This document shows positions 1 to 64,000 of a stretch of DNA of 64,000 nt, one piece after another. Location: the NCBI RefSeq assembly GCF_004010195.1, contig NC_057726.1, forward strand, positions 69,885,468 through 69,949,467, in the 5' to 3' direction. The number at the start of each line of letters is the position of its first letter. The stretch's first letter is position 1. This DNA comes from Chiloscyllium plagiosum. Taxonomy: Eukaryota. The notes beneath the pieces were generated by a model that made no database searches, was not told the DNA's origin, and worked only from the letters and a program-made list of their open reading frames with translations. A program made the translations under genes and the position numbers.

Positions 1-1830
1 GACCTACCCTTGTTCTCGTCATTCTCATGTTTCTCACATACGCATAAAATGCCTTTGGGTTATCCTTGATCCTATCCGCCAGAGATTTTTCATGCCCTCT
101 CTTGGCTCTCCTAATCCCTTTCTTCAGGTCCCTTCTGGCTATCCTGTATCCCTCCACTGCTCTGTCTGAACCTTGTTTCCTCAACCTTATGTAAGCCTCT
201 TTCTTCCTCTTTACAAGACATTCAACCTCCCTCGTCAACCAAGGTTCCTTCACACGACCATTTCTTTCCTGCCTGACAGGTACATACATATCAAGGACTC
301 GTCGTTTCTGTTTCTTGAAAAAGTTCCACATTTCCATGACATCCTTCCCTGACAGCCTATGTGCCCAACTTATGCTCCTCAGATCCTGTCTTCCAGCATC
401 GTATTTACCCTTCCCCCAATTGTAAAACCTACCCTGTTGCACGCACCTATCTCTCTCCATTACCAAGGTGAAAGTCACAGAATTGTGGTCACCATCACCA
501 AAATGTTCACCCACTAACAAGCCCATCACTTGTCCCGGTTCGTTACCAAGTACCAAATCCAATATGGCCTCCCCTCCGATCGGGCAATCTACATACTGAG
601 TTAGAAAAGCTTCCTGTACACAGTGCACAAACACCGCCCCATCCAATCTACTTGATCTAAAGAGCTTCTAATCATTGTTTGGGAAGTTGAAATCACCCAT
701 GACTAGTACTCTGTGGCTTCTGCACCTTTCCAAAATCTGTTTCCCAATCTGTTTCTCCACATCTCTGCTGCTATTGGGGGGCCTATAGTAAACACCCAAC
801 AAGGTGACTTTAGCCCCATACTACCTCCAAAGGCAGATCCCCCTCGAACTGCCTTTCTGCAGCCGTTATACCATTTCTAATTAGCAACGCCAACGCCCCT
901 CCTTTTTTTTTACCACCCTCCCTAATCTTACTGAAACATCTGTAACCAGGAACCTCCAACAACCATTCCTGTCCCTCTTCTATCCACGTTTCTGTGATGG
1001 CCACAACATCGTAGACCCAGGTACCGATCCAAGCCTTAAGTTCACCCACCTTATTTCTGATACTTCTTGCATTGAAATATACACACTTGAGCCCATCTCT
1101 GTGTCCGCAAGTACTCCCTGTCAGTGCTACCTTCTCCACAGCCTCCCTACATTCTTGGACATCCTGCCAAAGAGCTAGCCTACTTGGTGGACTACAAGTC
1201 CGGATCCCATCCCCCTGCCAAATTAGTTTAACCCCCCCCCGAAGAGTGCTAGCAAACCTACCTCCCTGGATATTGGTGCCCTTCTGGTTCAGGTGCAACC
1301 CGTCCTGCTTGTACAGGTCCCACCTTCCCCAGAATGCAGTCCAATTGTCCAAATACCTGAAGCCCTCCCTCCTACACCATCCTTGCAGCCACGTGTTCAA
1401 CTGCACTCTCTCCCTATTCCTTGCCTCACTGTCACGTGGCACCGGCAACAACCCAGAGATGGCGACTCTGTCCGTCCTAGCTTTTAGCTTCCAGCCTAAC
1501 TCTCTGAGCTCCTTAATGACCTCCCCACCCCTCTTCCTACCTATGTCGTTGGTGCGAACGTGCACCACGACTTCTGGCTGCACACCCTCCCCCTTAAGGA
1601 TTCTGAAGACACGGTCCGAGCGTCTCGGATCCTGGCACCCGGGAGGCAACAAACCATCCGAGAGTCTCGCCCATGTCCACAGAACAGTCTGTCCGTCCGT
1701 CTAACTAAAGAGTCTCCTATATCTAGCGCGCTCCTCCTCTCCCCCTTTCCCTTCTGAGCCTCAGAGCCGGACCTCGTGCCAGAGACCCGGTCACTGCAGC
1801 TTACCCCTGCTAGGCCATTTGGAGACATTG
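1..1830 (-). mobile_element. CR1-clade LINE, 5' part: ORF1 SGNH/GDSL esterase domain followed by ORF2 APE endonuclease (frameshifted, runs off the window start)
   Basis: ORF 1541-1828 has IGDSLVRRTDRLFCG..MVCCLPGARIRD (esterase block I); ORF 810-1652 has VVVHVRTNDI, DGLHLN and then LKCVYFNARSIRNK..DVVAITETW (APE N-terminus); 1-540 is the reverse complement of the CR1 at 11790-12330. Confidence 0.9.
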
Positions 1831-2440
1831 TAGTGCATCTGTGACGGTGAGAGTTCGGTCGGTAGCATGCTTAGAGAGGTGGTTCCACCGCAGCTCAAGG
1901 GGCCATTGTAACAAAGTGAGGAGGTCACCACCAGAAAGAACAGGCAGGTAGTACAAGTGTCCCCTGGGTACCGATGCACAGAAAGGTATTCCATTCTGGA
2001 TGATGACATGGCTGCTTGTATCTCAGAGGAACACAACCAGTGACAAGTATTTGTCACCACCAATAGCTTGACTGCCCAGAGCGGGAGGAAGAAAAAAGGA
2101 AATGCAACAAAGATTCTTTAGTCAGAAGAGCAGACAGGCAATTCTGTGGCTGAAGGTGTGACATCAGAATGATGTACCTGCTCATTTGTGTCAGAGTCAG
2201 GGATATCACTGAATGGTTACAGTGCATCCTGAAAGGGGAAAGTGATGAGTTAGAAGTCTTCACACATGTTGGTACCAATGATATGGGCAAAGTGAGGAAC
2301 AAGGTCTTGCATTGAGAATTCAGGGAGCTAAGGAGCAGTTTAAAAAGAAGTAACTGAACTACAATGGCACCAATATGTCACAGGTAGGTTTGCTGGTGCT
2401 GTTGTGAAGAGCTTAATCTAGTCTGGCATGGGGAGGGGAC

Positions 2441-3092
2441 ACATAGAACATAGAACATAGAACAGTACAGCACAGAACAGGCCCTTCAGCCCACGATGTT
2501 GTGCCGACCACTGATCCTCATGTATGCACCCTCAAATTTCTGTGACCATATGTATGTCGAGGAGTCTCTTAAATGTCCCCAGTGATCCTGCCTCCACAAC
2601 TGCTGCTGGCAACGCATTCCATGCTCTCACAACTCTCTGTGTAAACAACCCGCCTCTGACATCCCCTCTACACTTTCCTCCAACCAGCTTAAAACTATGA
2701 CCCTTCGTTTTAGTCATTTCTGCCCTGGGAAATAGTCTCTGGCTATCGACTCTATCTATGCCTCTCATTACCTTGTATACCTCAATTAGGTCCCCTCTTC
2801 TCCTCCTTTTCTCCAATGAAAAAAGTCCGAGCTCAGTCAACCTTTCCTTATAAGATAAGCCCTCCAGTCCAGGCAGCATCCTGGTAAACCTCCTCTGAAC
2901 CCGCTCCAAAGCATCCACATCTTTCTTATAATAGGGCGACCAGAACTGGGCGCAGTATTCCAAGTGTGGTCTAACCAAAGTTTTATAGAGCTGCAACAAG
3001 ATCTCATGACTCTAAAACTCAATACCCCTGTTAATGAAAGCCAAAACACCATATGCTTTCTTAACAATCCTGTCCACTTGGGTGGCCATTTT
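2441..3092 (-). mobile_element. 5'-truncated CR1 LINE 3' end with (CTATGTT)n tail
   Basis: ORF 2532-2999 LYKTLVRPHLEYCAQFWSP..LERVQRRFTRM..RRRRGDLIEVYK; tail seen as acatagaacatagaacatagaac at 2441-2463. Confidence 0.92.
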
Positions 3093-3416
3093 AAGGGATA
3101 AATATTGACACAATATTGAAATAAAGACACATGCTAGAGCAAAGGAAGCAAGTTATAGTGGGTTTAGTATTGATTGTCAGGAGAGAAAGGATAGTCCTTA
3201 TTTTAATGCGAGGAGTGTAATAGGTAAGACTATTGAGTTGAAAGTGAGGTCTGCAGATGCTCCACAAGTAGCCGGCCTGTCTCCCCAATATAGAGGAGGC
3301 CACATCAGGTGCAGAGGATGCAATAGATAATGTTGTGGAGGTGCAGGTGAATCTGTGGCGGATATGGAAGTTTCCTTTGGGGCCTTGGAGGGAGGTGAGG
3401 GGGGGAGGTGTGGGCG

Positions 3417-4156
3417 NNNNNNNNNNNNNNNNNNNNNNNNNNNNNNNNNNNNNNNNNNNNNNNNNNNNNNNNNNNNNNNNNNNNNNNNNNNNNNNNNNNN
3501 NNNNNNNNNNNNNNNNNNNNNNNNNNNNNNNNNNNNNNNNNNNNNNNNNNNNNNNNNNNNNNNNNNNNNNNNNNNNNNNNNNNNNNNNNNNNNNNNNNNN
3601 NNNNNNNNNNNNNNNNNNNNNNNNNNNNNNNNNNNNNNNNNNNNNNNNNNNNNNNNNNNNNNNNNNNNNNNNNNNNNNNNNNNNNNNNNNNNNNNNNNNN
3701 NNNNNNNNNNNNNNNNNNNNNNNNNNNNNNNNNNNNNNNNNNNNNNNNNNNNNNNNNNNNNNNNNNNNNNNNNNNNNNNNNNNNNNNNNNNNNNNNNNNN
3801 NNNNNNNNNNNNNNNNNNNNNNNNNNNNNNNNNNNNNNNNNNNNNNNNNNNNNNNNNNNNNNNNNNNNNNNNNNNNNNNNNNNNNNNNNNNNNNNNNNNN
3901 NNNNNNNNNNNNNNNNNNNNNNNNNNNNNNNNNNNNNNNNNNNNNNNNNNNNNNNNNNNNNNNNNNNNNNNNNNNNNNNNNNNNNNNNNNNNNNNNNNNN
4001 NNNNNNNNNNNNNNNNNNNNNNNNNNNNNNNNNNNNNNNNNNNNNNNNNNNNNNNNNNNNNNNNNNNNNNNNNNNNNNNNNNNNNNNNNNNNNNNNNNNN
4101 NNNNNNNNNNNNNNNNNNNNNNNNNNNNNNNNNNNNNNNNNNNNNNNNNNNNNNNN
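3417..4156. other. Assembly gap (N run)
   Basis: Run of n. Confidence 1.
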
Positions 4157-4249
4157 CTTGACCTCTTTCCACCTATCACATTTCCGACGCCCCTCCCCCA
4201 AGTCCCTCCTCCCTATCTTTTATCTTAGCCTGCTGGACAAACTTTCCTC

Positions 4250-4285
4250 ATTCCTGAAGAAGGGCTTATGACCGAAACGTCGATT
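4250..4285 (+). ncRNA. Minimal type I hammerhead ribozyme motif in PLE terminus
   Basis: CTGAAGA-A-GGGC ttat GACC-GAA-ACGT-C: CUGANGA and GAAA core, stem II with one mismatch, palindromic ACGT stem III, GUC cleavage triplet. Confidence 0.65.
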
Positions 4286-4740
4286 CTCCTGTTCCCTGGA
4301 TGCTGCCTGACCTGCTGCGCTTTTCCAGCAACACATTTTCAAGACTGTTGAGTTAACAATGTAGATTGACACAAAGAAATATGATATTATTGCCATCACA
4401 GAAACATGGGTTGAAGGAAGGGCTGGACTGGCAAGTCAACATTCCAGAGTATTGTATCATGAGGCAAGACAGAAGAGAGTATAAAATGGGTGGCGGAGTA
4501 GTAGCATTAACAAAGGAGTCACTTACTGCAATAAAGAGAGATGAAAACTTTGAAGGGTCCTCAAATGAGGCTTTGGGCTTGAACTTACGAATTTTAAAGG
4601 GACAGCTACTTTAGTGGGAGTGTATTACAGGTTCCCAAAGAGTCAGTGGGAAATAGAGGAGCAAATATGCAGAGAGTTCACAGAGGTGTGGAAGAGTAAT
4701 AATCAGATATTTCTCCTCGAGATTTCAACTTGCCCAATAT

Positions 4741-5040
4741 GGGCACAATGGCTCAGTGGTGAGCACTGCTACCTCAGCACCAGGGACCCATCCTCGGTAG
4801 ACTGTCTGTATGGAGTTTATACATTCTTCTCGTGTCTGAGTGGGTTTCCTCCCAGGTGCTCCAGTCCAAAGATTAGGTGAATTGGCTATGATAAATTGTC
4901 CAGTGTTCAAGGATGTGTAGGTTACGTGTATTAGTCAGGGGTAAATGTAGAGTAATAGGGTTGGGGAGTGGATTATTCTTTAGATGGTCTGTGTGGACCT
5001 GGGCCGAAGGGCCCGTTTCCACACTATAGGGATTCTATAA
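4741..5040 (+). mobile_element. HE1-like V-SINE, diverged
   Basis: tRNA-like head gggcacaatggctcagtggt, V-domain remnant, tail gggccgaagggcccgtttccacact. Confidence 0.75.
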
Positions 5041-5138
5041 AAAGTGGCACAGTGATAGTGCCAAGCGTTTAGAGGGAATAGATTTCTTCAAATGTACCTC
5101 GGGGAATTTTTTGTATCAGTCCATACAAGGCCCAACAA

Positions 5139-6255
5139 GACATAGAACATAGAATATTACAGTGCAATACATGCCCTTTGGCCCTCTATGTTACACAAAC
5201 CTGTGGAAATATCTAAACCCACTATTCCATTTTCATCCACATGGTTATCCAATGACCATTTAAATTCTCCCAAAGTTGGCAATTTTACTACTGTTGCAGG
5301 CAGGGCGTTCCATGCTCCCACAACTGAGTAAAGAAACTACGTCTGACATCTGTCCTATATCTATCAGCCCATAATCTAAAGCTGTGTCCCCTCGTGCTAG
5401 CCATTACCATCTAAGGAAAAAGGCACACACTGTCCACCCCATCTAACCTTCTGATTATCTTCCATGTCTCAATTAAGTAACCTTCGAACATCCTTCTCTC
5501 GAACAAAAACAGCCTCACGTCCCTCAGCCTTCATACCTCTCTCATAAGACCTTCCCTCTATACTAGGCAACAACCAAATAAATCTCCTCTGAACCCCTTC
5601 CACATCCTTCTGACAATGCAGTGACCTTATCTGTACACAATACCCCAAGTGCGGCCACAACCGAGTTTTGTACATCTGCAGCATGATCTCATGGTTCTGA
5701 AACTTAATCCCTCTCCCAATAAAAGCTAACACGCCTTCTTATGCCTTCTTCACAATCCTCTTAACCTGTGTGGCAACTTTCAGGGATCTATATACATGAA
5801 TACCGAGATCTGTCTGCTCATCTACACTACCAAGACTCTTACCATTAGCCCAGTACTCTGCGTTACAGTTACATCTTCCAAAGTGAATCACCTCACACTT
5901 TTCTGCATTAACCTCTATTTGCCACTTCTCAGCCTAGCTCTGCAGTCTCTCTGTAACCTGTAATATCCTTCAGCACTATCTACAACTCCACCAACCTTAG
6001 TATCATATGTAAACTTACAAACACATCCCTCTATGCCCTCATCCAGGTCATTTATACAACTGACATACAGCAGTGGCCCCAAAACAGATCCTTGCGGTAG
6101 ACCACTCGTAACTGAAAACCAGAATGAACATTTCCCATTAGCCATCACCCTCTGTCTTATTTCAGCTAGTCAATTTCTGATCCAACCGCTAAAACACCCT
6201 CAATTGCATGCCTCCATATTTTTTGCAATAGCCTACCGTGGTGAAACTTATAAAA
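5139..6255 (-). mobile_element. CR1 LINE 3' half (RT C-terminus), decayed
   Basis: SVTSGLPQGSVLGPLLY..INDLDEG..KFTYDTK; tail catagaacatagaa. Confidence 0.88.
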
Positions 6256-6315
6256 TGGTGTGATGCTGGACCTGGTTCTGCAGAAAGAAGCTTGACAAAT
6301 TTTGGATGTGACAGT

Positions 6316-7691
6316 GGAGGAAACATTTCAACAACAAGGATCACATGGTATTGGTCAAATTTGTTCTGGGCAAGAATAAAGTTGACCTGCAAAAGCTGAC
6401 TTTGGATTGGGGGTGGGGGGCAGATTTCATTAAAATAATGTTAATTTATTTTTAAAAAGCGTTTCATCTTTCAATAAGTTCATTCTTGTTTCTTCTTATT
6501 TCTGAACTCCAACGAGTAAATACCCAATCTGCTTAATAGTCAAGTACAGTTGCAGAGAAACACATTAACAGCAGCGAGTACCATCAATACGGTAGACTGC
6601 AGCAATTCACAGTGGCATATATAGAAACGTACATAGAAGATAGGAGGAGCAGGAGGCCATTCAGCCCTTTGACCTTACTCCGCCATTCTTCACGATTGTG
6701 GCTGATCATCCAAGTCAATAGCCTAATCCTGCTTTCTCCCCATAACCTTTGATCCCATTTGCCCCAAGTGCTATATCTATCCTCCTCTTGAATGCATTCA
6801 ATATTTTGGCATCAACTGCTTCCCCCATGGTAGACTACTGCAAAAAATACGGAGGTATGGCATTGAGGGTGAGTTGGAGGTTTGGATTAGGAGTTGGCTG
6901 GCTGGAAGAAGACAGAGGGTAGTAGTTGATGGCAAATGTTCATCTTGGAGTGCCGTCACTAGCGGTGTTCCGCAAGGATCTGTTTTGGGACCATTGCTGT
7001 TTGTCATTTTTATAAATGACCTGGAGGAGGGGTTAGAAAGTTGGGTGAGTAAGTTTGCGGATGATACGAATGTCGGAGGAGTTGGAGACAGTGAGGAAGG
7101 ATGTGGCAGGTTACAGCAGGATATAGATAAGCTGCAGAACTGGGCAGAAAGGTGGCAAATGGAGTTCAATGTAGCTAAGTGTGGGAGGAAACATTTCAAC
7201 AACAAGGATCACATGGTATTGGTCAAATTTGTTCTGGGCAAGAATAAAGTTGACCTGCAAAAGCTGACTTTGGATTGGGGGTGGGGGGCAGATTTCATTA
7301 AAATAATGTTAATTTATTTTTAAAAAGCGTTTCATCTTTCAATAAGTTCATTCTTGTTTCTTCTTATTTCTGAACTCCAACGAGTAAATACCCAATCTGC
7401 TTAATAGTCAAGTACAGTTGCAGAGAAACACATTAACAGCAGCGAGTACCATCAATACGGTAGACTGCAGCAATTCACAGTGGCATATATAGAAACGTAC
7501 ATAGAAGATAGGAGGAGCAGGAGGCCATTCAGCCCTTTGACCTTGCTCCGCCATTCTTCACCATTGTGGCTGGTCATCCAAGTCAATAGCCTAATCCTGC
7601 TTTCTCCCCATAACCTTTGATCCCATTTGCCCCAAGTGCTATATCTATCCTCCTCTTGAATGCATTCAATATTTTGGCATCAACTGCTTCC
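6316..7691 (+). repeat. ~507 bp near-identical direct duplication (6316-6822, 7185-7691) enclosing a CR1 RT fragment (6823-7183, +)
   Basis: Both copies run ggaggaaacatttcaacaac...catcaactgcttcc; spacer encodes SGVPQGSVLGPLLF..FADDT. Confidence 0.9.
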
Positions 7692-8790
7692 TGTGGTAAT
7701 GAATTGCACAGATTCATCACTCTTAGGATGAAGAAATGCATCCTCATCTCTGTTAGAAATGGTCCATTGCAAATCCTCAGACTGTGACCTCTGGTTCTGG
7801 ATGCACCCTTTAGGGAAGCAAATCTGCCATCCTTACCTGGCTCTGCCTACATGTGACTCCAGACCCACAGCAATGTGGTTGACTCTCAACTGCCCTCTGG
7901 GCCATTAGGTGTGGGCAATAAATGTTGCCTAGCCAGCAATGTCCACATCCTGTAACAGAATAAACTTTTAAAAATCCATCATTGGGCACATCCTCCCAGC
8001 ATCTACCCTGTCTAGTCCCTTTAGAATTTTATACGCCTCTATGAGATCGCTCCTCATTCATCTGAACTCCAGCAAAAACAATCGTAATCTAGTTGATTTC
8101 TCCTCATATCAGTCCCACTGTCCCCAGAATCTGCCTGATAAATCGTTGCTGCACTCCCTCGAGAGTAAGAGCATCCTTCCTCAGAAAAGATGACCATAAC
8201 TGCAAACAATATTCTCGGTGTGACTTCACCAAGGCCCTGTATAAATACAGCAACACATCTCTGCTTCTGTACTTGAAACCTCTTGCAATCAAGGCGAGCA
8301 TACCATTTGCCTTCTTTACCACCTGCATGCTTACCTTCAACGACTGGTGCACGAAAACACTGCACAATCCCCTCTCTCATGTTACAGCCAGTCAGGTCGT
8401 AATCTACCTGCTTCCCTTTTCGACCTTTTGGTTTTGTCCTTGCTCCCTCCTTCTGACTCCTTACGTCATTCCCATCCACCTGACGTATTAGTTTAAAGCC
8501 GGCCCAACTGTTCAAGCAAACAGCCCCCAGGATATCAGTCCCAGTCCTTCCAAGTGTAACCCATACAATACGTACAGCACCCACCTTCCCTAGAACCTGT
8601 CCCAATGCCGCAGGAATCTGAAATCTTCTTGTTGACACCATCTTTTCAGCCACAAACTTATCTGATATATCCTGCCATTCCCATTCTGACTAGTACGTGG
8701 CGTTGGTAGTAATCCTGAAATCACTACCTTTGAGGTCCGATTTCTAAACTTTCTTCCAAGCTCCCTGCATTCTGCTTTTAGGACCTCATC
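7490..8790 (-). mobile_element. Decayed CR1 LINE, internally deleted (3' end joined to ORF1 esterase remnant)
   Basis: ORF 8104-8367 KKANGMLALIARG..LYRALVKSHREYC; 8490-8790 resembles the esterase region of 1240-1500. Confidence 0.75.
7810..7970 (+). mobile_element. DeuSINE (SacSINE1-like) 3' fragment
   Basis: Deu-domain-like aaatctgccatccttacctgg..ctacatgtgactccagacccacagcaatgtggttgactct plus tail gggcaataaatgttgcctagccagcaatgtccacatcc. Confidence 0.7.
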
Positions 8791-9249
8791 CTGTTTTTTA
8801 TTTACCTAGCTTCTTCAATAGCGCCTTAAAACTATGTGGCCTCTGTGAATGATAGGGGCAGCAGATACATGGAAACATGGAACTAAGGCACTGTTTCTTC
8901 AATGCCACTCTGTCCAATCCTAGACTTCACAAACTGTCAATTCTGTGGTCTACAAAGTGATACATAAAGCCAGATCACCACCGACCTCTCCATCGCAATT
9001 AGGGAAGTCAATAATTACTGAACATGAGAGTGAAGCCCCATCTCATGGAAGAACTTTTCATTCTTTGTTCCTCATAAGGCAATACATAAATTTTAAGAAT
9101 TAGCTGACTGAATACTTTCTAAACTGATGGCCACACATGCATATCCCACTTTCAATAAAGATGTCTAAACTCTTATTACATTAATTGCTCTGTACATTTC
9201 TAGAAGGTTCTCTCAAATTTTGCACTTTTCTCCTTCATAATCACATGAG

Positions 9250-10020
9250 AAATCACAAAACACCAGGTTATAGTTTGAAAGGGTTATTTGAAGTCATCAT
9301 CTTTCAACGAGTGAAGTGATGAAGGAACAATGTCTCATCTGATGAAGGAGCAGCGCTCCAAAAGCTTGTGATTTCAAATGAACCTATTGGTCTTGATATG
9401 GATCAGGCCAGACCCCTCAAATATTTTAAGATAGCTAAGACCCTAACTTTTGTTCATTTTAAAGGTCGATGAGAAAAGGATACTCAAGGACAAACCACTC
9501 AATATTTAGCAAAACAATTTATTTAAATACTATAGTTAAAACACAAACAAAGAGGAATTTGGAATAACTTAACTATCGGAAAACTTAACCAAACATTCAT
9601 TACAGTAATGGTTAATAATGAACTATTCGAAAACAGAAACATCCCATAAACACACGACTTGGCCAAAAGGTAAATCCAAACACTGATTCTGACAGGCAGG
9701 TTTCCAATTCAAGAGGGAACACCAAGAGATATATCAGAGAAAGTCCCAGTTAGGAATCATTTACTGAAGCTTGCAACCTTTCTGAGACTCAAACATCTTG
9801 TTATTGCTACAATCGAAAAATACTAGGAAGCCTAATCAGGGAGAATTTGCCATTCCCCTTCCCTTGTTCAACCTTTTAAAAATAAACCTGAAGGCCTCTT
9901 AACCTAGACACTGCATCACCTCTGCCTTTACAATCTCTCTTCAAAAAACCTAGGTCAGAATAACCATTGTAAAGTGACAGTATCATCACATAGTATAACC
10001 TGGTGTCATCTGACTACTGT
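9250..10020. mobile_element. Short fold-back PLE terminal remnant with hammerhead-like motif (9336-9370), interrupted by a ~600 bp insertion
   Basis: acaccaggttata at 9260 is inverted to tataacctggtgt at 9994; CTGATGA-A-GGAGC agc GCTCC-aAA-AGCT-T. Confidence 0.6.
9394..9990. mobile_element. Probable solo-LTR-like insertion
   Basis: TG...CA ends (tgatatggatc...tatcatcaca), noncoding, splits the PLE terminal motif cctgttggactataacctgg. Confidence 0.4.
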
Positions 10021-10897
10021 TACTCTTTTACCGTGAAATTAGGTCTCTCAATACAACAACATTCTGTTAAAAAGTGCTCCTTTATTTAAGGCTCTGTATT
10101 TTAATTCTTCCTACCCATCTGGACTACTACATATTTTTCCACAATGACAAGATTTGGGAGATCGAGTACAACTACTTCATTTGTCTCAACCTCGAAGCAG
10201 ACTTACAACAGGCTTTCTCATCATCTTGTATGTTCAGCAAATCTGATGAAAAGGTACTTGGCCACTTCATCCAAGACATTAAACATAAATCATAATTTGT
10301 TTAACTCTAATGCCTATCATAACGTTACAGAGATATACACCATGGAAACACCTTTCAGTTCAACCTGTCCATGCTGAACAGATATCCGAAATAAATCTAG
10401 CGCCATTTGCCAGCATTTGGCCTATATCCTTCTAAACCCTTCCTATTTTTATACCCATCCAGATGCCTTTTAAATGTTGTAAGTGTACCAGTCTTTCCCA
10501 TTTCCTCTGGCAATATACGCACCACCTCTGTGTGAAAACATTGCCCCTTGTGTCCCTTTTAATTCTTTCTGCTCTCACCATAAATCTGTGCTCTCTAGCT
10601 TTGGGCTTATCACTCCAGGGAAAAGACCTGGTTTATTTGCTCTATCCATCCCCTCACGACTTTAAAAATCTCTATTTGTTAAGTCACCCCTCAGCTTTTG
10701 ATGCCACAGGGAAAACATCCTCTCCTATATTGAGTCTGTCCTATAGCTCAAACACTATATTGGCAACATCCTTGCCAATCTTTTCTTAAGTTTCACAACA
10801 TTCTTCCTTTAGAAGGGAAATCAGAAATGGACACTGTATTTCTCGAGTAACCTAACCAACATCCTGTACAGCCACAACTTGACCTCCCAACTCCTAT

Positions 10898-11580
10898 GAG
10901 GAAAGTGAAGACTGCAGATGCTAGAGATCAGAATCAATGAGTGTGGTGCTGGAAAAGCACAACCGGTCAGGCAGTATCTGATGAGCAGGAAAGTCGATGT
11001 TTCAACATATACTCTTCATCAGCAATGAGGCTTCTGGCCCAAAGGGGCGAAGAGATAAATGGGAGGGAGTGGGTAGGTAGCTGGGAATACGATAGGTAGA
11101 TGAAGATGGGGGTGAATGTGATAGGTCAGCGAGGAAGGTGGAGTGGATAGATGGGAAGGAATATGGAAAGGTAGGACAGGTCAAGGGGGCGGTACTAAGT
11201 TGGAAGGCTGGATCTGGGATAAATTAAGGGGAGGCGAAATGAGGAAACTGGTGAAATCACGTTGTTCCCATGTGGCTTGAAGGTCCCAAGGCAGAAGATG
11301 AAGCAAACTTCCTCCAGATAACAGGTGGTTAGGGTTTAGTAGTGGAGGCAGTCCAGGATTTACATGTCCTTGGCGGAGTGGAGGGGGAGTTAAAGTGTTC
11401 AGCCACGGGGTGGTTGGGTTGTTTTGTGCGTGTGTGCTGGAGATATGCTCTGAAACGTTCCACAAGTTGGCGTCCTGTCTCCCCGACATAGAGGAGACCA
11501 CATCGAGAGTGACGGACACAATAGATGGCGTGTGTGGAAGTACAGGAACTACTCTGTTCAAGGCACAGACCAACAACAAC
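10898..11580 (-). mobile_element. Penelope-like element 3' part (GIY-YIG endonuclease and terminal repeat with decayed hammerhead at ~10992-11025)
   Basis: CTSTHAIYCVRHSRCGLLYVGETGRQLVERF..NHPVAEHFNSPS. Confidence 0.85.
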
Positions 11581-11788
11581 AAGCATAAAAAAATGTCGTC
11601 TTCACTATCCTATCCAACTGGGATTCCACTTTCAAGGAACTATGAACCTGTACTCCAAGGTCTCTTTGTTCAGAAACACGCCCCAGGACCTTACTTTTAA
11701 GTATATAAGTCCTGCCAACATTTGCCTTTGCAAAATATAGTACCTCACATTTATCTGAATTAAATTCCACCGACCACTTCTCAGCACC

Positions 11789-14204
11789 GGGACAAGTGAT
11801 GGTCTTGTTAGTGGGTGAACATTTTGGGGATGGTGACAACAATTCTGTGACTTTCACCTTGGTTATGGAGAGAGATAGGTGCGTCAAACAAGGTAGGTTT
11901 TACAATTGGGCAAAGGGTAAATAAGACAGGATCTGAGGAGCATAAGATGGGCGCATAGGCTGTCAGGGAAGGATGTTGTGGAAATGTGGAACTTTTTCAA
12001 GGAACAGATACGACGTGTCCTTGATATGTATGTACCTGTCAGGCAGGAAAGAGATGGTCGTGTGAGGGAACCTTGGTTGACGAGGGAGGTTGAATGTCTT
12101 GTAAAGAGGAAGAAGGGGGCTTACATAAGGTTGAGGAAACAAGGTTCAGGCAGAGCATTGGAGGGATACAGGATTGCCAGAAGGGAGCTGAAGAAAGGGA
12201 TTGGGAGAGCTAAGAGAGGGCATGAAAAATCTTTGGCGGTTAGGATCGAGGATAACCCCAAGGCATTGTATGCGTATGTGAGAAACATGAGAATGACGAG
12301 AACGAGGGTAGGTCCGATCAAGATCAGTAGTGGGAGACTGTGTATTGAGTCGGAAGAGATAAGTGTGGTCTTGAATGAGTACTTTTCTTCAGTATTTACA
12401 AACGAGAGGGACCGTATTGTTGAAGAGGAGATCGTGAAATGGACTGGTAAGTTCGAGGAGATACTTGTTAGGAAGGAAGATGTGTTGGACATTTTGAATA
12501 ACTTGAGGATAGACAAGTCCCCCGGGCCTGACGGGATATATCCTAGGATTAAGTGGGAAACAAGAGAGGAAATTGCAGAGCCGTTGGCAATGATCTTTTC
12601 GTCTTCACTGTCAACAGGGGTGGTACCAGGGGACTGGAGAGTGGTGAATGTTGTGCCCCTGTTCAAAAAAGGGAATAGGGATAACCCCGGGAATTACAGG
12701 CCAGTTAGTCTTACTTCGGTGGTAGGCAAAGTAATGGAAAGGATACTGAGGGATAGGATTTATGAGTATCTGGAAAAACACTGCTTGATTATGGACAGCC
12801 AGCACGGATTTGTGAAGAGTAGGTCTTGCCTTACAACTCTTATTAAATTCTTTGAGGAGGTGACCAAGCATGTAGATGAGGGTAGAGCAGTGGATGTAGT
12901 ATACATGGATTTTAGTAAGGCATTTGATAAAGTTCCCCATGGTAGGCTTATGCGGAAAGACAGGAGGCATGGGATAGAGGGAAATCTGGCCAATTGGATA
13001 GAAAACTGGCTAACCGGTCAAAGTCAGAGAGTGGTGGTAGATGGTAAATATTCAGCCTGGAGCCCAGTTACAAGTGGAATTCCGCAGGGATCAGTTCTGG
13101 GTCCTCTGCTGTTCGTAATTTTTATTAATGACTTGGATGAGGGAGTCAAAGAGTGGGACAGTAAATTTGCAGATGATACGAAGATAGGTGGAGTTGTGGA
13201 CAGTGAGGAGGGCTGTTGTCGGCTGCAAAGAGACTTAGATATGATGCAGAGCTGGACTGAGGAGTGGCAGATGGAGTTCAACCCTGCCAAGTGTGAGGTT
13301 GTCCATTTTGGAAAGACAAATAAGAATGCAGAATACAGGGTTAATGGTAGGGTTCTTAGTCAGGTGGAGGAACAGAGGGATCTTGGGGTCTATGTACATA
13401 GATCTTTGAAGGTTGCCACTCAGGTGGATAGAGTTTGTAAGAAGGCCTATGGAGAATTATCGTTCATTAGCAGAGGGATTGAATTCAAGAGTCGTGAAGT
13501 GATGTTGCAGCTGTACAGGACTTTGGTTAGGCCACAGTTGGAATACTGTGTGCAGTTCTGGTCGCCTCACTTTAGGAAAGATGTGGAAGCTTTGGAGAGG
13601 GTGCAGAGAAGATTTACCAGGATGTTGCCTGGAATGGAGAGGAAGTCATACGAGGATAGGTTGAGAGTTCTCGGCCTTTTCTCGTTGGAACGGCGAAGGA
13701 TGAGGGGTGACTTGATAGGCCTCACTTTAGGAAAGATGTGGGAGCTTTGGAGAGGTTGCAGAGAAGATTTACCAGGATGTTGCCTGGAATGGAGAATAGG
13801 TCGTATGAGGATAGGTTGAGAGTGCTAGGCCTTTTCTCATTGGAATGGCGAAGGATGAGGGGTGACTTGATAGAGGTTTATAAGATGATCAGAGGAATAG
13901 GTAGAGTAGACAGTCAGAAACTTTTTCCCCGGGCACAACCGAGTGTTACAAGGGGACATAAATTTACGGTGAAGGGTGGAAGGTATAGGGGAGATGTCAG
14001 GGGTGGGTTCTTTACCCAGAGAGTGGTGGGGGCATGGAATGCGCTGCCTGTGGGAGTGGCAGAGTCAGAATCATTGGCGAACTTTAAGTGGCAATTGGAT
14101 AGGTACATGGATGGGTGCTTAAGCTAGGACAAATGTTCGGAACAACATCGTGGGGCGAAGGGCCTGTTCTGTGCTGTATTGTTCTATGTTCTATGTTCTA
14201 TGTT
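11789..14204 (+). mobile_element. Young 5'-truncated CR1 LINE with (CTATGTT)n tail
   Basis: Long open RT frame, 3' UTR and tail ttgttctatgttctatgttctatgttc at ~14179-14205. Confidence 0.95.
11978..13819 (+). CDS. CR1 ORF2 reverse transcriptase region, 613 aa open frame (no APE; C-terminus altered by an internal duplication)
   Basis: KSPGPDGI, NYRPVSLTS, QHGF, DFSKAFDKVPH, GIPQGSVLGP, FADDTK, LVRPQLEYC. Confidence 0.9.
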   Translation: MEMWNFFKEQIRRVLDMYVPVRQERDGRVREPWLTREVECLVKRKKGAYIRLRKQGSGRALEGYRIARRELKKGIGRAKRGHEKSLAVRIEDNPKALYAYVRNMRMTRTRVGPIKISSGRLCIESEEISVVLNEYFSSVFTNERDRIVEEEIVKWTGKFEEILVRKEDVLDILNNLRIDKSPGPDGIYPRIKWETREEIAEPLAMIFSSSLSTGVVPGDWRVVNVVPLFKKGNRDNPGNYRPVSLTSVVGKVMERILRDRIYEYLEKHCLIMDSQHGFVKSRSCLTTLIKFFEEVTKHVDEGRAVDVVYMDFSKAFDKVPHGRLMRKDRRHGIEGNLANWIENWLTGQSQRVVVDGKYSAWSPVTSGIPQGSVLGPLLFVIFINDLDEGVKEWDSKFADDTKIGGVVDSEEGCCRLQRDLDMMQSWTEEWQMEFNPAKCEVVHFGKTNKNAEYRVNGRVLSQVEEQRDLGVYVHRSLKVATQVDRVCKKAYGELSFISRGIEFKSREVMLQLYRTLVRPQLEYCVQFWSPHFRKDVEALERVQRRFTRMLPGMERKSYEDRLRVLGLFSLERRRMRGDLIGLTLGKMWELWRGCREDLPGCCLEWRIGRMRIG

Positions 14205-14659
14205 CACTTTGGCCCATTTGATCAATACCCTCGTGTCCACTGAGGTAGCCTTCTTCACTGTCCACTACACCTCAAATTTTGGTTTCACCTGGAACCTTTC
14301 CAACCATACCTCCTATGTTCACATTCAGATCTTTTACAGAAATGATGAAAAGCAGTGGACTCAGCACCAAGTGTTGTGGCAGACTGCTGTTCACCAGCCT
14401 CCAGTCTGAAAAGCAACCATCCATGCCCATCCTCTGTCTTCTACCTTTGAGTGAGTTCTGTATCCATACAGCTGGTTTTCTCTGTATTCCATTTGATCTA
14501 ACATTTTTAACTAGTCTACCATGAGGAAATTTGTTGAGTGCCTTACTGAAGTCGACACTGATCATGTTAGCTGCTCTGCCTTCATTCAAAATACTCAAAT
14601 TAGTGAGACACCATTCCAATGCAAAAAGCCATGCTGACTATCTCTAATTAGTCCTTGAC

Positions 14660-14880
14660 TTTCCAAATACATGTCATCTTGTCCTATGTTACAGCCTTGT
14701 CAACTTGAAAATGATCCATTTATCTAAAGTCTGAATGTTCATTTGGCATCATCATTGAAGAAAGGATTGGGAAGGTGATTCAGGAGATTTCCAAATACAT
14801 GTCATCTTGTCCTATGTTACAGCCTTGTCAACTTGAAAATGATCCATTTATCTAAAGTCTGAATGTTCATTTGGCATCAT
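14660..14880 (+). repeat. 93 bp identical direct repeat (14660-14752, 14788-14880)
   Basis: tttccaaatacatgtc...atttggcatcat occurs twice with a 35 bp spacer. Confidence 0.9.
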
Positions 14881-15022
14881 TTTCCCATGCATAGTTATGA
14901 ACAAGCTATAAAGTTAGACAAGCATAAATTGATAAATTGGCATTTGAAGTTACAGAGAGCAAGAGGCTCCTGGTATTTAAGGTTGCAGGGAGCAAGAGGC
15001 TCCTGGTATTGATTGGAGTAAT

Positions 15023-15062
<40 letters not shown>

Positions 15063-15064
<2 letters not shown>

Positions 15065-15512
15065 GGGGAATGTTTCAGACAGAACAGATGATCCATCATC
15101 AAAGGTAGTAAAATGACGTGAAAAATTTCCTGAAACGTCTGAGGCTTTTAGAAAACTGTCTGGAGGACTAAACAAAACATTGGGTGCTGAAGAATGGCCA
15201 TTAGGTGGCTCTAAAGCTGTTCAATTTGTTAAATCGGCTCAGCAATTGATCTGGCAACGGAATATTGCAGCGGGCACGAAAGAGTTAATTGAATTATGGC
15301 GACAGTTTAGTGATGAGAGGCACAAAGAATCAGTTTTGCGCTCAGGACAAGATACTGCCACCAAATTGGTGATTGAACTAACGGCAAATGGTGCTATGAA
15401 ATCGGTTTAAGTTCTTAAAAATGAATGCGCTCGAGCAAAACAATTACAGAAACAGAATGAGAAGTCACAAGTGGCTGGTAAACAAACAGAACAGCGCAAT
15501 TACAGTTTTTAA
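15063..15512 (+). pseudogene. gag: gag N-terminal (matrix-like) remnant
   Basis: MGNVSDRT.. (Gly2 myristoylation-type start) and EEWPLGGS (WPxxGS/T matrix motif); in-frame stops; preceded by (TA)n. Confidence 0.6.
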
Positions 15513-15749
15513 AATGGTTTAGCCACTTGTTGCATTTTCACCCAGAATTACAGATAATGATTATTTTATTTATATAATATATATAATTTATAACTAATAT
15601 TTATAATAAATCAATTGTGTTAGCCTGAATTAATGTTTATTGGCAGGATTCCTTCACACATTCTCAGTGACCTGTTATATTGATTCATGGTTAATTTAAA
15701 ACATGACTGCATTAATTTTTGTTAATTAAAGAATGGAAAGCTACATTAC

Positions 15750-18072
15750 TGGCCAGAGTGTGGCAGGCAATGGCAGCAACAGCCTTCTTGGTAGAGGAGA
15801 GTCGGAAGCTTACTTCAGAGGGTCCTTAATAGTCAGCACCCCACACCAGGTACGAACCATATTAAATCAGAAAGCAGGACGATGGCTCACAGATTGTAGG
15901 ATCTTGAAATATGAGGCAATCTTAATAGAGCAGAATGACCTTGTGTTAGTCACAGACAGTTGCTTTAAATCCAGCTGCATTTCTGTGGCGGGGAGAGGGG
16001 GATGCCCTCGGCAATCCAGAATACGACTGCCTTGATATTATTGAATTACAGACTAAAGTGCGAATGGACTTAAGGGAAATCACGCTGCATGCAGGAGCTT
16101 GGTTGTTTATCGATGGGTCTTCCAAGATTATTGAGGGTAAAAGGCACAATGGATATGCTGTAGTAGAAGGGATAGAGTGAAGCGTTATCAAGGCTGAAAG
16201 ACTGCCTAACAGCTGGTCATCCCAAACCTCTGAACTCTATGCCCTTGAAAGAGCTCTCGGAGCCTTCGAAGACAAGGAAGGAATGGTATATACAGACTCC
16301 AAATGTGCGTTTAGAGTAGTACACACCTTCAGAAAAAATTGGCAAGAAAGTGGACTCATAAACAGCAGAGGAAAATAACTAGCACATGAGAAATTAATAA
16401 AACAAGATGTGGAATTCCTGTTAATCCCAAGAGAAATGGGCAGTACGGTGGCACAGTGGTTAGCACTGCTGCCTCGCAGCGCCAGAGACCTGGTTCAATT
16501 CCTGCCTCAGGCGACTCTCTGGGTGGAGTTTGCACATTCTCCTCGTGTCTGCGTGGGTTTCCTCCGGGTACTCCGGTTTCCTCCCACAATCCAAAAATGT
16601 GCAGGTCAGGTGAATTGGCCACACTAAATTGCCCGGAGTGTCAGGTGAAGGGGTAAATGTAGAAGTATGGGTCTGGGTGGATTACGCTTCAGCGGGTCGG
16701 TGTGGACGTGTTGGGCCGAACGGCCTGTTTCCACACTGTCGTGAATCTAATGGAAATAGCGATAGTTCATATAAACGGACATCAGAAGGGGAATTAACCG
16801 GATGTAAGAGGAAATAAACTGGCCGATGAGGTAGCTAAAGAAGTAGCCCTAAAACCACAAGGAGCAGTGATATACTCCCTAATACCTACAATTCCAGATC
16901 TTCAGGGTGCCGTGTTGTTTCCTGCAAAGGAGGAAAAGGAACTAAAAGATTTAGGGGCAGCAAAGACAGCGGATGGTTGCTGGGTGTTATCCAATGGGAG
17001 GGAAATGCTGAATAAAATGATGATGCAATAAATTATGGCTGTCTTACATCAGGGCATCACTGGGGAGTGCAAGCAATGTGTGATTTAGTCTTAAGGATAT
17101 ATGGATGCAAAGCGATATATACGATAGCCAAACAGATATGTGAGGAATGTATAACATGCAGGAAGTGAAACAAGAAGGTGCTAAGTCAAGAAGTCCCGGG
17201 AGAGAGAGAACCTGGGCGAAGACCATTTCAGAGCATTCAGGTAGATTATACCGAATTACCCCAAGTGGGAAGATTAAGGTATATGCTGGTAATGGGTGAT
17301 CACATATCTGGATGGGTAGAGGAAGTGTACCCTTTAGCCACTGCCACCGCAAGTGGGGTGTCCAAGATAATACTTGAGAATATAACCAACAGATATGGGA
17401 TAGTGGAATGTATAGATTTGGATCAGGGAACTCATTTTACTTCCAGGGTACTCCAGGGAGTGATGAAGGGGTTAGGAGTCTCCTGTGAGTTCCACACCCC
17501 TTGGCACCCACCTTCATGAGGAAAGGTTGAGAGAATGAACCAGACACTCAATAAGCAGTTATCTAAATTAGTAATAGAAACCAGATTCCCTTGGGCTAAA
17601 TGTTTACCTATAGCCCTTTTGCGAGTGCGAACGGCCCCAAGGAAAGATATGGGGCTGTCCCTTTATGAGGTATTGTTTGGCCTGCCCTATCTGGGAACGA
17701 AGGTGAAACTTCCAACCTTGGAGACTAAAGATCTGTTCTTAAAGATGTATACACTGGGCTTGTCATCCTCTTTGTCTATTCGCAGGAAACAGAGTTTGTT
17801 GGCACAGACTCCACCCTTGAATTCACCGTCCTTCCAATCCAACCAGGAGATTGGGTCCCACTCAAATCATGGACTGACACCAAATTGCAACCAGACGGGG
17901 AGGGGCTGTACCAGGCACTTTTAACTACTGAAACAGCGATATGAAACGCAGAGAAAGGCTGGACTCACTACACCCGGATTAAGGGGCCAGTGGATTCTCC
18001 AGTTGGAAGAGATGTCTGAACAACCGAATAGACAAAATAATCCCTTAAACTCAAGCAAAAAATTCCTTAAAT
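15750..18072 (+). pseudogene. pol: pol remnant: RT connection, RNase H and integrase (polymerase core absent)
   Basis: TPHQVRTIL..RWLTDCRILKYEAIL; FIDGSS, YTDSK; HHCC zinc finger; QVDYTE..DLDQGTHFTS..HTPWHPPS*GKVERMN; frameshifts. Confidence 0.92.
16438..16751 (+). mobile_element. HE1-like V-SINE inserted in ERV RNase H
   Basis: gggcagtacggtggcacagtggttagcactgctgcc...tgtttccacactg. Confidence 0.93.
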
Positions 18073-18771
18073 AACTGATTATACTGTAGCGGCATGAGTG
18101 CGGCATAGTTTCTGGAGTATTGTATGCTAAGTCTCTCGGTACTTCAGTCCCATTGTAGTATGAGGGGGATGTTTAGGTACATGATATTAGCATTTCTAGT
18201 CCTAAGATTCTGCCAGGCCCTGGTATGGTCGTCTTACGAAGTGATAACGGTTCCAGAAAGAATAAATCCACAAGTCATAGAAACAGATGCCTGCAGCCTA
18301 GTGGATTGAGCAGATGTTAGAAATCAGAGGCAATACAGTAACTCAGAGATACATCTTAGGTTCCATGAAAGAGGCCCCGGGTGGGGTGGGGGGGGGGGGA
18401 GTGTGCATGGGATAGGTTTTGACGGAAAGAAAGTGTCCCACAGAGAGAAGTGTAATGGATTTCATTGGAAAAAGAATGTAAAGAATGGCGGAGGCAGGAA
18501 GACCTCAAAGGTCATCTCTTGATTAATCCACTCATCACAGTACACCGAGGCCCCTTCCGGCCAGCTGTCGATAAAAAAAAGTGTAACCCAATAAAAAAAA
18601 GTGTAACCAAATATATTTAACCAGAAAGAAAACCTCATGGCAATAAGTGGTTTTGGGGGAGAAATTTTTCAGGTCTAATTAAACCAAACATTCGGAATAG
18701 AGATGAAAGCAGAAGGGAAGGATTTCTTGGGATGTTGTTTGAAAATACAGGTGAAAGACAGGACCCAATTA

Positions 18772-19180
18772 GGCGGCACGGTGGCACAGTGGTTAGCACT
18801 GCTACTTCACAGTGCCGGAGACCCGTGTTCAATTCCTGCCTCAGGCGACTGACTGTGTGGAGTTTGCACGTTCTCCCCGTGTCTGCGTGGGTTTCCTCCG
18901 GGTGAATATTTTTTCGACGAGGTCGTCAATATGATTTTCCAAGGTCCGGACTCGCTGCTCGAGAGGCCGGACCTGATCCACGGCCGATTGAGCGGTATTT
19001 TCGGAGGCCGCTGCCTTTAACTCCGCCCCTCCGACTCGGCGCTCAATTTTTTCCTACTTTAGGTAAGGGGTAAATGTATGTAGGGGTATGGGTGGGTTAC
19101 GCTTCGGGGGGCGGTGTGGACTTGTTGGGCCGAAGGACCTGTTTCCACACTGTAAGCAATCTAATCTAATCTAAAAAAAA
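18772..19180 (+). mobile_element. HE1-like V-SINE in env, central part replaced by foreign sequence (18905-19058)
   Basis: SINE head to ~18904, resumes at ttaggtaagggg ~19059, (AATCT)n tail. Confidence 0.9.
18905..19058 (-). mobile_element. LINE-1-like ORF1 coiled-coil fragment
   Basis: Minus strand reads KIERRVGGAELKAAASENTAQSAVDQVRPLEQRVRTLENHIDDL, then gtcgaaaaaatattc resembling the DDLxNRxRRxNIR junction of L1 ORF1p. Confidence 0.6.
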
Positions 19181-20659
19181 AGTACGAGTAAGGAATAGTA
19201 AAGCCCCTTACTCTGAACCTAAGGTGATAAAAATTGTAGAGATAAAGGACTTAAAGCAGACTATTGAAGTAGAAACAGGATATGGGGATACAAATGCTTG
19301 GGTTGAAACGGTAAAGTACACTGTGAGAAGTTTGAATTTAAAAAAGCAATTGTTTTGCATGTGCCTCTGGGAGACCAATGGCTCAAGCAGTCCCCTTTCC
19401 GCTCGGGTGGAAGCGAGACAGAAGAGGCATTGCATGCATGATAGACCTGTATCAGAATGAGACTGCACACAGTAATGAAGATTGCATGCCACTTCTATTA
19501 ATGTTCCCTCCTTTAAAGAAGGAAGGTTTAAAGACACTCCCCATGTTTTCTGCCGTGGTCGGAAATCACACATCATATAAACAGGCGAGGAACAAATCGG
19601 TCCAGATACTTGGGGGAGCTGAAATCATGCACCGAGATTGAGTACGTGACGGAAAAGGGAGGGAACTGTTCAGCTTTAAGCATTACCCGAGCGGATCTGT
19701 GGTGGTACTGCGGAGGGAAAATATTGAGATCCACCCTACCTCCAGACTGTAGGGACATGTGTGCGATTGTGCAATTGGCAATTCCGTTGACCCTGGCATT
19801 TGAAAAGAAAGAGATAGTAAAGAAAGGGGGATGAAGTCAGAGATCAATACTGGATACGTCGTGTGATGATCGGATATATCCAGATTCTATAGGAGTTCCA
19901 AGAGGGGTACCTGATGAGTTAAGGTTCGTAACCAGATCCCTAGATATGATCCTAGCAGAAAAAGGGGGAGTGTCTGTGATGTTAGGAGGGAGCTGTTGTA
20001 TCTTTATTCCAAATAGCATAGCCCCAGATGGGTTTATTACTCAAGATCTGCAAGGTCTAACAACACTAGCAGAAGAACTAGCTGAAAACTCAGGAGTTAA
20101 CACATCACTCACCTGGTGGCTAGAATTGTGGTTCGGAAAGTGGAAGGGTGTGGTGGTTTCACTCCTTACCTCTTTAATCGTGGTGGTAGGAGTACTGACT
20201 GCAATAGGATGCTGTATCATACCTTGCGCACGAGGGCTAACCCAAAGGCTGTTTGAAACAGCCTTGGCCTCACAAATGCCCCTAAAGAGCAATCGGGCAG
20301 AAGGGCTCTACCTGTTGAACAATGAGGGAATAAGTGACCTCGGGGAGATTTCCAAAATAAATGAAATCTCGGGAAAAATGCTCGCCAACTTGGAGGCGAC
20401 ATGTAAGGAAAATGCAGAAGACAACAAATGTTAATTAAAAAAAGGAAAATTGTGGAATATAGGTTGCTTCTGTGCAATGTTGCTTCTGCAGCCATAATTG
20501 CTTCTGCAAAGTAATGAACTAACTTACACAATTGTATGATTATTTCAACAAAGAGGTGAGTTAGATAAAGCTTGCATATAAACAATGAAATATGTTACAG
20601 ACAAATAGATAAGGAGGGAAAAGAACATTAAGTTATGGTGGTTTGGCATATTGCCTCCA

Positions 20660-21420
20660 GAGTAGTGCTGGAAAAGCACAGCAGTTCAGGCAGCATCCGG
20701 GGAGCAGGAAAATTGACGTTACAGGCAAAAGCCCTTCATCACGAAACAGGCAGAGTGCCTGCAGGGTGAAGGTTAAATGAGAGGAGGGTGGGAGTGGGGA
20801 GAAAGTACTTTAGAGTACAATAGTTGAATGGGGGTGAAGATGAACGTGATAAGTCAGGGAGGAGGATGTGGGAAGGTAGCAAAGAGTACAATGGGTGAAT
20901 GCGGGTGGGATGAAGGTGATAGGTCAGAGAGGAGGGTGGTGTGGAGAGGTGGAAAAGAAGATAGGCTGTAGGATAGGTCATGGGGACTGTGCTGAGCTGG
21001 AGGTTTGGAACTGGGGTAAGGTTGAGGAAGGGGAAATTAGGAAACTGGTGAAGTCCACATTGATGCCCTGGGGATGAAGTGTTCCAAGGCGGAAGATGAG
21101 CCGTTCTTCCTCCAGGCGTCGGGTGGTGAGGGAGCGGCGGTGAAGAAGGCCCAAGATCTCCATGTCCTCGACAGAGTGGGAGGGGGAGTTGAAACGTTGG
21201 GCCACATGGATGTGTGGTTGATCGGTGCGGGTGTCCCAGAGATGTTCCCTAAAGCGCTCTGCTAGGAGGCGTCCAGTCTCCCCAATGTACAGGGGACCGC
21301 ATCGGGAGCAACGGATACAATAAATGATATTGGTGGATGCGCAGTTCAAACTTTAATGGACGTTGAAGGCTCCTTTAGGACCTTGTATGGAGGTGAGGAG
21401 AAGGTGTGGGCAGAGGTTTT
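20660..21420 (-). mobile_element. Penelope-like element 3' part (GIY-YIG and terminal repeat with decayed hammerhead at ~20712-20745)
   Basis: CASTNIIYCIRCSRCGPLYIGETGRLLAERFREHL..RRLEEERLIFRLGTLHPQGINVDF. Confidence 0.9.
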
Positions 21421-22740
21421 CCTCTGCCATTCAACTTGATCATGACTGATCATCCAACTCAATAGCTTAATCGTGCTTTTCTTCCCATAACTTTGATCCC
21501 ATTTGCCCCAAGTGCTGTATCTAGTCATTTATTGTATGCATTCAATGATTTGGCATCAACTATTTCCTATTGTAATGAATTCCAAGGCTCGCCATTCTTT
21601 GGGTGAAGAAATGTTTCCTCACCTCCGTCCGAAATAGTCCATCCTGAATCCTTAGATTGTGACTCTTAGTTCTGGACGCACCTACCAATGGGAACATCCT
21701 CCCTGCATCTATCCTGTCCAGTCCTGTTAGTATTTTATAAATCTCTGTGAAGTCCGTCCTTAGTCTTCTGAACAGCAGCGAAAACAATCCTAATGTCGTC
21801 AATCTATCTTCATACATGAGTCCCACCTTCCCTGAAATCAGCCTGGGAAACCTTCGCTGTACTCAGTCGAGAGCAATTACATCCTTCTTCAGAAAAGGAG
21901 ACCAGAACTGTTCACAATGTTCTAGGTGTGACCTCAGCAAGGCCCTTTATAACTGTAATCGCACATCCTTGCTCCTGTACTCTAAACCTGTCACAATGAA
22001 GGCCAACAGGCCATTTGCCTTCCTTACCACCTGCTGCACCTGCATGCAACTGGTGCACAAGGACACCCAGGTCTCACTGCAACACTCCCCTCTTCCAAAT
22101 TACTGGCACGTAAATATTAATCTGCCTTCTTAGAGTCATAGAGACTTACAACACAGAAACAGACCCTTTCATCCAATTTGTTCATGCCGACCAGATATCC
22201 CAACCCAATCTAGTCCCACCTGCCAGCACCTGGCCCATATCCCTCCAAACCCTTCCTATTCAAATACCCATTCAGACGCCTTTTAATGTTACAATTGTAC
22301 TAGCCTTCACCACTTCTTCTGGCAGCTCATTCCATGCACGTACCACCCTCTGAGTGAAGCAAGTTGCCACTTAAGTCTCTTTTATGTCTTTCCCCTCTCA
22401 CCCTAAACCTATACCCTGTAGTTCTGGACTCACCCGCCCCAGGGAAAAGACTTTGTCTATTTAGTCTATCCATGCCCCTCATGACTTTATGAACCTCTAT
22501 AAGGTCATTCCTCAGCCTTTGATGCTCCTTGTCTTTGCTTCCGAAGTAAATAACCTCACATTTATCCAAATTAATTTGCATCTGCCATTGATTTTCCCAT
22601 TCACCCAACCTGTCTAGATCATCCTGGAGGATCATTGTCGCAGTTCACCCTCCCACTCAACTTGGTATCATCTGCAAACTTTGAGATGTTACATTTTGTT
22701 CCCTCATCCAAATCACTAAAAAATACTGTGAATAGCCGGA
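21421..22740 (-). mobile_element. CR1 LINE 3' fragments, with a second CR1 3' end nested at ~22131-22520
   Basis: YEDRLTTLGLFSL..RRLRTDFTEIYKIL; ILQDDLDRLGEW..WQM. Confidence 0.8.
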
Positions 22741-24079
22741 AAAGTGTTTGATATGGCAGTGGAGAAACATATAAGCAATAGATTCAAATTTTGTTGTGGA
22801 CAAAAGTATGACCTGCAAATGCTGGATTAGGATTGGGGGAAAGCAGATTTTGAGAGAATACAGCAGTATCTGCCCATAGTAGACTGAGAAAGCTCTTTAC
22901 AAATAAGCAGATCAATGGGGTGCATTCAAAAAGGAACTGGGGAGGGAGCAGGTTCAACATGTACCCTTGAGAGGGAAATGTAGAAGCAATCCATTCAGAG
23001 AATCCTAGATGTCGATGACAATTCACTACTGGGTAAAGGAGAAGAAAACTACTTTTATCAAATTCAAAGAGAGCTATTCAGCTGCAGTGCTAGACGAAGC
23101 CAGCAAGTAAATTATGAAACGAATTAGAAGAGCAAGAAAGAGGCATGAAAGAGATTTTGTAAACAGGATTTGGGAGAATCTTAAAGTGTTTTATAAATTC
23201 CTTAAAGGGAAGAGGTTAATCAAGGAAATTGTAGGGCCCATGACTAAAACACACTTTATTTACCTGTGCACAGTAAACCACTTGTATCCAGCCAGCTCAC
23301 AATCAATCTGCTTATTCTAAATCTTCTTGTTATGTTTTGTTTTCATGGCTTCTTAATGATTCCCTGGCTGCATGGGTGTTTTTTTTTCCTGATGGTGGAA
23401 TATTGAATAAAATTAATTATACAAACAGAAATCTACTGTTTTTTCTACTTAAACTATTTTTTAAAAAAATTATGAAATGGTACAAAGTGCAATTAGTTAA
23501 CAGTAAACACAAATCAACTGGTCATAAAAAAACACAATTTACAGGGGAAGGGGCAGTAAGGCTGAACCTCAAACCTCACTGAAACCTCAGTTTTCAGGGA
23601 AAAGAAGACAAACCTCAATCCCATTTTCCCTCAAAGAGGTAATGGAAACAAACACAGACAAGATGGTCCAATCCAGGAAAAAAAAGTGCATAGAACACAG
23701 ACCCCCCCCAGCAACCTTGCAATGCACCCTGTGAAATTCTGTTAAAATGTGAAATTGGAGGGGTTTTTTTCTGATTGGTTAAGGCTAAATGATCATTATC
23801 ATGAACTTTTCACTGTTTCACTGCACAGATCCTGCCTGACCAGCTGATTGTTTTCAACGTTTTCTGTTTTTTTTCAGAGAAGTCTGTAATTATCATTCCA
23901 TGTCTTACTTCTTGATTGTACGTGGTGTAGTCAGGAGGTGTGTTTGTACCACTGTATTTCTAGAGTTTGTCTTTTATACAGTTGGACTAGTCATGTTACT
24001 TGTCAATTATAAATCTAAGGGCCATGATAGTTTATGTTGTTGAAAGTCAAGGACAGAAACATGGATTCTGTTGCTTGTA

Positions 24080-25635
24080 AATCATTTGGGATATATCCCA
24101 AAATGCTGAGGGAAGTGAGGAAGGAAATTGTATGAAATCTTTATATCCTCTTCAGTCACAGAAAAGACCTGAGTGAACTGGAGAGTAGCCAACGTTATTC
24201 TTTTGTTTAAGAAGAACAGTCGGGATAATCCAGGAATTTAAATGCTGGTGAGATTGTAGGGAAATTGTTAGAGAATATTCTTGGGATTGGATTTCCACAA
24301 CTGTTGGGGGAAAAAGGACTTGTCAGTGAAAGGCAGCATGAACGTGACTGGGGGTGATGGTGTCTCTCAAATTTGATTGAGTTTTTTTGAGAAGTGACAA
24401 AGACAATTATTGAGGGCAGTGTGGTAGATGTTGTTTATATGGACTTCAGAAAGACCTTTGTCAATGTTCGTCGTGGCAAGCTGATACAAAAGGTGAAGTC
24501 ACATGAGATCTGTAAGCTGCTCAGATGGTGATCACTGGTGATTTGGAGAAGAATGTAAGGGTTCTGATTGGTAATGTTGTGGATGACACAAAAAGTTTGA
24601 GAGCTGCAGGTAGTGAGGATGATGGCCAGAGTAGATGGCAGGATATAGATAGGCTAGGGACTGATGAAGAGAAATGGCAGATGGCATTTAATCTGGACAA
24701 ATGAGAGATAATGCATTTTGGAAGGTTTAACTCTGGCAGAAATCTGCAGTAAATGGCTGAACACTTAGAAGCATTAATATACAGAGGAAGTAAGGCATAA
24801 ATGTCCATTCTTCTCTAAAAGTGGCAACAGAAGTGGATAAGAAGGTCAAGATGGCAGTTAGCATGTTTGCCTCCATTGGTTGGGGCACAGAGTTTAAACA
24901 TTGGTCAGTCATGTTGCAGCTATATAGAAGTTTAGTGAGGTCACATTTGAAATATTGCATACATTTCTGATCACCACGTTACCAGAAGGATTAGTCATAG
25001 AATCATACAGAACGGAAACAGGCCCTTTGGTACAACACACCTATGGCAGGCAAATTTTCCAAGCCAGACTAAACGTAATTTCCTGCGTTTGGATCATATC
25101 CCTCCAAATCTTTCCTATTTATGTATCTGTCAAAATGTCTAAAACGTTGTTACTGTACCTGCATCTATCACTTCCTCTGGTAGTTCATTTGAACCACTAT
25201 CTATGTGAAAAGACTGCCTCTCAGGTTCCTTTTAAATCTTTCTCCTCTCACCTTCAAACATACCCTCTCGTTTTGAATTCCCCTACTCAAAGGCTTTGCT
25301 ACTCTTTGCTAGTTACCTTTTCTGTGCCTCCCATGATTTAAAAACTTCGATAAAATCATCTGTCAACTTTTTGTGCTTCAGTGAAAATAAAGTCCCAGCC
25401 TGTCTTTGGAGACAGAAATGGTTTACGACCATGTTGTTTGGTTGGAAGAATATTAGGTATGAAGAGAGATTAGACAAACTTGATTTGTTTTTGTTTGAAC
25501 GTCGGAGGCAGAGGGGTGACCTGATGGAACTTTACAAGAGTATGAGAGGCATTGATAGAATTGATAGTTGAAGTCTTTCACCACAGTATAGAAATATATG
25601 CGTATTACTAGGGGTCATGAATTTTAGGTAAAAAG
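24080..25635 (+). mobile_element. Old CR1 RT fragments with a nested antisense CR1 3' end (~24990-25405)
   Basis: Decayed YMDF.K.F, WQMAFNLDK, RYEERLDKLDLF..RRRQRGDLMELYK. Confidence 0.75.
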
Positions 25636-28600
25636 GGAAAGGTACCATGGAACAGATCGTGTACTGTTTATCAGATGGTTTAAAAACTGGGGTCCTACAC
25701 TCGTAAAGTATATAAATCACTGACTGTGCATTTCAGTTTAGTTTCTGGATTCTGTGCTGAGACAACAGTTTGAAGTTTGATGGTTGTGTAAACCTTGTGA
25801 TCGTAGAATTCACCAGATAATCATCAACTGAAAGAAGACCCATGGGATTATCCAGAGACAGGAACATGGACCATCGTCCCTGAACACAGCGTGTTCAGTC
25901 TTTTCTGGAAATTTGCTGATTTATATTCACTTTACTCAATTGTCTTATGCTCATTAAAGGTATGGCTTGTTAACCTCGATATGAGTTTCTTGCATTAATG
26001 AATACATTTTTTCAAATATTTCTTCCATTTATTTAACGGATCCAAAGTGTTCATGCTCAATATGTGAAGGCCTCCAAGAAATAGTGATAAATTAAGTATG
26101 TAATCCATGGTAGGGGCATTCACTTATTCACATTCACTTTATTCAAGAAATTTTTCTGCAAATAAGTTTCAAGGTCCATTAGACTGCAATAATTCAAATA
26201 AATGTTGTCTCCAAAAGCCATTTCCAGCAAGAGAGTGGATCAAACTACATTCAATCTGAACGATCTAATGGAGGCAGATAATGAGTGGGAAGCTGTGAAA
26301 GCAGCAGAAGAGGTATTGATAGTCGGTGAAAGAAATTTGTGCTGATCCTTACAGCAATTAGGTCTTGGTATCGAGACTGGCTCTAATGTACTGACGGGTC
26401 TGTCAGTTTCCAAGTGATCGATTGCGATAGGGGACCTGTTTAGTCAGAGGCACAGAAAGACATTTCTGTGGCCAACAGCAAGAAATCATACTGGTGTGTT
26501 GCCTCCCTGGTGCCAGGATCAAGCATATCTCGGAGAGAGTGCAGAATTTTCTCAAAGGGGAGTGGCCACCAGCAGGACGCCATTGTACACATTTGAACGA
26601 ACGACATAGGAAGGGAGAAGGATGAGATTCAAAAGGGAGAGTACGGGAAGTTAGGCAGGAATTTAAAAATGAGATTCTCAAGGGTAGTATTATCTGACTT
26701 ACTCCTGGTGCTATGAGCTAGTGAGGGGATGGAATAGATACAACAGACGAATGTGTGGCTCAGGAGCTGGTGCAGAGGAGAAGTGTTCACATTTTTGGAT
26801 CATTGGAATATCTTCTGGGGTAGAGGTCAGGCAAGAGAGGAAGGAGAGTGGCATTTCTGATAGGGATAACATTACAGCTGTACTTAGGGAGGATATTCCT
26901 GGGAATATGTCCAGGGAAGATATTTGGGTGGAACTGAGAAATGAGAAAGGGATGATTATCTTATTTGGATTGTGCAATGGTGTCCCCAGTAGTCAGCAGA
27001 AAATTGAGAAACACATTTATCAGTAGATCTCCGTTATCTGTAAGAATAATAGGGTGATGTTAGGGTATTTTAACTTTCCAAACATAGACTGGGACTGCCA
27101 TCGTGCTAAGGGATTAGATAGAGAGCAATTTGTGTGGTCTTTACAAGAAAATGTTCTGATTCAGTATGTGGGTGTACCTGCTAGAGAAGATGCAAAACTT
27201 GACCTATCATGAGAAATAAGTGAGGGCAGGAGAAGTAGGTGTCAGTGGGGAGCACTTTGGGGCCAGCGTACATAATTCTATTAATTTCAATGTAGTGATG
27301 GAAAAGAATAGACAGGATCTAAAAGTTAAAGTTCTCAATTTGAAGAAGGCTAATTTTGATGGCATTAGGCAAGAACTTTAAAAAGTTGATTGGGTGCAGA
27401 TATTCGCAGCTAAAGGGATGGCTGGAAAATGGGATGCCTTCAGAAGTGAGAAGATGAGAATCCAGAGACAGTATTTCCTGTTAGAGTGAAAGGAAAGGCT
27501 GTTAGGTGTAGGGAATGCTGGATGACTGAAGAAATTAAGGATTTCGTTAAGAAAATGATTGAAGCATATGTCAGGTATAGACAGCAGAGACAAAGTGAAT
27601 GCTTAGAAGAGGATAAAGACACTAGGAATATGTTTTGGAGAGAAATAAAGAGGACACAAAGAGAAAAGTGGACAGTTTTGGCAAATAGGGTTAAGGAGAA
27701 TCCAAAGGAATTTTATAAATCCATTAAGGACAAAAAGATAACTAGGGAGAGAATATGACTCCTCAAAGATCAGCAAGGCAGCCTATGTGAGGAAACACAG
27801 GAGATGGGGTAGATACGAAACAAGTATTGTATATCAGTGTTTTCTGTGGAGAAGGACATGGAAAATACAGAAATAGATGGTGACATCTTGACAAATGTCC
27901 ATATTACAGATGAGGAAGTGTTGGATGTCTTAATAAACACAAAGGTGAATAAATTCCCAGGATCTGATTAGGTGTACCCTGGAAATCTGTGGGAAGCTAG
28001 GGAAGTGATTGCTGGGCTCCTTGTTGAGATATTTGTCTCATTGATAGACAAAGGTGAGATGCCAGAACCCTGGAAGTTGGATAATCTGGTGACACTATTT
28101 AAGAAAGATGGTAAGGAAAAGCCAAGGAATCACAGACCCGTGAGCCTGACATCGGTGGTGGACATATTGTTGGAGGTAATCCTGAGGGACAAGAATTACA
28201 TGTATTTGGAAAGGCAAAGACTGATTAGGGAAAGTCAACATGGCTTTGTGCATGGGAAATCAAGTCTCACTAACGTAATTGAGTTTTTGTTTGAAGAAGT
28301 AACAACGAGGATTGTTGAGGACAGAGCGATAGATGTGATCTATATGGAGTTCAGTAAGGCATTCGACAAGGTTCCCCGTGTGCGACTGGTTAGCAAGGTG
28401 AGATCTCACGGAATTAAGGGAGAACTAGCCATTTGGATGCAGAACTGGCTGGAAATTATATATTTATATAATTTATATAATTTATATAAATTATATAAAT
28501 AATTTGATTGGGAACATTGGAGGTATAGTTAGTAAGTCTGCAGGTGACACCAACATTGGAGGTGTAGTGGACAGTGAAGAAAGTTACCTTAGATTACAAC

Positions 28601-29330
28601 AGGATATTGATCAGAAGGGCCAATGGGCCAAGGAGTGACAGATGGAGATTAATTCAGATAAATGTGAGGTGCGGGAAAGACAAGTCAAGGCAGGACTTAT
28701 GCACTTCATGGTAAGGCCCTGGGGAGTGTTTTTGAATAAAGAGACCTTGCAAGTGGAGTCCAAGGTCGATGGGATAGTGAAGAAGGCATTTGGTATGCTT
28801 TCCTTTATTGTTCGGAGCAGTATGTATGGGAGTTGAGAGGTCATATTGTGGCTGTACAGGGCATTGGTGAGGTCACTTTTAGAATATTGTGTGCAATTCT
28901 GTTCTCCCTCCTATGGGAAGGATGTTGAGAAACTTTAAAGGGTTGAGAAAAGATTTACAAGGATGTTACCAGGGTTGGAGGATTTGAGCTATTGGGAGAG
29001 GCTGAATAAGCTGGAGTTGTTTTCCCTGGAGCGTTGGAGGCTGATGTGTCATCTTATACATGTGTATAACATCATGAGGGATATGGATAGGGTAAATAGG
29101 CAAGGCCTTTTCCCTGATTTTGGGGAAGTTCAGAACTAAAGGACATAAATTCAGAGTGAGAGAAAAGAGATTTGAAAGGGACCGAAGTGATAACTTTTTC
29201 ACACAGATTGCGGTGCATGTATGGAATGAGTTGCCAAAGTAAGTGGTAGAGTCTAGTGCAATTACAACTTTTCAAAGACATCCAGATGGCTACATGGATA
29301 GAAAGGGTTTAGAGGGATATGGGTCAAGTA

Positions 29331-30141
29331 GGGTGTAGGACCATTTGGCGCAGCCACTTTGGCATGGCCGGTTCGGCACAGACCATTTTGCTGCAGATCT
29401 GTTTAGCCATGGAACTGTTTTGGCGCAGCTCATATTGATTTCAGGATTAGTTAACAACATTAATGAAAGCAGTAAAAAAGCTGTTTCGGCGCAGCTCATA
29501 TTGTTTGCTGGCTTAGTTAACAAGTTTCTTTTATTTTTTTTCTCTTTCACATTTTTACTGAAGAGGATAAACATTACTTTTATATTTATTGCTTTCATTA
29601 ATATTTTTTACTAAGTCTGAAAACGAATCAAATTTTATTCTTTATGGGCGGCACGGTGGCACAGTGGTTAGCACTGCTGCCTCACAGCGCCAGAGACCCG
29701 GGTTCAATTCCCGCCTCAGGCGACTGACTGTGTGGAGTTTGCACGTTCTCCCCGTGTCTGCGTGGGTTTCCTCCGGGTGCTCCGGTTTCCTCCCACAGTC
29801 CAAAGATGTGCAGGGTCAGGTGAATTGGCCATACTAAATTGCCCGTAGTGTTAGGTAAGGGGTAAATGTAGGGGTATGGGTGGGTTTCGCTTCGGCGGGT
29901 CGGTGTGGACTTGTTGGGCCGAAGGGCCTGTTTCCACACTGTAATCTAATCTAATCTAATTGCGTTCAGTAATGTGTTTAACTAAGCCTGAAAAGGAATC
30001 AATTTTTATTTTTACTGCTTTCATTAATCCTGAAATCAATATGACCTTCGCTGAAATAGCTCTGCAGCTAAACGGGTCTGCGGCAAATTGGCCTGCGCCG
30101 AAACGCTCGCGCCAAAGTGGCTGCGCCGAATGGTTCCACTC
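29331..30141. mobile_element. Non-autonomous DNA transposon (MITE/fold-back, Mutator-like) with long TIRs
   Basis: accatttggcgcagccactttggc is inverted to gccaaagtggctgcgccgaatggt; inverted arms >100 bp with ~15 bp subrepeats; flanks tgggtcaagta / tgggtccagta. Confidence 0.75.
29646..29960 (+). mobile_element. HE1-like V-SINE, full-length, young
   Basis: A box tggcacagtggt, B box ggttcaattcc, V-domain, CR1-like tail, (AATCT)n. Confidence 0.95.
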
Positions 30142-31250
30142 TGGGTCCAGTACCGGCAAATGAGACTCGATGATTTTAGGATATCTGGTCAGCATGGACA
30201 AATTAGACCGAAGGGTCTGATTCCATGCTGTCCATCTTTTTGATCTATAACTCAACATGATTCTGATTTTGAGAATGCTATTCTCTCCAGCTGTGGTGAC
30301 AATAAGACAATTAGTTCGTTCAGAAGGGCCTTCTTATTCAACTCAATGTTGCGGTCTCATCAAAAAGGTAAAAGAGCACGTGTGTCACAGTGATAACAAC
30401 TGTTGGATAAAGGATAATAATTTATAGCGTCCACCAGGGCTATGTTGGCTTAGAAAACCTCCAAAAATTCTGTGCAGCCATTCAAATTGATTAGGGGCCT
30501 TAAAATAAAGAATGCTGGAAACATATTTAAATGTCATTTAGCTGAAATTATAACAATTTCTCTCCCCACAGATTACAACTGACCTCCAGAGTGATTTTGA
30601 GTTGTTTCTGTTTTACATCTGATTTCCAGTGTCTGCAGCATTCCACCTTTGTGGTAGGCTCAGAACCTTTTGCTTTGGGAGGTCAACTAAATGTCCAACC
30701 GTTAACTGGGTGAACAACATTCTGAAATTAAAACTATTCCCAGTGTTTGACTAAACTGGCAAGTTACAGTCCGTAAGCCCATAAATTAAACAAAGTTTCT
30801 TGAAAAGTTATTGATGAATTTGTCATACAGATCGAATGACCTGTCAATAATGAAAATTACAAGCTACCAGTTTCTCCATTACTCCTGAATTCTTAAAGCC
30901 AAATATAAAATCAAAAGTGTTCTAACGATCATTACTCTTGATCTATATTTGCCTGTTCTGTTCTCAGTTTAATGTTTCATTTCTACTTCCTGTGTTAGAC
31001 TTGGTTCTTTAACACATTTAGAAGTGATTTTTCTTTGACATGAATCCTATCCTTTTCATGATAATATCCAAGATATATTCATTGAAAGAACTCCATGTTT
31101 TAGTTACCCTGTTTTCTGCTTCATGAACTATCTCCAATGTGACTCTCTTTGAAGGAGTTCAATTGTTCGCTTACTCTTTAGTGGCTCACTTATTCATTTT
31201 GGTAATGGTGATAACGACAAGAACAAATGAATGAACTGTTTGATATTTGA

Positions 31251-31558
31251 GGCTGGCATGGTGGCTCAGTGGTTAACAGTGCAGCCTCACAGCATCCAGG
31301 GATCTGGGCTCAATTCCAGCTTTGGGTGACTGTGTGGAGTTTGCATATTCTCCCTGTGTCTGCGTAGGTTTCCTCACAATCCAAAGATGTTCGGGTTAGA
31401 TGAATTGGCCATGCTAAAATGCTTATAGTGTTCAGAGATGTGTAGGTTAGATACATTAGTCAGGGGTAAATGTAGAGATAAGAGGGTATGGGTCTGTGTG
31501 GGATACTCTTCAGAGGGTCAGTGTGAACTTTCTGGGCGGAAGGGCCTGTTTCCACACA
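31251..31558 (+). mobile_element. HE1-like V-SINE, diverged
   Basis: ggcatggtggctcagtggtt..tgtgtggagtttgca..gggcctgtttccacac. Confidence 0.85.
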
Positions 31559-31744
31559 TTAACAGAAAAGAGATGCTGTTGGGGTTGGAGAGCTTAAACC
31601 AAAAAGAGGATCATATTTTTCACACCCCCGCTCTATTACTCATGACTTCAGCTCAATCGTCAAGTTATCCTTACTTCTCTGCAGCATTCAACCTTTCTAT
31701 TCCAGAATAAATGTTTCTTCTGATGTTATGTCTCTCCCAGATAT

Positions 31745-33290
31745 GATATGGAGGTGCTGATGTTGGACTGCGGTGGTTAAAGTTAAAAAGAAAACACACA
31801 ACACCAGGTTATAGTCCTACAGGTTTATTTGGAAGTACAAGCTTTCAGAACACTGCTCCGAGATTACAGTATCATGCAACTGAAACAATATATTGGACCT
31901 AGATTGCTGTTAAGTCTTTCACCTTTTAGAATGAGTTGCAGGCTTCAGTACGTAAATATGAGTATAAATCCCAGAACTTCTTTAAAGTCCCATTCTTGAG
32001 ATAAATGAAGTTTTTACACAAAAAAATGACACCTCATCCCAGACAATGCATTAAAGGTGTGAGGTTAGGCGGGGGTGGATGGGGAGGGGGTGGGTGATCT
32101 GTGTTTGGGGCTGGGGCTTGTGCGCTTTGAGCTAGGGTGCGGGGGGTGTNNNNNNNNNNNNNNTGGGGGTTGGGGCCGGGCAGGCTGGGGGCTAGGTTGG
32201 GGGTGAGAGCTTGATCGCTCTTTGCTGCTGCAGTCTCCTGAACAGGGACCAGACTTTAAAGCCCCAGAGGAAAGACATTTAATCGATTTTCCAAATAATC
32301 AATTTTCCGAATGAAATAGTGCCCATCCATCAGGTTCAGATAATCGAGTTTCCACTATATAAGCCTGTGAGATGATGTCTGCACAGGTGTGAGTCTTGAG
32401 GGTGCATGTATGTGTATATGAGAGAAAGCGTGATTTTGATAGAGGGTCTGCATGCGTGTGTGAATATGCAAGAATGTGTGTGTGTGTGCATGTGTGTGTA
32501 TATTGTGGGGTCACCTGTAGTGTGACATGAACCCAAGGTCCAGGTTGAGGCCACCTGAAGTTATCTGGAGAGCGAGCTATAGGGAGAGGCTGAATAGGCT
32601 GGGGCTGTTTTCCTTGGTGTATCAGTGGCTGGGGAGGGGTGACCATATAGAGGTTTATAAAATCACGAGGGGCATGGATAGGATAAACAGACAAAATCAT
32701 TTCCCTGGCATGGGGGTGTCCAGAACTAGAGGGCATAGGTTTATGGTGAGAGGGGAAAGGTATAAAAGGGACCTAAGGGGCAAAGTTTTCAAGCAGTTGG
32801 TGGTGCGTGTAGGGAATGAGCTGCCAGAGGAAGTGGTGGAGGCTGGTACAAATACGGCATTTAAAATGCTTCTGGGTGAGTATAACAATAGGAAGAATTT
32901 AGAGGGATATGGGCCAAGTGCTGGAAATTAGACTAGATTAGGTTTGAATATCTGGTCGGCATGGATGAGTTGGAGGGAATGGTCTATTTCAGTGGCTGTG
33001 TGTCTCCACGTCTCTATGACCCTATGAATCTATGAGACTCGAAATAAGTTCTGAGATTTACATATTAATGAACTGAAATCTGCAAACCATTTTAAAAGAT
33101 GGAAGACTTAACAGCAAACTAGATTTATTCAATATTTTGTTTCAGTTGCATGACACTGCAACCTTTTGCTAAAAATTCTGTGTCTTATGATCCTGTTCCA
33201 CAGCTATCTGATGAAGGAGCAGCGGTCCGAACGCTATTACTTCCAAATAAACTGGTTGGTCGATAACCTGGTGATGTATGATTTTTAACT
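31745..33290. mobile_element. PLE-derived element with ~200-250 bp inverted termini; hammerhead-like motif at 33205-33238
   Basis: 31780-31980 is the reverse complement of 33045-33290; CTGATGA-A-GGAGC agc GGTCC-GAA. Confidence 0.7.
32560..33035 (+). mobile_element. CR1 LINE 3' end nested in the PLE
   Basis: SYRERLNRLGLFSL..GDHIEVYKITRGMDR. Confidence 0.88.
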
Positions 33291-33431
33291 CTATCAGATA
33301 TGTTTGTTAAAAGAACTGTAACTAACATCAATGATCATCCAGCCAAATTGTATCCCTGGAGAACATGTTTTCTATATATAAATAATTATCCCAGTTCCAG
33401 ATCAGCTGTGACTAATCTCTTTTCTCTGAGT

Positions 33432-33516
33432 ATGAAGTATCCGTTCAATCTACTTCCAACACTTGCTGATGTTGAATTCATTTATTGCCCTGTACTTGGG
33501 GCAGTAGGAGTGCTCA
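33432..33516 (+). CDS. GPCR exon 1 (N-terminus and first half of TM1)
   Basis: MKYPFNLLPTLADVEFIYCPVLGAVGVL followed by donor A|GTAAGT; phase 1 matches the acceptor at 39504; an alternative in-frame ATG lies at 33300. Confidence 0.8.
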
Positions 33517-35078
33517 GTAAGTTACTAATAGCTGTTCAGCTTTGGGGAATTAGACGAATGTTTCTGCTTTAATGCACAATGAGCCAACAGCTGTGCTCAA
33601 AACTGTGTGAGAATACAACACTGTTCTTTGTCACGTTTTCATGCAAAATAACTTGGATTTTTTCTTAAGCTCAAAATCTGTCATGACCCATTATTATGTT
33701 ATATTGATCTTGAGATTTTTAAGATTATAAAATTGTAATGTTTGTTTAACTACAATTAACACTGCTTATCACAAAATATAATTATTGGAATGTTAATTGA
33801 TCAATTTACTACCGTATGCAAGCTTATTTTAAAATAATTAAAAATAATTGAAAAGAATATTACAAAACTATTTACCAGTTAAGCTGAAACCTTTGGGAGC
33901 AATATGTCAGTGGCTATGTTAGCACAGAGTTGAATGTCCTGATGGATGATGGTTTTAATTTAAGTCTGGCAGAGGTAGACAACTACTTGTGATTGGAGTT
34001 GGGACCACTGCTCTTTCTGGATAATCTGAATTCAAATTGCCTTCAGGAGAAATTATGGGATCAACTAATTGGAAGCAAATTGAAGAATGTTAGAATCACC
34101 CCTAGAAATAAGAATTGAACAAAAGTCTAAAATATTTTGAAGATGGGAAACAAATTGAGAAGACTATTACTAAGGCACTTGGTTTTCGAAGCGTGATTAT
34201 AACAGACTAGAGTGAATTAGTGAAAAAGGTTTACTTTTGTGAAGCCTTTGACAATATTCCTCATGGGAGACTAATTTGTATAATTAGTTCATAGGGGATT
34301 CAGGGTGATTTTGCAAATTTGGTACAAAATTGGCTTAAAGACAAGAGACAGAGACTTGTGGTGGAGAGTTGCTGTTCAGACTGGGGGCCTGTGACCAGCG
34401 GTGTTCCACAGGAATTGGTGTTGGCTCCATTTTTTGTTTATCATTTATGTAAGTGATTTAGATGAGAATTTAGAAGGCATGGTTAGTAGGTTTGTGAATA
34501 ACACCAAATGTCATATGATAGTGGACAGTGAAGAAGTTTATCTAAGATTACAAGGAGATCTTGATCAATTGGGTTAATGGGCTGAGAAGTGGCAGATGGA
34601 GTTTAATTTGGATAAATGCAAGGTATTGCATTTTAGTCAAACAAACAAGGACAATACTGATACAACTAAAAGTGTGCCATTGTGTGGTTGTAGAATTGAG
34701 AAATCTGGGGTTCAGGTACAAATACTTTGAACTTTGCGAAACATGAAGGCAGGATGGTTATGAAGGCATTTAACATACTTATCTTCATTGCTCAGTTCCT
34801 TGAATAAAGGAGTTTTGACATGTTTTATAGTTGGACAGAACATTGGGAAGATCTCTTCGGGAGTACTGTGTCCTGCTCTAGTCATCCTGTTATAGGAAGG
34901 AGACTATGAAGCTAGAGATCGTTCAGAAAATATTTACCTGGATGTTGCTGAGAACGGAGGGTTTGAGTTATAAAGAGGGGCTGGATAGGTTTGGATGTTT
35001 TGCAATGGAGTGTAGGAATTTAAGGAGTGACCTTACAGAGGTTTATAAAATGATGAGGGGTATAGATAAGATAAATAG

Positions 35079-37045
35079 AGACAAAAAAACCTGCAGATGC
35101 TGGAATCCAAAGTAGACAGGCAGAAGGCTGCAAGAACACAGCAAGCCAGGCAGCATCAGGAGGTGTCGAGGTCATGGCAGGGAGCAGTGGAAGGGGGGAG
35201 GGCTGGGAAGGGAGGCGGTGGTTAGGGAGGGTGGTTATTTGAAACTGGAGAACTCAAAGTTGAGTCCTCCAGGCTGTAGGGTGGCCAGGCGGAAGACAAA
35301 GTTTTGTTACTCCAATAAGAGCTGTGCTTTGTTTTGCCAATGCAGGAGGCCAAGGATGGTCATGTTGGAATGAGAGTAGTTGGAGGAATTGACGTGGGCA
35401 GTGCGTGGGAGGTCTGGTTGGCCCCTGCGAGCCCGGCTGCGATACTTGGTGAACCCTTCCTTAAGTTTACATTTGGTCTCCCCGATGGAGAGAAGACCAC
35501 ATTGGGAGCACCTCATGCAGTAAACTAGGTTGGAGGAGAGGGGGGGTTGGTGTACCGCCAGGTTTCACATCTCTTCTGGGTGTAGGGGAAATATCTGGGA
35601 GTTTGGTGCCGTTGAAGGGAACGGTCCTTGTGGAAGGCAGAGAGTGGTGGGGAGGGGAAGATGTTCTTGGTATGGGGTCTATTTGGAGTTTGCAGAAGTG
35701 TTTGAGGATGTGGATTGGATGTGGAGACTGGTGGAGTGGGAGGTGCGGATAAGGGGGACTCTGTCTTTATTGCATTGGGGGAGTTTAGAGCAAGATTAGA
35801 GTGATGCTAGAAAAACACAGCAGGTCTGGCAGCATTGGAGAAGCAGGAGAATTGACATTTCGGACAAAAGCCCTTCATCAGGAAGTGGAACGGGGAACGA
35901 AGGTGATGCAGTGGAGGGCTGTCTGGATGACGGAGGGAGGAAAAGCAAATTGTTCAAAAAAGGTGGACATCTGGGATGCTCGCAAGTGGAATGTCTCCTT
36001 GTCCGTGCAGATGCGGCGGATGCAAAGGAATTGGGAGAATGGGATGGAGTTCTTGCAGGATACAGTGTGGGAGGTGGTGTAGTCCAGGGAGTTATGGGAG
36101 CCTGTAGGTTTGTAGGGGGCATCCGATGGGGGCCGTCACTGGAGATGGAAATTGTGAGGTCAAGAAAGGGGAGGGAGATGGAGCAAGTGAATTTGAAGGC
36201 AGGGTGAAAGTTGTGGATGAAATCGATGAACTGCTCCAGTTCAGCCTGGGTGCAGGACAATGCACCGATGCAGTCATCGATGTAACGGCAGAAGAGTAGG
36301 GGTACATGGCCAATGTCGGTACTGAAGGGACACTGTTTGATATAGCCGACAAAGAGGCAGGCATAGCTGTGGCCCATTTGGGTATCTGGAGGACAGTCCT
36401 CTATATCGCAGAGGCTAAACACCAACTCTTCAAACCACATCCTTCCTCCCCCTTGCCTACGAACCCATCGCTATCCATCAGGCCCAAGTCCAAGACATTG
36501 TCAGTGCCCTCATCGCCTCTGCTGATCTCCCCTTCACTGCCTCCAAACCCATAGTCCATCAGCCCCATAATGCCTGGTTCCTTCCAGTCACTGCCTATTT
36601 CCATTCCTCCAACCACTCCCTTTTTGACACGACCATCCTTGGCCTCGTCCATTGACAAAACAAACCACAGCTCCTATTGGAGGAACAGCACCTTATCTTC
36701 TGCCTGGGCACCCTACAGCCCAGAGGACTCAACTTTGAGTTCTGCAATTTCAAATAACCACCGTCCCCATCCCCAACTCCTTTCCCAGCCCATCCACATC
36801 CTCTCCACTGCTCCCTGCCACCAACTGGATACATTCCTCCCATTGACCAACCAAGTTGTACCCGCTGCTTGTCTCCACCTATCTCCATTTTACCACCCTG
36901 CCCCCGTCTCCCGCTTTATCTGCAGCTCGTTCCACACCCACCCCCAATCCTGAAGAAGGGTCACATCTAAAATGTCGACTTCTGAACTTCCTGCTACTGC
37001 CTGGCTTGCTGTGTTCTTCCAGTATCTTGCCTGTCCACTATATAT
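35079..37045. mobile_element. Rearranged Penelope-like element(s) with RT and GIY-YIG remnants and inverted ends
   Basis: Minus strand QMGHSYACLFVGY..FCRYIDDCIG..LPFLDL (PLE RT) and RCSQCGLLSIGETK (GIY-YIG); 35080-35400 is inverted to 36620-37040. Confidence 0.85.
35850..35884 (-). ncRNA. Minimal hammerhead ribozyme motif in PLE terminus
   Basis: Minus strand CTGATGA-A-GGGC tttt GTCC-GAA-ATGT-C. Confidence 0.55.
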
Positions 37046-39504
37046 CAGATGAATGGCAGGTATCTTTTCCCTTGGGTGTGGGATTTCAAGACTAGGGGCA
37101 TATTTTTAACGAGAGAAGACCAACATTTTTTTTAAAAAAAGCACGAGGGACTTTTTTATACAGAGTGGTTCGTCGATGGAATAATGTTTCAGAGAAGTGG
37201 TGGATGGGAATACAGTAATAAGTTTTAAAAGACAATTGGATAAGTACATGAATAAATGTTTGGAGGTATACGGGCTAAGGGTAGGTGGAACGAGTTTAGT
37301 TTGGGAACATGGTGGCATGGACTTGTTGGACCGAATAGTCTGTTTCCGTGCTGCATGACTCTATGACTCTATGCCTAGTTAACAGCTTGAGATGAAATGC
37401 ACTGGTGAAGAACTGCTATCAGATATGCTCGTTTACTTAACGTTTAGTAATCACCAGGATCAGTACAATTGCATCCAGGTATGTCAGAGAATTAATGATG
37501 GTGACTGTTGAGCAATGGCCAAAAGTTCTCCATCTTCCTTAAATATATGACTGGACCAGAGGACTGATGCATCTGGGAATTGAGCCAAGCCTATTGGCGT
37601 TAGGTTGCATTGATAAACAGCTGAACAACCAACTTAGCTCACTGACTCTCAACCTAAGAGACGGGTGAAGTATGTTCCAACCTCCTTTAATTGAATCGAT
37701 ATTAATTCAAGAAACTACAACCTGTGTTGTTCGTTTATCATACAAACAAAAATGGTAGTGAAATTGTCATGATTAGTTGCACATATTTAAAGACCCAATT
37801 TGTTGTCCATCGCTGTTGAGCAATACGCATCACAATAAACTGAAATACTAAAGCATGTATGCAATATTAAAATCATGAAAAGGGCCACTGCCATCAAACT
37901 GAGTACTTGTCATAATTCTCAGAGTTATTCTGTCAGAATGTAGTCTGATATTCTGAAGGAAAACTAGAAAAAGCAACTGGTAATTGATCACTTTGAATGG
38001 GAGTAAATTAAAAATCATTGTTTGAAGAAATGTATATAAAGTAATAATGCAAAATTACAATGAATATACTGGACACAGCTTCCAACCAAACCAAGATGGA
38101 CTACAAAGCTATCACAGATCCAAACTGAAGAGCAAGACACATATGTTCCTTTTAAGGAATGTAATTACCTTCTAGACTGTGAGTAATTTATCCCAATTGG
38201 CTGGTTTGCCTTACAGCGTAATGCTAATAGCATTGGTTCACTTCCTAGACCTAGTTGGGAATTTCTCAATTTCACCCTTGCTGGTGATCCTCAGGATAAA
38301 CCATCACTAGTCATCTCTCTCTCTGTCTCTGTCTGTCGGAGTAGCCTTCTGGGATGATCGTCACTTTATTCTAAGTGCAATCATATGCAGATTGCCACAC
38401 TATTCCTCCAATTTTACTGACTGAAATATCTGCACTTCTGACAGGAGATTCTGTTCAGGACACTATCAGATGTACTTCCATTCTGACAGTTCCTACAGAA
38501 CAGTTCGGGAGAGGATAAACCACGACAAATTTCTCACATCAGTCGGTTGCAGTATTCTATAATTGAAAGTTCTATAAACACGTGAAAGCTCATATGAAAG
38601 GTCAGATATGCGATGTAAGTGTGAGGTTAGGTTGCCAGAATGGTTGGTTTCCCATTCGGTAGGTTATCATATTGATGGTTAAGGTTAGCGGATCAGCTAC
38701 GGTGGGTATCAGATGAGTAATGGTCGGTAAGTGATCAGTCGGATGGCAGATAAGTCGGTTGCAAGGTGGATGGAAGTGTGGGAGTCAGATCTTGTGCTGT
38801 TAGAGCTGTGCCTCGAAGTGGTAGGTGTACTGGATCCCAGAGGTAAGAGGGTAGATGTAGGCTAAGGTTCTTGGTTTCTCGAGAACTGTGTTTGTGTTTG
38901 TGTGTATGCGTTGGTGGGGGATGGGAATGTGTGGACATGGAACAGTTGTGGATGTGTTGTAACTTGTGCATTTGAACGATTATTTTGCTCAGGAATGAGA
39001 TTAGATGTTCAATGGACTAATATTTCCTGAGTTAATATTTACTTAACTGTAGTGGAACCCGATACATTCTCCAAGATAACGTCATATTTTTACAGTGTTC
39101 CAAGCATATTGTAATTTTCAGTGGAATCTTCAATCTTGAAATCTATAATCCTGGGGACTCTACAAGGTCACAAGCTGAAAGTCCCATCTACACTTCAGCA
39201 ACAATTTTCTGGCAAGCAATAACTCCAGGACAAAATGTGATCTATTTGGATAATGGAATGAGATCAAATGGGCATTCTTGTCTTCATCTGTGTGATGCCT
39301 CAAACACTGTACAATGTACATCTATTTCTAAAAATCAACCTTTCTTATTTTTCATAATTAACTACAAGCATTTTCATTTTTCCTATCAAGAATTCAAGTA
39401 CACTAAAAATGCGCTTCTAGGTATCATGTAGTCACATTAACAGAAAAATTGCTACGAAACTGCTGCTTTGAATCTGGACAATAATATTATCTTTTATTTA
39501 ACAG

Positions 39505-40397
39505 TTAACTTGTTGGCGATCGCAATCCTATCTCGCAGAAGCTGTGGACTCTCCAAAAGTGTCAATCATTACCTGGTGGCCATGGCAGTGACAGATCTTC
39601 TGGTTGTCATCTCTGATGTAATGTTGAGATGGCTTATCATTTACTTTCCAGTTTCTTTCCTGGATATTACTCCTGTATGTAGTTTGGTTGCAGTGCTTAT
39701 TATTGGCACCACAGTCTGTTCAGTTTGGCTCACAGTTGCTTTCACCTTTGATCGATTTGTGGCTATTTGTTGTAAGAAACTCAGAGCAAAATACTGCACT
39801 GAGAAAACAACGCTCATAGTTATTGGAACAGTAAGTGTGTTGGGCTGTTTGGAAAGTATTCCCTGGTTTGTGAAATACAGAGCTAAATACACCTTCAATA
39901 ACCTGGAGTGGTTTTGCATCACAAAACCAGAATATTACACTTCAATCTTCTGGGCAGCATATGAACTTCTGCATCGTTTTCTAACCCCTTTAGTACCATT
40001 CCTTTTGATAGTTCTCTTTAACATTCTGACAGTCAGGCACATTTTCATGGCAAGTAAAGCCCGCAGAAGACTCCGGGTGAAAACTGAAAGGGAAGGTCCG
40101 AGTGACCCAGAGATGGAAAGGCGCAGAAAGTCCGTCATTTTACTCTTCGCTATCTCAGGCAGTTTCATCCTGTTATGGACGACTTATGTTTCATGCTTCA
40201 TCCATCAGCGAATTGCATTCATGTACAAGTTATCTCCTCCTTCACGTATCATGGGTACCATTGGATACCTGCTCCAGCTCCTCAGTACCTGCACAAATAC
40301 TTGCATCTACACAGTGACCCAGAGTCAATTCCGAGAGCAGTTAAAAACAATGGTGACATATCCCTTCCATTTGATTCTCAGAGCTATCAATCTCTGA
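39505..40397 (+). CDS. GPCR exon 2: class A (rhodopsin-like) 7TM receptor, GPR139/GPR142-like family; spliced product ~325 aa, intact
   Basis: Acceptor tttaacag|; NLLAIAILSR..YLVAMAVTDLLVV (TM2), SVWLTVAFTFDRFVAICC (TM3), TPLVPF (TM5), RRKSVILLFAISGSFILLW (TM6), TCTNTCIY..FREQL (TM7/H8). Confidence 0.92.
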
Positions 40398-40519
40398 ACA
40401 TTATGTTTGCCTTTATCAGAATTCATTTTGATCTTATGGGAAAAGATTTATTACAGTTATTGCAAGCAGGGAAAAGTCAATTGAGAAAGGCAACAAGTGA
40501 GAGGAAGATCCAGAGGCAT

Positions 40520-41785
40520 ACACAGCAAACTAAATATGTACCTGCACACAAGATGCACCGCAGACAAACATTCCATAGTGAACAACCCTTAGACATACTG
40601 GTAGGAAAAATATGAGACCATCAGTTGTGACTGAGATCAGGATAGACAAATGCCTCTTAAACGTTGTTCTTTGTCCCTCATTGAACCACATACATGCGTG
40701 TGAGTCAATGAGCACATGACTATTTGTTCAATGAGTGAAAAAAATCATGCCTTTCCAAATAAGATCCGCTCTTTTTGTGACCGGAAACCACCACAAAACA
40801 TTATGACATTCGAGAGAGTACACTGAAGGTATTCTGGAAGCAGTTGTTGCGACCTAAAAATGTGGCTGAGGAACGAATGGATGGAATGATACATTTGCCA
40901 CTGAAATTGGGATGCACAAAACTGAGGTAGGCTGAGACATTATGGATGGGGAAGAGGTCCTTAGCCTTCATGTTGAGGTCAGTGATTGGTGGATATAGAT
41001 AAAAAAGAGATTGACAGAAAAGCTTAACGGGGAGATGACGAAACAGTTTATCCCAAAGTGTTGTAGCTATCTAAAATCTCTGGTCTGAAAGAATATTACA
41101 GGCAGACAACTTTGATTCTTTCACAAGTTATTTTTGTTTGGATGTGCACTTGAAGTGCTGCAATCTGCAATGCTTCGCACTAAATCCTCCATAGTATGAT
41201 TTGTTGTGTTGGCCTTTTGTTTGGCTGGTTTTGCTGGTTTGCTTTTGGTTTTCAGTGTTGTTAACATTTTAAAACAAAATCATTTTATGAAGCAGCCCAC
41301 TGTAATTGTAGCAATTTGAAGGGCAGGAACGCAAAACTACTGCTAAACTCTGTATTGCAAGCAGTAAAACAGGGCACAATGATAAACCTCTCACTGCTGT
41401 TTCGTAAAATAAAACTTAGCAGCAATGTCAGATTAATCTGTTAAAATTCCATTTCTTGTTACTTTTTCGGCGCTACATATCAGTATCATGTCTTTGACAT
41501 TATTTCTCTCAATCTATGTGCAGGTTTTCCTCAATGATTCTTGGCTATGTAACCCCTTTTCACCAATCACTCTCAAATGAAGATATTCACAACTTTACCA
41601 AGGATTAGGAAAACACCAGACTGGTGTAAGCAACATTCTAGGAGTTATAAAATAACTGATATTGATCACAAATTTAAAATTGAGAAGTACTTGATCTGCG
41701 TGTTGGATTAGTGTGTTAAATTATAAATCTAATTCTTGTAATTTGTGACATTGTTTCTTCAATTGATGTGACATACAAGCTGATT
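40520..41785 (+). repeat. Segmental duplication, copy A (~1.27 kb noncoding)
   Basis: Highly similar to 52355-53926 from atacacagcaaac to acatacaagctgatt. Confidence 0.95.
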
Positions 41786-41799
41786 TTTCCTTGGATTGA

Positions 41800-42370
41800 A
41801 TACTATCTCAAATTTTGTTTGCAATCCATCGATTGACCCTCTTACCCATTTTGCTTTTGTGATTGACAGGAATAAACTGTTGTTGCAATTCTCCCATGCG
41901 TTCCTTGAATGTTTGCCATTTCCTATCCACTGTCATCACTTTTAGTAACTCTCCCCAATTTATCAAGGCCAACTCATGCTTCATATCTCCACAGCTTCTT
42001 TGGTTAAGATGCAGTATCCTAGTCTCTGAATTAACTTCCTCACTCCACATCTTGATAAACCATTCTATCATGTTATGGTCTCTCAGCCCCACGGATCTCA
42101 CGCAGTTAGATTGGCAATAATTCACTTCCCATTACATATAATCCAGTCTAAGATGGCCTGCTCTTTAGTAGGTTCCTCCACATATTGGTCAAGAAAACCA
42201 TCCCGCACACACTCCAGGAATTCCTCCTCTACAGCTCTGTGGATAATTTGATTTGCGCGATCTATGGGCAGAGTAAAATCATGCATGATCACCGATTTTC
42301 CCTAATGACATGCACCTCTAATTTCCTTTTCTATACTGTTCACAATGTCCACATCCAGTTTGGGGGTCAA
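41800..42370 (-). mobile_element. CR1 APE-region fragment
   Basis: GLRDHNMIEW..LINWGELLK..KWQTFKE. Confidence 0.7.
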
Positions 42371-43867
42371 TCAGTTTAAATCTGCTGGGACCTTTCGTGC
42401 CCAAAATCTGTTCAAATCCCGGATGACAACCCCCCAATCTGTTATAAAATGGATGTTGATTTCCCCTTGAGAACTAAAACCAAACTATCAAAGAGGAGCA
42501 GCTCGCCTTATAATCTGTAAAAATAGAGTGAAAATGGTTAACCTGTTTTTCAGCAACGTGAGTAAATAAAATAAATCCCTGAAACTCGCTTGAAAATCAA
42601 CAGGTGACAATTGAATTATCTAACACAAATAGTGAACAAATAAACTGAACTTTTAACAAACTGAATAATTCCCTTCTAACTACAAACTATTACTGAACAA
42701 AACAAAATTCTAATTTGTATGCTGTTCCAATGAACGAAAGTCCAGCTCAAATAACAAAAAAAATAATTTAGTCTCTTGAAATTACAGTCAGGTTATGTGT
42801 CTTCTGGGATGTCCTGCACCTTCTCCATCTATTCCTCTGTCAGGAATGCGTTCTGCGTCATTTGTACCGTTGTTGTTTACTAAGTGTTATCTCAAATGCT
42901 TAGAGAAGGCTGTGAGAGACAACGATTCTCTCTCAAGAGCTGAGGGCTGGTAGCTCTGACTGATGGCAGTTAGCTCTGAGGTCTTTGTCCAACTGCCCCC
43001 TTCTTTTATGCCAACAGATTCAAATGTATAGGTTTTTGGTATCTAAGTACTTGGTTTACATTGATTGGCTAAATTCAAAAATCTTGGTAATTACTGCTAC
43101 TGGGACTGCTAACTGTCCAGCCTGTTGAAACAAATGTTTCAATCTGGGTTCTCTGTGCACTTACAGAATTTCTAGCTGCTGTTCATAGCCGTCTATTGTC
43201 AATTTTTAAGCAAAGAAAAAACACAATTTTTTAAAAGGGACATGCAATGCCTCCCCATTCTCTAAGCATCTCCCCCCACAACCCCAAACGCTTTATAAAC
43301 ACCAACTTCGCAACAATATGAACAATAGAATTAGAAGCAAGGGTAGGTCAATCAATCTCTCTAGCCTGCACTGTTATTCAGTATATTCAATAAAATAACT
43401 GATATGCAAATACAGTCCATTTGGGAGAACAAATCAAAAAACGTTGCACAAACAAGGTCATAGGGAGTCTGACTGTAACCTCAAATCAACAGCACTCCAA
43501 TCACCTTTCACCTCTTCGCTCCGCCAGAATCTATCAATTTGTGACTTTAAAATATTCAAGAACTTTGCTTCTGCCACGTTTTGAGGAACAGTGGTCCTCA
43601 AAGATTCATAAATTACGGACACAAAAAAAAGTCCATTGCTGCTTCAATGGTCACCCTCTGATTCTTTTAAACTATGATCCCTCATTCTCGGTTTTACCGT
43701 CGGAGGAAAAATCTCCAACTTTAACCTGTCAAGGCCCCTTAGGATTATATATGCTGCAATCAATCAGCCTATTCCTTTCAGTCGCTGTCTAATCTTTTCC
43801 CACAAGAAAAACAGATTTTGTCATCATTTTTCTTTGCCTCGATTTGGCCAATCACAGCTTACAACTC

Positions 43868-43923
43868 ACCAACAGAACCACAACAACGAGCACCCGAGGT
43901 ACAAATCTTCGCACAAACTTTGA
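43868..43923 (+). mobile_element. Short PLE terminal fragment
   Basis: Reverse complement of 58900-58955 (gagcacccgaggtacaaatcttcgcacaaactttga). Confidence 0.65.
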
Positions 43924-45027
43924 TCACCAAGTAGTCTTTCAAACGTCTTCAGACTGATAAATTCATTTTTATAGTTGTGCACTTGTAAGTTTTTGATAGC
44001 TCACTCAAAAAATGCATTCATGACAATAAAAATCCACAATGCACAATGTGCACAGTTTAGATTGCTATATGAAAACAATACACATATGTACTGAAAATAT
44101 TGCTTAGGCATTTATCAATGCACTTTCTTCAAATGTGAATTGATTTCTTTTGGCAATTTCATTCTCACATCAATAAAGATAACTTTATTTTTCATTATTC
44201 AGAGACATTCATGAGTCATGACATTGTTTCCTACTATATCATACTATAACAAGATTGCAACGTCAATAGTGGAGCATCAAGGATGGAGCATCAGTCTGCA
44301 CTGTCTCGGCAGAGTGCCACTCTACATGGAATGTACGATAAGAATAAAATTTGAACAACAAACTGTCAATTATTAACTTAAGTGAAATAACCAAACAAAG
44401 TAAACCATCAAAATATGAGGCAGAGTAGCAATTACATCTCTTTCACTCTCTGGATACGGAAAAATCAAAATGATCATTCTCAAAGCAAGGGGACAGGCTG
44501 GATTAAAACAAGTGCCGCAATGAAAGCAAAATGAAAGATAATCTTGTGCCAGTAAAGACAATGAAACACAAACAAGTTAAGGACAATTAACCAACAGAAA
44601 CCTTGTGAACATTTGTCACAGTAAAGCCCATCATTTCTAAGTTAAAATGCAATGATTGGACAACGGGAATGAAAATATCGGTATTACCCTGTGTTACAAG
44701 TACAAGCGGAATTATAGTGAATATGTGACAGTGTACAACCACATAAAAATGTTCAATAATAACTTCAATACTAATATGTCTAACTTCGTACAGATTTAAA
44801 AGAAAGAAGGAGATCTTTAACTGTTAGAAATAATTGAGTTGTGATTTTTAGTGGTAACTGTTGCAATAATTTTAAAGCTGAAATCAAGCAGAAATTAATG
44901 CACAGTTTTGCAAAATTACTATCGATTTATATGAGGAAAATAACACCTTAAAGTTGATAAGCAACATAAACATCTCTGTGATACAATCTTTGCATCTATC
45001 CTTTGAGCATATTTTCATTTGCCACAT

Positions 45028-45156
45028 TTAGTGGCTGTTTTTCACTGCTGCACATACTGGACTGATTTCTTGGCGCTTGAGTTTCGATGAAGTACTGGAA
45101 TCATTGAATTTCAAAGCAAGGTGAGTTAGTTTGCTGTCTGTCATGCTCTGCTTTGT
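45028..45156 (-). CDS. IgSF receptor last cytoplasmic exon with two degenerate ITIM-like motifs
   Basis: gttttcag| TKQSMTDSKLTHLALKFNDSSTSSKLKRQEISPVCAAVKNSH*. Confidence 0.7.
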   Translation of the reverse strand, partial: TKQSMTDSKLTHLALKFNDSSTSSKLKRQEISPVCAAVKNSH

Positions 45157-45274
45157 CTGAAAACACAGCCTGGAGACAAAATTAGTGCTCATTTAAATCG
45201 TCCTCGATGAAAATTTCACAAAGCAGTTTACAACATCATTTTGAAATCAACTCGTGTTGATGATTATTTACACA

Positions 45275-45918
45275 AGAGTCTTAGGTAGATAGAATAGTGA
45301 AGAAGGTATTTAGTATGCTTTCCTTTATTGTCAGAGCATTGAGTATAGCAGTTAGGAAGTCATGTTGCGTCTGTACAGAACATTAGTAAGACCACTTTTG
45401 GAATGTTGTGTGCAATTCTGGTCTTCCTCCTATAGGAAGGATGGTGTGAAAGTTGAGATTCAGAAAAGATCGACAAGAATGTTGCCAGATTTGGAGGAAT
45501 TAGCTATAGGGAGAGGCTGAATAGCTTGGGGTGTTTTCCCTGGAGTGTTGGAGGCTGAGGGGTGACCTTATAGAGGTTTATCAAATCATGAGAGTCATGG
45601 TTTGGGTAAATAGATACGGTCTTTTGCCTGGGTTGGGGGAGTCCAGAACTAGAGAGCATAGTTTTAGGATGAGAAGGTAAAGATGTAAAAGAGACATAAG
45701 GGGCAACTTTTTAATGCAAAGGATGGTGCATGTACGGAATGAGCTGCCAGAGGAAGTGGTGGAGGCAAATGCAATTACATGAATAGAAAGGGTTTAGAGG
45801 GATATCGGCAAAGTGCTGGCAAATGGGACTATATTAATTTAGGATATCTAGTCAGCATGTACGAGTAGGACAAAAGGATCTGTTTCCGTGGTGTAGATCT
45901 CTATGACTCTATATGACC
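45275..45918 (+). mobile_element. CR1 LINE 3' end in IgSF intron
   Basis: LYRTLVRPLLECCVQFWS, RLRGDLIEVY, tail ctctatgactctatatga. Confidence 0.85.
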
Positions 45919-47824
45919 TGAAATGAACCTCTGCATACATTGTGATTTCTTCTCGCTGTTTAGGAATTATACCATACTTAGACCCAACTAGATTGAGAGC
46001 AGGGTATGTCAGCTTATCCTCAGGCATCTCTCGTTTTCTCTAGAAAGTCAAGATTTAGCATTCATTAGATTATTTTATATTGCAGTCAAGACACAAGCAT
46101 ACATTCTTAACATGGGCAATTAGTTTGTTGGACTGACTTTGCTTACTCTTCATTACAACCATAATAGTTTGCAGTTTCTCACTCTGAACCGTTTCTTGCC
46201 AAGAATATCACACCACATCACAAAAAGCAAACATTATGTTTCAATTTTACTAATATTAATAGAGTTTTAATTTAAAGTCACTAAGGATATTTTGCAATAA
46301 TGCAGTGTTTTGAAGAAAAAGTTGCATGCATTAGTTTAATTTAATTAGGTTTTTGAATTCTGACAAGTGATTTTCTGTTTTAATACATTCTGCTACAGAT
46401 TGAGCATGCAGTGCAGCAATGAAGCAAAAATACATGTGTTTGTTAATAATGATAAAAAATAATCACAGGTAACATTGCTTTAAAGTAAAAGTATGGGAGG
46501 CAATTACTTGAAATAAATTAGTAACGGCTTTCATTTGGACGGTATATGGGGCAGGATTTGACTGAACATACCCTGATATTAACTTAATTAAGTTAGCACA
46601 ATGAGAGAAAAATAAGAACTGTACTTACCATTGACAATAGAAAATTAATTACCGCCCTTTTGAGTAAAGGAAGGTAATTATTTCAATAGTTCAGTTCAAC
46701 AGTAATAAATAAAGCACTGAAGTCTGAAGAGCATTTTCAAAGAATTCATAAGGTATACTTAATGCCAGACGGTATGTTTTAAAGTAAATTATTGATGTTT
46801 TAGGTTAGAACATGGGTCAACTATTTAGGGAAGAACGTGTTCAGGTTGGTGACAATGAAAGAAATGCAACAACCGGGTATATTCTTGTCGAAAAAGTAAA
46901 CCACAAAATTTCGGTGATCAAAAAAGGTACTTTTGACCTGCTGTGCAGTATTCCTCAATCATAGATAATTTTCTGTCCGCTTGAAACAATAAAACACAGG
47001 ATAAGCATTGCATCTGCACATCATTCTGCTACCTACAACAGTTCAGCTGGGATATTTCACAGCAAGAAGTGCAATAATGGAGTAAAGCTTTCTGAAGACG
47101 TCAAGAAAGGAATTTCATTTTTGCTGTACCTGCAGTACAGAGGTGAATCGATTCTACATGACTTACAATTTTTACTGGGATGTAAACCTCAGTGGCAAGG
47201 TCAATATTCTCTGCCAATAACTGCTTACCATTAACAGTCCAGTTGCAAACCAGCTTCTTGGCTTACTGGTGTCCAGGTAATTTAGGTACATTGTTGTCAA
47301 GGAGGGAGTCCCAGGTACTAGATGTATTGAAAGATCAGGCTTTTTTGCATATTAAATTCAAGGATGTAGAATCAAACATATTTTAAAAACCAAATTCAAA
47401 TCCAGGCCTACAATTGAGATGATAAATCTGCTGAATTCAATTAAAGACTCTAACAGCTTTGAAAATATATTTAAAGGGATTAAATCTGCTGGTTGAATGC
47501 ATTCAGTTGCAGTCAAGAATCAATAAGTGTCATTGAATTGTGTCCTCTGGAGTTGGCACATGGGCTTCAAGTTTGGCCCAAATGTTCTCGGTTATTCCTG
47601 AATATGTCTCCGCTTCTTTTCAGTTGCCACACATAGGGAGGCTCCTCTCACATTTCATTGATTTTAAAAATTAAAAATGAAAGCAGTTTGCATCACAACA
47701 ACTCATCTATTTCTATTTCAAGACAACATTTTGCTGCAGCGCATTGCAGTAGCAGAGAAGCAGCCTCCAGTAAAACTTGTAGAAGGAAGCCAACTTGTTC
47801 AAGCTGCCTGCATAATATATTTAG

Positions 47825-48045
47825 AAGAAAGTAAGGACTGCAGATACTGGAGAGTCAGAGTCCAAAAGGGTGGCACTGGAAAAGGACAGCGGGTCAGACA
47901 GCATCCAAGGAGCAGGTGAGTTGACGTTTCGGGCATAAGCCCTTCTATCCTTCTTAATGAAGGCATAACGTTTGAAATATCTACTCACCTGCTCCTCGGA
48001 TGCTGCCTGATCTGCTGTGCTTTTCCAGTGTCATCCTTTTCAACG
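47825..48045. mobile_element. Mini fold-back of two inverted PLE termini
   Basis: cactggaaaaggacagcgggtcagacagcatccaaggagcaggtgagt is inverted to actcacctgctcctcggatgctgcctgatctgctgtgcttttccagtg; partial hammerheads at the centre. Confidence 0.75.
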
Positions 48046-48617
48046 ATACATAATATTTTCAGTTCTTTGGTACAGGCAATGGTAGAAGTCAGGCAGAACC
48101 ACTGATCTCAGCTTAATATATGAGTTAAGTTTGAACAGTAAAGAAATAAAAGGAAGAACAATCATCTCGATTTGTAAATTTTTAAAAAAGTATCATTCAA
48201 AAAGCCAATGTAATATTACGTCTGTAATCAACATGGTAAAATTATTTAGTATATTGTCACTTGTTAAGTATGAAAGAAAAGAAAAATCATAGCTATTTCC
48301 CAGCTGCAAATCTATGATTGATGGTTAAATATATTATCACAAGTTAACTAATACAGCTTACACGTTTATGAACAAGTTTGACTGTTGAAAATAGTTGCAA
48401 CGGTTTGGGAAACTGCCTACCATTTTCTATTTTCTTGAGTTTTGTTTTTATTCAACTGAATTTGTGCTTTTGAGAGCTGATGAAATCTTCAAGACCTATC
48501 TTGATATGTTAGGTGTGTGTGTGTGTATATATAATATATAATATTTGTGTTCCCAGTTTAAATTTTTCAACTCGACTTCACAATTAAAATAGACAGAATA
48601 AAAGAAATTTGTCTCAC

Positions 48618-48664
48618 CACATCTTCATGCTGAGTTGGATTTATTGTTTTTTTCTCTCGCCCTC
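48618..48664 (-). CDS. IgSF receptor short cytoplasmic exon
   Basis: GGREKKTINPTQHEDV; tttatttctcag| and |GTGAGA; converts phase 1 to phase 0. Confidence 0.7.
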
Positions 48665-49036
48665 CTGAGAAATAAAAATGACATGAGCCGACAATAAAAA
48701 AGGATGATACTTGGACTCATCAGAAACCAAAGGCAATTGTAAACAGGTTACAATAGGACCAACAGTTTTACAATGTAGCTCTAGACATTACACACAGATG
48801 CTTTGAATTTATGTCTTGAGGGTTGAAGCAATGGAAATTTCTTTCAGCAATGTGCTTCACTATGACGATTCTGATCTACATCTTAGCAAACTGAAACTGC
48901 AAACGTTCTTATTTTAGATTTGATGTGAATCAGGTTTGAAAAAAGTTTCACGTAAAATAGTTGTTTAAATTGTGCAGTTTAGAAATGAGCTCCCAATTAT
49001 ATTAATTTCAATGGGACATTTCATTCCTGTACATAC

Positions 49037-49150
49037 CTTTAGTTTTATAGAACAGAAAACCCTTGGCAATCATCACGGCCAATATTAGAATTGCAAGTGC
49101 ACCAGCAGCACAACCAGCCACCATTGGAACACTGATTTTCGAGGCAAAAT
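49037..49150 (-). CDS. IgSF receptor transmembrane exon
   Basis: DFASKISVPMVAGCAAGALAILILAVMIAKGFLFYKTK; ttacag| and G|GTATGT, 114 nt. Confidence 0.85.
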
Positions 49151-50010
49151 CTGTAACATTAATATAAATTCAAAATTAGAAATTGCAATATAAACTGAAG
49201 AAATGCAGTTTTAAATATCATAAGGATCATTTTTAATTGTACTGCCTTGGAAAAATGATAAATATAGTACATAAAGGCTGAGCATTTCAATTTTGTTGTC
49301 TCTTTATTTATCTGATTGCTATGCAACTGGAAACAAAATGTCTGGAATTTAGAGGAACAGGTAAATGATAAAGGTGTCTCGAGTAATGACAAATTTAAAA
49401 TGAATGGAACCAGCACTACTTATAACAAGTGCTCAGTTTTCTAAGCTATGTTGCAAAATAATAAAGTATTTGTTGAGAGTTTAATTGGATTGCATGCAGA
49501 TCAAAGTCAGAAAAAAATATAATGGAGCCTGTTTTCAGATTTGTTTGAATTGCTTGTGGAGGTGAAGTTCAGCTAAACTAATTCTAATCTCCACAGCTAC
49601 GACCCAATCAGCTATGAATCTGTCTTGAGTATTTAATCAAGCATGTGACTCTCTGATCATTGGAAAAATAAGCTGGAGCTAACATGATTGGAGGTAAATG
49701 GAAAACTTAAATTCGATATTATCCATTCTTCCTCAAGAAGTAGCATCAAACTTTCAGTCCTTTGTGAGTAGTCAGTCTATACATGAAAAAAATTATTTGA
49801 CCTATGGTAAATAGTTTTGGTCAGGTCACATGTGAGAACTATATATCAATTCCAAACAACACAAAGGAAGAAAACTTGAATCCATTAAATGGGGTCAAAT
49901 TTTGATTTTGACATAACCACATATAATAACTTTCATAACTATTTCCTACTTATTTGTCTATTTTGAAACATATATGAGCATTTAATGTACAACATATTAT
50001 AAAATGTTAC

Positions 50011-50316
50011 CTTTATTCGTAATAGTGTAGCTGGCATTTACAGGAAATGAGCTTGAAACATGATATACTTGACACATGTAAACTGTGCCGCTTTGAATGG
50101 CCTCTCGCAACTCTAAGGAACTGATGACTTTATAAAGATCCTCAGTTTTTGCTTGTTGTTCATTCCTAAATCCTGTCAAGATGTTTATCCCATTTTTGTG
50201 CCAAGTAAGGCTAAAGGCTTTTGGGTAAAAGTCAGACGTTCTGCACTGGAGTCTGAGAGAAGCAGAAAAATGGTCTTCAGATGGCACAGAGACAATTTTC
50301 AAAGGGGCTGGTGAAG
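50011..50316 (-). CDS. IgSF receptor C1-set exon
   Basis: LRLQCRTSDFYPKAFSLTWHKNG..YKVISSLEL..YMCQVYH; ttccattcag| acceptor, G|GTAAC donor, 306 nt. Confidence 0.9.
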
Positions 50317-50769
50317 CTGAATGGAAAATAACACAGACTGGGTAAGTCAACTTTTCATCTTCTGCAAAAATGTACTTGTTAAGTGACCAAAACAACATAC
50401 TTCCAGCATGCCAGTTGCATGAATTTTTTTATGGACAGCACTTGAAAATAACGTTACATTTATCACATTAAAATATCCTAAAATCCTTTCAAAATATCTT
50501 CTGCGTTTATAGGAAAATGAGTTTTCAGGCTTTGTCCTGACTTAATAATAAGAATACAATAGAATCATTAAAGTGCACCTTTCTTTGCAAACATGATGAT
50601 GAATTTGACCTGGATACTGGGAATTTAGCAAAAACCATCCAAGTGATGGGACTGAGGATTTGGCTGTTCCCATGAGTTAAGGGACATCGAAAATGCATAA
50701 TATTGCAGATATTCATCCTGTCCCTCTGGGTTCAAATGCAAAACAAAATACATTAAAGTATTTCAATGA

Positions 50770-51590
50770 ATATCTCTGCAAAAGCCAATTGCAAAAATCG
50801 GAACCAACCCATGACCAAATGCAGCAAGAATTGTTTGAAAGTAACATTCATGCAACACAAATGCCAGGTAAACACTATCTCCAAGAACAGACAATCTAAC
50901 TATCAACGCTTGATATTCAATGGAATCACTATCAGTGAATCCCCAACTATTGACATTTTGGGGGTTACCACTGAGCAGAAACTGAACTGGGTTAGCCATA
51001 TAAATAGAACCGTATGTCAGAGACTAGGAATACTGCAACAAGTAACTCAGCTGCTGACTCCCCAAAACCTGTGCAGCATTTACAAGCCACAGGAGAGGGG
51101 TGTGTTGGAATGCTCCCAACTTGCCTGTATACCTGCAGGTCCAGGAGCACTCAAGACGTTTGACACCATCCGCTTAAAAAGCTGCCCACTTTATTGGCAC
51201 TGCAGTCAGTCACTCCACCACAGACACTCAGTAGCAGCAGTGTATACCATCAAGATTTACTGCAGAAATTCATCAAAGATCCTGAGAAAATACCTACAAA
51301 ACCCAAAAGCACTAACATCTAGAAGGGCAAGGGCAGCATGTCTATGAGAACACCACCATCTGCAAGTCTCTCCCAAACCACTCAACATTCTGACATGGAA
51401 GCACATCAATATTCCTTCACAATCACTGGGTCAAAATCTTGTAAATGTCTCCAAAATAGCATTTTGGGCTATTTGCAGCACATGGACTGCAGCGATTTTA
51501 TGCAGCTCCCCACCACTTTGTCAAGAGCAACTAGGGACAGTCAATAAATGCTGGACCAGCTAGCAACACCCATGTCCCAGAAGTGTTTTT
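50770..51590 (+). mobile_element. CR1/L2-superclade LINE 3' end (different family), decayed
   Basis: IDILGVT.EQKLNWVSHI..QRLGILQQV..SIYKPQ.RGVLE; 3' tail caataaatgctggaccagctagcaacacccatgtccc. Confidence 0.75.
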
Positions 51591-51750
51591 TAAATACATA
51601 GCAGATCAGAAAATTTGTAGTGCCAGTGGTTTTCCAAGGTTTCAATATTCTTGAACATATTTCATTTTAAATAAGTGCAATTATTTAACACTATTTGTCC
51701 AAATCTAATAATTGTTGTTTGTTTTTATCTTTTTCTGAGGTGATATTTAC

Positions 51751-52060
51751 CATAAACAGTAAGCTGTACATTAGTTTCTTTCCCAATCGTTCGCTGTTCG
51801 GACTTGACTGCACAGATATATGTTCCAGCGTCCTGGACAGTCACATTCAGAAGATTAAAATAGGCTGCTCCTTTAACTATACGGAAGAACTTTCTGCTAT
51901 CCTCCTGCAGAAAGGTCTTATCACCTTCTCTCCACCAGTAAGCGATAACATTTGAATGATCGATTTGGTAGGAGAAATAGCATGATAGCTGTTGAACCTC
52001 TCTGCGCCGTTATCAGTTTAAGATCCGGCTTCACTTTGGCTGAAATACCCCCAGCAGTAC
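51751..52060 (-). CDS. IgSF receptor V-set exon (frameshifted)
   Basis: GTAGGISAKVKPDLKLITAQRGSTA /shift/ SCYFSYQIDHSNVIAYWWREGDKTFLQEDSRKFFRIVKGAAYFNLLNVTVQDAGTYICAVKSEQRTIGKETNVQLTVY: B-strand C, C-strand W, DxGxYxC. Confidence 0.85.
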
Positions 52061-52354
52061 CTGTCAACCAAGGATGCACACCGAGATTAAACAGAAAAAC
52101 GGTCTGCACCACCCAAATAACATCATTATTCCACACTATTGATGCAATAGCATTTTACCGTATTTAATGTTCGACTAATTCTCCAATTTTTTAAACTATT
52201 GTCTGAAATAAATGTCATATTTTCTTCCCACAAACGCAGTAAATGAATTCTGTGAACATTTGACTTGACAAAAAAACAACATTAATACATTTTATCGTTT
52301 TTTTAAATCCAGATTAACTTTAAATTACATTGTGTCTTGATTATGAACAGTTAA

Positions 52355-53926
52355 TACACAGCAAACGAAATATGTACCTGCACACAAGATGCACCGCAGA
52401 CAGACATCCCATAGTGAACAATCCTTAGACATACTGGCAGGAAAAATATGAGACCATCAGTTGTGACTGAGATCAGGATAGACAAATGCCTCTTAAACGT
52501 TGCTCTTTGTCCCTCATTGAACCACATATATGCGTGTGAGTCAATGAGCACATGACTATTTGTTCAATGAGTGAATAAAAAATCATGCCTTTCCAAATAA
52601 GATCCGCTCTTTTTGTGACGGGAAACCACCACAAAACATTATGACATTCGAGAGAGTACACTGAAGGTATTCTGGAAGCAGTTGCTGCAACCTAAAAATG
52701 TGGCTGAGAAACGATTGGATGGAATGATACATTTGCCACTGAAATTGGGATGCACAAAACTGAGGTAGGCTGAGAAATTATGGATGGGGAAGAGATCCTT
52801 AGCCTTCATTTTGAGGTCAGTGATTGGTGGATATAGATTTAAAAAGATTGGAAGAAAAGCTTAAGGGGAGATGACGAAACAGTTTATCCCAGAGTGTGGT
52901 AGCTATCTAAATTCTCTGGTCTGAAAGAATATTACAGGCAGACAACTTTGACTCTTTCACAAGTTATTTTTGTTTGGATGTGCACTTGAAGTGCTGCAAT
53001 CTGCAATGCTTCGCACTAAATCCTCCATAGTATGATTTGTTGTGTTGGCCTTTTGTTTGGCTGGTTTTGCTGGTTTGCTTTTGGTTTTCAGCGTTGTTAA
53101 CATTTTAAAACAAAATCATTTTATGAAGCAGCCCACTGTAATTGTAGCAATTTGAAGTGCATGAAGACAAAACTACTGCTAAACTCTGTATTGCAAGCAC
53201 GAAAACAGGGCACAATGATAAACCTCTCACTGCTGTTTTGTAAAAAACTGAGCAGCAATGTCAGATAAATCTGCTAAAATTCCATTTCTTATTACTTTTT
53301 CGGCTCTACATATTAGTATCATGTCTTTGACATTATTTCTCTCAATCTATGTGCAGGCTTTTCTCAATTATTCTTGGCTATGTAACCCGGCGGCACGGTG
53401 GCACAGTGGTTAGCACTGCTGCCTCACAGCGCCAAAGACCTGGGTTCAATTCCCGACTCAGGCAACTGACTGTGTGGAGTTTGCACATTCTCCCCGTGTC
53501 TGCGTGGGTTTCCTCCGGGTGCTCCGGTTTCCTCCCACAGTCACAAAGATTAGGTGAATTGGCCATGCTAAATTGCCCGTAGTGTTAGGTTAAAGGGGTG
53601 AATGTAGGGGTATGGGTGGGTTGCGCTTCGGCGGGTCGGTGTGGACTTGTTGGGCTGAAGGGCCTGTTTCCACACTGTAAGTAATCTAATCAAACCCCTT
53701 TTCACCAATCACTCTCAAATGAAGATATTCACGACTTTACCAAGGACTAGAAAAACACCAGACTGGTGTAAGCCATATTCTAGGAGTTATAAAATAACTG
53801 ATATTGATCACAAATTTAAAATTGAGAAGTGCTTGATCTGCTTGTTGGATTAGTGTGTTAAATTACAAATCTAATTCTTGTAATTTGTGACATTGTTTCT
53901 TTAACTGATGTGACATACAAGCTGAT
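52355..53926 (+). repeat. Segmental duplication, copy B (with extra SINE)
   Basis: Matches 40520-41785. Confidence 0.95.
53389..53692 (+). mobile_element. HE1-like V-SINE inserted after the duplication
   Basis: Absent from copy A (tatgtaacccctttt); aaccc flanks both sides here. Confidence 0.95.
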
Positions 53927-54574
53927 TATTCAATGATCGTTTTCCCCCTTATTGTTCTGGAGCTTCTGCAGCCTTCTTTCCTATGTTCTGCATTAATTTT
54001 GTCAAGAAAATGTCTCATCATGAGGAAACCGCATTGAGTATTATCTGTCTCGGGAATCCATCAATTCCATAACAATACAAGGATCCTGGAAAAGGGATGA
54101 ATTTGGGAATTAGCAATTGTGATCCGTTTTGCACAGAGATGTTAAGAAGTATATTTATCATGATATGAATGTTTTCAGTTTAAAGCTATAACAGATGCAC
54201 TATTAATATGTGTTATTCATATTCATTCACTGTCTGTGAATCCCTATTAATCACTATCTAGATTAGTTATTTCATTCTGAAGTGCTCTGATAATTTAAGA
54301 GAATATGTTTGCTGATCAAATGTGCTATTTTGTCCTGGGCAATACCATTCTCCAGAGTTGTGTTGCAGCTGCTGTCATCCAGGTAATGGCAAGTGGAAAT
54401 GTTCCATAAAAATATGTAATTGTACTCCTTGGATAGAAGGCAGACATTCCTGAGACATGATATGGATCACCCCACGTTAGAACAGTGATCTTCTGAGTTG
54501 CTCCTGGATCCAAATTACCTATCCCTTTCCTAGTAGCACATTGGATGGGCCTGAACTACACTGACTGCACGAGA

Positions 54575-55012
54575 GAGTCTGAGAGTCATACAGACCCTTT
54601 GGTCCAACCAGTCCATGCTGAACATAATCCCGATCTAAACTTGTCCTACTTGCCTGCTCCCAACCCATATCCCCATAAACATTTCTTATTTACATATTTA
54701 TGCTAAGGTCTTTTAAATGTTGCAATTGTACACACACCCACCACTTCCTCAGGAAGTTCACTCCACACGTGAACCACCCTCTGTGTAAACAACTTTCTCC
54801 TCCCGTTTTTTTAAAATCTCTCTTCTCTCACATTAAAAATGTGTCCCTTAGTCTTGAGATCTGTAATCCTAGGGAAAAGACAACTACAGTTAACTCCATC
54901 TATACCTCCATTAGTTAAGAAACTTCTCTATAAGGTCATTTCGTAACCTCCTATGCTCCAGTGAAAAAGGTCCCAGCCTTTCTTTACAACTCAAGCCTTC
55001 CATCCTGCCAAC
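54575..55012 (-). mobile_element. CR1 LINE 3' end, decayed
   Basis: cagaccctttggtccaaccagtccatgctg 3' UTR antisense and RT C-terminal remnant. Confidence 0.75.
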
Positions 55013-57182
55013 AGTTCACTTCCAGTTTCGTAAGGCTACCTAAATGTGAGTAATAAATAATGTGATCAGTGATTTACATGTTGGATTGAAAAATTCCTGA
55101 ATTGCATATGACCATATTCAGGAGAACAACTGTCAAGTATATAGGTTATAGCCAAGATTGTCTTGGAGAGAATTCAAGTTTTAATTCTCCAGCTGAGAAT
55201 TGATATATGCAAGCTATGTTTTATCAGTTAACATATCTTCTACTACTGGAGACCATGTGGACTGAATTAACTTGTCTTCAGCATTACGATTGCGATGTGT
55301 GGTCTTTCCAGGTGTTGCAATGTTGCAGCAATGCATGGCTTTTCTGTGAATTGTTGAAGTTTAAAATCTCTTTTAAGTCATGGGATTTTAATCATTATTT
55401 TACCCCACTGTTAAAAACATGACGTCTCCTCCTGTCATGCGTGTGCTTTGTTATTTTTCATCAAGCAATAAATGTGACACGTTTGACTGCAGAAATATGG
55501 TTGCTGCACTTGTGGTCAGATCATTTAACAATGTGCAAGTGGAAAGAGAGGTAGCAACTCTGCAGTTCAATGATAAAATATGTAAGTAACTGAAATCTAA
55601 AACATTTCAAAGTTTGGCTGTTCAGTAAGACTATTAGTAAATTAAACAAGTATGTTCATAAACGAATATGTGTTTCATGCGTTGAGATCACCTGTAGAAT
55701 ATTTCAACTTGCTGATACACTCAATTGAATGATAAGTGTTACACAATCCACTGACATGTAGGTGGCTCCAGGTTGCACACTTTGTCAGCAAAATAACAAA
55801 CCAATCCACTGCTCTCAGTTACCTCAAGAGTCAGACTACCTTGATGGAATGACTTTAACTTACATGTGTGTACCTGCATGTCAACATGTAGTGTATTTAG
55901 AAATGCAGAAAGTAGTTTTCAGTAAAGAATAACTTTTTGTTATTTGAACAATATTTGAAGAAATAATTGCCTTTCAGGTATCTAAGAAATATTTCTTGGA
56001 CCAAATTCATCATTGGTGAATGCCCAGTTTGAGGATCACTAAATTATACTGTAGTAAAACATATAGGAAAAGAAAGCATCATATAAGCAAGTACAAGTTA
56101 CATTTATTCATTCACTAACAAAAGGACAACCATTGGGAACTTGCATGAAGCTCAGTTCTTTCAGACTCTGGATACTCGGAATCTGGGTCCAATTGGGATG
56201 CCTGGAAATAGTGACTCACTGACATGTTACTTGGCGATGAAGTTTCCATTTCCGGTGGGAAGTCACTTGATGCCTAAAGCCCTCTGAAAGAATTCACAAT
56301 CTGAATAGTAGTCGAGAATTCAGAGGGCTCTGAGTAACTTACCTGTTCTGAAGAACAGTCTTAGTGGGCGGGAATGTTAACTCTGTTTCTTTCTCTTTCG
56401 ACAGATGCTGCCAAACATGCTGAGATTCTCGAGCATTATCTCTGTTTGTTACTTACCTGTCACTTGTTATTATATGGAAGCATTTGAGGCTAAAACTTCA
56501 AAGGCTTTCAAGAAAGATGCCAGTGTAGTTCTTAAGGGATCATTGGATACGGGGAGAAAGTAGGAACAGGGTACTGAACTGGATGTGTAGCTATGATCAA
56601 ATAGAATCACCCAGACTCGAAGAGCTGAATGGCCTGCTCCTGCTCCAATATGCCATGTTTCACAAGGAAAAACAAGTATCAGAATAAACCTTGCATTATC
56701 TCCAAGTTAATGAAAATCTGACCCCTGTTGAACAGACCCCATCCCACCCTGCTGGGCAGTCCACTCCTACTAGATCAGTTTAACTTAAACCACCCTCAGA
56801 AACTGATACTCACCCGTAGGAACTAAGCACTACACTAAACACTGCCACCACAGACCTATGCACCTGACCCTATCCAACCCATCTTCCCGTCTCATTCAAA
56901 TACTGACTCTGACTGGTCCTCATCAACTTTTCCCTACAACTCCTCAACCACCTACCAAAACTACCCAATGCATTTGCTACTCTGCAACACCCTACAAAAA
57001 CCAAGACAAATTTTATCTCCACATACTTTGATTGAAGATTTCTCTTTTTGATGGGAAGATACTGTTATTTGAAGTTAGATTCAGAAGTTGTTTTGACTTC
57101 TGTTGTTGAATATTTGGATGCTGCTTGCCAAAATGGACTAATCATAAAAAGCTCTCAGAGAGAATGAAGGATACTATTTTTT

Positions 57183-57494
57183 TTAGATTAGATTAGATTA
57201 CTTACAGTGTGGAAACAGGCCCTTCGGCCCAACAAGTCCACACCGACCCACCGAAGCGTAACCCATGCATTCCCCTACATTTACCCCTTTACCTAACACT
57301 ACAGGCAATTTAGCATGGCCAATTCACCTGACGTGCACATCTTTGGACTGTGGGAGGAAACCGGAGCACCCGGAGGAAACCCACGCAGACACGGGGAGAA
57401 TGTGCAAACTCCGCACAGTCAGTTGCCTGAGTCGGGAATTGAACCCAGGTCTCTGGTGCTGTGAGGCAGCAGTGCTAACCACTGTGCCACCGTG
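57183..57494 (-). mobile_element. HE1-like V-SINE, full-length
   Basis: Reverse complement of the 29646 copy with (AGATT)n. Confidence 0.95.
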
Positions 57495-57904
57495 ACTTTG
57501 CATTTGTCACATCACTATTTATGACTCAGTGTAGCTTTCTGCACTACTGCAGTCCCTTGCTGCTTTCCCTTCGTCTCCTCAACCTGTTGCAAACCGAACT
57601 GGAATACTGTTTAAAATGGTGCTTCAACTCATACACAGATCAAATTTAAGATTGCTGGCATGGTACATTTTTATGATTTTTTTGTTTCAGCAAATAAAGT
57701 TAATTTTATACTGGAAATCTGTACAGACTCCTTATTCTAGTCTGTGGTCTGTCCCAGAAGCATTTAATTCTCATAACTGTAAGAACTAATTCATTTGTTC
57801 AAATGTCAAGCAAATTCCCAGTTAACTCCTTTGTGGTTGATGTCGACATTGCATCAGTCTGTCTTGGTGAAAAGAATCACCAGTTACTTATTTATTATTT
57901 AACC

Positions 57905-58142
57905 AGGATGACTGTCTGGGTGGAGTTTGCACATTCTCCCCGTGACTGCGTGGGTTTTCTCCACGTGCTCCGGTTTCTTCTCACAGGTTGGGTGAATTAG
58001 CCACGCTAAATTGTCCATAGTATTCAGGAATGCTAGGGGAATGGGTCTGGGTAAGATACACTTCGGAGGGTCGGTGTGGAATTGTTCGGCCCAATGGCCT
58101 GTTTCCACACTGTAGGGATTCTATGATTTCTAAGATTCTATG
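57905..58142 (+). mobile_element. HE1-like V-SINE, 5'-truncated and diverged
   Basis: gggtggagtttgcacattctcccc..ggcctgtttccacactgtagggattctatg. Confidence 0.85.
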
Positions 58143-58263
58143 AATTAGAGAAATCAAAAATGTGTTCTAACTGAGCTCGCAACTGAAAATCCCAAATTAT
58201 CAGATACTCTGCAACATCCTGCCCCAGACAAGACACAACCAGCTTCCCTGCCCCAAAGAACCC

Positions 58264-58265
<2 letters not shown>

Positions 58266-58297
<32 letters not shown>
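58266..58297 (+). repeat. (GA)n microsatellite
   Basis: gagagaga run. Confidence 0.95.
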
Positions 58298-58299
<2 letters not shown>

Positions 58300-59452
58300 C
58301 AGTGGATGAGTGCCATGCCTCTAGGAATTCCCTGGCTGTTCTCTGTTTGGCTTGTCCTATAATTGTAGTGTTGTCCCAGTCGAACTCATGTTGCTTGTCA
58401 TCCACGTTTGTGGCTACTAAGGATAGCTGATCGTGTCGTTTCGTGGCTAGTTGGTGTTCATGGATACGGATCGTTAGCTGCCTTCCTGTTTGTCCTATGT
58501 AGTGTTTTGTGCAGTCCATGCATGGGATTTTGTACACTACGTTGATTTTGTTCATGCTGGGTATCGGGTCCTTTGCGTGGTGAGTTGTTGCCTGAGAGTA
58601 GCTGTTGGTTTGTGTGCTGTTATGAGTCCCAATGGTCGTAGTAATCTGGCTGTTAGTTCAAAAATGTTCTTGATGTATGGTAACATGGATAGTCCTTTGG
58701 GTAGTGGCATGTCCTCATTCCGTTGTCTTTCCCTTAGGTCATCTGTTGATGAACTACGAAAGTAACCAACCCTACACACACAAAAAAAATTGCATCAAGA
58801 CACTGTTCAAAAGGGCCAAAATACACTGCAGCACACCAGAACTGCAAAAAGGGGAAGAAGAACACCTATACAATGTATCTGCCAAAAACGGATACCCCCT
58901 CAAAGTTTGTGAGAAGATTTGTAGCTCGGGTGCTCGTTGCTGTGGTTCTATTCGCTGAGCTGGAAGTTTTGTTGCAAACGTTTCATCCCCTGTCTAGGTG
59001 ACATCCTCAGTGATTGGGAGCCTCCTGTGAAGCGCTTCTGTGGTGTTTCCTTCGGCATTTATAGTGGCCTGTCCCTGCCGCTTCCGGTTGTCAGTTTCAG
59101 CTGTCCGCTGTAGTGGCCGGTATATTGGGTCCAGGTCGATGTGTTTGTTGATGGAGTTTGTGGATCAGTGCCATGCTTCTAGGAATTCCCTGGCTATTAC
59201 AGGGCAAGCCAAACAAAGAACAGCCACAAACTCCATCAACAAACACATTGACCTGGACCCAATATACCGGCCACTACAGCGGACAGCTGAAACTGACAAC
59301 CAGAAGCGGCAGGGACAGGCCACTATTAATGCCGGAGGAAACACCACAGAAGCGCTTCACAGGAGGCTCCCAAGCACTGAGGATGTCACCTAGACAGGCA
59401 AGGAAACGGTTGCAACAGAAACTTCCAGCTCGGCGAACAGGACTACAGCAAC
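58298..59452. mobile_element. Rearranged Penelope-like element (second GIY-YIG type) with a ~228 bp fold-back of terminal repeats
   Basis: Minus NVVYKIPCMDCTKHYIGQTGRQLTIRIHEH..REFLEAWH; plus NCIKTLFKRA..KNGYP; 58936-59163 is inverted to 59224-59452. Confidence 0.9.
58974..59013 (-). ncRNA. Minimal hammerhead ribozyme motif (mirror copy at 59374-59413, +)
   Basis: CA-CTGAGGA-T-GTCACC tagaca GGGGAT-GAA-ACGT-T-TG; + copy GCA-CTGAGGA...GAAACGGT-TGC. Confidence 0.55.
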
Positions 59453-59499
59453 GGATACCCCCTTTTTGTTTTACATTCAATTGTTGTTTCTCCAACGTT

Positions 59500-61379
59500 T
59501 TCCTTTAAGCTTCACCCCCAAAATTCGCAAGCATCATTCCTGAGACTTCATCCATCTTGGTCTCACTCATCCCCTCATTATTTAAGAGATAAAGTTCCTC
59601 TGCCTGATTCCTTTTTAGGGGTATCTGTTTCATTAAGTCATTGGTTGAACCTTTGTATACAGGGCATGATGCAACAGCCAATGGCCACCAATACCCCAGC
59701 TACTATTATTAGAGAAGTAAGGATGGAGATCACCACCCCCTTCCATTTTCCAAACCATAATTCAAGCCATCCCGTGAGAGATGTGTCTACTTCTGAATTT
59801 TCAGCCAGTTCCTCTGCTAAGGTAGAAAATCCCCTTAAGGTCCGATTAATTGAACCATTAGGTGCAGTGTTATTAGGAATAAAAGTACAACAGCTTCTTC
59901 CTAACGTCACACACACACACACACACCTTTCCCGCTAAAATCATATCAAGGGCCATTCTGTTTTCCTATACCATCCTACCTGTCGCATCAAGCTGTTCTG
60001 ATATTCCTTTAACCGTATCTCTTCTATAATTTATAAATCGCTGTTGATTATAGAAAATGTAATTTGTCCAATCTACATTTTTATTAACTGTTACCCACCA
60101 AAAGAGAGCTGACTCAAAGCCTGCTGCAAGCTGGTTGCGAGCCTTGAACTCATCAGGTACCCCACTAGGGACTCCTATAGATTCGAGATAAATCCTGTCA
60201 TCGAAAGAAGTACCTAACAGTGATCGCTTACTCCTTCCTTTTTTCCCTACTATCTTTTCCTTCTCAAATGCCAGGGTAAATGGAATTGCCAATTGTACAA
60301 TTACACATATCCCTCTCCAATCTGGAGGTAGGGTTGGTCTCAATACTTTGCCTCCACAGTACCACCACAGATCCACTCAGGGAACCTTCAGTGCTGAGTA
60401 GTTATCCTTATCCTTTTCGGTGACATTCTTAACTTCTGTACATAATTTCTGCTCCCCCAAGTCTCTAGACGATTTGGACCTTGCCTATGTACTCACGACG
60501 CGTGATTTCCGATTGTGGCTGAACACATGGGTGGAAGTGGTGCTGTTCAGTCTTCCTTCTCTTAGGGAGGGATCATCAGAGATAGGGAGGTGCAGTTCCT
60601 ATCATTCCATGCAGTCTCATCCTGATACAGGGCTATCATACATTCCTGTCTCGCTTCCATCCGAGCAGAAAGGGGACAACCTGGGCCACTGGTCTACTGG
60701 AGGCACATGCATCACAATTGCTTTTATTCAAACTTTCTATTGTGTACTTTACCCATTCTACCCAAGCATTTGTATCTCCGTAGTCAGTTTCTATTTTGAT
60801 GGTCTATTTCAAGTCCTTCACCACTGTAATTTTTACCACTTTAGGGTCATCGGGAGGGGTGAACGGTTGTATCTTATTATCCAGTTGTTCTGCCTGTTTT
60901 CCCTTTCCTTCGCTAATTCGAGAACAAAAGCCCGAGAAATCATTCCCGTTTGTTTACATTTCTATCCCAAATGTTTCATTTGATTGTATCCGATAGGTGC
61001 CCCCCAGCCCCTCCCACTCCCCACCCCCCCACAGAGTTGTTTCGTGCCTTGTGGTTTTCTTTATCATTAGGTGTATTGGGTTACACTTTTTATCGGGACA
61101 ATCGAAAGCTGCTTGGAAGGGGGCCCGGTGTACTGTGATGAGACCATTATACCAAGTATCATCCCCAAGGCCATTCCCGTAGGAGTTAAGATGTACCTCT
61201 GAGCTGTGGTGCTGTCTTTGATTATCTCTATCCCCACGATTTACTAAGCTGCATGTATCGGCATCTATTACTTGCAGATTATCAGACTTAGGGACCGTTA
61301 ATAACACATATGAAGACAATGTTTGACAAAATCCCAATAATAAGAGAACTAGTATCATAACCTTAAGCATCCCCAACAT
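59500..61379 (-). pseudogene. env: env pseudogene, copy 2
   Basis: MLGMLKVMILVLLLLGFCQT signal; DLWWYCGG; furin site RSKR; GVPDEFKARNQLAAGFESALFWWV..NQQRFIN; ENRMALDMIL; CVTLGRSCC; TM helix; multiple frameshifts. Confidence 0.92.
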
Positions 61380-61469
61380 TCTTAAAATCGTGCTGAAGCA
61401 CCGAGAGACTTAATATACAATCCCATAGAAATAATCCCGCGCTCACGTCGCCACTGTATAATCGGTTAC

Positions 61470-62185
61470 TCAAAGTCTCTTTAGCCTGAGTTTCAGTGGT
61501 TCTTGTGTTGATTCGGCTGTCCAGACTTCTTCCTCAACTGGAGATTCCACTGGCCCTTTGATCCGAGTGTAGTGAGTCCATTCCTTTCCCCGCCATTCTT
61601 ATCACTGTTTCAGTGGTCAAAAGAGCCTGATACGGCCCTTCCCAGTCCAGTTGCAATTTAGTCTCTGTCCATGATTTTACTAAGACCCAATCTCCCTGTG
61701 AAATCAGATGAACAGCAAATTCAAGGGGCGGAGTCTGTGCCAATAAACCCTGTTTCCTGAGGAAAGACAAAGAGGAGGACAGGCCCAGTATATAGTTCTT
61801 TAAGAACACGTCTTTACTTTCGGGAATTGGCAGTGGCCAGAGGATATGCCTCCACCCATCCGGATAAATGATCAGCTATTACCAACGTATACCTCAGTCT
61901 TCCTACTCTGGGTAGTTCAGTATAATCTACTTGTATACTCTGGAAGGGTCGCAATCCCAGGTTTCTTCCTCCCGGGACTTGTTTCCTTAACACTTTCTTA
62001 TTTACTTTTATTTTGCACGTTATGCATCCCTCACATATCTGTTTGGCTATCATATATATCCCTTTGCATCCATATTTCCTTAAGACATTACTTGCACTCC
62101 CCAGTGGCTCCCCTGATGTAAGTTTCCGACTATCCTCTACCAATAGGGCTGTTGCTGCCATTGCCTGCACACACGCTGACCAGTA
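61470..62185 (-). pseudogene. pol: pol remnants (connection fused to integrase N-terminus, then integrase C-terminus)
   Basis: AMAATALLVEDSRKLT|..CEGCITC..QVDYTE..DHLSGWVEAYP|..GDWVLVKSW..WEGPYQALLTT. Confidence 0.9.
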
Positions 62186-62679
62186 ATGTAGCTTTCCATT
62201 CTTTAATTAACAATGAATTAATGCAGTCATGATTTAAATTAACCATGAATCAATATGACAGGTCACTGAGAACGTGTAAAGGATTCCTGCCAATTAATAT
62301 TGATTCAGGCGAACACAATCGATTATTATAAATATTATATAATACATATATATTAATTATATACATATATATTATATAAATAAAATACTCATTATCTGTA
62401 ATCCAGAGTGGAAACGCAACAAATGACTAAAACATTTTTAAAACTGTAGTTGCACAGTTCTGTTTGTTTACCAGTCACTTGTGACTTCCCATTCTCTTTC
62501 TGTAATTGTTTTGATCGAGTACATTCATTTTCAAGAACCTCAACAGGTTTCATAGCACCATTTGCAGTTAATTCAATCCCCAACTTGGTGGCGGTATTCT
62601 GTCATGAGCGCAAAACTGATTCTTCATGCCTCTCATCACAAAACTGTTGCCATAATCCAATTAACTCTTTCGTTCCCGC

Positions 62680-63110
62680 TGCCTTGGGCTTAAAATTTAA
62701 GGATAACCTTGCTGCCCCTGTATCGACTCGAAAATATACGCCCTCTTTGTAAGGTCCCAGCTTTAAATTTATGAAGGGTTCCTGGTGGGTTCTGGGGGGG
62801 CAGGAACCCCTGACACCGCTATTCTTCATCAAAGCTCATAAGCGGTATCGCCCTCTCTTCCCTTTTGAGATCTGGTCACTTCCGCTTAAAGTGACCTGTC
62901 TTTCCAAAATAGTAACATCCCACCTATGGGGATTTCCACCTTGATCCCTGTCCCTGTCCACCAGACCCCTTAACATCTCTCTTCCCTTTATTTCCAACAT
63001 GCTGCCCACCACCATTCCAGTTTCCTGCTCCTTTTAGTTTTGTCCGTTGCTTTATTACCTCTTCAACCGTGGCTATCATTATTTTTGCCTTTTGTTTCTG
63101 CTTCTCATGT
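62680..63110 (-). pseudogene. gag: gag C-terminus (NC knuckle remnant) and protease N-terminus
   Basis: EKQKQKAKIM..CYYFGKTGHFKRK*..FDEE*(TAG); EPFINLKLG..FRVDTGAA (aspartic protease DTG). Confidence 0.85.
62776..62821 (-). promoter_or_regulatory. Putative gag-pol stop-codon readthrough signal
   Basis: TAG CGGTGTCA G GGGTTCCTG-16 nt-CAGGAACCC: amber stop, spacer and a perfect 9 bp stem. Confidence 0.6.
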
Positions 63111-63869
63111 TAAGTTGCCAGATGTTTGTTTAAACCTTGAATTTTTTTAAGAAATATTGCAATATTTCTTGTTCCCTGTAGCTTCAAAACGCAATTCATC
63201 AATTTATGCTTGCCTAACTTTAAAGCCTGTTCCTAAATATACATTTTGAAACCTTACTTATAAATATGTATTTATATATTATAAATTCATTTATTCAGTA
63301 CTTAATATTTAAAATGTAAAACGCATACAGTTCCCAACTTTGAAATCCACCCAGATTTAGTCCCTTAATTATAATCCAAATTAGTTTTCATAAGTAGTCC
63401 TGACAAGTCATTGCTCAATTACAGTGCAACAGGTCGTGAAATAACCAGAGCTGCCTTAAAAGGATTTGTGTATTCAAGTTAAAAAAAACTTCTAATGCAT
63501 GAATAATGGCCGAATCCAAGGTCACAGATATTAACCACAGGATTTTTTTAAATTACAATCTAAGGTTGAACTGAAACTTCAGCAGTCCTCCATAAATCGC
63601 TTTTATGTAAGGATAAAAGTGATTAGTTAGAAACGGATAGTAAGGCAGTCATGACCTGTAAAAAGAACAGGAGTAAACATTTTATTTCATAATCACTGTA
63701 AAATCCTTAACCTTAAAAGAAATCACGTTAAATTTCCACAATAGAAATCAGATTCAAAACATTCCTGGATCTCAAGCTCCAGGGAGCAAATCATAAACAT
63801 TCAATCACCAACAAACAAATGTGCATTCAAACCGAATCACAAATGGTTAAACTTTCTATTAGCTGTACA

Positions 63870-63874
<5 letters not shown>

Positions 63875-63913
<39 letters not shown>

Positions 63914-63924
63914 AACACACACAC
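63875..63924 (+). repeat. (CT)n(CA)n compound microsatellite
   Basis: Seen directly. Confidence 0.95.
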
Positions 63925-64000
63925 CATATCTCGCAGACACTTGCTGAGTTTCCTGCAATAACTCCTGTAGAGGCTTCTCGCTTCACCCCTCTATCTTTTG

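Follow-up and report, generated by a model that had tools for sequence, protein, structure and literature searches.

Loss of two of the four tail tyrosines in a shark V-C1-TM receptor gene with a segregating V-exon frameshift

The window, meaning the whole stretch of 64,000 nucleotides that was analysed, holds a gene of seven exons on the minus strand; its exon map runs from a leader through the V, C1, transmembrane (TM) and cytoplasmic exons to two tail exons, A and B (Table 1). The terminal coding exon, exon B, from which the original prediction started, is genuine. It translates as TKQSMTDSKLTHLALKFNDSSTSSKLKRQEISPVCAAVKNSH* and is 72.5% identical over 40 aa to protein P0004 of the zebra shark, Stegostoma tigrinum (E 1.6e-10). 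A V-set domain, one C1-set domain and a TM segment, each on an exon of its own according to Pfam and the exon map, are the make-up of shark V-C1-TM receptors with Tyr-repeat tails, and the gene is a member of this family, which stands in the databases under automatic names. Among named proteins, the nearest are from carpet sharks (Rhincodon, Hemiscyllium and Stegostoma; 81-86% C1 identity) and are automatically called, for example, PTPNS1-like or SIRPB1-like. In the hydrophobic core of the leader, the window gene has an Arg where zebra-shark P0003 has a Leu. Two further exon candidates were rejected: a leader at 53776-53741, which contains an in-frame TAG and matches nothing in relatives (the true leader lies at 52432-52378), and a small exon near 46980, which has a stop in phase and corresponds to no segment of the relatives. 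A protein search using exon A alone gave no candidate. A literature search that included bamboo shark likewise returned no description of a shark V-C1-TM Tyr-repeat family in the portions of the sources available, and supplements could name the cluster. Within such portions, V-C1 refers to UrIg2 in PMC12227049, and SIRP and ITIM are absent from the main text of PMC7677710.

Table 1. Exons of the window gene, sequence changes within them and adjoining features, in window positions
Feature	Position	Strand	Details
Leader (signal peptide) exon	52432-52378 (55 nt, phase 1)	-	MSKDCSLWDVCLRCILCA; GTACAT donor; 11/18 identical to P0003 N-terminus
V-set Ig exon	52060-51751 (310 nt in assembly, 315 nt in intact allele)	-	Frameshifted; Pfam V-set 5.9e-07
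5-nt deletion site, B-strand Cys-Pro codons	51976-51977	-	5-nt gap relative to 69.12 Mb paralogue; segregating
Premature stop, codon 65 of assembled allele	51923-51921	-	Exon frame test
C1-set Ig exon, intact	50316-50011	-	Pfam C1-set 6.4e-12; 81-82/101 residues identical to P0003 and P0004
TM exon, Lys near end (MIAKGFLFY)	49150-49037	-	Lys also in P0002, P0003, P0004, P0006 and P0021
First cytoplasmic exon, without Tyr	48664-48618 (47 nt)	-	AG/GT ends, phase 1-0; 11/15 identical to P0003
Tail exon A	46039-45929 (111 nt)	-	73.7% identical to P0004 367-404, E 1.9e-12; reads RKREMPEDKLTYPALNLVGSKYGIIPKQREEITMYAE
High-copy repeat insertion, ~640 nt	45275-45911	.	Alignment; summed contig depth 1e5-1e6
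Tail exon B, terminal coding exon	45156-45028 (129 nt, phase 0)	-	Behind TTTCAG; 72.5% identical to P0004 403-442
Y>H (TAC>CAC), third motif LTHLAL	45123-45121	-	P0004, paralogues and X15 contig have Tyr; V-intact X7 shares the His
Y>C (TAT>TGT), fourth motif PVCAAV	45054-45052	-	Tyr in P0004, in 69.129, 69.090 and 69.321 Mb paralogues, and in X10 and X15 contigs
Orphan duplicate of upstream region plus leader exon (52354-53931)	41789-40518	-	blastn self-match, 95% identical

The orphan duplicate of the leader region reads MSKGCSLWNVCLRCILCA with an intact donor and lacks the SINE found at 53394-53694; no match to the V exon follows its leader. Head to head with it lies an intronless frame of the rhodopsin GPCR family at 39441-40397 on the plus strand (Pfam 7tm_1, 8e-23), whose first Met is residue 48 of the open frame, so that its 5' end may be spliced or lost. 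Inspection of the open reading frame listings by eye also found two endogenous-retrovirus-like remnants, both broken and containing fragments that resemble integrase and env, at about 15100-20450 (plus strand) and 59600-62200 (minus strand), and by-eye inspection found a LINE reverse-transcriptase-like open frame of 632 codons at 11921-13816 (plus strand). An assembly gap lies at about 3420-4170, and the window contains 754 N.

The original prediction held that both ITIM tyrosines of the tail had been replaced, and this proved wrong, since tail exon A, located between 48618 and 45156, keeps two tyrosines, so that two of four are lost. The first of these lies in LTYPAL (TAC, 46006-46004), with Pro at pY+1, and the second in TMYAE (TAT, 45937-45935), next to the donor GAG|GTTCAT, giving TMYAE|T when spliced; the donor position follows from the P0004 junction TVYAE|TKH. 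Two zebra shark proteins, P0004 and P0006, splice exon A in frame, after the cytoplasmic exon and ahead of exon B, and in P0004 all four motifs are intact (LTYAAL, TVYAET, LTYLAL and PVYAAV). Exon A is homologous to exon B, with an alignment score of 30 that was equalled by only one of 2000 shuffles, and the tail is built of repeat units of about 38 aa with two Tyr motifs per unit, as in the family. A family tail HMM scores exon A at 59.8 bits (exon A being in the HMM seed) and exon B at 38.6 bits. The same HMM finds 73 repeat units among 165 proteins, with Tyr at 71/72 and 63/64 aligned positions, counts that are biased by the preference of the HMM for Tyr and by the use of annotated protein models; none of 72 family units has Pro at pY+1.

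Exon A has drifted in other ways as well: 28 of 37 residues are identical to P0004, with several of the departures outside the motifs. The second motif has Thr at +3 when spliced and is thus non-canonical in the ancestor too. The ITIM consensus S/I/V/L-x-Y-x-x-I/V/L is still matched in the tail by LTYPAL, and the distal two motifs no longer fit it. The Pro of LTYPAL is not the medium non-polar pY+1 residue of SHP-1 docking, and in the available portion of PMC8631942 a PD-1 mutant with Pro at this position (G224P) did not support SHP1 recruitment. Exon A also contains a new, lineage-specific Tyr at 45976-45974 (minus strand), where the window gene has SKYGII and relatives have SEDGIM; the new motif fits the ITIM consensus, probably by chance.

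The two replacements in exon B stand as originally described. The ancestral forms of LTHLAL and PVCAAV are LTYLAL and PVYAAV, each one base away, both changes being transitions, and Tyr is present in P0004, in paralogues of the same genome and in a contig of a related species. The paralogue at 69.129 Mb on C17 keeps both tyrosines of exon B (TAC and TAT), as does the one at 69.090 Mb (LTYVAL and PLYAVL). Contig X15 of organism C differs from the window by G>A at 45123 and C>T at 45053, restoring TAC and TAT, at a depth of 4.1 at which single letters could be errors; contig X10 of organism B has TAT at 45053 and ends short of 45123. The finding of Tyr at both positions in paralogues and relatives runs against the possibility that the family never had tyrosines there. 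On these alignments, the exon B losses are real and recent. The exon itself has neither indel nor stop, and its frame and acceptor are intact. In X10, one contig of depth 7.7 has a 1-nt insertion behind 45071. The X15 contig, from one study, stops without a loose end at 45157, which is the exon B acceptor; if the contig derives from RNA, which is a guess, this would be a weak hint that the acceptor is used. Run X9 gave no contig over exon B, an absence that does not bear on expression.

Six codon differences separating X15 from the window are listed. Two affect the Tyr codons; a further three, namely K/T, P/L and a silent change, are assigned to organism C by polarisation, and the sixth is silent with ambiguous polarity. 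Among the listed differences, polarised with P0004, a paralogue and X10, both amino-acid changes on the window branch in exon B (2/2) therefore fall at Tyr codons; four of the 16 differences of the X15 contig lie outside this set. Simulated random substitutions lost both tyrosines in 0.07% (k=2), 0.2% (k=3), 1.0% (k=6) and 1.8% (k=8) of cases. The enrichment at Tyr codons is nominally unusual, at a p value of about 0.001-0.02 for a double event that was chosen post hoc within a large scan.

Intact splice sites and reading frame had been claimed for the whole gene; this holds for the C1, TM and first cytoplasmic exons and for the tail and fails for the gene, because the V exon is frameshifted. 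Comparison with the 69.12 Mb paralogue and P0002 shows 5 nt missing from the V exon where the first Ig cysteine is encoded, and tblastn matches of P0002-P0004 to this exon split into two frames. The deletion segregates among the four sequencing runs of organism A: two (X1 and X3, from one study) carry it, with contigs that span the site without the five letters, and two (X5 and X7, from another study) have an intact V exon, with contigs that contain five extra letters and are about 98-99% identical to the window. Absence of the deletion from two of four runs means that the gene is not a fixed pseudogene. When the listed X5/X7 differences are combined with the other exons of the reference, the V-intact allele has 358 open codons. 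Skipping of the V exon stays in frame and gives a 253-aa C1-TM form, the only rescue found. The V-intact contigs were considered as products of the 69.12 Mb paralogue, an origin that was rejected, as they show 7-13 differences from the window over 695-777 nt versus 76 mismatches for the paralogue. No copy in the assembly is closer to them, and they could come from an unassembled near-duplicate. One contig of X5 that covers the end of the C1 exon probably does represent the 69.12 Mb paralogue and was excluded. X7 also matches the window at the His codon (0 differences over 45068-45160); its contigs leave the Cys site uncovered (45047-45067), and His and the intact V exon occur in the same run, unphased.

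A search with the C1 exon gave 62 matches, most of them on C17 at 61.5-62.3 and 68.9-70.7 Mb, placing the gene in a tandem cluster. All five nearest paralogues lack a complete tail (5/5, tail and V searches). In the 69.12 Mb paralogue, stops or frameshifts affect the V, C1, TM and tail exons alike; in those at 69.32, 70.685 and 70.70 Mb, V is interrupted by stops and the tail by deletions or frameshifts. The 69.078 Mb paralogue (G000:C17:69076900-69090700, L039-L041) differs in having open V, C1 and TM frames; its tail exon A is interrupted by a TGA before the first Tyr, all four tail Tyr codons are present, and it is a candidate for a tail-less receptor or an NMD target. Tyr codons are altered in broken copies too, with Y1>F at 69.128 Mb, Y2>C at 69.321 Mb and Y4 TAT>TGT at both 70.685 and 70.70 Mb; the occurrence of Tyr transitions in dead paralogues argues that such transitions do arise by decay. 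More distant cluster members have intact Tyr pairs. Elsewhere in the family, single tyrosines have been lost from P0021 (LMNASL) and P0051 (TEHAQL), and zebra-shark P0003 has lost its distal Tyr pair by frameshift. In a pairwise comparison with the dead 69.12 Mb paralogue, dN/dS is 0.37 both for V plus C1 and for TM plus tail. At least one of the two branches, likely that of the window gene, was thus under purifying selection for most of the time since duplication, as judged from these ratios.

The closest model for the ancestral receptor is P0004, which carries the automatic NCBI name 'tyrosine-protein phosphatase non-receptor type substrate 1-like'. It shares the V-C1-TM organization, the TM Lys and the same two tail exons with the window gene, at 55-80% identity varying by exon. 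Unlike P0004, with its four intact motifs and open frame, the window gene has the Y>H and Y>C changes, an A>P change at pY+1 and the segregating V frameshift. The TM Lys noted originally is present; adaptor pairing through it, which had been left open, is not favoured, since the Lys is shared with P0004, a protein with all four tyrosines, and so is not a newly gained pairing residue. Coupling to DAP12 would involve a charged TM residue gained with loss of the tail, and here the Lys is ancestral, occurring in ITIM-intact P0004 and P0006. Its presence in ITIM-intact relatives argues that it does not mark a switch to activation.

Among better-known systems, the mammalian SIRP-alpha and SIRP-gamma paired receptors also combine a V-set and C1-set ectodomain with a Tyr-motif tail, and the window gene would work in the manner of four-Tyr inhibitory receptors of the SIRP-alpha type. 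The mammalian SIRP family has inhibitory, activating and short-tailed members with one V-set and two C1-set domains, according to the portion of PMC12975943 available, and a table in the available part of PMC13262535 puts the family under Tetrapoda. The window gene differs from mammalian SIRPs in having a single C1 exon between V and TM, not two, and therefore lacks the V-C1-C1 order; SIRP-gamma, moreover, is non-inhibitory through a short tail and the window gene would be so through point loss of Tyr. Against PDB, P0004 gives weak and similar matches to CD276 (1.3e-16), SIRP-alpha (2wng, 7.8e-14) and B7-H6 (3e-12), so that these matches do not establish orthology with SIRP. Another parallel is provided by SIGLEC12, a human inhibitory receptor with a segregating null, in which a function-killing point change is accompanied by a polymorphic frameshift. 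The combination of a point change and a polymorphic frameshift in one immune receptor gene is the same in both cases. The point change of SIGLEC12 affects ligand binding, whereas those of the window gene are in the tail tyrosines, and the ectodomains are unrelated.

The ancestral receptor is predicted to have been inhibitory, with four Tyr motifs on two tandem repeat exons, and by analogy with ITIM biology it would have recruited SHP-1/SHP-2 through phosphorylated LTYAAL, LTYLAL and PVYAAV. We consider it somewhat probable (roughly 55%) that the window gene is a recently relaxed, dying copy of such a receptor within a birth-and-death cluster. On this reading the tail would have been released from constraint in the recent past, with the Tyr transitions and the frameshift as steps of one decay. 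The assembled allele, with its stop at codon 65, would likely be subject to NMD and yield no full-length receptor; the V-intact allele (358 aa when completed with the tail of the reference) would signal weakly, because only LTYPAL, with its Pro at pY+1, and the non-canonical TMYAET are left. Decay is supported by the V frameshift in the assembly, X1 and X3, by the lack of a complete tail in the five nearest paralogues, by the departures of exon A from P0004 outside the motifs, and by the single Tyr losses in other family proteins. Tail erosion together with a polymorphic null is typical of paired-receptor clusters. If this reading is correct, the locus is an ordinary birth-and-death snapshot in a little-described shark receptor cluster, and the annotation is corrected as well: it gains an overlooked exon, a four-Tyr tail and a null allele that is polymorphic. 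Several observations sit less easily with decay: the only two listed window-branch amino-acid changes in exon B are the Tyr losses, Pro at pY+1 is otherwise missing from the family units, the frame and acceptor of exon B are intact, and the dN/dS of 0.37 in both the ectodomain and the TM plus tail argues that the gene worked until recently. In addition, the His in V-intact run X7, unphased as it is, implies that the tail change is not merely a consequence of the frameshift.

Some of these observations lend weight to a tentative alternative, in which silencing was selected: the V-intact allele would be expressed as a weakly signalling or non-signalling receptor, loss of the inhibitory signal being favoured, for example, where a receptor is exploited by a pathogen, and the null created by the V frameshift would have come later or in parallel. 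On this account the concentration of exon B changes at Tyr codons (p 0.0007-0.018) is expected, and if the Pro at pY+1 is counted, which in PD-1 failed to support SHP1 recruitment (PMC8631942, portion available), none of the three motifs whose +3 residue is canonical or near-canonical has escaped damage. The His codon is found in a V-intact individual, and in a second paralogue, that at 69.078 Mb, the V, C1 and TM frames are open and a stop precedes the first Tyr. However, the enrichment test was post hoc in a large scan, two tyrosines are retained, the identical Y4>C change is found in paralogues that are plainly dead, the Cys site is uncovered in X7, and an Arg lies within the hydrophobic core of the leader. 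A more specific version, which we regard as doubtful, places the gene in mid-conversion: under selection, two point changes would have removed the distal ITIM tyrosines and the Pro would have blunted the proximal ITIM, leaving an expressed decoy on V-intact haplotypes beside a segregating null. The original prediction, conversion to a decoy rather than random decay, is not established, given that the extra exon keeps two tyrosines (at 46006 and 45937, so that the tail is not free of Tyr signalling motifs), that the assembled allele is null, and that paralogue tails were lost by ordinary decay; a decoy ectodomain is broken at V in the assembly, X1 and X3 and intact in X5 and X7. Were mid-conversion true, the gene would represent a 'less is more' trajectory, driven by pathogens, within a paired-receptor cluster of a cartilaginous fish, with the second tail-less paralogue in parallel; selected silencing in general would make it a population-level case, in a cartilaginous fish, of the stepwise switching off of an inhibitory receptor. 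A direct test is possible, because V-intact and null alleles both occur in sequenced animals.

The exon B changes would need no selection if that exon were no longer translated. The exon A donor may have been weakened (GTACAT>GTTCAT), with read-through giving ...TMYAEVHFRSYRVIEIYTTETDPFVLLVHAD* and the old last exon drifting freely; the product, with an ITIM (LTYPAL) and a perfect ITSM (TMYAEV), would still be an inhibitory receptor. At donor position +3 the window has T where the five aligned paralogues have A (one also lacks the +1 G), the read-through frame stays open for another 26 codons before ending within the repeat, TMYAEV fits the ITSM consensus TxYxxV/I (PMC8631942, in the portion available), and an AATAAA lies at 45329 inside the insertion. 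The ~640-nt repeat adjoins the exon A donor and is common to the 69.129 Mb paralogue and absent in three others. Read-through is nevertheless unlikely: free drift leaves a change confined to Tyr codons unexplained, exon B is free of indels and stops, and the weakness of the donor is deduced from its letters. A possible alternative in-frame junction joins a donor after 45918 (GT after TTCAG, 45917-45912) to a window-specific AG at 45171-45170, 13 nt upstream of the exon B acceptor, to give TMYAEVHFRLCFQ..., and it could retain TMYAEV. Finally, an assembly or sequencing error behind the His and Cys codons or the frameshift is very improbable. Nothing positive points to one beyond the setting, an assembly of about 102,000 contigs with a near-duplicate cluster; against it, X7 matches the His codon as noted above, in X1, covered at a mean depth of 22.7 across 44900-45153, C>T is absent throughout and neither of two G>A changes falls at the site in question, and the X1 and X3 contigs cross the deletion site gap-free.

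Over window positions 44900-52500, the X3 contigs of the gene have a depth of about 3, versus 10-30 for paralogue-like contigs, and the X3 haplotype is 0.4-1.1% from the assembly yet carries the same V deletion. This pattern hints at an old allele on several backgrounds, at copy-number variation, or at pooling.
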